DNA of 64,000 bases from Leptogorgia sarmentosa (taxonomy: Eukaryota). A model generated the notes under the pieces. The model was not told the DNA's origin, did not search any database, and saw only the letters and a program-made list of their open reading frames with translations. Made by a program: the position numbers and the translations under genes. Where the stretch lies: assembly GCA_964658305.1 (NCBI GenBank), contig OZ210885.1, forward strand, positions 18,352,001 through 18,416,000, in the 5' to 3' direction. This document shows positions 1 through 64,000 of this stretch, piece by piece (positions within the stretch are counted from its first letter, which is position 1; every line of letters starts with the position of its first letter).

Positions 1-2034
1 GTTGGTTTTGAAAGAGGGATGGATATGTTGCTCACATCACCAATGGTTGTCAAGGAGGTGGTTACTGATGGTCACCTTGAAATTGCAGCTTTGATGAGTA
101 AGTTTCAAATTAAAAAATGTTATTGACAGTGCATTCAACATGTAACTTTGTTTCCAAAATGCTTACTTTGCCCACAACCTTTCCAAAGGAAACCGAAAGG
201 GATTTGTATTATTCAGTAGATTTTCACCTATTTTCTGGTAACCCTACTATTAGTTCTGTTGAGTAAAATTGTCTGATCAATAATAAACTGGGAAAGGCAG
301 AATTCCAGTCCTTGCACAAACCACCATGCATAGTTGATATTACATTGTGATTGGATTAAAGAAATTTGTAGTGAACTGCAAGGAGCTGTGTGTGAGTACT
401 GGAATTCTGCCCAAAGATAATAATCTTAGATGAGGTTTGTGCATTTCCCAGAAAATTACTCAGTACTAAGTTAGTATACTAAATTATGTTATGTCCTATG
501 ATATATTGTAGAAAGGGAAGAAAAGTACAAGAGTGTTGTACATCAAAATGATGTCTGGCATGGTGGGAAAAGCCTTGCAAAGAAAATCAATGCTGTAAGT
601 ATTTAATTTTAAATGACAAGGCAGAAATACAGCCTACGTTTTGAAATTGGTTATAAAGTATATGGTTATCCAAACAAAATGTTAATGTGTTGACTCAAGT
701 TATTCAATTCCTTGATAGTGCACCTACAGTGCTATGAAGAGGACCACTTATTGAATTAAGCCAATAAAGTATTGTTTTATTATAAAATAAATGCTTCATT
801 ATTCAGGCAGCAAAAAAGAAATGCAATGATGATTTGTCACTCTGGGCTCCATCTGTCCGAAATCATTTCTGGCACTGTTCCAAAACCTGCGATAAGGATA
901 AGAAAAACCTTAAGGCAAGTTTGCCATAAATATTCATGCAAGTACATGTTTTGTGTTTATACTGCAATATTGTAGTATTGTAATATTGTTTAAACTTGTA
1001 TATTGTTGTGTGGTCAGGTTAGATCTCCACATATAATTTGTTATATATGTTTTATTGTTTAATTTAATAGGATAAATGGGTGGGGATATTACATCATGTG
1101 GTCAACGAACATGAATGGGTGTTGGAGGAAGGCATCAATGGGGGAAAATGTGCACATGATCCACTAAGTGAAGAAGAGCGAAGAAAACCGTGGTTGAAGA
1201 AAGACTCTCCTGCACACAAGGCTCTCACCAAGATTGTTCTGGATACTCGTTTTCTGAATACCCTTGGATACTACACCAATTTCAGGTACTGGCACTGATT
1301 TTGCTAGCTTGATAATTTTATGACTATACTACTACATAACCATCTGGTGGAATCTTATGATTGTTTTATTTTCTTAATTTGAAGACATACTGGGTTTCTG
1401 GAATCATTTCACAACCTAATTTTGATGTATGCTCCCAAGCGCCATTCTTTCTCGTAAGTATTACAGTAAAATACCATTGTTTGAACTATAATTATTTGTA
1501 ATTTGCATACTAATACCTGTATCCATACTGTACTGTGTTTGAAAATGTACAGATACACAAAACATGTGAAATGACAAAGCAGTTTTCTCTGCAGATATCC
1601 AGTATACTGTGCCAGAAATCAACTTGCAGCACTAGACCACAACCATCATAAAGGTAGAGCACATGCAACTACAGCTGATGGTCAGCCAAGGTAATGTTAC
1701 CAGTTGTGACTGTAATATAAATTAGACATGTTGCATGGTAATTATATTTTTTTTCGTAATTGGAATTACAGCTGAAATTTTTATTAGGTTTGGACGCAAG
1801 TTCAGTAAACGTACACAACGATGGTGTCATGTTCGTGTTCTGGTGCCAAAACAGTATGCCTACATCCCAGAATTGATGGTAAAGGTGTTTGAAAAGAGGA
1901 TCAGTTCTGAGGGAACAGTAGATCAGAGAATTGGCTTGTCAGGTGAAGATCCGAGAAGAATTGCTCCCAACATTGCTGCTATTCACCCCCCTGATGTGAA
2001 AACCCTTGTTGAAATACACAAGTCAAGATTCTAA
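1..2034 (+). CDS. Spliced Kolobok-type DDE transposase, 5'-partial
   Basis: GT-AG exons ~1-97, ~511-594, ~807-914, 1071-1286, ~1385-1453, 1594-1690, 1788-2034 give motifs VVTDGH, HQNDVWH, RNHFW, TGFLESFH..YAPKR, AALDHN. Confidence 0.75.
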
Positions 2035-2230
2035 CATTCAAACTGAAACCCACATCTGAATAACCCTACAGTTGTGTATCGGTTCTTGGTAGATGGAGCT
2101 CGTAAGCCTTGGTAGGCAGTCCATCTAGGAGAAGGAAAACTCTGATTTTAAACCCCCAGACCACACTTTTGGGTCAGGCTGTCCATGTCAGACACATTGA
2201 TGTAAATCAATATTTTATCAGTGTTTCCTA

Positions 2231-2268
2231 GGCATGCTGATGAGCTCTGATATAGAGCGAAACGGCCA
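2231..2268 (+). ncRNA. Hammerhead-ribozyme core remnant within a short repeat fragment
   Basis: CTGATGA-GCTCT(gatat)AGAGC-GAAAC core; stem I/III partner not evident. Confidence 0.45.
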
Positions 2269-2684
2269 ACTTGGAAGGAACTTGGAAGGAACTTGATAAC
2301 TATCATCACCTGAATTAATGTTCATTAAGGTTTGAAACATGTATCAAGAATATGAAATATAAATAACTATAACATATATGGTGACATGTTTATCAGTAAC
2401 AGTAATAATTTTTAGATTGCATTGCAACTTGTATCATTATGTGCATAATATCCTTTAGGAACAACTGTACACTGACTTTTGTTTTTACAAGTACAGTTAG
2501 TTGTCTGCGTTGAAACTACCAGTAGAAAGCACAAAGTAGCACCAGTAAGCAATAGAGTCCAATGCATTTCTGTCAATCTCTGTATTATGCATATTGTTTG
2601 GAAAAGCTGGCAATGCAATCTACTTATATTAATATTTAACTCAGTTTTCCATAGTTTTAAATAAAAGAAGGAAAGTTAAATTGT

Positions 2685-4213
2685 CTACAGTCGTGCAGGC
2701 CTATATCCTGTATAAACACCATTGGGCGAGGGGTAACGAGTGCATATTGCAACAACACAGCAACTAGGAACAACCCTTCTATTTCCCCTTCCTAGCCTTC
2801 CATGTTGCCATAGGACATATTGCCTATATGCTGCATGGCGGAAACTTTGATTGTTTCTCACATTGTTCAAAACTAACACATCCTCTCTATATCTCATTGC
2901 GATCTCCAGAACATTGCCATCAGTTACCACCTGCCTGAATATGTTTGTTCTGGAGATGCATGGACGTCTTACTGTTGTGCAGCATTTGTTCTCCTCCTGA
3001 GTGGGCATTACAATGCAATGTCCACAATTGCACCACTCAGGGGTATCATTCTCTGGATCTGGGCTTGGAGGTTGATCTCCACCACCTGCCAACTCACCGT
3101 TCACTAGATCTGCAAATGCTGCTGGTTGTCTCCTCAGAAGCTCCAGTGCAAATCTTCTTAGAGCACCAATTTCCATTGCTTCTATTAGGTCCTGAAAGGT
3201 TAATTAATTGATTATACACCATCTGATAAACAGTGAAAGGTTAATTGATAATACACCATCTGATACACAGTGAAATAATAGAGCAGGCCACAATGATTAT
3301 CTTTACTCTCAAGAAATTTGTCTGACATAATTTTTTGGACAGGTTTATGATCCCAGATGGCTACCTGGGATTTTAGGGACCACATACTGTATGAAGACAA
3401 GTTTTTACATATATAGGACTCGGAAAGTTTACCAATTATATATATAAATAAATATGTTTTCTTACCACTAATTGTTGTTCATGGTTGGCTTGATTTTCAG
3501 CAGCACCTACATCTTCGTTTAACTGCCCTCTTCCACGACCTCCTAGTCTCCGACCTCTTCTTTCTTGGGCACAGCCCCTTCTTCCACGTCTTCCTCGTCC
3601 ACGTCCTCTTCTACCAGTACTTCCTTGACCTCTCGCTGGACCTCTTCCCCTCGCTCGACCTCTTCCCCTCGCTCGACCTCTTCCCCTTGCCCGACCCCTG
3701 GCTCTTCCTCTCCCAGGCCCTTTCCCATTATCTTCGCTCTCCAACAAACCCTCATCTGTCTCACTTTCCATTTCTTGCATTGAGAAATCAGAATCCTACA
3801 AAAATAGCATGATATGAAATTACATAAAGCTATTCTTTAGACAAATACATGAGTATTTTATTTTAGTATTGATGAGTGGCATCATCAATTATATATAGTC
3901 AGTTTATAGAGTGATTCCAAATTATTCATATTCTTGTGGCGCAAATGATTTTAATACTTACTTCATCTTCGCTGTCACTCTCTTGAGCCCTTCTGTTGTT
4001 CATACAGCAGCCAAAATTCTCTCCATGGCAAGCGCTAGAGCAAAAGCTGTTTATACTCCTACACGGACAATAATTCCTCCCTTTTTCACGAAGACAGGCA
4101 CCTCGACAAGAACATGTAGTATTATTATCTACATTAGGCAATGTGGCTGCACTCTCTATTACATTTGCTTCGAATTCGTGAAGCGATAAGCTTCCTTCAA
4201 GTGCTTCTGCCAT
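2685..4213 (-). CDS. 3-exon KolX-like gene (~362 aa): Cys-rich CXC-like N-terminus, RG-repeat linker, P2X7-ballast-like C-terminal domain
   Basis: Exons 4213-3962, 3795-3466, 3191-2685, all phase 0 with GT-AG; C-terminal WCNCGHC..ENKCC..FRHAAYRQY..W.HG.LG..NR.V.PSCCV..YPSP.G.Y.GY. Confidence 0.8.
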
Positions 4214-4713
4214 GACTGCAACAATAACTCTGGCAACATGTTTAGAGGGAGAGATACCGCAGGAAATATTTTCATGTTTAGATACATTTATAACACCTTA
4301 AAAGTCATCAACTGCAAAGGTAAACACAAATGATTTCATAATGATGTAAACTCACACTTTCGGTATTTTGCCGCTCCAGTTTTGGCTGCCGCACCAGATA
4401 GACCACACAAGGTTGAAATAAGCCGCTTTATTCACGATTTTTAAATTAAATATTAAAAATTTACGATTAAATTAAATATTAAAAAATTACGATTAAAAAT
4501 CGTATAATTATATAATATTTAGAAGCGTACAAGAATTCTAGGGAAACATCTGAAACACGAAATTCAGTGCACTCCTCATCGTAATATTTTTTTTAATTGT
4601 TTCGAACACCATGATATACTTCATGTAATACAATTATTGTGGATCATAACAATAACAAAAAAATGTAAACAAAGCCCGCGCATGCGCAAAAGGGACTGTA
4701 ACCCACCTTTAAG

Positions 4714-5130
4714 TAAGGTAGTTCCCTACAGTTTTATAGAAATGTAGTAAATGCATCAATTAGATTCTGTAGAGCTGAAAAAAATATTTAGAAAACCCAT
4801 GTTTATAAATGTTTTAAAATTTTGGTTCAAAAAAACATTTTTAAACGTTTGTCAGTTAGTTTATTGTACTGTAAGAAAAAGTTTCCTGCAATAAAAAATG
4901 GGGTAACCAGGTGTTTTTAAACAAAAATGTGTTAAAGGCAAAAATATCCACCATTTTGAACCATCATTGTTGCCATAGCAATAGTGTTGCACTTAACTTT
5001 GGTTACCAATTTCCAACTGTTTGATTGTCACTGTATATGGTATACAAATTTTTGCTAGAATGCACCATTTCCTCAAAGGTTTGATCTAGTTGATGCATTT
5101 ACTACATTTTAACTGTAGAGAGCCACCTTA
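4714..5130. mobile_element. MITE with ~45-bp imperfect TIRs (TAAGGT...ACCTTA; Kolobok-like)
   Basis: taaggtagttccctacagtt..aaatgtagtaaatgcatcaa vs ttgatgcatttactacattttaactgtagagagccacctta. Confidence 0.65.
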
Positions 5131-5272
5131 TATGAGGCTGAAAGAAAGTTCGTTAACTTTACAAATATATTGAATATGATTATAAATTTACAAACAATTT
5201 GAATATGCACCACAGTATCTACCGTATATTTCACTGTTTCTAATATCAGCAGTGTAATTGAGGGACTGCACA

Positions 5273-6380
5273 CAGGGCCGTTCTCAGAAAAAAATACAGG
5301 GGGGGGTGTTAGGTGATTTCAACCGACCAACGGATGAACTTGTACCGACTAATTTGTTAAAAAGGAAGCTCATATCATAAATGTGAAACTTGTATTAGAG
5401 TCCACTCTGAAGGCAGTTCATCGCATGCAATGTACAATGTACAAATAATATATTTACAAAACCGCGTGCCGTTTATGACGAACCATGCTGTTGCTTTACA
5501 CAATATTTTTACACGTTGTCGTTGTCTTTTCATTTTTTCAAAAAGCTCATGCTATGTTTACCATTACCGTCTATTTTTAGTTTCGTTCTGAACATGGAGA
5601 TTAAAAAAAAATTGAAGTGGAAGTCAAGTCGGTAATAATATAATAAAATAATTTGTTAAAATTTTGAACATAAAAAGTTTCAAAACGTTCGAAGTTGTGC
5701 AACTTCAACATTGTTTGAATCTGAGGCCTGAGGGCCCTCCTTCGTTACGGGAAGACCGAGAAGAACCTGTGCGCAGAATTGTTTTAATTAATTTTGACCT
5801 CCACTTTGATTGATTTCTTGAATTAAAAGATGTATTGAGAAAAAAGTATAGGTTGCAACTAAAGTGGAAAAGCCGTGATATTTTATTAATATTTACATTA
5901 GCGACAGTGTTTGTTGCCCAATTTTCATATTAACAGTACCACTTTTCGGACAAAATAATTTCAATGCTTGCTTTTTTAATGACAAATCAATAAAACTCAT
6001 ATCACATTATTTGAATATCTTTTGTATCAGGTACAATCAGTAAGACTCACGGCACCAGCTATTCAGCTAATCACCATAATATGCTATTGCGACTGGAAAA
6101 TTTAAATATTGAAATTTATTTTAATTCTTAACGTGAATTAAAACCTGTTTACAGCGGCTTTAGTTTATTTTGGCCTCTGTACTTGATTTAAAATCCATAT
6201 ATGTGACTGTGAATGATAATTGCAAATTTACAATTAAATTCCTTGTTTCCGCAACATTTTTAATGTAATTCATCATATGTTTCTTTACCGACTCAGGTAG
6301 CGGCCTGCCGACCGAGCCTCCGAATAAAATTTCTGGGGGGGTGTCACACCCCCCCACACCCCCTCGTAGCTCTGGCCCTG
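5273..6380. mobile_element. Non-autonomous hAT element
   Basis: CAGGGCC...GGCCCTG termini with perfect 8-bp TSD ACTGCACA (5265-5272, 6381-6388). Confidence 0.85.
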
Positions 6381-6423
6381 ACTGCACATGTAAACATAAC
6401 AATAATCTGAACGTAAAAGTGTT

Positions 6424-6747
6424 TAGGCTGTTGCAATATTGAAAAAATTCGATATCGAAAAAACTATATCACTATTATTGATTATATTTAATTATGCAAA
6501 TCAGAAGACATGGTTTAGTCGACTTTCATGTCTACTGCAGAAAAAAGAGCAAAAAAACAAAGTTTCATGAAACTTGTCAAATATTAAAAGGTTCATTTAC
6601 AGCAGTTTATGAATGTTTAGAGATTTATCTACAAGTTGTGCTTTCCGCGCATGTACTGGAAAACCAAGTGTTTTCGATATGCCAGAGTAAATTTGAATAT
6701 TGATCTTTTTCAAATATCAATATCTATTGAAATATCGCAACAGCCTA
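6424..6747. mobile_element. MITE (hAT-like)
   Basis: TAGGCTGTTGCAATATT...AATATCGCAACAGCCTA TIRs; degenerate 8-bp flanks aaagtgtt/acattgtt. Confidence 0.65.
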
Positions 6748-6868
6748 ACATTGTTGGTAAAGAAACTGTTTATTACATCTTTTGAATAGAAGAGTTCTTT
6801 TTACTGGCATTCTATTGCAATACCATAACACTGATGCCCCGAAAGATGGGATCAAAAATTTCTTTACA

Positions 6869-9800
6869 TTACAATAAACCAAATCCCTTGCCTTCAATAA
6901 GTGCAGAATCTATAGACTCTTTAAATTGACTGTAGTTGTCGTGATAGTGGACTGGTAACGTTATGCTGAGATCGCACGTCGAAGCAGTTGGCCGACACTT
7001 ACACTTCTCCATACAACCATGTTTGAATTTGACAGCTATTCGCTTCGGCAGTCCTAAAGGTGGGATTCTGTGGCATCCGGTAATGAACTTAAGCAGTTCA
7101 ATCAGTGTGTTTACACCATTAGTTTCTACAAAGGGTAGAGAATGAGATTTAAACAATCTACAGTCTGTACCTGTTCTATGAGAAGCCTGATCACATCTGC
7201 AAAAAATATATTACCACCTAACATTGTATACAACAATATTTACTGGGTTCTGGTGCTACTTGGCAACCTATTTTAAAACTGTATATATTTACATTAAAAC
7301 ATGTACTGTTAATGTGATGGGTCCTGCTTATAGACGATTTTTATTGTTCACATACTGTAGTAAATATTGTTGTATACAATGTTAGGTGATAATATATTTT
7401 TTGCACGAGTAAACAAAACAATACGGCATGCAGACTGCACCTTGTTCTTGTAAAGCGCCAGCATCCTGCACAAAGTCGCAGAAGAATTTGTAGATATCAA
7501 CTTCCTTTTCTTTGAGATTGCTGCCATCTTCACTAAATGCTCCATCAATTACATCTAAGAAGTGATCAGCAGTTGGCACAAAGTGTATGGAATGTTTTGC
7601 AACGAATAATGTCTGCATTATTACTCTATTCTCCTTGACAGCATCCATCACCCCAAACGAACTCAATCCATTAGTAAGCTGATCCAACATGGGCAAATAT
7701 CGTGAGAAATCGTACATAACGATTGATCTAGAAAATAATGCAGAAACCAATTTTACTTCTTGTTAAACTGCCTGACAGTGAGTTGATCATGATTGAATCA
7801 ATGAGAGAGAGAGTGAAATAATTTACCATTAAAAAGGTGATCGGGCGGTAGTTAAGGGTGTTTTGGCTGCTTTAGGTGTTATAAAATTTGCTTTCACATT
7901 TTATGTTGTCCTAGAACCTAACCAGCTTTTAAAAGCCAGTCTTCAGTTTATTCTCTTTGTTCACCTTAAAATGTTATCTACCGACTGTAATGATTCTCTT
8001 GAAGGCACTCCTCTGTATCGAATTAGTTGCAAGATATCCATCATATTTTCCGCTACCAACAAGTTTTGCAGACTTTCGTTAGTTGTACAATTTCTGATCT
8101 TTAAATCAATAAAATAACAAAACATTAAAATTCATTCAAAACAAAACATAACAGATTGTAGTTAGAATATTTTTTTCCTTTACTGCATGTTATTACATGC
8201 TACTTTGTTGTCCTAAAATATACCTGTTCGATAGCATCCATCAGCTTCTTATCTTTTATTTGAGGAACCCACTCTTCAGTTGTTATACTTGAAACCCCTT
8301 CAACCATATATGCATAAGCTTCATTTGACATAAAACATGGTGCAGGCCCACCTTGTACAATAGAGCCAGCCATCAGTTCACCTGCTGTCTTGAACTTATC
8401 ACACCCAAGAGCTGCCATGTCAGGTGAAGGCATACCATTTTCAAAAAGCTCACGTTCAATACTTTCCAGCACCTCTAAATATACAATACATATAATTTAC
8501 AATTATTGGGTACTGAAACAGATGAAAAAAAACATTGAAATACATGCTACCAGAACACACTTAGCATCGCAGATCATCTTGTTAAAACAAAACGACTGTA
8601 GAGGAGGTTTGTTTGCTCATTTAATAATATTCAAGGGTTGTATATAGAATCTATATACATGTAACACTGCTACAAAGGAAAATCTTAATTACATTGCATA
8701 ATTATCATGGCTAGTTAGCTTTCTTGTTCACGATTATTTTAAAATAGGCCCTTCCTGAATTTGCTTGACTGCTTATGAAACAATTTCTGAAAGCGAGGCA
8801 GGCAATGCAATGTAATCCATTAAAAATGATGCAGCTTTCATTGTCAAGTGGCATATTCAGGAAATGTCTATTGAAAAATTTATTTAAAATTAGTTATGTG
8901 TGCAAACCTGAAAAAAATTCACGACGCGGCCCACCATCATCGATCGCTGGTTCCCCTATGAAAGTGACTTTCAGCATCCGTCTACCATTGAACCAAGGCT
9001 TTTTAGCAGTTTCCAAATAATCCTTGAAAACTGACTTCCGTCTTACACTGATCCTGATTTTAACAGGCTGAACATTTTTAGCAAGTTCAGTTAATAGCTC
9101 TTTCATTTTTTCCACTTTAGTGTCAGGATTTGAATAATCAACGTCACCCTTAACAGTGCATTCTTCTGGAGAATCTTGTTGCAATAGTTCTTCCAAGTCA
9201 TCATCTGATACATTTCCAATTGGGTCAATGAGATTATCTGCACAGACATTTGCATGAAGTTCTGTTTGGTCAAACGGAAACATTTCGAAGCACGTAGGGC
9301 ATGATGTTGTGGGTACTCGGAAAGACGTTGTTTTTTCATCATCATCGCTAATACTAATGGCACTTTCCAAACTTACTACTTCTTTTTTCACTTCACCTGC
9401 AGGCATCAATCTTTCATCATCAGAATCTGTATCTGCAAAATCTTGAACCTTTTCAAAATCTAGTTTATCACATAGATAGAAGTGAATTTTCGAGTACGGT
9501 TTGCCTAAATCCTTCTTGTAATCATTCAGGATAAAATCTTCAGAACTGCCTGGTAACTTGTGGACAATAGAATAGTCTGGGTAAAGAATAAAATAGGCTG
9601 CATGTTTATTGAACTGTTTGAAGTGTTTGGTTTGTTTATCAATTGCAGCCTGGAGAAGGTCGTTTGCATTGCAACAACATGTAATGACCAATGGAAGTGT
9701 TCTTCCCTTAAGTCTTTTCAACTTTCCACCATCAGCTTCTAACACACCAACCTGAACTTTTACTTCTTCATTAATAGTTTTTGCTTTTTTTGCTGATTTG

Positions 9801-10348
9801 ACTTTTTTCGTTTGAGCTACCTGCATTCTTTTTCGGAATTCTGCATAACTCAATGTTGACTTTGGTGTTGTATGATTTTGTGAAGGGTTCAAACTAGATG
9901 TTGATGCTGAACTACTAGTACCTGAAGTTGAAGTTGACATCTGATTTTCTATAACATATAACAACACTGTAAGAATAGAAATAATTAGTTATTCTCTCAA
10001 CAGTCCCCATAGTAATTCAATTCAAGTAAATTAATTAATTAATTAATAAGTAAATTAATAGTAATTCAAGGATACCACAAGAAGTGTACAAATAATTTAT
10101 TTCGCAACGTTTCGGGTAGTTTAACCACCCGTTCTCAGGTTTTTATATGATACAGATATCATTATAAATGTTTCATAATTGTCTGTTTGAGATACTATAT
10201 AAATCAATATCGGACTTTTAGAACATATCCTCATTCTTAAAAAATTAGCGTCCTTACCTCCAGAGACATGCGATTTGCCACAGTTATGACAATATTTTGC
10301 GCCTTCATTTGCATATCTTGTCCCACATTCTTGACAAAATTTAGCCAT
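6869..10348 (-). CDS. HECT E3 ubiquitin ligase (G2E3-like), 6 exons, ~686 aa, with N-terminal zinc ribbon and UBZ-like finger
   Basis: Exons 10348-10258, 9948-8908, 8474-8224, 8098-7965, 7727-7441, 7125-6869 splice in frame; V.F.GEPA.D.GGPRREFF, LLKFITG, PTASTC (catalytic Cys). Confidence 0.8.
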
Positions 10349-10421
10349 TTTGAAATTAATTTTGATACTAGTACCAGTCTCCTGATGATTTGAACTCTGC
10401 TCGAACTCGATTCTAATAAAC

Positions 10422-10630
10422 GCCTATTTCTACGGAGCAGGCCTATTTCTACGGAGCAGGCCTATTTCTACGGAGCAGGCGTATTTCTACGGAGCAGGCC
10501 TATTTCTACGGAGCAGGCCTATTTCTACGGAGCAGGCCTATTTCTACGGAGCAGGCCTATTTCTACGGAGCAGGCCTATTTCTACGGAGCAGGCCTATTT
10601 CTACGGAGCAGGCCTATTTCTACAGAGCAG
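10422..10630 (+). repeat. 11 x 19-bp tandem repeat GCCTATTTCTACGGAGCAG
   Basis: Directly counted; degenerate units continue at 10631-10645 and 12706-12735. Confidence 0.95.
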
Positions 10631-10645
10631 GCCAGGTATTTCTAG

Positions 10646-12705
10646 TAGTCTAGGACCTGTATATGAGTTTGTATGCACTTCATTTAGGACAGATAATCTC
10701 AACTGTTTTAGGGTAAATTGACCATGCCGGTCAACATGGCATATGTGCCAAAACCTGAATCCGGGACGAAAGTGCTCAAAATGACCCCGCCCTGAAACGG
10801 CAGTGTCGACACACCTCTAACTTCCAAAAAATAGAATCAAAAGCCTTTCTGAAGTGCTTATTGTGTTCAGAAGGGTTGCTTTTAGGGGTGGTCATTGGAG
10901 GGGAAAATTTGCATAAGTATATTTTACTAGAAAATACCCATACACCACCTCAGCAGAATTGCTGATTATGCATAAAATCACAAATATGCCTGGCAGAGTT
11001 TTAATTCTTTCATTTTCCAAGAAATATTTTCATAGGATGAAAAACTATGCTTAATTCAACATAATTATTGTAGATTTCATCAAGATTGTTATTGTTTCGT
11101 TCACATATAATACATTTGACTTCACTTACCCCCCACCAAAATACGATTTTAGCCATATTTTGCCATCTTGTTCGCTTTTTACCGCCGAATCTCGCAAGTG
11201 TAGTCCAATCGTTTTACTTTATCATAATAACAGACAATTAAAGAGTATTTTTACCAAGTTTCGCCAAGTTTTGAAGCAGTGCAGTGTATTTTATCTTCGA
11301 TATTGTCTCCCATGACATATCGTCGAATATGCCGCCATTGTAATGCGTCGCCGTTTCTTCGCCCGATAAATGCCAATTCTTCGCCTTTATCCGCTTTTAC
11401 TTTGCACTATTTAAAAGTACTTTGTTGTCGAATAATTCCAATCAAAAATTGAAAATGTTAGTTGCACATGAACGGAAAAAACCACCCTCAAACTTTCAGC
11501 ATCAACATTACAAATACAAAATTTTAAATTCGCGCGCAACTTCGGGAAAAATCCTCGTGGGCTACCTGACAGGGGGGGTTGAATATTTCCACGAAGCGCT
11601 TTCTGCTGTCTATAAAATGAATCAAGGGGAAAATGATGGCACAAAATTCGTGGATTCTGCTATTAAGAAATGTAGAAGTACTTCTTAATTATTTTTTTTA
11701 TCGTTATTGAGAAAAAATGCAATAAGATACCATGTTGGGCTGCTGTTGTGGTACTTTGTAAAAATATTACCCCCCCTGGCATGTAGCCCAGAGGAGTTTT
11801 CGCGAATGCTGCGCGTAACTTTTAAATTTTGTGTTTGTAATGTTGATGCTGAAAGTTTGAGGGTGGTTTATTTCGTTCATGTGCAACTACCGTTTTCAAT
11901 TTTTGATTGGAATTATTGTACAACAAAGTACTTTTAAATAGTGCAAAGTAAAAGCGGATAAAGGCGAAGAATTGGCATTTATCGGGCGATGAAACGGCCA
12001 CGCATTACAATGGCGGAATATTCGACGATATGTCATGGGAGACAATATCGAAGATAAAATACACTGCACTGCTTCAAAACTTGGCGAAACTTGGTAAAAA
12101 TACTCTTTAATTGTCTGTTATTATGATAAAGTAAAACGATTGGACTACACTTGCGAGAATCGGCGGTAAAAAGCGAACAAGATGGCAAAATATGGCTAAA
12201 ATCGTATTTTGGTAGGGGGTAAGTGAAGTCAAATGTATTATATGTGAACAAAACAATAACAACCTTAATGAAATCTACAATAATTATGTTGAATTAAGCA
12301 TAGTTTTTCATCCTATGAAAATATTTTTTGGAAAATGAAAGAATTAAAACTCTGCCAGGCATATTTGTGATTTTATGCATAATCAGCAATTCTGCTGAGG
12401 TGGTGTATGGGTATTTTCTAGTAAAATATGATACTTAGGCAAATTTTCCCCTCTAATGACCACCCCTAAAAGCAACCCTTCTGAACACAATAAGCACTTC
12501 AGAAAAGCTTTTGATTCTATTTTTTGGAAGTTAGAGGTGTGTCGACACTGCCGTTTCAGGGCGGGGTCATTTTGAGCACTTTCGTCCCGGATTCAGGTTT
12601 TGGCACATATGCCATGTTGACCGGCATGGTCAATTTACCCTAAAACAGTTGAGATTATCTGTCCTAAATGAAGTGCATACAAACTCATATACAGGTCCTA
12701 GACTA
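10646..12705. mobile_element. Foldback non-autonomous DNA transposon with ~0.9-kb inverted arms (Academ-like ends)
   Basis: TAGTCTAGGACC...GGTCCTAGACTA termini; arms ~10646-11590 and ~11760-12705 nearly identical; 3-bp TSD TAG. Confidence 0.85.
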
Positions 12706-12759
12706 TAGGGAGAAGGCCACACTTCTACGAAGAATGCGCGTGCTTTTAAAGTTGTGAAG

Positions 12760-12783
12760 CCGTGTCCCTTGTGGGCCACCGTA
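12760..12783 (-). mobile_element. Possible IS3EU-like transposon terminus (TACGGTGGCCC...)
   Basis: ...GTGGGCCACCGTA just outside the subterminal 19-bp array; partner end not found. Confidence 0.4.
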
Positions 12784-12943
12784 GTTTATTAACTTCCTGA
12801 CATGAAAGTATCCAAGTTGAAATATCGAAGATGAAGATGATTGAAATATCAAATTGAAGATGGCGGTTGTATATTTTTAAGCTCTGCAAAATATAAATTT
12901 TGCACGATTATTTTTAGCCTTTTAATGTAAATATCTCACCCTT

Positions 12944-15900
12944 TTGAATAGTTTTTACAATCAGAAGATGTCCTTATTAATTGGCAATATATGTTTTGCC
13001 TGGACGGGAGATTACGAGGCCTTGAAGACATTTGTTGCTAACGACTTGAAGTTGAACGGCAATGGGAACAGCCTGGCAGGGATAAAAAAGTCTTCTACTT
13101 TAATAATAACTCAATCACCTGGAGAAGGAATGAAGGCCTTTTACAAGTCGAGGGTGATGAAGTGGGTAACGTAATACAGATACTGTGTGAAAAGATTCTA
13201 AGTGTTCATTCAAATACTAATAAGCCGACCGAATCAGACGCTTCATGCCAGACAATAACAAATACTCCATTGCAGCCTTCTTATGAGAGTACGGACATTG
13301 AATCGGAAATCGAGGGACTCAAAATTAGTCAAGCTGTTGACAGAGAAATTATTTTATCCTTGTCTGACTCTGTTGCTAAAATTGCTGAATTTATAAATAC
13401 TGACATACATAAAGAAACAGTCAGTTCTAGATCGCAAAAGAAGCTATCTAGTGGAAACAATACCACCGTTAAAAATCAGACCACAGTCCCAAACCTGAAT
13501 ATTTTGCATGATTGCCCGGCACCCTCTGAAGCAATTAACATCCTTGATGAGTCTGTGGCCATCGTTCATGATCAATCAACGCCTCCAAACTCAAATAAAG
13601 ACAGTGCAACTAATACCCTGCCTGACCGTACACCACATAATATTCTCAAGCAATCAACACCTAAACACCTAGTGCCATGCCCTTTTCTGCAAAGAAGAGG
13701 CTTTTGCTTGAAGGGTCCTTCGTGCGATTTTTCGCATACCAAGCGCCGACCTTCCAATGTGACGCAAAGACCTCTCCCAAACCCGATGGGCCAGTTTCAT
13801 CCCCCATACCCACCCCAATCAAATTTTTACCACCCTCCTTTTTCAGTGGACCCCCGCTATCTCCCTCCATATCGGCTCCCAGCACATCACCCCCTGGTTT
13901 GCTCACATCTATTTCCACTTCCCTTAATGTCTATACCAACAGGATAACCGTTAGAATAACTAATAGAAGCCATACCAATAACATAACCAAAGAATCCAGG
14001 AACTCTTATTCTTCCTTGATCTACCCACAAAAGACGAACCACATCAAGCCTAACCCATCCTACTTTGTTCCATCTGTAATCTTGTCTAATGTTATGTCCC
14101 TTGCCCCCAAAATTGACGAAATTCGATTGTATGCACAACACCAATCTGCTGACATTATGTGTTTTACTGAGACTTGGCTAAGAAATGTTGTCGATGATAG
14201 TGCAATTCATATCCGAGATTATACTATTGTTCGAAGGGACAGAGCCCACGCCCAACATGGAGGCGTATGTATGTATGTCAAAAGCACTATCCCCTTTTCA
14301 ATACTTGAAGAATACGAGAAGGACAATCATATTGAAGTGTTGTGGTGTAAATTACGCCCAAAAAGATTGCCTCAAGGATTTTCACACCTAATCGTTGGCA
14401 CAATATACCATCCACCTGCCGCAGATGACGTTCAAATTACCAACTATTTAATAGACACTCTGTCAAAAATTGAAAGCTCTATGCCTAACGCTGCCATCAC
14501 ACTGGCCGGTGACTTTGATCGCCTTAACATCACACAATTAACTAGCCAATTTCGTTTGAAGCAATTGGTCAAATTTTATACAAGAGGAGAAAGAACATTG
14601 GACCTTATTTTAACCAACCTCAAATCATTTTACCAAACCCCCAACAAACATTCTCCATTTGGGCTTTCTGACCATTGAACCATATCTGTCATCCCAAAGC
14701 AACGCAAGAAGTCAAGCAACAAAAGAAAAACTGTTATCGTCCGGGATATGCGTCCCGGTTCTAAAGAAGCCTTCGAGAGATTTTTTTTCGAGTCATACCT
14801 GGAACTTTTTAAGAGCATTGACGATAAATATAATTACTTCAACACCATGATATTAACGGGTCTAAACATTATCATGCCAAACAAATCAATCAAGCTGCAC
14901 ATCAACGACGTTCCGTGGATGACTGGCCATCTAAAAGGGTTAATAAACAGTCGCCAAAGAGCCCTAAAAGAAAATAATCAGATACAATTCAGATTTTACC
15001 GCAACCGTGTAAATAGAGAGAGGAAACTTGCCAAAAGTAAATATTATGAGGCCAAAGTTTAAGAGATTAAAGATACCGAACCAAAGAAGTGGTGGTCAGA
15101 ATGTAAACGGTTGTGTGGAATGTCCAAACCAAAGACTGACATTGTTTCGAAGTTACTCGATGAATCCCCAACAACATATGATAAAATCAATCTAGCAAAC
15201 GATATAAATTCAGCCTTTTTGGAACCTCAAGAAAATTACCCAAAACTATCCTCTACCTGCAAACTAGACACAATCAATTATCCAATCCCAAGTGTGTCAA
15301 CAGATTTAATAACCAAACAACTGAGCTCAATCAACGCATTGAAAGCTCATGGTCCTGACAACGTACCCAATTGGATTTTAAAGTATTTTTCTCATATGTT
15401 GGCTCCACCTGTTTGTTCATTAATTAACTCATCATTTCAGGAAGAACAGCTACCACACCTGTGGAAGTGTGCAAATATCATACCTCTTCCAAAAACCTCC
15501 AAAGTAAACGATATTAACTGTGATCTTAGACCTATCTCCTTAACCCCAACAATATCAAAAATAGCTGAAGGCTACGTAGTACAAAATCATGTCAAACCTG
15601 CAGTACTAAAACACATCCGTCCTGACCAATACGGCTGCATCCCCAAATCGTCGACGACCCACGCTCTTGTCAACCTCACCCACCAATGGCTGAAAGCAAC
15701 CAACGGGCACCGTCGCTAATTATGGATTATAAGAAAGCTTTTGACATGATCGACCATAACCTACTGATCTCAAAATTAAAACAACTTGAAATCAACCCCC
15801 ACATAATCAATTGGATTTGTGACTTCCTCAGTAACAGGCAACAAAGGGTGAAGCTAAATAACGACATTTTTTCCGAATGGAAGGAAATCTTAGCTGGAGT

Positions 15901-16934
15901 CCCTCAAGGAACTAAATTGGGACCATGGCTGTTTCTTATTATGATAAACAATTTAGAAATACCTGCCGCAGACGGAGTCGCCATATTTGTTGATGATACA
16001 ACCACCTTCGAAATTGTTGAGAAAGGCAAAACAAGCTCTGCTCAACTAATGGCTGACCAAGTGTCCTTATGGTCAAATAACAACAAATTCCAAATTCAGT
16101 CCAAGAAATGCAAAGACATGAGAATTTCCTTCAAAAAGCATCCGACTATATATGAGAACTTACACATCAATGGAAATACCATAGATATCGTTAAATCCGT
16201 AAAACTTTCAGGAGTCACCTTGCAGGACAACTTGAAGTGGACCAACACGTCGAAGTCATCATAAAGAAAGCATTGAAAAGACTCTACTTTCTGTCACAGT
16301 TAAAAAGAGCGAAGATACATTCAAAAGACTTAGTCAAATTCTATATTACATGTATTCGTTCTATTCTGACATATGCCTGTCAGGTCTTCCATTTCAGTCT
16401 CCCCGATTATCTATGTACAGCACTGGAACAAATCCAGAAACGAGCACTTGGAATAATCTATGGTTACGATACACCTTATAACGACGCTCTTGAAGAATCG
16501 GGTCTCCTCAAACTCGCCGACTACCGATTAAAGTTATGCGACGAATTCTTTGCAAAGGTTTTAGCTAATCCACAAGACAAACTTTTTAAGAGTTTTTTTT
16601 AAACTCTTCCCCACATCAATCAGACTGTAGTTTCATTGAGGAAAGTGAGAAAATTTGACATTGCCACGTGCAAAACGAACCGCTTTAAACAATCTTTTAT
16701 AAACTCAGCTGCTAGACGATATAATGATTTAGGCAGTAACTAAATCCTTTTGACCTTTTAGACCTTTTTAATAGATAACTTACAGTCAATTATATTATTT
16801 AAATGTATATATCTTGAATGTATTAGGCATCCTTGTAATTTAAATTCTAGCATCAACTCTAATTAATGTAAACCTTACTAATTCAGCCATTGCTGTAAAT
16901 AAGGCTTTTTAATAAACGATCTATCTATCTATCT
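12944..16934 (+). mobile_element. Near full-length decayed CR1/L2-group LINE (ORF1 with CCCH finger; ORF2 APE-RT)
   Basis: CPFLQRRGFCLKGPSCDFSH; APE motifs FTETWL, YHPP, LSDH; RT motifs RPISLTP, DYKKAFD, GVPQGT, FVDD; stops/frameshifts; AATAAA + (CTAT)n tail. Confidence 0.9.
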
Positions 16935-17090
16935 GGAAATAACTGATCAAATATTTCTACTAAAAAGTTGAATTGAGCTTCAGCAATTTCTATTAAATGA
17001 AAATATGCATCTCTTTTCATTTTCTGCACTTTCCCACTGAGCCACAATATTAGTTTCATGTTGGAAAAGCGGAATAATCTCATGGAAAAT

Positions 17091-17690
17091 TTATCCCCAA
17101 GCCACAGTGCAAAGCGCCGTCCGGGCGTTAGCCCGGGGCGAGGGTAATAATTCTGCCATAGGGGAGTCCAAAGTTGCTCGATTTGGCGGCCATTTTGGGT
17201 TACTGTGTATGGGTGGTCATCACTGATCTCAAAATTATAGTGGACTATCATGACGAGCCGAAGGTTTTTTACAGATTTTGGTCCTTTGGAAAGGCGAAAA
17301 CAGAGACAAGATCTATGCTGTAACACTTGAAAAGCCTTCTCAGAAGATATAAAACGCTAAGAAAGGGGAACAAACGACTACGGATACAAGATAAGTTCGT
17401 CAGTATGTTGTCGGCAATGAACTTTTGTTTTGCGTACATTTACTATCTACAGTCTACTATTAATTTGTATGAAAGGTCGCCGTAGCCGCATTTAATAAGA
17501 GTATAAGTTTATCTTTTTAAAGGCAAGACTTCACAAAATATTTGCAAACTTTACCCCAAAGAACACGAGCGAACATTGGCTGGAAATTGTTTCATATCAA
17601 AGACTGACTTGAATATTTAATTAAAACGTTTTATGCAAATAAATGTAGTATTTCGCACCAAATTCAAGTTTATATTAGTCCTAATTATGT
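17091..17690. repeat. Copy 1 of ~600-bp dispersed repeat
   Basis: Colinear and highly similar to 20239-20872. Confidence 0.85.
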
Positions 17691-17699
17691 ACTGTTTCA

Positions 17700-19465
17700 G
17701 ATGTCATGGATGCAAGGGCAGTAGAACGGGAATGGAAACGTCACTAATCGTTATCTCCTGCTTTCTTAGCTGTGGGTTTGGCAGTGGGGAATAGTTGAGG
17801 GATGTTGATTCTTTCAGCCTCCTGACTTACGTGATTTACGAACTCTTCGAATGGAGGGAATGTTTCTTTCCCATTGGCTTTCTGATATTTCATCAACTCT
17901 TACGGACCACTAAGCGTTTCTCGAAATTCGCGCCGATCATCGTATTGTTCCCAAACCTTTGTCTAATAATCTTCCTTGCTTCATTATATGCGACCTCCGG
18001 CTGATCGACCATATATTGCAACTGTTCGACAACCTTCTTTGCTCTTCCGCCCAGGTGTTGATTTAGTAAATATAACTTCTGCCTTGCAGGTATTTGAACG
18101 GAGTCTACTAGCGCATCGAATGCATTTTGCCACAAGAAAAAACTGTTTTTTTCTACTTCGGATCCTGTGAAGATCCCCGGTTTGCTCTGTGGAAGACACT
18201 GTTGCTGAGTTATGCATACGAGAGCATCTGCTATCTGCGTAGATACATCTTGCTGCGATGTACGGCAATTTGGTTGTGGTTCAGGTGGTGCTTTCTTATC
18301 GTTATCTGAAGACTCACATCCACTACTTGAATCCTTTTTGGTGGGTTTTTCGTTTTGGGTTGATCTTTTAGTTTGCACTGTTGGGTGCTGTTGTTGTGGA
18401 TACTGCAAACTACAGGTTGTCGGATTTTCGGTTGTTCTGGTTACCTGTGTTGGCTGTGTGCCAATATGGAAGGGTGACAAAAATAAGCTTTCGACTTCTG
18501 ATAACGACGCTGGTCTTTCCTCAGTAGGGTAGTATGGAGATTGGATCAACGGTTTGGGCGTAGGTTGTCGTGGGCGTGGCCATTCAGGGTTTAACTGGGA
18601 CTCAGGGTTTATTTGTTCTGTGGAATTCACGCTATGCATATCATCTGCTTCTTGAATAAAGGTGGCTATGACATCATGTTTCTCTGTGGGTAAATCTGGT
18701 GTGGGTAAGGGTCCTAATACTTTATCTGTCTCGGTCAAGGTTTCGTACACAATCTCTTGTGCCGAGCCTCCTCATACTCTCCCTGCATTTTCAACTGTTC
18801 GAGCTTACGTTCTTGTTCAGATATTATGTTAAGGTATTGCATTCTTTTCGCTAGAGCGGCCTTTTTGGCTTTAAGATTAACTAAGGTGTCTATGCGGCTG
18901 CTACTACTGCTTCGACGTGATGTTATCGAAACTGTCCCGTCCTTTTTAGCGAGCAAAAATACTCTCTGCCTTTCTCGGTTAATTTACGCGCTCGGGCGCC
19001 ATGTGGTGTACTTGCCTGTTCGCAGGCATCTTGTGTTGTATTGTCTGTTGAATTACTCGAATCTTCGAGGGTTTTCTTCATATTTCTGTACCTTTATATA
19101 CTTTAACTATTCTGGACAAGTCTTTGACTGTGACTACCGTCCTGGTAGGGAAAACTGAGCACGGTCCGGCACAGGTCTTACGGTGTGTTATTCCAAATAC
19201 ATCACGACGCCTCCACTTAGAAGTTCGCTATTTATTATTTTAAAACCCCGTCAAACTATAATACAAAACGAATTAACTATTTACAATAAAGATATATAAA
19301 TATAATGGAGACTAAATATACACAACAATACATAAAATATAAAAAAGGCAATGACTTACGACTTGTGTGCCGATATGAAGTGACTTGTCGTAAAATAAAA
19401 CGTGCGAGGTGCCACAAACTAAGTACACAGGTACCCTAAGACGAAACGGCCAGGAGGGTGTTACA
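17700..19465 (-). mobile_element. BEL/Pao retrotransposon remnant (gag plus probable LTR ~19156-19465)
   Basis: DUF1759-like gag FFLWQNAFDALV..KLYLLNQHLGG.AKKVV; candidate TG...CA LTR containing AATAAA on minus strand. Confidence 0.6.
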
Positions 19466-19469
19466 TTGA

Positions 19470-20141
19470 ACAACAGTTTTATTTCCAAATCGCCGGTGCA
19501 ATTCGTCTCCGCCGCCGAATAATTGATCGCGGCCAGGGCAAACCCCGCAATGGATGACTTAGCAGGTTCCTCCACAAGTCCTTGTAAGTACGTAAATTTC
19601 TCTATATCGCTCAAACTCCCGTTTTTATGGATTGCGCTTTCGAATGAGTCCCAGAACTCACACCAGTCTTGGATTTTCCCAGAAAATTTCTGTACTTCTA
19701 ATTTAGGTAGTTTTACTCTAGTGTTATTACTGTTAGGTGGAAAACTGTAACATTGTTTACACAGAAATGTCCAATTTCTTTTTGTTTATTTTTCTCAATT
19801 CATTGTCAATCTTCGCTAATCCGTCGGAAACTTCGCTTATGAATTCTGACGACGTTTCAATCTCGTTTTCGACGTCTTTTTGCTTCTCTAACAAATCGAT
19901 TATCGCTTCGTCCAGTTTTATATAGTCTCGATCTTTTCTGTCAATGTTAATTTAAACCGCGCTAGTTCAACTGCTACTCCCGGAGCATCGCTTCCGAATA
20001 AACTCTTAACTCTTGCCAATGTTTTTGTCGTATATGCATGATGTCTTCTCGACTGTTTCTTCTTCGTAATCTCCGACATTGCCAAACGTGTTGTACTTCG
20101 TTCACACTATTCTTGAATCCGTAATCCGGCTCGAAGGAGCA
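19470..20141 (-). mobile_element. Second BEL/Pao gag remnant with PBS
   Basis: KLPKLEVQKFSG..FWDSFESAIH..SDIEKFTYL; PBS TGCTCCTTCGAGCCGGAT at 20141-20124. Confidence 0.75.
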
Positions 20142-20238
20142 AGTGTCGCGTAACTTAGTGCTATTTGAGTCAAGCTGGTTGCTGCCTCACGATCCAAGAC
20201 ACAAATCAAGTGGGACAGTAGTCCATTTATTTTATTTT

Positions 20239-20872
20239 TATCCCTGAGCCACGGCACGAAGCGCAGTCCGTGCATCAGCCCGGGGCGAGGGTAATAATTC
20301 CGCACGGCTATTTGCACCCGGTAATGGGCAGCATAGCGGAGTCCAAAGTTGCTCGATTTGGCGGCCATTTTGGGTTACTGTGTATGCGTGGTCATCACTG
20401 GTCTCAAAATTATGGTGGACTATCATGAAGAACCAAAGCTTTTTAAAGCTTTTGGGCCTTTGGAAAGACGAAAACAAGGACAAGATCTACGCTGTAACAC
20501 TTGAAAAGCCTTCTCAGAAAATAAAAAACGCTGAGAAAGGGGAACAAACGACTATGGATTGAAACACAAGATAAGTTCGTCAATATGTTGTCGGCAGTGA
20601 ACTTCTGTTTTCCAATTTACTATCTACAGTCTATTATTTGTATGAAAGTTCGCCGTAGCCGCATTTATTCTATTCACGGCTCAATCCCAGAGTATAAGTT
20701 TATCTTTTTAAAGGCAGGACTTCACAAAATATTTATAAACTTTACCCCAAAAGAACACGAGCGAACATTGCCTGGAAATTGTTTTATATCAAAGACTGAC
20801 TTAATTAAACCATTTTATGCAAATAAATGTAGTATTTCGCACCAAATTCAAGTTTATATTAGTCCTAATAAC
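20239..20872. repeat. Copy 2 of ~600-bp dispersed repeat
   Basis: Matches 17091-17690 with a ~30-bp extra segment. Confidence 0.85.
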
Positions 20873-20945
20873 GTACGGATAACAAATGGTTCTCGAAATT
20901 TAAAAAAAATGCCAATAAAACAAAGATAAAAGCATATATTTTGAC

Positions 20946-22211
20946 CAGGGGCGGATCCAGGATTTTTCGTACCTTAGTCAAAAAATTTTCGACACACTCC
21001 GGGGGAGAAACTTTTTTGACAACGGGGGGGGGGGGGGGGGGGGCAAAAAATACAGGCTGCTGCAATGTGCAAAATTTTCCAGGCTAGATCGCTAATTCCA
21101 TGTCTACGTTCCAATCAGAAACGCGAGTCAGATGTTAGATATCGATAAAGAGATCAGATTGCAATGACACATCACACTAGGCCACGTGTGATATTACTCA
21201 GACAAATAAAGCATAACATATAAAATCATATTATAAATATATTCTAAATAACACAACACTCCTACTGTAGTGTTAATACTAGTGTATTTGAATAGTGTAT
21301 CGGTTACTTAATTACCATTCAGCATGGATTAGAACAAGCGAGCGCAAAATTATGCAAATTTAATTGACTATCTAATAGTAATATATCAAGTCTTGCCGGC
21401 TGCCGCAAGCAAGACGCGTAACGCGAGAAATGTATAGACGCTATTTATTAACATGAGAAAGACATAAACCAGCATTATAATAAACAAAAAATACTAATAT
21501 CTTGACCTTATCGCAGTACAGATCTTGTCTTTCCCTTCTCGAGCAGATTTGCAGATGAACGATTCAGCACTATAGTTTCGCCTGAGGCACATGTTTATGT
21601 TGTTTATATAATCGCGCTCAACAACTCTTCGACCGATGGACGTCTTCTCGCTTCAACCTCGCGTTTTAAATCGTCATACATATTTTGAGGGTAGACTTGG
21701 TCGTTTTGCTGAAACGCCGAGCGTACACTCTCGGAAATATTACAAGACATTGTGAAATACTCGCTGTATTCTCTGCTTTGCGTTCAAGGCTCACAGTATG
21801 GAAAAGGCGCTAATACGAGACCAGCTCTCTGAACGTCTGATCGGTCATGATCGATCAAGAAATTACAACCAATGGGAATGAAGATACTCTTTTGTATGAG
21901 CTCTAACACACCCCCAACATGCCCCTAGATCGATCAGACCAACCTCTAGATCGATCAAAACCTGGGTCGCCATGGAGAACTACGAAATGGCCAATCAGAT
22001 TGCGCGAATTTGACATGTGACCGATCAAAACTCACACGCTAGGCCGCTGTTCACTTGTACTGACACAAGATAAAAGATTAATGTGCAACTGTACGAAATT
22101 TTAAACTGGACCGCATTTTCGCACTAGAATAATAGATGAGAAAAAATTTCATAAACTACATTTTTTACATTAGTCGCATGATCGCTTTGACTACCCCTGG
22201 ATCCGCCCCTG
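20946..22211. mobile_element. Non-autonomous hAT element
   Basis: CAGGGGCGGATCCAGG TIRs; perfect 8-bp TSD ATTTTGAC. Confidence 0.9.
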
Positions 22212-23982
22212 ATTTTGACTGTTTTCAAAAAATTACAGAAATATGAATTTCCGATTGTGTTGCCATGAAACAACCTCAGGCAGCCTTTGAAGTACTCGTG
22301 TTCCAAAAATATAGTTTGCAATGTTGCATTAATTGGTTAGTAAGGCAACTGGTTGCTGCATATATGTATTTCTAGTAGTACAACTATTTACACTTGATGA
22401 GTGCATCTCGTTTATAATATCACAGATATACAAAGACCAACACAATTACGCTCACGATTCATTCACTCACTCCAACTCTCCACAATGCGATGCTATCACC
22501 AATATACTGCTACAACACACACTCTTTTATAATACACAAACAGGAATACATATTTTCCTCCCACACATTTCCTCTACGTAAATGGAACACGTTTATGCTG
22601 ACTGTGTTCCTACTTTGTGGTTCATATCTATATTGTTTATAAGTAAATTTAATACATATATATTTTGACATAGACATTTACACATTTACATGGATAGGCC
22701 GTGGGATGAGCGGGCAAAAGATGCTTAGAAAACGAGAATTCCGTTGCACCCCTCGTGGAACTACATAATTTTCACATGAATGAATAGAGAAAAACTTACT
22801 TCATCAGAATCCGTTGCTCCCCAAACGAAACAGGTGCACAATTGGGAGAAAAATGCTCCCAAAGTTTGCTAATTCTGCGCTTTGAAATATTCGAACCGCC
22901 ATTGTTTTGGTAGCAAATACGCATGCGCATGTCTGCCAAATTTGCACTGCGCAGGTGCACAAGACAAATGGGTTTCCCCTGTGGGTTTTCCCTTATTTTT
23001 TCCACTGAGCTGTTATATTATCTTAGTACTCGCAGTGGTTTTTCCCGATTTTACAATGAAAAGAAACGAAAATTGAATTGAATTTTAAAATTTATTTTTA
23101 CTTATTAATTGGAATGGTTTTAACTCCCTATTAATGAGCTTAAAATGAGAAAGCAGTGAATTTTTGTTCTTGCATTGCGCATTAATTGAATTTGTTCAGC
23201 TGAAATAACACAGAATGCGACACTAGCGCTTGAATTCAAAGGGTAGCCTTTTTTGTGTAGACCCACTGTATATGTACAAAATCAAGGAGATTTTCAATAT
23301 TTGTTCAAATGCTTTTATGCTTCCTTGCCTCCCACATCTGGAAATACTGACTCTTGCAAAAACAGAGTTTGTTGCCCGGAAAACCAAACTTTTTCTACCA
23401 AACTCAGAAACATTTGAAAAAACACGGTTTCTCGACTTTCTCCACCTGCCAATGCTGGTAAGTCTACATGACGTGGTGCTATACTGAATCATTCATAAAG
23501 TACATAAATAGATAAGATATGACAAGTGTCTTCGCACGTGGCGCTTTTTCCCATTCGCTGGCTCCGCGACCGATTCGCGAATGGCAAATGAGCGACATGC
23601 ATTGAGTTGAACGAAGTGTGCCAGTTGCGCTTCGGTTGGAGAAATGACAAGTGCATTTGAATTGGAAATGGTTGTTTAACATAAGTCTAGTATAAAATGC
23701 ATGATCGGTTGGCAGCGCGTGTATGGATTGACTCATTCATTCATTCGTTCATTCCATATGACGTGCATACAACAAGGTGTGAGTAATCCAATATTGATTG
23801 CATGGTTATGTATTAGTGTCGAATGACCGCGATGTAGTATCGAGTTACACGTGTTCGTGAAACACGTGGCCTGCAGTGTGAAGAATACATGGAATTGTTG
23901 TCTCGTCAATATACTAGCATGCGCGACGACACTTATATTGGCAGTTTTGAGTGTTGAAATGAGAATGATAAGATGAGGATAA

Positions 23983-24146
23983 AGGGGACGAGCGCGAACG
24001 CAGGTCCCCACTACCAGAAATTATACGCTCGAGTTACCCACATTAGGGGTAATCGCAGGAGTCAACCCAGTCGAAGTGCAATGAAAGGGCCTCATCCTGG
24101 GAGGACCTCCTAGTTGATCAAGGTGCCTCTCGCGTCAGGTAAGTAT
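23983..24146 (-). ncRNA. U1: U1 snRNA
   Basis: ATACTTACCTG 5' end, GATCA loop I, CATTGCAC loop II, Sm site AATTTCTG, terminal stem; 164 nt. Confidence 0.95.
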
Positions 24147-24605
24147 GACTTCATGGCGCATACGATTACCTTTTATACGCTGCAACCGCGAGGAATGCTT
24201 GTGGAACGAATGCATGGGGATGAGTCTGTCTGTCGATAGATGGATCGATCGATCTCTCGGACTGCACCGTGTTTGCACGTTCCGACAATTCTCGACCCGC
24301 ATATTCAATACGAATTAACAAAAAAATCAAAGTATGTAAATCTCATGAACAGCGATGCTGCTTAAGCTTTGTTGGCCAACGAGCAGCTACCCAAGACTAT
24401 TATAACATGAATGTGTTAGGCTGCTTACCATAATTCGTTCGTCGTCGGTCATCGGCACTGAATAATGATGTCATTATATACGTATCTCTTGCCAAATGCC
24501 GGTTCGCGGCGAGGATCTAGCTATCTGTAAAGTCAAGAATAATTTGTTAGAATTTTTTTGAACTGATAATGAGTGAGAAATCTTCCCCCAATAATGAAAT
24601 TGGGG

Positions 24606-24758
24606 GAAGTGGGCCGTACTCGGAGGTAGTGCAATACCGAGACAACCCGTGGCCAGGGCGAAGCAAGCTTCAATCCCATGGCCGAGGTGCAAAAATCAGT
24701 TTAATATATGAGTTAGGACATTGCCTAACATATCAGATATTAAACTGATAAGAACAGA
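24606..24758 (-). pseudogene. U2: U2 snRNA 3' segment (nt 39 to end) of an interrupted gene
   Basis: TCTGTTCTTATCAGTTTAATATCTGATA, Sm site ATTTTTG, loop IV TATTGCACTA. Confidence 0.92.
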
Positions 24759-26670
24759 GTTTCTTATTTTTCAATTTTAGAGGTGATGGATTCCATCCTA
24801 ATACTGTGGGGATAAGCTGATCAGGCTTATTTATATTTTAACTAACCTAGGGCAGGAAATATATATGTAAAAAAAAACAAACCTAAGTGTGTGATACTGA
24901 ATTTGAGATCCATGCAAATTGAAATGTCAGAACAAGAGTGGGGCTCTCTCAAGTCTGAGTACCTAGTGTTCATGTGCCCGAGTGGCTTACGTGTGTGCAA
25001 GTATAAAGGGGGAATAAAAACATAAAAGTTTGAGTCCAAATGAAAAAATAATGGCATGCGTGCCTAGTGCACTGTGTAAAAGACTTAATTAAGGAGAGGA
25101 CTATGCCGAGGCATAGCCCCCGGACTTTAGAATTCTTCTTCGTCATATTCATTGTAGTCTTCATCGTAGAAGGATTCATCGTCTGGGAATTCGTCTAACA
25201 GATCAAAGGGGTGGTTGATGGAGTCTTCGTCATCTTCAAAGAGCGGGTCAAGGCCTTGGATGTAGAAGAGGTGATGTTGAAGGTCTGCGGAGGGGTCCAG
25301 TTTGAGATATTTCAGGGTGGCGGAGAACATTTGGCGGAGGAATTTGGATAGAGGGGAGTGGTAAGTTTCGACACGTTCAAAATCGTCAAGGGCGGTTAAA
25401 AAGAGTTGGCCAATGAGGTAGTCCTTGGTGGAGTTTGAGAGGTGCAGTTCTGGATCTTCAAGGGTATGCGTGGTGAAAAAGAGGGCTGTTTGTGTTTGGA
25501 GGGATTCAATCGGGAGGTTGGCCTTGGTAGATTGTTGTTGGAAAAAGGAATTGCGGTACTTGAGGATATGCGCGGGAAGTTCGTGGCAGGTAAGGAGGTG
25601 GGACGAGGCGGTGCTTTGGTCGTAGATGGGTTCGTGGCAGAGGCGGCAGTGAGGATGGTTGATGGACGGGGGGTCATAGGTCGTGGCAGCATCTTGAGCA
25701 GGAGGAGTAGAAGAGTTCTTTTTGTTTTTGTGATTTTTCTTCTTTCCGGATTGGCTGGTGGAGATGGGTGTGGAGCAAGGGTCAGGATTGGCTTGTGTGA
25801 TAGTAGAGGAAGAGGGGGGGTGAGTTAGTGTCTGTACTGTTTGGGTGGATTCCATCGTAGTGGGAAAATTCTCGGTTGTGGTGTCAGCATCCTTTACAGT
25901 TTTGGAGGGTATGGTAGGAGACTGAACGCCAACATCGGTAGTTGCTGTTTCGGACGATTGGGAGGCGGTTGAAATATACGAGGTGTTGATGGTAGAAGTG
26001 GAGGTATCCCTGGTTTGTTTGGTACTGGGTGTCTGTTCACTTGCGTCCATCGAGGCATTGAGGTGGAAAGGGATTGGCGAGGTAGGAGGTGAGCTAGGAG
26101 GTGTTGCCATCTGTGACGGTGTGGAATAGCCGGAGTCGGTGGAGTTTGAGGGAGAGGGTGGCTGAGGATCATGTGGTGGAGAGTTCCAAGAGAGAGAGAG
26201 CATTGCAGGAGGTGGTCATCTTGTTCGAGGGACCAAGAGGCAGGAGCAGAGTTAAGAGAGGAGAGAGCAGTCAGCACAGCAGCAGGAATCAGCATCGTTC
26301 GGTTTGTGGGTTGTCCGATATTCATAGTCCATTTCATTGCCAGTTTCGTCAGGTTGTTGTCGAAGGAGAGTTTCCACGACAGGGGAGGTCCGTGTGCAAG
26401 TTGCTCGATGGTTGAGCGCAGTAGAGCGGGAATGGGAGAGACGGGCGGTCCGAGAATTCCCGGTTTACACCCGCAAACCCAGTTCCGGCTACTCTCGCCG
26501 GTCATATGCCCAAAGCCTGAAGCTGGTGAGGCCTTCGGCTTGGACATACTCCCTTTGAGAGTAAGCCAACAGGAACTTTTCTTCTACTTCTTTCTTGTTA
26601 GGGCCTTCCTTCTTTTTGCGATTAGTTGGCTGCCTCTTCTTTCTTCCCCAAAGGTCTTCGGTTTTTGTAG
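24759..26670 (-). mobile_element. U2-targeted RT-less insertion with a single ORF
   Basis: Flanked by 20-bp duplication of U2 nt 39-58 (26690-26671 and 24758-24739, one mismatch); A-rich 3' end. Confidence 0.8.
25127..26547 (-). CDS. ~470-aa ORF (one frameshift in a CT/GA microsatellite near 26190): duplicated N-terminal motif, S/T/P-rich linker, C2H2 finger, acidic tail
   Basis: ORFs 25894-26547 and 25127-26203 overlap at the microsatellite; CRLC-x12-H-x4-H. Confidence 0.6.
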
Positions 26671-26707
26671 ATTAAGCTGATAAGAACAGATACTACACTT
26701 GATCTTA
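26671..26707 (-). pseudogene. U2: U2 snRNA middle segment (nt 22-58) including branch-site recognition sequence
   Basis: TAAGATCAAGTGTAGTATCTGTTCTTATCAGCTTAAT. Confidence 0.9.
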
Positions 26708-29700
26708 TTTTGAATTGTACGACGACGGGCTTCTCGACTCCGACGGTGCAATGGAGCCTGAACCCGGTGCAATCGCCACATTCAGGGGGGTCACTACAGG
26801 TGACGCGGATTGACAGAGGTCATGAACCCCTCCCCCGTGCCATGAAACAACTGTGAATGGCCTGGACGATCCGGTGCTACCCACCTTCACGCCCAGGGAT
26901 CCCTAACCTATGATGGTGAAATGGCCGGAGTATGATGTTGAGCTAGACGGATGCAACATGAGCAGCGACCCCAAGATCTAAAACATTGAAAACCTGTGCA
27001 GCCTACCCGAACGAAATTCGAGCAAACCACAGGACAAAAATTGAACATACAGGCAGCCCAATCCGTTACAGGCAGTACAACCAGTAAAGGCGACCACCCA
27101 ATCGTCATGGTGACACATTACATGCAAATAAAAATGTTATGACCACCACCACAGCTCATCTGTGAATATAACATCATCATTTTCGGGAGACACCACACCA
27201 AACAACCCTCCTGCTAACCATAATTCCAAATACCGGTCCCTGGGACAATGTCTGCGCTGCATACGTAGCGTAAAACGCAACGTGGATTTGGTGGAAGAAA
27301 GTAGATCCGCATGTTCTACTGGGATCTGATCGAATCGCCATCCGTTGCGTGCTACCCATATTCTATGTTTGATGATACCCAAGAGGCAAGGAAAAAGTGG
27401 TGGAAGTTTCTCCGCCTGTTTGTACCTGGTTAAAATCTGCGCTGGAGTGGGGGCAGTGACACGAAGCCTCACACGATGTACCAGCGAGGAGTACCAGCTA
27501 ACAAGCTGCCGTGCCACGGAACATTCCACAAAAAGATGAATGAGGGATTCTGCTTGCCCCCAGTGGCACTCAGGATCCACTGACATTCCAAATCGCATCA
27601 AGCGGTCTGCAGTCGGCAAGATGCCATGGGCTATCAACCAAGCCGTGTCACGCACTGGTCTGATGAACCGCCAAAGATGGAGGTTCATCCACACCGTACG
27701 CCATTCAATGTCTAGGCCCCAAGACCGGTACCTCTGCACACACTTGTGCTCTTCTTGGTCAAGTTTAGAGAGAACCCGGTAAACAAATTTGGCAGACAAT
27801 TCAGTCAAAGGACTGACTTGTGTACCAATTCCTTTTATTACGATAACCCCATCCGCCCTTTCGCTATGGAGTCGGAACCAGGCCTTCATTATTGATTTGT
27901 AAAAAGGAGGAAGAAGATCTATTGCGTATGGAGGAGGCGACGGCAGCATAAGTATGTCTTCTATACTTCGCCCGCTGAACGCTATACGGAGATGGTATCT
28001 AAAAAAGAACATCCCTGGAGCATCGGGGTTTTCAACCAACCTACGTACCCAAACTGCATGCAGTGAGGCGACCTTCCTTTGTATGTCAACTATCCCTAGA
28101 CCCCCTTGTCCAAAGCGTTGCGTTGCTGAGGTCCGAGCCAGCCATTCTCGGCGCTTCCCCCAGACAAAGGGGAACACTACCTTTTCCATAGCAGTCGCCA
28201 CCTGTCCAGGCAAAGCCAGGAAAGACAGGAGGTACCAAAATCTACTATACCCGAGCATGTTGGCTACAAGGGCACGCCTGTGGAAGGAAAGCTGCCTAGA
28301 CTGCCAAGAGGCAATCACTTTGGTGAGCTCCCCCACTTTGGAATCCCAATCCTCCTCTTCCGACTGGTTGGAAAGTGTGGAACCCATAATTTTTATGTTG
28401 GCAGACGACCAATCTAGGTGTACAGGTAAGTCGGTACGTCTGACCCATGTGCCTATAAGCAACCCATGTGACTTTGTCACATTCAATTTTGCTCCGGATG
28501 CCTTTTCGTATCGCCCAAAAACTGAAAAGACAGCTTTCGTCTGCGTACTGACAAATTTTTGCCCGACGTGTACGGGCCATAAACATTGCACAGTTGGAAG
28601 TCAAGGGTCCCACTTGCAAACCGGGCAGAAACCATCCTCCCCTGTGTGTCTCTACTACACGACGACAGTTCAAATTTTGTTCTATAAAGAATTGCCACCC
28701 CACAACTTCTATTAGAACCAGGAGACGAAATACAATTATACTTCTGGCGGAGAATACCATTATCCTTTGCGGATTTTAGCCATGATGACATCTCTTCCTC
28801 CGAAACTGCATGCATCTCTTGGAGGCACAAAAAATCTGCTTTGCAGCAATTTAACCAAGAAAATAACGTGTCCCGATTGTCTACGGAACGTAAACTCTGA
28901 CAATTTAAAGAAATTATTTCAACGCTTTCCATTGAAAAATCAAGCAACGGAATCCCTCCTCAACAAAAGTTTACGAGAACGAGTTGTGCGGCCAGAGCCA
29001 AAGACTGGTCGCGGCCGTGTCTTTTTTGAGGAGAACAAATCGAAATCAGCGGAAGAAGTCGGAGAGCCTTGTTTTACGGAAGGCAACTTCACCTGAGTGC
29101 GTTGGGTCAAAGGGAATTCCATAGAATCAGTAGCCTGGGACGTTTGCATATGTTTTCCATCATTGTCGGGATCCTGGGGGGTTTCTAAGGTCGTTTCCAT
29201 CTGGTCGTCATTGGTGTCAAGCTTGCTTTACTCTTCATTTTCATCGTCTGGGGGTAAAGGGAGTAATTCAGCGGGAGTTTTAAATAGGTCTTGGGAAGGG
29301 TCGAGCCTGGTGGACTTAACACTGCCTGCCACTTCCCCCCTGTCTTCCTGCTCTTCTGAGCTGTCCGAGCTGTCCGAACTGTCAGAACTGTCGGTGCTAC
29401 TCACTTCACACCGGGGTCTTTTGTTAGAAGAGGTGGACGCTTTTGATGGTGCCTTTCCATCAACATTATCCTCTCTCTCTGGAGGCTTGTCTTGTTTATT
29501 TGCCAAGGTGGCAGCCTTTACTACCTGCTGCTCTATTACTGTAATCTCACCTTCAACTGGCTCATTAATCGGTTGCTCTCTAACCTCTGTAGCCGTACCT
29601 GTCACATCAGAAGCCGTCACAGTACCTGCAGTTGGGGTGATACTTTCATCAGTATTAGGGCCCTGTAGCCCTTGCTGAACCGCTTCAGCGAATGAAGTCG

Positions 29701-30918
29701 GAATTGGACGAGGAGGAGGTACAGCCTCTCTTCGTTCAGGTTGCTGTTCACTTGCCTTTCCAGCGTTTTCAGTAGAGGTGGTTGTCTGACCTCGAGTGCC
29801 CTGTGGGCATTGCGCCCTCGTATGACCCGTTTTATGACACCTAAAGCAAGTGGGAATTTGCCCCGGGTAGAAGATGTTGCACCAATGATCTGCCACCCGA
29901 ATGGATGACGGAATTGGCGTTTTAATCTCAATTAATGCATGCCTGATACCTATATGCACACCTTTGTATGTGTCTGCCTTTTATATTAATTATTTTGCCA
30001 TATGGCTTAAGGGCCTCTTCAATGGCTTCATTCTGTATTCCATAGCTAAGTCGGGTGATTGTCACCCACTTGGCAGATCGGCATGGATTAAACTTGACCG
30101 GGGTGTTGTGGAAAGAGAGACCTAAATGGGATACTTCCTCTAGGGCTCGTTCGGTTCGGCATGTTACTCTCACCTTCCTAGGCGACAGTAGCACGAAGGC
30201 TTCAAACAAAGCCTCAAAATTACTTGGGACTTGGTCCCGGAAAGAATCAACTATGGCCTTGATGTTGACTTTGGCCTGGCCTTCTCCTAAGGGCAGATCT
30301 ACATCTGCCGTACGATTGGTGAATGGTATTCGCATTCACAACAACATTGTTCCACGAAGACCTAAAGCTTCGAGAGAACGTAATTAGAAAAACCTAGTAA
30401 TAATAAATCCAAAACGAGGACCAACAGCCTCGAAACAAAAAATACTATACCTAATCGAGGACCAGATGCCTCGAAAGAAAAAAACCCTAAACGAGGACCA
30501 ACAGCCTCAAAACAAAAACAAAAATTAATTCCTAAACGAGGACCAAATGCCTGGAAACAAAAACAAAAAATTAATTCCTAACAGAGGACAAAATGCCTCT
30601 CAATCAAAAATGAAATGTGGAGAAAAATAACGGAGGGTGTCCAACCCCCGTGGACAGATACAGAGAAAGGAAACAGAGAGTGACAGGCTTCAGTCAAGCA
30701 CTTCCACCTGACCAGATGCAACAACGCAAGGTGGAAACAAGTCCGCCGCCTTAGAGTTACCCCCTAGAGGGCTCCTCAAACAGGCACAACTACACGAAAC
30801 CAACGACTGAACACGACTGGACCAGCAGGGAGCGATCTTCTTCACCAGGCTTGATCTTCGTTCTTCTTGTCTTCTTCTTCTTCTTTTAGCTTGATCTTCT
30901 TCACCAACAGCCAGAATG
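26708..30918 (-). mobile_element. Tx1-clade LINE inserted in U2 (internally deleted)
   Basis: ORF1 with CFRCHKTGHTRAQC knuckle; ORF2 APE start (SLNC..LCLQE), QYAD remnant, YEKASGAKLN, GGLG, zf-RVT ESLIHLF.EC; 5-bp duplication TAAGA. Confidence 0.9.
30395..30610. repeat. Degenerate tandem repeats (about 5 units) in Tx1 5' UTR
   Basis: Recurrent cctaaacgaggaccaa..gcctcgaaacaaaaa. Confidence 0.7.
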
Positions 30919-30944
30919 TCTTAGCCAAAAGGCAGAGAAGCGAT
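30919..30944 (-). pseudogene. U2: U2 snRNA 5' segment (nt 1-26)
   Basis: ATCGCTTCTCTGCCTTTTGGCTAAGA. Confidence 0.9.
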
Positions 30945-31643
30945 GCCTTCTTCGCCGTTCCACGCCATCTTTTAAGCGAGAAAAGCAAGGTGAAAAATGC
31001 GGTCCTCCTTCGCGCCGCAATCAGCAGCCGCGAAATCGCAAGCGAAACGAGCCGCAAACGTTGTGGCACGCGGTGATGATGACGCGTACAATCAATCGTT
31101 TGTGCGCTGCTAATTAATTCGGCTGCACACGCGAAACTTCTCGCGACGCACGCGTGTTCTCCACGAATTTCTGGCAATTTTTTGGCAGGCGCACGTGGCG
31201 CTTTTTCCCATTCGCTGGCTCTGCGACCGATTCGCGAATGGCAAATGAGCGACATGCATTGAGTTGAACGAAGCGTGTCCGGTTGCGCTTCGGTTGGAGA
31301 AATGACGAGTGCATTTGAATTGGAAATGGTTGTTTAACATAAGTCTAGTATAAAATGCATGATCGGTTGGCAGCGCGTGTATCGATTGACTCATTCATTC
31401 ATTCCATGTGACGTGCATACAACAAGGTGTGAGTAATCCAATTCCAATATTGATTGCATGGTTGTGTATTAGTTTCGAATGACCGCGATTTAGTATCGAG
31501 TTACACATGTTCGTGAAACACGCGGCCTGCAGTGTGAAGAGCACATAGAATTGTTGTCCCTTCAATAAACTAGGATGCCGACGCGACGACATTTGTAATA
31601 TCAGTTTTGAGTATTGGAAATGAGAATAATAAGATGAGGATAA

Positions 31644-31807
31644 AGGGGACGAGCGCGAACGCAGGTCCCCACTACCAGAAATTATACGCTCGAGTTACCC
31701 ACATTAGGGGTAATCGCAGGAGTCAACCCAGTCGAAGTGCAATGAAAGAGCCTCATCCTGAGAGGACCTCCTAGTTGATCAAGGTGCCTCTCGCGTCAGG
31801 TAAGTAT
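31644..31807 (-). ncRNA. U1: U1 snRNA, second copy (upstream region rearranged)
   Basis: Near-identical to 23983-24146; flanking spacer 31190-31643 matches 23535-23982. Confidence 0.92.
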
Positions 31808-32060
31808 GACTTCATGGCGCATACAATCGTATGCGCCATGAAGTCATACTTACCTGACGCGAGAGGCACCTTGATTCCTCGCGGTTGCAGCGTATACCCT
31901 AACCCTAACCCTTGCACCTTGATTCCAAGCATTCCTCGCGGTTGCAGCGTATAAAAGGTAATCACCTTTTATACGCTGCAACCGCGAGGAATGCTTGTGG
32001 AACGAATGCATGGGGATGAGTCTGTCTGTCGATAGATGGATCGATCGATCTCTCGGACTG

Positions 32061-32155
32061 CAAGCTTCAATCCCATGGCCGAGGTCGAAAAATCAGTTTA
32101 ATATACGAGTTAGGACATTGCCTAACATATCAGATATTAAGCTGATAAGAACAGA
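32061..32155 (-). pseudogene. U2: U2 snRNA fragment (nt 39 to ~133), second copy; 3' part deleted
   Basis: Matches 24664-24758; joined to spacer by a deletion. Confidence 0.85.
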
Positions 32156-32259
32156 AATTTTTTATTAACAATAAAGAAGAATTTTACATTGGTATAAGAT
32201 ATGTGGTAGTAAGTAACAAGATTATGAGAGAATATAGGAATATATAGCTATTTAACTGG
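32156..32259 (-). mobile_element. 3' end of a third U2-inserted retroelement (Keno/Utopia site)
   Basis: AATAAAAAATT abuts TCTGTTCTT at U2 nt 39; sequence unrelated to 24759 onward. Confidence 0.55.
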
Positions 32260-32629
32260 TTAGGGAGCAGTCATTATTAATGCCGGGGGGGTGGGGCGGA
32301 AGATATTTCTCAACATGTGATAAATTTTTGTTAGCCCCTCCTCTTTTCCTAATAATTTTTCAGGGCCCCCCTTAAGGATATAACTTATTTTCATGACCCC
32401 CCCCCCGCCCATAATACCTTTGAATACATTAGAGCAATAAAACCTTTTCATGTGGCAGTAAATACCAGTCCTGCCAAATTAAAGTGATCAATAATGTTCA
32501 TCCTTCTTTACTCTGAGCTGTAAAAAGAAGTTAAAAACTTTAATACAGGTGTGAAATACAATGCAATATAGTACGGTAGAACACACATACTGTAGGCTAT
32601 ACTATTTTCTCCACAAGAATCGTAATATA

Positions 32630-35600
32630 ATATTCATTTTTACCAATGTATTTTGAAAGCTTCCAGTTTCCAGCCAATCTACCACTTCTTGTTGACACAA
32701 ACAAGTTTTCGACATCGTCATTGTCGTCGTCACTATCTTCTATTTCACCATCTGCAACATCTGCGGTGCATGTGATGACCTGCAGCATAATATTAAATAC
32801 AAATTGTTGAATAAGATTAACAATCAACAAATTTAGGATAATTTAGGAAAGATATATTAAATTTGAAATAAACTGAATATCTTTTATGAAGTACCTCATC
32901 CATTTCATCGTCAGAATCAGAATTGTCACTAGTGTCCTCAAAACTGTCGGCAACATTTTCTATATTAGAACTGGCGTTTTGAAATGTTTGCAGGTTTACA
33001 TGATTTACGATTGCTTGAATTTTTTCTTTCTTCTTGAGCTTGAAGCAGCCCGTCATATTCTGCCTGATTAAGTACTTATCTAGTGTGCTGACTAGTAGTG
33101 TGTTTATAGCTTTGCTGTTAACAATCTCCAACCAGTTGATATCATCATTGCTTTGTTTTTGTTCTGCATCTCTTCTATTTCTTTTCTCTCTCTTTCTGGT
33201 TTCTCTTGTTGCTTCTTTATAATGCAACAACCTTGTTGGAACAGTTTCTTCAACTGTATCCTTGGGTTAAAATCATTCACTTCCCTTTTGCTGCCATCAA
33301 TATCTCTAGGTGTATCTTTAACATGTAGGTATTTAAACTGGTCCGATGCGTAATCAGGCATTGGCTCTGGTACTGGAAGACAAGCAACGTCAACCCATCC
33401 CATCTCTTGACAATGTGAACAGGCGGGGCCAATACTTGTGCAACCAAACTTTACAAACTCAAGGTACTTCTCACCTATGGTGACATGTTTTTCGGAGAAG
33501 TCCTCCAGTTTTGAATAGTAGTTATAGCAACTACTTCATTGTTCTTTCTTTCAACATAATCCAGCAGATAACGTTTATCCCAGTAGAACAGCTCATGAGC
33601 ATCTTTGCTCGCAAAACTTTTCATATACCCATCAGGAGCAACACCACAATCTATTCGCTCAGCAACTTCATCAGCCACTTTAAAAGCATTGAACTTCATT
33701 CTTTCAAGTTCTAACTCCCCCAGTTGGGAAGTTGTTATATTTGAAACATCCAAATTTGCCAAATTATCGGACTTTGTCTTGTGTTCCCACGTCAATGATC
33801 CACCATCACATACAGCATCACCTATATAAAGCAATTTTGGAAAACTTGTAAGGCAAACAGATGAAATAGGTGTCCTGTGCTAGGCTTATTTATGCTATAT
33901 GTTATAATATTGATTACTTAACCCAAAGTGCTTCACCAAGATGTATATTTACAACAACAACAACAACATAACAACATAACCTCGTTCGTAATATTTTGCA
34001 GTTTAATTCTTCAATGTGGAAGACTTCAATTGCACACAACATAAAGCAGTACAATGCATTGCTGCAATCCAAATCATGCAATACAATACAATTGTAAGTG
34101 ACATACCGACATAACTCTGGATCCTTTCCACTTCATTATGGCTACTGTCTCCAGGTGCAAGATGATGCCGTACATAGTAGTCATAATTCATTATTCTAAT
34201 CTCCTCCAATGAGCGCATCTTAACTTCATGATTAGTTATTCCCACGCCAGGTCCTGCGTCTGTGAAGTCAACAATTCTGGATTTATGTTTTGGCAGCCCA
34301 ACTTCACCAAGAAGATCTTTGCAATCACACAACTTGCCTTTCACGTCTTTCACACACGGGTCGTTGTCCTGTAAAGTATGCTTGTAGTACAATATACTAG
34401 CATGAAGTGCCTGTAGCTTTAATACCATCCGCCTTAGATATGCTTGCTCCATCTGGCAACAGTCATTTAACATTTCATCTATGCTTGACATGTGGGATTT
34501 AATTCTGGCTTCAAATATGTTGATTTTACTTTCCTCATAGTCTTGGAACTTTGGTCCATTTTTCACAAGTAAAGTGTCGTCTTCATCAAACTGATATGTA
34601 AAGTACCGTACTTCGTCACGTAGTGCGGTCATGATTGATCGAAATCGTTTGCTCTGTCATTCCAAAGGACGTTCTGCTTCATGCAACGCTGGTTCTCTGT
34701 GCTTAATTTCTGTCAAGTGGCTGGCCCATACAGTTCCTGAACTCCCAACGAAGTACTTAGGCTTTGTCACTACAACTGTTTGCTGGTTGTGTGTACTGAT
34801 GCACTCTTTGTTATTGACTAGTTCAATTCTTTTGTTCATGTAAAGGAACGTCCCTGGTGTGCAATTGGCCATGCTTTCTGGAAAGTCGTATTTCGGTAGC
34901 TTTTTTGCAAGTGCAGGATCAGTGGGCTGGTAAAGTTTTTGTGATCTTGCACTTCTCATACCCGTACTGGACATAAGTAGGCTTTGTCATCATAACTTCT
35001 GTATAGTGTAAAGTTTGGGTCCAATGGAGCTGCATTCATTGATCGTATTATATTTTTCTTTTGTGCTCTACAGTAGTGGGTAAGTAAACCAGAATTATCC
35101 TCAGCCTAGGGAGGTTTCTTGCAGCAAAAAAAATTTAAGTGCTTCTTTGCTTGGAATGACCGTTTGTTCTTGGGGTGTGATCTATTGTATGCCGTTGTCG
35201 ATGATTTAATAAGTGGGAGCGCCCTTTTCTTACGATTTACATTGACAATCTTCAGAAAGTCCTTTTTCTTTACGCGGTGGTTTAGATATACCACTGAGTC
35301 TTGCCTTCTCCCGTGTGCTGTTCCTTTGTCTGTGATACAGTCCAAGAGCATCCTTTCATCTTCTCCATCCATCCCTACTTTGCGACCACTACCCAATCGG
35401 CGTAACTTCAATCTTCTGTCCCTAATTAAGTTTTTTCAGCACCTAGACAACATCGATTTCTTTCTGGGTGTTTCCTCTTCCACTTTAAGCGACTTAAGAG
35501 ATTCAAGTGCAGTCTTTAATTCTTGTATATCTTCGGTTACTTCTTTAACTTGCATATCTGACCAAATATTCTGTTTTGATCTTAACAAAATCTCCTTTTC

Positions 35601-36365
35601 AATTACTTCCTCTTTCTTATGTATTCGCTGTTTGAGTTCTTCATCCACTATCGATTCAGATTCTTTTTCTATTTGCACAAGTTCACGAATGTAATCAAAG
35701 ACACTTTGCTCGTCATGGCAAATGGAGTCACTGTCAATTCCAAGAGAATCGAGTTCTGATCTTGAGCGATTTGCTCCAAGAACTACTCTCAAAACCTTTC
35801 GATCCCACTCTGTATCGAGTGCCTTGTATAAGTTTTGAAAGTTTTCTTTATTAAGTTCAAATCGATTGGTTTGTATGTCATCATCTTTATGAATTAACTC
35901 AAGAAAAAACTCTTCCAAATCCAGATCGTCGGGTCTGAGTACTATCCACTGGTTACTTTTGAATGAGATCACGTAAACACAAAGACCAAACTCTGGGTGA
36001 AGAAGAAGCTCCTTAAACCGTTTCCTCTGATCACGAGTTTTAATATTTACACCACCATGAGGAAGAGAGCTGTAACTCTTGTACAAATTAAATGCCTCTT
36101 CAAAATCAATATAACTAACAATGCGTGTGGAACCATCAGCGTAATTTGCTTTGGCTAAGAGACAATCTAAAATGGCACGCAAACCTCGCAGAGGCTCAGC
36201 AAATGACGAGTCCGGAGATATCTTCTTAATCTTGCTTTCAAGAACGGGTAGATTTTCACTCAATTTACACGATTGGAGAGATTTGAGAACAACTTCATTT
36301 TCCTTCGAGAGACATCTTATTGATGATCGCACACTGTTAGAAGACTGTCTGGGAAGTGCCGCCAT
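32630..36365 (-). pseudogene. Zator-like transposase, frameshifted and probably spliced
   Basis: Chain of ORFs 36365-35436, 35411-35106, 34974-34657, 34632-34003, 33834-33475, 33403-33104, 33230-32817. Confidence 0.7.
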
Positions 36366-36445
36366 CTTTTTAATTTTCGCGCGAAAATCCGGTGTAGAGG
36401 TAGTACTTCACCTAAGATAAATACAGTTGATTGAACGTAATCAAA

Positions 36446-37898
36446 ATGGCTGACATGGACAACATTGTCATGGATGACCACCCACACACAAAAGGTGTTT
36501 GTTTAAATGAAGTCTATTTATTTTTGAAAGAGAAGGGGTTTGAACAATATTGGTCTAGCTTTGATAGCAATGGGTATGACAACATTCAACAACTAACTGA
36601 AATGTCACCTGACGAACTAGAGGAAGTACTTGACGATGTCAAAATGACAAAGAAGGGTCATCGAAAGAGGCTAAAAGCTCTATTGGCGATTCGATCTGTG
36701 CCAGGAAGCAAAGAGAGTGAAAAAGCAACCACATCGCAAAAGGCACACATTGCAAGTGCGAAATCAAAATGTATGTAATTCCAAAACTTTTGAAAAAAAA
36801 TGATTATTTCAAATTATACAATTTACACTATTTAATATTTGACATTGGCAGCTACTTTCCTTTATATTATTAAAAAAAATTGAAAATATTGTTTTCCCTA
36901 TTTCAGTGCCAAACTATATAGCACAGAGATTACTGATTCCAGATCCTGAAATGGCAAAACACCTGTTTTTCAATGAAGTTCTCTATGAGTTGTTTGAGGC
37001 ATCCTATGACATCATGAATCCAGAATCATTTGTTCGGTATGTGATTGATCAACGCCCATTTCGTTGGAAAATTGAGTGTAAGTTGGAAAAGATAAAACTC
37101 TTTGAAACTCAGCTTGTTAGCTCCAATGATGGGAACTGGCTTAATGTCAGAAAATACTCTGAAAATAAAACAACTCTAACTGCTAAACACCTGGTTCCAG
37201 CAGAGAGCACATTAAAATTCCTTGAAGAAAAAATAGAAGGCATACATGTTTTTGTTGAGGAGTGTATACAATTGAAGAGCAAACTTTATAATAAAGAAAA
37301 TTCTGTTCTTCCATGGAAGGCAAATGAGTTGTTATTTTTGGAAAGAGTAGCTACAGAGGCCAGAACACTGGAAATAAAACTGGCAAAAATCAAGGGTGAT
37401 GTGCAAGAGCAATTTGATTTTTTGAAAACAAGAGTACCTGGAGGAATTGCTACTAAATGTGAGAACAGCCGCTCTGCAAGAAGGAAAAAGGAAAACAAAA
37501 GAAAGTTTCGAAAGAGAAAGAATAAAAGAGCATTGTCAAGCAGTGTCAAGGTAATGGATGCTATCCTGTCTGACACAGAAAGAAAAAATGTAATTGTCAA
37601 GCAGGTGGAAAATGCTGACTTCAGCTTTACCATAAAGGAAGAAGATGTCAACATGGATGGTCTCTCATTACTCTGACAAAAATTTCACAAACCTGGTCTG
37701 ACATTGTTGGTGGCAAAACATGTTTTCTCAAATGATGCACTTAAATTGGTTCAAAAAGTGCTGGATGATTTTCAGGAAAACATTAATGGAAAGAGAAATC
37801 AAGTGAGGAAAAAGAGAAAGGTTACAACTGGATCAATAATGTTGCTTCATACTGCTCTGGCAAATACTGTGAAATCTAATGAACAAAACTCTTTGTGA
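36446..37898 (+). pseudogene. Second gene of the element: SAM-domain protein, 2 exons, one in-frame stop
   Basis: VYLFLKEKGFEQYWSSFDSNGYDNIQQL..KKGHRKRL; intron 36771-36906 keeps frame; TGA at 37674. Confidence 0.65.
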
Positions 37899-38137
37899 CT
37901 TTGTGTTCAGAAACAGACTAAGACCAGTGATATTTAAAAAACTATCCATTATGTGAAATCTATTGTTTAAATTATAGTGAATTGCTTATGTTTTATGCTT
38001 ATTGTACATTATTTTTTACAGCCCCCCCTTTTTATTCTTTAATTTTTTCCTGGCCCCCCCTTAATAGTTAAAAAAATTTTCATGGCCCCTCCAAATATCT
38101 TCCGCCCCACCCCCCAGCATTAATAATGACTGCTCCC

Positions 38138-41100
38138 TTATTTGACCCTCATGCCAGATATGTTAATGGTAAAAACAAAAAGTACTGTTTCAGTGCAGAC
38201 AACTAAATGTGGTGAAGACTGCATATACCAGAAAAAAAGATGCTCAGAGGAAACCGAACATGATAAGCAAGTAAGACGTTGATTCAGAAAAATCCATGTA
38301 AGTATGCCTTTATTTCTCTCAGCTAATCTACATCAAGGTGATGAACGTTTTAGTGTTCAATCTACTTGGGGAGAAAATGTACTTACAAGCTTTGAATACT
38401 GGTTTAATTGTCTTAGACTCAAGTGTCGAGTTTATATCTGTAGATAACTTACCAGAGTTTGTAAGTGTTTTTCATTGCAGAAGCACATTTTCTTATGAAA
38501 TCGAATCTCGATGCTGATAGCAGAAAATAGTAATAACAATCTACCTATTGTGGTAGAGTCCATTGAGGTACAAAATAAAACTCAACTACCCATTGTGGTA
38601 GAGCCCATTGAGGCACAAAATAAAACTCAACTACCCATTGTGGTAGAGCCCATTGAGGCACAAAATAAAACTCAACTACCCATTGTGGTAGAGCCCATTG
38701 AGGCAAGAAGCATTTATGAACTCTCTATTCCAGGAGCTATACAGGCCCAAAGCAATGACACTAATAATGAAAACCTAATTTTGTTTAGAAATTATAAAAA
38801 AGAACTTCAAGGCCTTGTCAAACCACCTGACAGAGAAATTGAGTTTCACTATTATGATATTCATACTGCACTTTTCAATACATTTCTGAATGATAGTTAT
38901 GCTATTTTAGTATTTAATGGCTATATGATGGCCCTGATAAAACAAGAAAATTTTTTCTATTTATTTGACCCTCATGCCAGAGATGTTAATGGTAATAACA
39001 AAAAGTACTGTTTCAGTGCAGACAACTAAATGTGATGAAGACCGCATATACCAGAAAAAAAGATGCTCAGAGAAAACCGAACATGATAAGCAAGTAAGAC
39101 GTTGATTCAGAAAAATCCATGTAAGTATGCCTTTATTTCTCTCAGCTAATCTACATCAAGGTGATGAACGTTTTAGTGTTCGATCTAGAGCCAAGCAATG
39201 TGCTTTCATGAGTTTATCGGCCGTTCTAACAGCCCAAAATATTCCATTGTTCAACTGGTCAAGAACAACATTTAATAACATCTTATTACAGGGGAGAAAA
39301 TGTACTTACAAGCTTTGAATACTGGTTTAATTGTCTTAGACTCAAGTGTCGAGTTTATATCTGTAGATAACTTACCAGAGTTTGTAAGTGTTTTTCATTG
39401 CAGGAGCACATTTTCTGATGAAATCGAATCTCGATGCTGATAGCAGAAAAAAGTAATAACAATCTACCTATTGTGGTAGAGTCCATTGAGGCACAAAATA
39501 AAACTCAACTACCCATTGTGGTAAAGCCCATTGAGGCACAAAATAAAACTTAACTACCCATTGTGGTAGAGCCCATTGAGGCAAGAAGTATTTATGAACT
39601 CTCTATTCCAGGAGCTATACAGGCCCAAAGCAATGACACTAATAATGAAAACCTAATTTTGTTTAGAAATTATAAAAAAGAACTTCAAGGCCTTGTCAAA
39701 CCACCTGACAGAGAAATTGAGTTTCATTATTATGATATTCATACTGCACTTTTCAATACATTTCTGAATGATAGTTATGCCATTTTAGTATTTAATGGCT
39801 ATATGATGGCCCTGATAAAACAAGAAAATTTCTTCTATTTATTTGACCCTCATGCCAGAGATGTTAATGGCAAAAACAAAAAGTACTGTTTCAGTGCAGA
39901 CAACTCAATGTGGTGAAGACCGCATATACCAGAAGAAAAGATGCTCAGAGGAAACCGAACATGATAAGCAAGTAAGACGTTGATTCAGAAAAATCCATGT
40001 AAGTATGCCTTTATTTCTCTCAGCTAATCTACATCAAGGTGATGAACGTTTTAGTGTTCGATCTAGAGCCAAGCAATGTGCTTTCATGAGTTTATCGGCC
40101 GTTCTAACAGCCCAAAATATTCCATTGTTCAACTGGTCAAGAACAACATTTAATAACATCTTATTACAGGGGAGAAAATGTACTTACAAGCTTTGAATAC
40201 TGGTTTAATTGTCTTAGAGTCAAGTGTCGAGTTTATATCTGTACATAACTTACCAGAGTTTGTAAGTGTTTTTCATTGCAGGAGCACATTTTCTGATGAA
40301 ATCGAATCTCGATGCTGATAGCAGAAAAAAGTAATAACAATCTACCTATTGTGGTAGAGTCCATTGAGGCACAAAATAAAACTCAACTACCCATTGTGGT
40401 AAAGCCCATTGAGGCACAAAATAAAACTCAACTACCCATTGTGGTAGAGCCCATTGAGGCAAGAAGTATTTATGAACTCTCTATTCCAGGAGCTATACAG
40501 GCCCAAAGCAATGACACTAATAATGAAAACCTAATTTTGTTTAGAAATTACAAAAAAGAACTTCAAGGCCTTGTCAAACCACCTGACAGAGAAATTGAGT
40601 TTCATTATTATGATATTCATACTGCACTTTTCAATACATTTCTGAATGATAGTTATGCCATTTTAGTATTTAATGGCTATATGATGGCCCTGATAAAACA
40701 AGAAAATTTCTTCTATTTATTTGACCCTCATGCCAGAGATGTTAATGGCAATAACAAAAAGTACTGTTTCAGTGCAGACAACTAAATGTGGTGAAGACCG
40801 CATATACCAGAAGAAAAGATGCTCAGAGGAAACCGAACATGATAAGCAAGTAAGACGTTGATTCAGAAAAATCCATGTAAGTATGCCTTTATTTCTCTCA
40901 GCTAATCTACATCAAGGTGATGAACGTTTTAGTGTTCGATCTAGAGCCAAGCAATGTGCTTTCATGAGTTTATCGGCCGTTCTAACAGCCCAAAATATTC
41001 CATTGTTCAACTGGTCAAGAACAACATTTAATAACATCTTATTACAGGGGAGAAAATGTACTTACAAGCTTTGAATACTGGTTTAATTGTCTTAGAGTCA

Positions 41101-44100
41101 AGTGTCGAGTTTATATCTGTACATAACTTACCAGAGTTTGTAAGTGTTTTTCATTGCAGGAGCACATTTTCTTATGAAATCGAATCTCGATGCTGATAGC
41201 AGAAAATAGTAATAACGATCTACCTATTGTGGTAGAGTCCATTGAGGCACAAAATAAAACTCAACTACCCATTGTGGTAGAGCCCATTGAGGCACAAAAT
41301 AAAACTCAACTACCCATTGTGGTAGAGCCCATTGAGGCAAGAAGTATTTATGAACTCTCTATTCCAGGAGCTATACAGGCCCAAAGCAATGACACTAATA
41401 ATGAAAACCGAATTTTGTATAGAAATTATAAAAAAGAAATTCAAGGCCTTGTTAAACCACCTGACTGAGAAATTGAGTGTCACTATTATGATATTCATAC
41501 TGCACTTTTCAATACATTTCTGAATGATAGTTATGCTATTTTAGTATTTAATGGCTATATGATGGCCCTGATAAAAATAGAAAATTTTCTATTTATTTGA
41601 CCCTCATGCCAGAGATGTTAATGGTAATAACAAAAAGTACTGTTTCAGTGCAGACAACTAAATGTGGTGAAGACCGCATATACCAGAAAAAAAGATGCCC
41701 AGAGGAAACCGAACATGATAAGCAAGTAAGACGTTGATTTAGAAAAATCCATCTAAGTATGCCTTTATTTCTCTCAGCTAATCTACATAAAGGTGATGAA
41801 CGTTTTAGTGTTCGATCTAGAGCCAAGCAATGTGCTTTCATGAGTTTATCGGCCGTTCTAACAGCCCAAAATATTCCATTGTTCAACTGGTCAAGAACAA
41901 CATTTAATAACATCTTATTACAGGGGAGAAAATGTACTTACAAGCTTTGAATACTGGTTTAATTGTCTTAGAGTCAAGTGTCGAGTTTATATCTGTAGAT
42001 AACTTACCAGAGTTTGTAAGTGTTTTTCATTGCAGAAGCACATTTTCTTATGAAATCGAATCTCGATGCTGATAGCAGAAAAAAGTAATAACAATCTACC
42101 TATTGTGGTAGAGTCCATTGAGGCACAAAATAAAACTAAACTACCAATTGTGGTAGAGCCCATTGAGGCACAAAATAAAACTCAACTACCCATTGTGGTA
42201 GAGCCCATTGAGGCAAGAAGTATTTATGAACTCTCTATTCCAGGAGCTATACAGGCCCAAAGCAATGACACTAATAATGAAAACCGAATTTTGTATAGAA
42301 ATTATAAAAAAGAAATTCAAGGCCTTGTTAAACCACCTGACTGAGAAATTGAGTGTCACTATTATGATATTCATACTGCACTTTTCAATACATTTCTGAA
42401 TGATAGTTATGCTATTTTAGTATTTAATGGCTATATGATGGCCCTGATAAAAATAGAAAATTTTCTATTTATTTGACCCTCATGCCAGAGATGTTAATGG
42501 TAATAACAAAAAGTACTGTTTCAGTGCAGACAACTAAATGTGGTGAAGACCGCATATACCAGAAAAAAAGATGCCCAGAGGAAACCGAACATGATAAGCA
42601 AGTAAGACGTTGATTTAGAAAAATCCATCTAAGTATGCCTTTATTTCTCTCAGCTAATCTACATAAAGGTGATGAACGTTTTAGTGTTCGATCTAGAGCC
42701 AAGCAATGTGCTTTCATGAGTTTATCGGCCGTTCTAACAGCCCAAAATATTCCATTGTTCAACTGGTCAAGAACAACATTTAATAACATCTTATTACAGG
42801 GGAGAAAATGTACTTACAAGCTTTGAATACTGGTTTAATTGTCTTAGAGTCAAGTGTCGAGTTTATATCTGTAGATAACTTACCAGAGTTTGTAAGTGTT
42901 TTTCATTGCAGAAGCACATTTTCTTATGAAATCGAATCTCGATGCTGATAGCAGAAAAAAGTAATAACAATCTACCTATTGTGGTAGAGTCCATTGAGGC
43001 ACAAAATAAAACTAAACTACCAATTGTGGTAGAGCCCATTGAGGCACAAAATAAAACTCAACTACCCATTGTGGTAGAGCCCATTGAGGCAAGAAGTATT
43101 TATGAACTCTCTATTCCAGGAGCTATACAGGCCCAAAGCAATGACACTAATAATGAAAACCTAATTTTGTTTAGAAATTATAAAAAAGAACTTCAAGGCC
43201 TTGTCAAACCACCTGACAGAGAAATTGAGTTTCACTATTATGATATTCATACTGCACTTTTCAATACATTTCTGAATGATAGTTATGCTATTTTAGTATT
43301 TAATGGCTATATGATGGCCCTGATAAAACAAGAAAATTTTTTCTATTTATTTGACCCTCATGCCAGAGATGTTAATGGTAATAACAAAAAGTACTGTTTC
43401 AGTGCAGACAACTAAATGTGATGAAGACCGCATATACCAGAAAAAAAGATGCTCAGAGGAAACCGAACATGATAAGCAAGTAAGACGTTGATTTAGAAAA
43501 AACCATGTAAGTATGCCTTTATTTCTCTCAGCTAATCTACATCAAGGGGATGAACGTTTTAGTGTTCGATCTAGAGCCAAGCAATGTGCTTTCATGAGTT
43601 TATCGGCCGTTCTAACAGCCCAAAATATTCCATTGTTCAACTGGTCACGAACAACATTTAATAACATCTTATTACAGGGGAGAAAATGTACTTACAAGCT
43701 TTGAATACTGGTTTAATTGTCTTAGACTCAAGTGTCGAGTTGATATCTGTAGATAACTTACCAGAGTTTGTAAGTGTTTTTCATTGCAGAAGCACATTTT
43801 CTTATGAAATCGAATCTCGATGCTGATAGCAGAAAATAGTAATAACAATCTACCTATTGTGGTAGAGTCCATTGAGGCACAAAATAAAACTCAACTACCC
43901 ATTGTGGTAGAGCCCATTGAGGCACAAAATAAAACTCAACTACCCATTGTGGTAGAGCCCATTGAGGCAAGAAGCATTTATGAACTCTCTATTCCAGGAG
44001 CTATACAGGCCCAAAGCAATGACACTAATAATGAAAACCTAATTTTGTTTAGAAATTATAAAAAAGAACTTCAAGGCCTTGTCAAACCACCTGACAGAGA

Positions 44101-44847
44101 AATTGAGTTTCACTATTATGATATTCATACTGCACTTTTCAATACATTTCTGAATGATAGTTATGCTATTTTAGTATTTAATGGCTATATGATGGCCCTG
44201 ATAAAACAAGAAAATTTTTTCTATTTATTTGACCCTCATGCCAGAGATGTTAATGGTAATAACAAAAAGTACTGTTTCAGTGCAGACAACTAAATGTGGT
44301 GAAGACCGCATATACCAGAAGAAAAGATGCTCAGAGGAAACCGAACATGATAAGCAAGTAAGACGTTGATTCAGAAAAATCCATCTAAGTATGCCTTTAT
44401 TTCTCTCAGCTAATCTACATCAAGGTGATGAACGTCTTAGTGTTCAATCTAGAGACAAGCAATGTGCTTTCATGAGTTTATCGGCCGTTCTAACAGCCCA
44501 AAATATTCCATTGTTCAACTGGTCAAGAACAACATTTAATAACATCTTATTACAGGGGAGAAAATGTACTTACAAGCTTTGAATACTGGTTTAATTGTCT
44601 TAGAGTCAAGTGTCGAGTTTATATCTGTAGATAACTTACCAGAGTTTGTAAGTGTTTTTCATTGCAGAAGCACATTTTCTTATGAAATCGAATCTCGATG
44701 CTGATAGCAGAAAATAGTAATAACAATCTACCTGTTGTGGTAGAGTCCATTGAGGCACAAAATAAAACTCAACTACCCATTGTGGTAGAGCCCATTGAGG
44801 CACAAAATAAAACTCAACTACCCATTGTGGTAGAGCCCATTGAGGCG
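38138..44847 (+). repeat. Tandem array of ~7.6 x 876-878-bp units with internal 42-bp subrepeats, derived from a Helitron-type peptidase C76/deubiquitinase region
   Basis: Homologous ORFs at 39127, 40005, 40883, 41759, 42635, 43513, 44391; motifs HQGD.RF...QC and YLFDPH.R. Confidence 0.9.
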
Positions 44848-46167
44848 CAGGTTTTTAGAAACAGATGGAAATGGCTCAACCATTAGGACAATTCTGTTTG
44901 ACTACCGTAAAGCATTCGACCTAATCGACCACGGTATACTGATTGATAAACTAAACAGATTGGAATTACCTCCAAGTGTTACAAACTGGATTATTGACTT
45001 TCTCACCAATAGAGTTCAAAGAGTTAAATTAGCTGATGATTGTTTTTCGGAGTGGGGATCAGTCCCTGCTGGAGTACCACAGGGGACAAAATTAGGCCCC
45101 TGGCTGTTTATTCTTATGATAAACGATTTAATCATTGATGATGCACATACCTGGAAATACGTAGACGATACGACAGTGTCCGAAATAGTCAGTAAGGGCG
45201 GTACTAGTGATGCCCAAAATATAGTTGATCAAGTCGTTACGTGGTCTAGTAATAATAGAGTACAATTAAATCAAGACAAGTGTAAGGAGTTGAGAATATC
45301 GTTCGCGAATCAACCAGCAATCTTTGATCCATTAACTATTAATGGGAAAGAATTGGAAGTTGTTAAAACAGTAAAGCTGCTAGGACTCACTGTTAAGGAC
45401 AACCTTATGTGGAATTCTTATGTGGACGAGGTCATAAAGAAAGTTAATAAAAGATTGTACTTTTTAGTGCAATTAAAACGAGCGAGAGTACCACCACAAG
45501 ATTTAGTGCTGTTCTATACGTCGTGTGTCAGATCAGTTGTGGACTATGCGATTCCTGCCTTTTACCATTGTCTCCCCCAATATCTGAAGCGTGAGTTAGT
45601 GCGTCTCGAGAAAAGAGCTATATCAATTATGATGCCGGAAGTTGACTATCTAACAGGTTTGGAACGATTAGATATTAAGCCAATGAAGGACCATCATGAA
45701 CATTTATGTGACAAACTTTTTAATTCTATTATTCTTAATCCTGATTACAAACTTAATAGCTTATTACCAGCAAGATATAACACAAATTATAACCTGAGAA
45801 ACCAAAGGAACTTCAACCTCCCACAAATCATGACCAATAGAACAATGAACTCCTTTATCTTCTCTATGTGTAGTGCATGAAACTTGATACATTCTTTGGA
45901 TGTTCACACATTATTATTAGTGTAAATTAGCCTTTTAAACCTTATCGTAATTACTATTATAATAGTCATTCAATTCTTAGAGTAAAATACACATACTATT
46001 ATTAGAGTAAATTAACCTTTTAAACTTTTTACTGTAATACTATTTAAAATAGTTAATAATTCATGTAATATATCTAATTCTTCTTGTCCAATTTACCATT
46101 TGTAAATTATGCAATTCAGCTGCAAAGCTGCGATGTAATTATTTTAATAAATCCAATCCAATCCAAT
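44848..46167 (+). mobile_element. 5'-truncated CR1/L2-group LINE
   Basis: Open RT C-half DYRKAFD, GVPQGTKLGP, KYVDD; AATAAA + (TCCAA)n tail. Confidence 0.9.
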
Positions 46168-48784
46168 GCAGTTAAAACAAACCCTCGGAAATCTCGACTT
46201 ACCAAGCTCAAAATGAATAATCAAAAGGTGCAATTTACTGTGGATACCGGTTCAACAATCAACCTTATTAATGAAGATACATTTAAACAATTGGGTAATA
46301 TCCCTCTGCAGAAGACACACATTAAAGCATGCCCGTTTAATTCCACGGCTCCTGTCAGAATGAAAGGAAAATTCCAAACATCAGTTGAATCCCGAAAACG
46401 AATTACTGTTGCCACAATATATGTCACTGCCGAGGATGGAGGCTGCCTGCTTAGCAATGACACAGCACAAAAGCTAGGACTTATAAGTTTGCACCTGACC
46501 AGATCGAAACCACCAAGATATCACAAAACAAACCGACAACGGGCCTTTCTGTAACAGACAAAACTGTATGGAGCATTATCAACAAGCACAGTAAAGTGTT
46601 CCAGGGCGTGGGAAAACTAAAAAACCGACAAATTGAGCTAATTGTGGACAAGAGTGTGAAACCTATTGCTCAGCGACAACGCAGAATACCTTTTCACCTG
46701 CGAGCTAAATTGGATACTGAATTATGTCGTCTGGAACAAGAAGACATTATTGAAAAGGTACCAGACACTGACGAAACAGCATGGATATCACCTGTGGTTA
46801 TAGTACCTAAAAAAGATGATCAAATACGCTTGTGTGTTGACATGCAGGCAGCAAACACTGCAATAAAACGAGTGTGTCATCCTATTCCCACCGTGCGCAT
46901 TTAACACCATTACCACTCCGACTACAGTAAGTGAAGTGCGGAGCCTCTTATGCATGGCTAACTACAGCGCACAGTTCATCCACAACTTTACTACCATCAC
47001 TGAACCGTTGCAAAAATTGACTCATAAAGGGACAAAGTTTTGTTGGAACAAAGAACACGAAGAAGCATGTCAGAAGATTAAAATAGCACTAGTGAATAGC
47101 CCGGTTATGAGCTATTTTGACATCAGAAACGAGACTCAACTGATTGTGGATGCAAGCCCAGTAGGATTATCAGCAATTCTGACTCAAAGACCCCTAGGTA
47201 AAAACATACCTCCAAATGTCATTGCATATGTAGTCGTGCTCTGACACCTACCGAGCAAAGGTACTCCCAGACAGAAAAGGAAGCTTTGGCTATTGTCTGG
47301 GGTATTGAACACTTTCATATATACCTGTACGGTGCTCCTTTTACCTTGTATACCGACCACAAAGCACTTGAAATTATCTTTGCCAATCCCTTATCTAAAC
47401 CACCAGCACGCATTGAACGTTGGCTGCTTCGGTTACAACAGTATGACTTTAAGGTGACCTATACAACTGGAAAAGACAACCCTTGGCGACTTTCTGTCCC
47501 GACACCCACCAGCCACCAAACACGAAAAACACAATGTTGCTGAGGAGTATGTTAACTTTATAACCAAGGCAGCTATACCAAAGACGGTGACCATTCAGGA
47601 CATAAGCAAAGCCACAGCAACAGATGAATCTCTAATTGCTTTACAGCATGCCCTCAAGTCGGGATCTTGGAACAATTCTAAAGTAGAACCTTCTAAGATG
47701 TTAAAAGATGAAATAACCATCGACCATATAGACACCATCACAGCCCAACAGCCCGGAACCTCCAAGTTACGTCTGATAATGGGCCACCATTCCAAAGTCA
47801 TGACTTTAAGCGATACATGACTGCAATGGGGGTTACACATACCACCTCAACACCCCTTTGGCCCCAGGGGAATGCCGAAGCAGAAGCTTCATGAAACCAT
47901 TACGCAAAGCCATCAAAACAGCAACCTTAGAGCACCGACCATGGCAACAAGAACTATCAAAGTTCCTACTGCATTATCGGTCAACCCCCCGCTCGACCAC
48001 AAAAGTCCCACCAGCCCAACTCTTGTATAACAGAGAAATTAGAGGAAAACTCCCGTCCATACCTCGAGGTACCAAGGTAGTAAATCGACACAGTGAAGCA
48101 AAAGAAAACCAAGAACAAGCAAAACAAAAAGGAAAGAGATACGCTGACAAATGCCGAGGTACGAAAGTGAGTAATATCAAGATCGGCGACACGGTATTAG
48201 TAAAACAGAGCAAGCAGAACAAATTCTTGACAAATTTCGCAGCAACACCATACACAGTAACCTCGATTAAAGGATCAAAAGTGGTTGCAGAAAATGACAA
48301 CCACAGGATCACCAGAAACATATCGTTCTTCAAGAAAGTCTCGGACAAAATTGGGAGTGAGGAGGAAGAATTCATTGACACGCAGGAAAACGGACACAAA
48401 ATAGTCGGACAGGAAATTCATTAACCAGTATTATGAAGACAATCTACTAGAAACCGCACACAGACGGAACTGTTTGGAAACCCAGTTACATCATCAATTA
48501 TTTGTTGATGTGTACAACTAAGGGATGAAAGGTCCACAAACATTGGACTATATGTATATATATGCTAGACTTTTAATGTTTTCACATTTAGGTTATTTAG
48601 TTATGTTAAAAAAAGGGGGTGATGTAGTGATGTCATCACTAGGTCCAGACCCCCACAGACTGAAGGAACGGACATGGTGACAGGGAATACAAAGGCGGAT
48701 TATTAACAACCGTGTACTTTAGTAGTGTTCTGGATTATAGGCGATAATATTAGTTGAGCTTGTCATAAACGGCAAAATATAACA
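46168..48784 (+). mobile_element. Decayed Ty3/Gypsy pol with 3' LTR (~48623-48784)
   Basis: Protease VDTGS, RT RLCVD, RNase H VDASPVG/YTDHK, integrase FLLHYRSTP; purine tract AAAAGGGGGTGA then TG...CA. Confidence 0.85.
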
Positions 48785-48789
48785 GTTTC

Positions 48790-49260
48790 CTTGTTTTGCC
48801 CACAGACCCTTGGCAGTAACACAGCTTGACCAGGATTGTCATGGAGAACTTCAAACTTCTTCGTAAGAAATTCAGGAGCTTTGACTTTTAAATGGGAGAT
48901 TGACTTTTGACTAAAATGGAATTTCCTGGGTGGCACAAACATCTACTCGAATGATAATTATCAAAATACTCTGTTGGACAAGAGTCCAACCGCCATACAA
49001 CACCTCCAGTAATAGGGACACTCTCCATGCTTGTGGCTTCTTTCCTAATTTTGCCTTTTTTCCAAACAGGGTGGCATACAACTCTGCAAAGATGGGGTGG
49101 AATAACTTCAAGATGCATTCCCGCGAATTTAATGAGATGTGCAAGGGACCAATTAGTGGCACAAAATTCTGACAAATAGTAGGTAAGGAAACTTTAGCAA
49201 AATTGTAAACCAGCTGTCGCATGAAAAATTGTGTTGGCCAGTCGCCCATGAATGGAGCCA
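48790..49260 (-). pseudogene. Probable DDE transposase fragment (family uncertain)
   Basis: GDWPTQ...PLIGPLHISLN resembles the D...GxxH core of Academ-like transposases. Confidence 0.35.
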
Positions 49261-50670
49261 GGACTTTAGTGGCATGTGTAAACTATCAATTAGTACCGTG
49301 GCTTATTAGGGCCATCAGTTACTGCACAACACTTTTTTAATGAAATAATTTTTCACCAATCTTTACGTCTCCCGATCGCCACTTAGAACCCGCGATCTTG
49401 ACGCATATCCCGCAATTCCCACATATACCACGCAATTGCGGCATATAAAATGCGATCGCTGAATATAATGCACGATAAAGCGCGATCGCAAGTTGCTGAC
49501 GCCAAATATATCGACATATAACACACAATCGTGACATATTATGAAAAATCGCTATTTATAATGCACGATCGCAACATATTATATATAATCGATGTTAGCT
49601 AACCATTGCCAGTTGCCACTATTCTGGCTTTATTACAGAGCTGTAGCAAAGAGTACAAGTACGACTACGAGTACGAGTTTTGACCGTGCGTAGTCTGGTT
49701 CGAGGAACTTCGTATTCGTAGTCGTTTGCGTTCAAATTTTGATTTAGCATGTAAACAAACAAATTGCAACAGCGACTACAAGTTTTGTTATGGCTGTAAG
49801 CAACAATGCGCTTCTCGATGGAGCTACTGTCCCCTTTGTCAATGATGCCATTGATGAAAGAGATTTTATAGCTGTATACGACCTGACGGACAGAAAATCA
49901 CCAGAATTTCAGTACTGGAATTATGAAAACGTTGAGACTCAGCTGCAATCAATGACGAACGATGAGTGTTGGGCAGAGAGTTTCGAGTAGATCTGGCTGA
50001 CCTTACTGTCTCGGCAGAAGCGTTGAGGATGCCCAATAGGTTTGTGTGTACCAACCGAACTGTAGCTACGGGAATGGAAGGTTTATGTATTGCACTTTGA
50101 CGTTTTGCCTATCTGTGTAGGTTTAGTGATATGATACCGCGCTTCGGTCGTTCTGTGTCCGAATTGAGTCTGATTGCTTCAGAGGTGACAGACTTTCTTT
50201 TTAGTACTCATGGCTACCTATTGACAGACGTTAATCAACCGTGGCTTCACCCTGATCGTCTACAGGAGTATGCCGATGCAATTCACGATACAGGTGGTGC
50301 ATTGGAGAACTGCTGGGGCTTTGTTGACGGTACGGTACGACCTGGGGAGCATCAAAGAATAATGTACAACGGCCATAAACGCGTTCATGCCATAAAATTT
50401 AAATCCGTGGTGGCACCAAATGGCCCTGTAGCAAACCTTTATGGTCCAATAGGTAAATGTTTTATATATATTGTTATACGTTTTGTATATTTCGCTCACT
50501 GCTCGTGCAGTTTGAGCACTCTAGTGACTCCACAATGCAATCCTACCTCACAATGTGTAACCGTACATCCTGTGCCCAAGTTCAGGAGTTGCCATAAGGC
50601 CATTATGGTGATAACCGGGAGGGCACATTGTTATACGTTTTGTATATATATCTATATCTATATGTATATA

Positions 50671-50828
50671 TATAGATAAGTGTAGTGGTAGAAACTATCG
50701 TTGTGATAGAAACTAACGCGTACAAAATGGTATAGAGTGCTCAATGCGTAATATATACTCTATCTATACGATTTTGTACGCGTTAGTTTCTATCACAACG
50801 ATAGTTTCTACCACTACACTTATCTATA
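50671..50828. repeat. 58-bp perfect inverted repeat with 42-bp spacer in a (TA)n tract
   Basis: 50671-50728 is the reverse complement of 50771-50828. Confidence 0.9.
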
Positions 50829-50860
50829 CATATACATATACATATATATATATATATATA

Positions 50861-52969
50861 ACCAGAATGTTCCCGAAAGCGCATTGAGCGAATTTAAAGG
50901 TGGGATGTCTCGAGTGATTGAAGAAGGTAACAAGAAGGGTAGTAAGATTCTTAAAAACAAAACGTTAACTTATGAACTCCCTCCAAAGAACATAGTCATT
51001 ACTCCAACAGACAAGACCAAACGATTACTAGCTCTGGATACCACATTGTATGATAATATGCTTCTCAAATCCACAACTGAGACGGGCAATTATAAAGAAC
51101 TAAGGAAACTTAACCTACCTAGGACAGAACAAATAAATTTTAACCGTCGTTTGAACAACATCACAAAGAAATATCTATACAGCGACCCTAGATTATATCG
51201 TGAACTTGGATCTACTATCTGTAGCGACCCGCTTCCATGCTCTGCCTATTGTCTGCCAAAAGATCATAAGGAAGGAGAACTTAAGGGCAGACCAATACAT
51301 GCCGCTACAGATACGCCTGCGACAAAGTTATCTAAATATTTGGCCAAATCGCTACAAGTGCTTTTACGACACGTCCCCGCCCATCTTAAAAACACAGATG
51401 AATTTATAGACTTCATCTCGGATATAGACAGCGAGTTAGTGCATGGGTTCTGCAGCCTAGATGTATGCAATTTATACGGGTCTATTCCCCTGAAAGACAT
51501 AGACGATGACACTCCCAGCATTTTTACAGTCGCCCGACATTTCTTCTCTGAACACAAAGCTGATTGTAAATTACATGCTCTTAGTGACGAGGATTTTGAA
51601 GAACTTGTTCGTCTTTGTCTGACAAGCGACAGCGTTTTAAACAACAATCGGGCTTGGCCATGGGAAATAACTTAGCCCCTATCTTAGCCATTATATATAT
51701 GAACGAACTCGACAACCAAATTATAGAAATATCGAACGGTTGTGTAATTCTCAAGCGATTCATTGACGATTACTTCGCATTCCTATTATCTCAGGAATTT
51801 ACTGAGGAAATGCTTTTAACAACAGCTAATGGTCTGAATAATGCCATCAAATTCACCATAGAATTACCCACCAACAACCAGTTACCATTCTTGGATACTC
51901 TTGTAACCTTTAATCCTCATACCAAAATATTTACCACGACTCTTTATATAAAATCAATCCATAGCCGGTGTATTACACCGTGGGACAGCCATGGAGCAAT
52001 CTCTTCGAAACGAGCTATTGTCATCGGGGAAGTAAAGAGAGCTGTTAAATGTTCTACTGACTCTGTATCACAAAAGCAATCACTTAACCTAATCATAGAA
52101 TTATTCGTGGCTAACGGGTACCCTAAGAGTTTTATTAAATCTGTGATGAGAAGCACTCTTCATAACAATAGACGACAGAATGATGATGATCAACAACAAT
52201 TCGTCTACCTGAAATTACCATTTATCAACGAAGAATTCAAACGAAAGGCTTTGGGGGTGCTAAATCGATCACGCATACAGAACGTGAAAATACATTTTGT
52301 GAATCGCCAACCCTTGTCGAAAGTTTTTGGCCCACCCAAAGTAAAACAAAATTGTCCCAATGAGTGTGAGACATGCAAAATATCATCTAAACCAAATCGC
52401 TGCTTAAAGAAGAATGTTGTATACAAAATTATATGTTCAGCATGCGGAACCGTATACATTGGGGAGACGGGACGTACAATAGGATCTAGAATAAAAGAGC
52501 ACTTAACAATGGAGAAACAGACGGTATATAAACACTTGGCATCCCATAATAAACGCAAATTACCGCTAATAACTTGGAACATTATACATGCAAACATTGG
52601 TAACCACGAAGAACGAAAGTATATCGAGGCGTTCGAAATACAAAAATACTCTGGACACTTAATGAACGGCTGTAGTGGGAGGACAATTAACATATAGGTA
52701 TTACCTGTTAAATATTTATTTTTTATTAGGACACTAACAATTGTTTTTAAATTTAGCATTTTATAAACAATACGTACATTTTAGCATTTTTAAATTAGAT
52801 ATTAACATGCACTTGTACATATATAGGATGGAAATAGTACTGTAAATCATTTCCACTGAAGAAGCCGTAACAGGCGAAACGTTTGGAAAATATTTAATAA
52901 ATTTTATGTCTGAAGAAGCACTACAAGAAAGTTCATAACTAGTCCAGACATGTTTCCTCAAACACATTG

Positions 52970-52970
<1 letters not shown>
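50861..52970 (+). mobile_element. Penelope-like element (RT + GIY-YIG), one frameshift
   Basis: GRPI, SLDV.NLYGSIP, GLAMG, RFIDD, LPFLD; VVYKI.C..C..VYIGETGR..R.KEH; flanked by (TA)n. Confidence 0.9.
52850..52889 (+). ncRNA. Minimal hammerhead ribozyme of the Penelope element
   Basis: TTTCCA-CTGAAGA-aGCC(gtaaca)GGC-GAAACGTT-TGGAAA. Confidence 0.75.
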
Positions 52971-53021
<51 letters not shown>

Positions 53022-53024
53022 ATA

Positions 53025-53209
53025 TTTAGTAGAATCAGAGATCAAACATGAAAATATTGCAAAAAATAATTTAAAACCGCGTCTCAGAAGACATTTTCTT
53101 TAACGAAAATTCACATATTTTGCTACTCGCTATCTATCGAAGAATAGATATCGAGTAGAGTAGCCAATCAAATTGCAGCATATGCAATAGTATACGAGTA
53201 TGATTCTAC

Positions 53210-53213
<4 letters not shown>
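53025..53213. mobile_element. Small MITE in (TA)n
   Basis: 13-bp TIR TTTAGTAGAATCA/TGATTCTACTAAA. Confidence 0.55.
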
Positions 53214-53241
<28 letters not shown>

Positions 53242-54390
53242 CTAGTTTTATGCTTTGAATGAAGACATGATTCTATACAATTAATAATTCAACTATATAT
53301 ATTTAATTCCCATAATTGGATGTTTCATATAGTACTTGAAACTGAGCAAACAGTATGTTAAATGTTTTCAGAAGGAAAAAGACATGATGCTGAGGATGTC
53401 GGAACTTCTTGATAAACTGGAGGAACATTGTAACACAGTACTTGGTGAACCCCTATGCATTTATGGTGACCCTGCATATCCATTGAGGAGGCACTTTCAG
53501 AGGCCATATCAGTATAATAACCTCACTGCTCAACAAACCGAGTTCAACTGTTCTACGAGTTCTGTACGGGTTGGTGTTGAATGGGTTTTTGGGGACATTG
53601 TAAATTATTTCAAATTTCTTGATTTTAAAAAGAATTTGAAAATTGGACTGAGTACAGTTGGTAAAATATATTCTGTGTGTGCCCTATTAAGAAATGCTCT
53701 GACCTGTCTTTATGGTTCAAATACCAGTTCTTTTTTTCAAGTGAATCCTCCCACTTGGCAAGAATATTTCCAAGTAAATTAGGATAAGATGTTGACGCTT
53801 GATTTATCTGTACAAAATTGACCAGTAAAAGTGCATATACCAGGTATAATGTATAATAATCATAGTTAAATATGCAAATTGATGCATTCATTGAGCATTA
53901 TATGATGGTCCAATTTTGAAGAGCAGTACCACTTTCAATAATAATAAACTTCATCTCTTGATTTATTCGATTTACCATCAAATTCCATGGTATGATTATT
54001 GACATGAATTAGATGATTATATTGTTTTCTCATTCTTGTCAGTTGTTACCATTATCGGCTGCCTTATGATTTTGCCAGGCATTAAATATGAAGATTGTAA
54101 CTTTTTGAACAATTTATTTAACATTGTATTTCATTGAAGTAATTCTCTATTTATTGAACATTGTTATATATTAAAATTGATATTTATTGAACATAATTGT
54201 ATTTAATTGAATAATAATATTTACTTGAACACTGTAATTTTTGAACAATAATTCATTGAAAGCATTTGTAATTAAATTATTTTATAAACTTAAATAATAA
54301 ATTTGAATGTTAAAATCCAGAATGTTTTATCACAGTTGTAATTTATGATTCAAGTATGGTCATAAAAAACACAATTGTCTAAAATTGTTT

Positions 54391-54540
54391 ATTTATTTAA
54401 GTTCTTGGTGATTTCTGCCAATGTGTTTAGGATGGACATGGTAACAGCCTGTTGTTGTTGCTGTTGTTCTATCATAGCCCTCTGGTTATCTCGTCATTCT
54501 CTTCACTGTGCCGTCTTTTTGTCTCGCCAATCCTCTCTGT
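54391..54540 (-). pseudogene. Remnant of Harbinger second (Myb/SANT-type partner) ORF C-terminus
   Basis: ERIGETKRR...MIEQQQQQQAVTMSILNTLAEITKNLNK*, convergent with the transposase. Confidence 0.45.
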
Positions 54541-56920
54541 TGCCTTTTTATAGTCACACGTATATTACACATACGAGTTTGGAAGTTTACATTTAAATAC
54601 AGGATGTATGAAAAAAACTGAGCAGATTTGAAATTGTTCTCAACTTCAAGAAATGAAAGAAATGTTTCAGCTTAAGGAAAGATCTGGTTAGCTTTTCCTG
54701 GTAGGATTAGAAAGATGGCGACATCAGCAATAAAAATTAGGATTAAAAAATGCCGACATCAGCAATAAAAATCCTTCAAACTCCTTAACTCGAGACAGGA
54801 TAATTGCATCGACCTGAAATTTGCTATGAATAGTTGTTATTATGGCATGCGAAACATAGACAGCCAGGTTTAATAGTCAGAGACTAATAAAGAAAAGCAA
54901 TCCAATGAAGCCACAGTTTGTACCACACAAGTTAAGGAGAAGACAAGTTGCATTCAGCTAGTTTGGTTACATTTTAATAAAAAGGAAAACCGTTACATTC
55001 ATTTACGAACAACGAGTGGGGGAGGAACAAGGAATATGGATTTCCCTGCTGCATACACAAAAGAGAAAGTTCGGCAAGCAGCCATTGTTTTTTTTTGAAA
55101 ATGGACAGTTGAAGTTTGGCTTTGCGACTGACATGGAGTTTGACATTGCAAACTTTAAAATGGAGAAAGTGAATGATGTGTTAAAATATAATGGGAGCGA
55201 AAATCCATTTACCATACAAGGGTATTTCCAGTGCTACTAGCTTTCTAGGGCACCTCTCTATCTGATGTCTAAAGATAAGAATCTTGAAGTGACGAATAGT
55301 GAAACAAAGGTAAGATGTCCCATGTGCGAGTAAAAATTCTTTGGCACAACTTGTGAGCAGTGATTTTAATTTGAATTCAGTAATATATTTTAACATCACT
55401 GTGTCTGAATTTCTTTTCAATTGTATTTACAGGTTGAGTTATTAACTAGTACACCTAGGCTAACGTCATGCTAGGTGTATCAGAATATACAACTCCTCTT
55501 AAACAAATTTCGCGGCAACTAAAATATTATCAAGAAATATCACGAAATTTCGGTGCGTGCATGTTAAACCAAACACTCCATTCAGCTAGGTCATTCTTAA
55601 AATTCGTATATCACTAAACCAACCTCATTTCATAATATTACTCATAACAAAAAATTATATGTGAACAATTCATATTCATTACAATAATATTACAGAATCC
55701 AAAGATATAATGATTGAGATAGTGATTTTTCCTCTACAAATATAGGTTATGCATGTACAATGTACTATGTGCAGTTGTGTACAATTATGTACGATGCATG
55801 TTTTGCTTTGTGTTTAAGGTGAATACATTTGATGATGCTTTTGATGATATTTTTGACCAAGAAAACGAATTTGAAAGTATATCTGACAATCCACGAGATT
55901 TCTCTTCCATTGTCAACGAAAGTACTAATGCCAGCCAGCTAATAGGTACGTTGGATGAACGAGACGCATTTTTCAGAGAACTTCAGGACAAAGATCGGAA
56001 GTAGCCGACCAAGAGTAGGTTCGTAAAACCGAGTGGGAAACAAGAGAAACACAACGGCGTGAAGGACTTCGTTTATCCTGTCAAGCAAGAGTCTTTCCTG
56101 AGGTAGAGATAGATGACCCAAGTCACATGTTAATTTGTGTACGCCATGTTTCTTTTGGTGTTGTCACAGGCATTTAAAAAAGAATGGACAGTTTCAGCAG
56201 TATATGATTGGATAGGATCTCTGTCTCCAAAACCGGAGCATTTTTGAAGTCACTGGTGGCGCTACAATAACGACTGCACAGCCATTTAGATTAGAACAAG
56301 TAAGTTGCATTCCGCCACAAGAGCTGCTATCGGGGGATGCACATAATGATGACACCAACGTTTCATGCACACGACTACAAGAAATTCGTGAAACAGAACT
56401 GGACAAAATGCATGACACATGTGTTGTTATCATCGACAAGAGTCGGATCATCAACGAAGTGCTGAAACTGTACGAGGATGAAGAGTTGATTGCAAAGCGA
56501 TTGTCTGTTACCTTTACGGATGCTCATGCAACTGGGAGTGGCCCCCAACGAGAATTGTTCTCAGAATTCTGGAATGCATTTTTGTCTGAAAATGGCAATG
56601 GTTACCGACAGTTCACCTTTTGTGTTCATCCAAACTTCCCATTGGAGCATTATCCAATTTTGGGTCAGATAATCATGCACCAATTCCTTCTTTGTGGCAC
56701 GTTTCCAGTTCAGCTAGCACGAGCGTGTTTCGAACAAATCATGACAGGGACTGGAGAAGACGATAACGAGTGCTTGATCCAGTCATTTCTTTCACTCCTT
56801 CCTCCTGGTGAGGAACAAATTTTGGCAAATGCCCTGAGTGGTGGTAATTTTGACCAAAATGAAATAATTGATATTCTTTCAGAGTTTGAGGTGCATGTTC
56901 TACCCACACCTTCCAACATC

Positions 56921-59900
56921 CAGGGCCGCCCAGAGGGGGGGGGCAAATGGGGCAATTTGCCCTGGGCCCCCGGCTTGTTGGGGCCCCCAACGAGATTTTG
57001 CAATCGCAACTTCGACTTCAACATACGCACATGAAGCTCATTTAACTACTTCTACATTAGTATAGGTATAATCCAAGAATATAACAAATTTCCATAAGTC
57101 ATAGTGATTTATGGAGTTCTGTATTTACTGCATGTAAACGATATCTTCCCAAATTGCATATTATACAGTGAAGTGGAGAGATTGTGACTATTATATATTA
57201 TATGCAGCGCATGGGTCAGTTGCAAGTTGCACTTACAACCTGCAGCTGCAGTTTGTTCTGTATTGTCTAGCGCAAATGCAACTAAAAATAAAAATGGCGT
57301 CCAAACGATCATATTTGCGTAAACAACGCGAAGCCCGACTTGAAAATGAAGCAAAGACAAGGCGAACACTGGAAGATCTTAACTGGTGTATAAAAACACT
57401 GGGAATAACGAAACTAACTCTAATTTACATAACCAGGGACAAGAAGGCAAAACTAGTAATATATCTGACTATTCTACGTTAAATACAAGTGGGAGCTCAA
57501 CTGAAAATCAGGAATCATCAATAGATCAACCAGTATATAATATGGGTGATAATGAAGGTCGATCATGTCCGCAACGTGAAAGACGGAATGAGAAAAATAG
57601 CGTTGGAATCGTCACAAACACAGGTTCCGTATCTGAAAATGAACTTTCTAGTACTAGTGGGCTCACAGATCCGCCTACTACACCAATACTAGTGATACCA
57701 GTAAATAATCCTTCGACATGGAGAGGTTTAACAAATATGCAGAAAGAAACAATTGTTCGAAAAGGCACTCCCGATAATTCCCAGTGTTTCCCACATGATA
57801 GTTCAGGACGCTGTTTCCCAACAAGCATATTTTTTAAAGACTTGCCGAACGGCGAGAAAGTAAAAAGAGATTGGCTTGTATGGAGTTCATCTACACAATG
57901 ACTATTTTGCTTTGCTTGCTGTTTATTTCAAGATGAATCAATATCACAGGCTTCACAGCAGGAAAAAAGGTCACAACTAACAACAAGTGATGCAGGAGTC
58001 AAGGACAATTGGAGGAAATTGTACGAAAAGATTGAGCCACACCAGCGAAGTTCTGCTCATATCACCTGCTATTTAACTTGGAAAGATCTAGAGAAAAGCC
58101 TGAATGAATCGGTTGGAATTGATAATAGTCTTCAAAAACAATATGCTACTGAGATGAGAAAATGGCAAGAGGTGTTTAGATGCATTTTAGATGTCGTTTT
58201 GTTTTTGTCTGAAAGAAATCTTCCATTTCGTGGCTCCACCACTAAATTAGATGATCCAAACAATGGACTTTTTCTTGGGAATTTGGAGCTACTTAGTAGT
58301 CATAACCAAGTGCTTAAAATGCACCTCAATGAAGTAAAAAGAAACCAAGAGACTGAAACTCAAATGCGAGCACACTACCTGTCATGGCGTTCACAGAATG
58401 AATTCATTCAAGAGTGTGCAAAGATTGTAATTAATGCCATTATTGATGAAGTAAAGAAGGCACTTTACTACAGCATTATTGTTGATGGTACACCAGACAC
58501 ATCACATACTGAACAGATTACATTTATTCTAAGGTATGCGCATCTACATGAGGAAAATCTCTGGGAAGTCTCCGAACGATTTTTACAGATGGAAGACTGT
58601 GAGAAGAAGAAAGGGTGTGATATTGCAGAGTTGATATGTAAAGTACTTAAAGAACACAACATCCCGTTAAAAAACTGTAGAGGGCAAGGATATGACAATG
58701 AATCAAATATGTCAGGATGTTACAAGGGAGCTCAATCATTAATACGGGAAAAGAATCCCCAAGCTGTTTTCTGTCCTTGTAGTGCACACACCCTTAATCT
58801 TTGTGGAGTTCATGCAGCTGAGTCCAATAATGTCGTGAAAAATTTTTTTGGGAATATACAAAAACTGTACAATTTATTTAGTTGCAGTCCATCTCGCTGG
58901 AAAATTTTGCAAGAAATTGCTCATATTTCGTTGCATAAATTGTCGGTTACACGGAGTGCTAGAATCGAGGCTGTAAAACCACTAGTGAAGAAGCCCAGAG
59001 AAATTTTGGAAGCTTTAGAAAGCCTAAACGAACACGACTTGCCCGGTGATTTGTGGAATGATGTGGAATCTCTCAGCAAATGGCTACGGTCATTTGAATA
59101 TACTTTACTGGTTACGTTTTGGTTTAAAATATTACAAGCCATTAATGATGTTAGCCTGTTGCTTCAAGGTTCTGGAATTACGCTTGACGAAGAATTGCGT
59201 CTTATCAAATCTCTCCAAGAAGATTTAAAGCACATTCGTGAAGCATGGGCTGTTATCCTTGAGGAATCAAAGCTTGTCGCTGGTGCTTTAGGTCTTAATG
59301 AACAGTTTCAGGAAAAACGACGACGAATTCGCAAGGCATTTTTTGATGAAAACCATGATAACGAATGGGCAGTACAAGGTGACGAAGAACTCTTCAGAAT
59401 AAATGTCTTTAATGTCACTTTAGACACAGTAATTGGTGAAATGACGCGCAGATTTCAAACAAGTGAACAATTGAACAACATGTTTTGCTTCCTTTGGACT
59501 CTTTCCAATATAACTGAGAACTCACACCAGTCGGAGCATGTCGAAAGTACTTGCAAAAGCTGTTGTCATGATCTCTCAAAATTCTATCCGAATGATCTTA
59601 ATGGGGACCAAATCTTTGAAGAACTCCGTCTACTAAATAAACTAAAACAGAATGATAATTTGGTTGGTAAATTGTCATCTCTTCAGTTGCTTAACAAGAT
59701 TTACGAGAAAGGACTTCAAAGCATATTTCCACAGATTTGTGTTGCCCTAAGGATCTTTGTGAGCATACCAGTGCCAGCCGCTAGCGGAGAACGGTCTTTT
59801 AGTAAACTAGCCATTGTAAAGAATTGTCACCGATCTACAATGGGGCAAGAACGTCTTTCTGGACTAATTACACTTTCTTCAGAGCGTGATATAGCACAAA

Positions 59901-60121
59901 AGATCAACTATGACACAGTAATTGAAGCATTTGCTTCGAGGTGTGCACGAAAAGCAAGAATATGAATTTCGTCCGTATACAAGTAAAGCCGAATTACCTT
60001 ATTGTTCAGTTAAATATATGCAGATTTTTGTGTTGTTTTAGTGTGTTTTTTCGGGGGAGGGGCTGAGGGGGCCCCAAGGAAAATTTTGCCCCGGGCCCCA
60101 AAAGTTGTCTGGGCGGGCCTG
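56921..60121 (+). mobile_element. Full-length hAT transposon
   Basis: CAGGGCCGCCCAGA...TCTGGGCGGGCCTG TIRs; perfect 8-bp TSD CCAACATC. Confidence 0.95.
57295..59965 (+). pseudogene. ZMYM1-like hAT transposase (TTF finger, DUF4371, hATC dimerisation); frameshift ~57385 and stop at 57899
   Basis: RDWLVWS..FCFACCLF, IIVDGTPD, RGQGYDN, CSAHTLNL, ASGERSFSKL. Confidence 0.85.
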
Positions 60122-60899
60122 CCAACATCACCTCCATTATTATTCAAGTAGCCAAGTCTGAACTTATCCACAAACCATACATAGCTTTGAAGAAAATACA
60201 GGAGACGATGCCTCAGTTTTGGAAAACTCTCACATGCAGAAATCAAGGCGACGTACCAGCTTACATGCCCATCGAGAGAAAACGTGTTGAGGGTTTTGTC
60301 AAGCAAACCTGTAGATAGTACTGAAGAGAAAGTTTTCCGTTGGCTTTGCCGATATGTAAAGGAATCTGACGGTGACATATTGTTGAATCTTGTGCGATTT
60401 GTCACAGCAAGTAATGTGATTATTCCAGGTGAATACATCTCGGTTAGATATGAGCCAATGCCTCTGCTGGCGATGCGACCTAAATCAAAAACGTGTTTTA
60501 AGATCCTTGTACTTCCAAAGTCTTATAATATGTTTCGAAACATGAAAGATAATTTAGATTTCTATTTACGAAACCAGTCAGAATGGGACCTTGAAGACTG
60601 ACTGGAACAAGGAATTGTAATTAATGTTTATTGCTAACTTCATATTGTGTTTTGTTGTTGTTAAATTACGAAACGAGAACGACAATAGAGATTGCTACTT
60701 AAGAAATCTGACAAACTGACTGTGACAAGAATGAACTGTAAAGTTAATGTTTGAGTTTCTTTTTATATTAGACGACGAGTATGCTAGCTATTTATTTCGA
60801 GAAGCTTAACTGTGTCGCATCTTAAGTCGCGTATATTTGTATGCCTGAATCGTGAAAAATTAAATTAACACTGTTTACATAATTCCACTCTGGTGGGAC

Positions 60900-63800
60900 T
60901 GTACTGGGATGCAGTAAGAAACAAACCCGAACGCGAACCCGTAAACGAGATTTAACACGACACAGTAAACAAACAACCACACGGACTAAACTTTACAATA
61001 AATGAAATATAGTTGTCTTTAATATATGTCGGTAAAACACTGTTTTAGGTACAAATCAGCAATGGCGGACCTTTTATCGAATGTCTTTTCCAAACTCACG
61101 TGACCCTCTGTTTGGCGCGATAGCGCGAAACACGTGTGTTGCCACGAAGCTAAATTAAGTGACTAAATATAAACAAATGTAAACGTAGTTCGAAAGTACA
61201 TGTTCAATGAATCTTTGTCTTGATACGACTACAACCAAAACGTTCTTTTACTTGTTTGACTCGAGTTTCGCTTGATCATATTCCACCGGCACCAAGAGGG
61301 CTAAACGATGAACGCTACGGGATACGACTACTTCTTCACACGCTGTATGTTCATGGTTTCTTTCGCCAACTTTAAAGTTCTTATACTTGACTAGCGCTCT
61401 TCGCACTTTTCCATCCTTTCCTGTGACTACTTCTTTGATCATTCCCAGACGATAGTCTCCTTTTATCGGGCTCTTATCGGCTATTAGAACGACATCTCCT
61501 GGACTAAGGTTATGGGTGGGATTTGTCCACTTGTATCTGGTCACCAACGCGGGTGCACACAACTCTCGTCCAGAATTCATTCGTGACTGTTTGAACGAGA
61601 CGATAACGACTGGTAATGTGCTGTTTGGTAGGCTGCCAATTACCCGGATTCTTTGCGCAAGCACAACCCAACAAGAGTGTATTCGGAGTGAGGATGTTCA
61701 GGTTTGAGTCCACACCGGGCAGTGTACCAATTGGTCATTCGTTGATCAAGTTAGCCGCTTCATAACATACTGTGAGAAATTCAGGAACCGAGAGACGCTT
61801 GTTGTGTACTGCAAAATGGATCGCTCTCTTGGCTGCCTTAACTAATGCCTCGACTTTTCCTTGGTTCCATGGGCTGTCAGCCGGTCCGAACAACCATGTT
61901 AGACCATTCTGTGCACCGTCTTTGTGCAACTCTTCACGATCAATCTGATTCCAAGCCTCTTTCAATTCCCGTTGTGAACCTGGGTCGCTGTAAATGGTTG
62001 TTGGCCAGCCACGGATGCTAGCGAATCTACTCAACGCCATCAAGAACGATTGGGTATCGTAGCCGTATACCGCTTCGATATGCACAGCTCCAACAACTAG
62101 ATCAGCGAAAATAACGCCATATGCCTTTCCACTGACACGTTTCTGAACTTCTCCTTTCACTACGTAAGGACCGAACATATCAAGCATGACATGTGTAAAA
62201 GGAGGAGCTGGATGTAGGCGGGCTTCTGGAAGTTGACCCATGGATTGTTGAAGAAGCTTTGCTTGTCGGAGCTTGCACAACTGGCAATTCTGCTTGACTT
62301 TCTGGGCTAATTTACTGCCTTGAGGGACCCAATACTCCTGTCTGAATTTCGCCAGGGTTGCATCTCGCCCCGTATGTCCTTGTTGATGAGCTCTGCGCAT
62401 CAGAAGACGGGTGACACGATGTGAAGATGGCAGCAGTTTCTGCAGAGATGAATCCAGTGTCATAGGATTGTACTGGTCCAGGCGTTCGCCCACTAGCCAT
62501 AGTCCATTTACACTCAGGACAGGATTGAGGGTCGCATACTGTCCTCCCTTTCGTCCTTTCTGATCTGTTTTAGCTAATTCTTCCTTCATAGTCTTCTGGA
62601 CATCCTTTGCAATGAAATTCTCTGCGTCTCGTAACAGTTGCGCTGAAATTGACATCGTCCTTCCCCCGCTGAATGATTTATTTTGAAAGATGGCCTTGAT
62701 TCGGGCGATGACCCATATGGCCTTGTTGATATCGCTGTATCTTTCATAGTCCATTAGGGAGGGACTGGCTGTCGTAGTCGACGCGTTGTGGATCTTCTTT
62801 TCTGCGGGAAGACACTCTTCCTTTTGGGAGCCGAACTTTAGACCCCATTCTTCCACTGGTTGATACAAAATCAAGGGACCGTTCCACCATTGTGAATTTT
62901 CATCAAGGTCTTGTGGACATCGTCCTCTGGTCAACCAGTCGGCTGTATTATTTTTGCCGGACATCCACGCCCAGCAACTCACATCACTAACCTTACGCCT
63001 TCGTACACTTTGAATCGCGTGCTCGTCTTGTTTATCATATTGAGAACCGTTTCGGAATCAACAATCTGGAGGACTCGCTCAAATTGGAATCTCATTTCTC
63101 GTTCGATTACTTTTCTTCCTCTTTTTGACAAGCCGGCTGCATTCAATTCCATCTGGGAAGTTGATAGCTTGGTCACGGGAGCAACTCGACTCTTCGCCAT
63201 TATTAATCGACACCAGGGTTTACCATCTGATAACTCCCACCGAATGTATGCCACGAAACCGTAAGCGGCATTGCTACCGTCACTAAGTATTACCAACCAC
63301 GGGTTGCCCACCCCATCCGGGGGTCGAAGGCACCTTTGCAGACTCAGCTTTTCCAATTCGAACAGGGAAATGAAGAATTTTACCCACTTGGCACGAAGAT
63401 CATCGGGTAGTTGGTCGTCCCATCCAAGGTTGCGGGACCAGGTTTCTCTTAGGTAAATCTTTCCGATGAGGGTAAATGGGCTAACCAGGCCGAGGGGGTC
63501 GTAGATTTTCATCACCTGCTGTAAAACGATTCGCTTGGTCAAGACTTCTGGCACAGCTTTCGGTAGATCAACTAACTTCAGATTTGGTCCCGTGCGTACT
63601 CCACGTTTCTTTTGGCTGAAATTAAGGGTTACTTCATAAGCAATGACATCTTCCTTGGGTCTCCATCCCACACCCAGGACACGAAGGTTCGTGTGTGTTC
63701 CCTTCAGCAACGGCCGTTCTCGCAACAGGTCCTTAGACACGTTCTCTTTCCCTAACGCTTCGCTTAATTCGGGACCGGACCGAGTTTTTTCCTCTCCGCT

Positions 63801-64000
63801 AAATTGCCAACACTTCACTTCGAAGCCTCCTTTGGCTAACATGTTCTCTGTGTCATGTGCTAGATTCAACGCGTCGGACTTGTTAGATCGGGAATCAATC
63901 AGGTCATCAACGTAGCTGGACTTCTTTAGTAGCTCTGCAGCTTCCGGGCTATCTTCTTTGAATAAGTTCGCAGTCTTGTAAACAGCCTCCGTGCTAATCG
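60900..64000 (-). mobile_element. BEL/Pao retrotransposon 3' part (RT end, RNase H, integrase, probable LTR ~60900-61190)
   Basis: YVDD near 63910, IYDPLGL, SDGS..AYG, KSRVAP, HTGRD, CQLC, DMFGP, SDPGS, LTPN.LL.G, RSVHRL. Confidence 0.9.

What the first reader, a model, noticed from the sequence alone, without database searches (positions are those of the whole stretch)
24759..26670. RT-less, single-ORF element inserted site-specifically in U2 snRNA
Seen: 1,912 bp bounded by a 20-bp duplication of U2 nt 39-58, with no TIRs, no LTRs and no RT/endonuclease motif. It carries one ~470-aa ORF (frameshifted in a GA microsatellite) with a twice-repeated P.(A)LL...L...P.SW.L..D...L...W module, a disordered S/T/P tract, a basic KKKNHKNKK patch, a C2H2 finger and an acidic tail. 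Established: this is the site used by Keno (Tx1) and Utopia (NeSL-type) retrotransposons, and ORF1-only derivatives (HAL1) are known for L1. Inference: a non-autonomous, U2-specific, protein-coding parasite mobilised in trans, with a protein unlike the CCHC ORF1 of the neighbouring Tx1.
Basis: partly seen in the sequence, partly recalled or inferred. Interest (0 to 1): 0.85.

Follow-up and report, generated by a model that had tools for sequence, protein, structure and literature searches.

The report
Gene-carrying parasite of U2 genes
A 1.9-kb insert sits in a U2 splicing-RNA gene at the exact spot used by known site-specific jumping genes, and although it has no copying enzyme of its own it carries a conserved protein of no recognised family, so it is likely a freeloading retroelement that would borrow another element's enzyme to move.

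Summary
Confirmed. A 1,912-bp insert splits a U2 gene at nt 39 with a 20-bp duplication (19/20), the Keno/Utopia site. Its one ORF is frameshifted here. The same shift is in three sequencing runs from two studies, so it is not an assembly error. Intact relatives exist (464-701 aa, 34-68% identical; one named, from the octocoral Paramuricea clavata). None found is fused to reverse transcriptase. One relative occurs as five 92-99.6% identical copies on different contigs, and several lie on ~2-kb contigs that fit a unit of this size. In one run a diverged sister 3' end bridges the same U2 junction. The protein has a duplicated helix-hairpin domain, a conserved DSGxxS degron-like motif, a basic patch, a C2HC (not C2H2) finger on a helical domain and an acidic tail. 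Pfam, PDB and fold searches gave no match. Best reading: a protein-coding, non-autonomous non-LTR element moved in trans by a U2-cutting LINE. It works like HAL1/HeT-A, but descent from an ORF1 is not shown. The partner was not found, and relatives' insertion sites could not be read. The scan held no look-alike on other DNA.

The parts
24759..26670 (-). The element, 1,912 bp
   Evidence: sequence; junctions
24604..24758 (-). U2 snRNA gene, nt 39 to 3' end (3' flank)
   Evidence: Rfam RF00004, 114.1 bits
24739..24758 (-). 3' copy of the 20-bp target-site duplication (U2 nt 39-58)
26671..26690 (-). 5' copy of the duplication; one mismatch to the 3' copy, identical to the U2 copy at 32136-32155
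26671..26707 (-). U2 nt 22-58, between the Tx1 and the element
26548..26670 (-). A/G-rich 5' UTR, 123 nt
26504..26549 (-). Predicted RNA hairpin holding both candidate start codons
   Evidence: z -4.14, 0 of 200 shuffles as good; pairing test
26190..26547 (-). ORF, 5' part: N-terminal domain with two helix-strand-strand repeats (about 26436-26190)
26190..26200 (+). GA run in which the reading frame changes
   Evidence: same letters in runs X1, X4, X5
25127..26190 (-). ORF, 3' part: disordered S/T/P tract, basic patch, C2HC finger plus helical domain, acidic tail, stop
26120..26137 (-). DSGxx[ST] motif (beta-TrCP-degron-like), present in 8 of 8 sequences tested
25715..25744 (-). Lysine-rich patch, likely nuclear-localisation or nucleic-acid-binding
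   Evidence: 8 of 8; function inferred
25586..25648 (-). C-x2-C-x12-H-x3-C zinc finger
   Evidence: 8 of 8; invariant in 8 of 8 rows with residues
25241..25693 (-). C-terminal folded domain (finger plus helices)
   Evidence: model pLDDT mostly 80-95, pTM 0.66
25096..25121 (-). 11-bp hairpin just after the stop codon
   Evidence: z -3.30
24759..25126 (-). 3' UTR, 368 nt, A-rich end without a poly(A) tail, no ORF2 remnant detected
26708..30918 (-). Separate decayed Tx1-clade LINE in the same U2 gene (RRM+CCHC ORF1, APE, zf-RVT; no RT domain found in its ORF2 pieces), 5-bp duplication of U2 nt 22-26
   Evidence: Pfam
30919..30944 (-). U2 nt 1-26, with its upstream region in place
   Evidence: sequence; upstream compared with U1

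Best explanation
This is one frameshifted copy of a roughly 2-kb insert at U2 nt 39 that encodes a single conserved protein and no reverse transcriptase, and it likely belongs to a non-autonomous non-LTR retroelement family that would be copied into U2 genes by the enzyme of a U2-cutting LINE. Shown: the site, the duplication, the absence of RT, the intact multicopy relatives and one further junction at the same site. Inferred steps: (1) RNA is made by read-through from the U2 promoter. (2) A partner LINE nicks at U2 nt 38/39, primes on the element's 3' end and cuts the other strand 20 nt on, giving the duplication. I put Utopia type at about 55% (20-bp duplication as in reptile Utopia, no poly(A)) and Keno at 45% (known from cnidarians). 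(3) The protein is kept by selection because it helps its own RNA move. It is most likely a short-lived nuclear accessory factor (basic patch, degron-like motif, zinc finger, acidic tail) that binds or escorts the RNA, rather than an enzyme. Step 3 is the weakest.
For: Site and 20-bp duplication match the 3' flank shared by Keno and Utopia and the 20-bp TSD of reptile Utopia (PMC4640811). Relatives end at the same acidic tail (8 of 9 rows; P0016 is cut short). All hits are 108-701 aa: 2 of 381 candidates, 4 of 251, 9 in 1.84 billion representatives, 0 of 7,977 candidates of 1,228-3,505 aa. One cluster has 5 near-full copies, 92.4-99.6% identical, on contigs of five different lengths. Folded parts are better conserved than the linker (P0005 vs P0004: 74/106, 92/137, 70/157). 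Contig length minus CDS is 547, 575, 584 and 674 nt for four short-contig relatives, against 491 nt of non-coding DNA here. X4 record 11 (24714-24965; 15 other letters, 14 gap letters) bridges the U2 junction with 45 bases of U2. Element ends are deeper than the interior (X1: about 230-390 vs 46; X4: 11-23 vs 4-7), and two listed variants at the ORF start are both synonymous.
Against: Only one full copy was read, and it is frameshifted. No partner or shared tail was found: the element matches nothing else in the window and no genome is held. The DNA around every relative is unread (searches found no locus). Several relatives lie on 9-10 kb or much longer contigs, which could hold an ORF2 or non-U2 sites. 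The X4 junction may be an old duplicate of an array unit rather than a new insertion. No RNA evidence was obtained.
Confidence: 0.66

Rival explanations
1. The protein is the unusual ORF1 of an undescribed full-length two-ORF U2-targeting LINE (a Keno lineage), and this copy is a deletion product or a HAL1-style half element that lost ORF2.
For: Protein searches cannot see an ORF2 in a separate frame. ORF1 proteins vary widely (PMC3905857). Keno is known from cnidarians (PMC4494074). Relatives on 9-10 kb contigs (P0004, P0015, P0026) leave room for an ORF2. ORF1-only derivatives are known for L1, Jockey and CR1 (PMC5786205).
Against: No RRM, CCHC knuckle or esterase hit in Pfam for 17 members. 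No likeness to the neighbouring Tx1 ORF1. No ORF2 remnant in the 368-nt 3' UTR. Four relatives 26-68% identical to the window protein by domain sit on contigs that fit ORF plus about 550-670 nt, which a one-off deletion would not predict.
Confidence: 0.22
2. A retrocopy of a lineage-specific cellular gene, dropped into U2 once by a Keno/Utopia enzyme; the relatives are host genes.
For: Degron-like motif, basic patch, zinc finger and acidic tail look like a cellular regulator. Conservation at protein level fits a host gene too.
Against: No poly(A) tail. Sister 3' ends in the same runs, one at the same junction. Near-identical copies on many contigs, two sharing a 9-residue deletion. Many decayed fragments on separate large contigs.
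Confidence: 0.08
3. A DNA transposon of Dada type, or a non-autonomous derivative of one, targeting U2.
For: Dada elements target snRNA genes, lack terminal inverted repeats and have deletion derivatives (PMC3706591).
Against: Dada makes 6-7 bp duplications and encodes a DDE transposase in 4.7-11 kb. Here the duplication is 20 bp at the retrotransposon site, and no DDE family or fold was found.
Confidence: 0.04

Closest known systems
HAL1, HeT-A and Ag-Sponge (ORF1-bearing non-autonomous LINEs; PMC5786205, PMC5753468)
   Same: One protein, no RT, dependence on an autonomous LINE.
   Different: Those proteins correspond to ORF1p of L1, Jockey or CR1 partners. This protein matches no known ORF1 domain, and the insert sits at a precise snRNA site.
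Utopia (NeSL clade, RLE; PMC4640811)
   Same: 3' flank starts at U2 nt 39; 20-bp duplication as in reptile families; low copy among U2 genes.
   Different: Utopia encodes zinc fingers, RT and RLE in one ORF; this has neither RT nor nuclease. Cnidarians are not in that paper's host table; Utopia-like proteins are reported from sponges (PMC13188248).
Keno (Tx1 clade, APE; PMC4494074, PMC4640811)
   Same: Same 3' flank; known from hydra.
   Different: No APE or RT here. I could not find Keno's TSD length in the passages read.
SINEU (crocodilians; PMC4494074)
   Same: Non-autonomous, tied to U2 sequence, moved by a Tx1-clade LINE.
   Different: SINEU are short, non-coding, U1/U2-headed, poly(A)-tailed and target a Mariner; this is 1.9 kb, coding, and inserts into U2.
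Dada (PMC3706591)
   Same: snRNA-gene target, no terminal inverted repeats.
   Different: DDE transposase, 6-7 bp TSD, U1/U6/tRNA targets.

Membership tests
ORF1-bearing non-autonomous LINE (HAL1/HeT-A/Ag-Sponge kind) | One protein, no RT | tested here: met
ORF1-bearing non-autonomous LINE (HAL1/HeT-A/Ag-Sponge kind) | Protein homologous to ORF1p of an autonomous LINE | tested here: inconclusive
   no Pfam ORF1 domain, no match to the neighbouring Tx1 ORF1, no fold match; the true partner's ORF1 was not available
ORF1-bearing non-autonomous LINE (HAL1/HeT-A/Ag-Sponge kind) | 3' tail shared with an autonomous partner | tested here: inconclusive
   no match within the 64-kb window; no genome or Repbase to search
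ORF1-bearing non-autonomous LINE (HAL1/HeT-A/Ag-Sponge kind) | Several copies of the same unit with target-site duplications | tested here: inconclusive
   one full copy with TSD, one further 3' junction, multicopy proteins of unread context
Utopia | 3' flank begins at U2 nt 39 | tested here: met
   PMC4640811
Utopia | Single ORF with RT and restriction-like endonuclease | tested here: not met
   ORF ends at the acidic tail; no RT in element or relatives
Keno (Tx1 clade) | 3' flank begins at U2 nt 39 | tested here: met
Keno (Tx1 clade) | ORF2 with APE and RT | tested here: not met
   none in the 1,912 bp
Keno (Tx1 clade) | ORF1 and 3' UTR homologous to described Keno families | not testable with these tools
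   no Repbase or Dfam library on hand
Dada | 6-7 bp TSD | tested here: not met
   20-bp duplication vs PMC3706591
Dada | DDE transposase | tested here: inconclusive
   no Pfam or fold match; the N-terminal domain was barely tested by fold search
SINEU | Short non-coding element with U1/U2-derived head and poly(A) tail | tested here: not met
   1.4-kb conserved ORF, no poly(A), no Rfam match inside the element

The most novel reading that the evidence does not exclude
A satellite retroelement that parasitises the single-ORF Utopia enzyme and carries a gene of its own, not a leftover ORF1: an orphan two-domain nuclear protein with a conserved beta-TrCP-type degron that acts on the host or the helper, the way viral accessory proteins do. 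It would be a protein-coding hyperparasite that has lived in anthozoan U2 arrays long enough to diverge to 34% identity, competing with its helper for one 20-bp site.
Probability: 0.3. Interest if true: 0.88.

Novelty: new variant of a known kind. Interest (0 to 1): 0.68.

Why it matters
The protein-coding non-autonomous LINEs named in the passages I read (HAL1, HeT-A, Ag-Sponge) keep their helper's ORF1. Here an RT-less element keeps a protein of no recognised family and uses the precise U2 site of Keno and Utopia. If the ~2-kb unit is confirmed, it shows that a site-specific LINE enzyme carries a natural 1.4-kb coding cargo in trans, with short ends that would define the signals needed. That bears on using such enzymes for targeted gene insertion. 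It also supplies two protein domains without a matched fold. One U2 gene here holds two different insertions, and two further 3' ends use the nt-39 site, which makes the U1-U2 array a small test system for how elements share one target.

Full report
Observation. The window holds the edge of a U1-U2 tandem array on the minus strand: U1 at 31807-31644 and 24146-23983, U2 3' parts at 24758-24604 and from 32155. One U2 gene is split in three: nt 1-26 at 30944-30919, nt 22-58 at 26707-26671, and nt 39 to the end from 24758. Between the first two pieces lies a decayed Tx1-clade LINE (RRM and CCHC ORF1 at weak E-values, APE, zf-RVT) with a 5-bp duplication. Between the last two lies the element, 26670-24759, 1,912 bp, bounded by U2 nt 39-58 with one mismatch. 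The duplication does not extend on either side, and 0 of 3000 random 20-mers had a comparable copy. There are no terminal inverted repeats and no RT or APE motif, no Rfam family inside, and no similarity to the rest of the window beyond chance-level words of 13-18 bases. Two weak tblastn hits among 146 outside ORFs (E 0.004-0.006) fall on the opposite strand.

The ORF. It runs 26547-25127 and changes frame in the GA run at 26190-26200. The shift is real. I laid 4 of the 14 listed runs. X1 has a contig over 25110-26500 with no difference, X4 one over 26081-26314 with none, and X5 one over 25998-26310 with one substitution and no gap. X6 has one over 26060-26265 with 2 gap letters whose place is not shown. 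X1 may be the source sample; X4-X6 are from a second study. A JGI protein differing at 3 of 307 residues starts at the first Met after the shift. So this copy is most likely dead as a gene.

The family. Searches with the two ORF parts found 2 proteins among 381 candidates and 4 among 251. A profile of the C domain found 9 among 1.84 billion representatives. With cluster members, 26 proteins are held. The only named one is a hypothetical protein of Paramuricea clavata (CAB4031995.1), so an anthozoan host is likely but not shown. The longest is 701 aa, and 0 of 7,977 candidates of 1,228-3,505 aa scored (the tool calls this weak evidence). Full-length members share the start region and end in the same acidic tail. 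Identity between P0005 and P0004 is 74/106 in the N domain, 92/137 in the C domain and 70/157 in the linker; the most distant full-length member is 34% identical. Open frames across that distance imply purifying selection (inference; no DNA for dN/dS). The P0007 cluster has 6 members, 5 near full length and 92.4-99.6% identical, on contigs of five different lengths; two share a 9-residue deletion. Whether they come from one assembly is not known. For 6 of the 26, chosen as long proteins on short contigs, contig length minus CDS is 547, 575, 584, 674, 773 (frameshifted) and 867 (partial) nt, against 491 nt of UTR here. This is what a ~2-kb unit between collapsed repeats would give. Others lie on contigs of about 1 kb to 2.9 Mb, including three of 9-10 kb. 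No locus could be fetched.

Other copies at the site. In one search, X4 record 11 covers 24714-24965 with 15 other letters and 14 gap letters and 45 bases on the U2 side: a diverged sister 3' end at the same junction. X4 holds three versions of the 3' UTR at 24840. Both ends of the element are deeper than the ORF interior (X1 about 230-390 vs 46; X4 11-23 vs 4-7), while the array spacer is near 500 in X4-X6. Depth is no copy number, but the pattern fits a rare element with sister subfamilies or shorter derivatives. Against a uniform picture, two X1 variants continue past the 5' region in other sequence. Only 32 of 222 records and 24 of 69 loose ends were shown. Two unrelated 3' ends also abut U2 nt 39, one in the window at 32156 and one in X6, so the site is in use by several families.

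Anatomy of the protein. The model of P0005 (19 sequences) gives an N domain helix-strand-strand-helix-strand-strand (residues 43-123, pLDDT about 50-79), a disordered linker, and a confident C domain. The C domain was also modelled from the window residues (pTM 0.66). In 8 sequences tested (the window's 3' part and 7 relatives; 8 of the 27 held that carry this part or relatives of it, the rest being near-duplicates or fragments) all 8 have DSGxx[ST], a lysine patch and a C-x2-C-x12-H-x3-C finger; only 1 fits C2H2. DSGXXS is the phosphodegron bound by beta-TrCP (PMC13761293, passages). Its conservation inside a poorly conserved linker (D, S, G and last S in 7 of 7 rows) suggests function but is untested. 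No family or fold was matched; this does not show a new fold. At RNA level, a hairpin holds both candidate start codons (z -4.14). The three substitutions of P0005 in the first 15 residues can all keep 15 of 15 pairs, which 4 of 2000 random substitutions achieve; for P0007 the test is uninformative (321 of 2000). The test was made after seeing the pattern, and the codons are unknown. A second hairpin follows the stop (z -3.30).

How it likely works. Lacking RT and nuclease, the element needs a helper. The 3' junction is the one shared by Keno and Utopia, and reptile Utopia makes 20-bp duplications (PMC4640811, parts 1-3 of 5 read; its figures and supplements, which show the junctions, were not seen). 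I infer target-primed reverse transcription by such an enzyme on the element's 3' end. Transcription would come from the U2 promoter: the split gene keeps its upstream region, with a short A-rich word at the same distance as in U1. The 5' copy of the duplication matches another U2 copy in the window rather than the 3' copy. That fits a U2 head carried on the RNA, but mutation or gene conversion explain it equally. An earlier scan note (e1-9594015) voiced the promoter idea for a SINE; I did not test it. The protein is most likely an accessory factor selected for helping its own RNA; this is the least certain step.

Comparison with what is known. It works like the ORF1-bearing non-autonomous LINEs HAL1, HeT-A and Ag-Sponge (PMC5786205 and PMC5753468, passages). 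Membership is not established, because homology to a helper's ORF1p and a shared tail were both inconclusive. It is not a Keno or Utopia (no RT or nuclease), a Dada (PMC3706591, passages) or a SINEU (PMC4494074, passages and part 3 of 5). ORF1p classes are described in PMC3905857 (passages) and sponge Utopia-like proteins in PMC13188248 (passages); PMC4275248 (passages) was irrelevant. Nine full-text searches listed no title or abstract start describing a coding RT-less U2 element. Repbase, Dfam and subscription journals, including the original Keno paper, were not searchable, so it may be deposited there. The scan's own notes held no look-alike by sequence or place.

Verdict. A real, unusual element; new variant of a known kind; interest 0.68. 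The most novel reading left open is a coding hyperparasite of Utopia with a gene not derived from ORF1 (probability 0.3, interest 0.88).

Noticed in passing
window 26708-30918: Tx1-clade LINE inserted at U2 nt 22-26 with a 5-bp duplication, not at the Keno site; possibly a second, undescribed U2 target. ORF1 is frameshifted, no RT domain was found in its ORF2 pieces, and its 5' UTR has 36-45 bp tandem repeats.
   Followed up: partly
window 32156-32262: A different A/T-rich 3' end joined to U2 nt 39 in a second, truncated U2 copy; candidate tail of an autonomous Keno or Utopia. Run X6 shows yet another 3' end at the same site.
   Followed up: partly
window 31825-32062: Scrambled junction: an inverted copy of the U1 5' part, a telomere-like hexamer run near 31900 and rearranged spacer.
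   Followed up: no
window 23533-32155: U1 and U2 genes alternate in one tandem array; spacer depth near 500 vs 4-7 for the element's ORF in three runs suggests a large array.
   Followed up: partly
window 38138-44850: Tandem array of about 878-bp units, each with a 45-bp subrepeat, followed by an RT-bearing ORF at 44834-45880.
   Followed up: no
window 51600-52697; 57902-59965; 61735-63057; 13042-16602: Penelope-like RT plus GIY-YIG; hAT transposase; LTR-type integrase zinc-binding domain; another LINE with a weak CCCH hit, APE and RT.
   Followed up: no
window 10646-11596 and 11754-12705: 955-bp inverted repeat, 96% identical, next to a 19-bp minisatellite.
   Followed up: no
window 32800-37700: Fragmented long ORFs on both strands (the three scanned had no Pfam hit), one short ORF resembling a SAM domain by eye; probably decayed DNA-transposon genes.
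   Followed up: no
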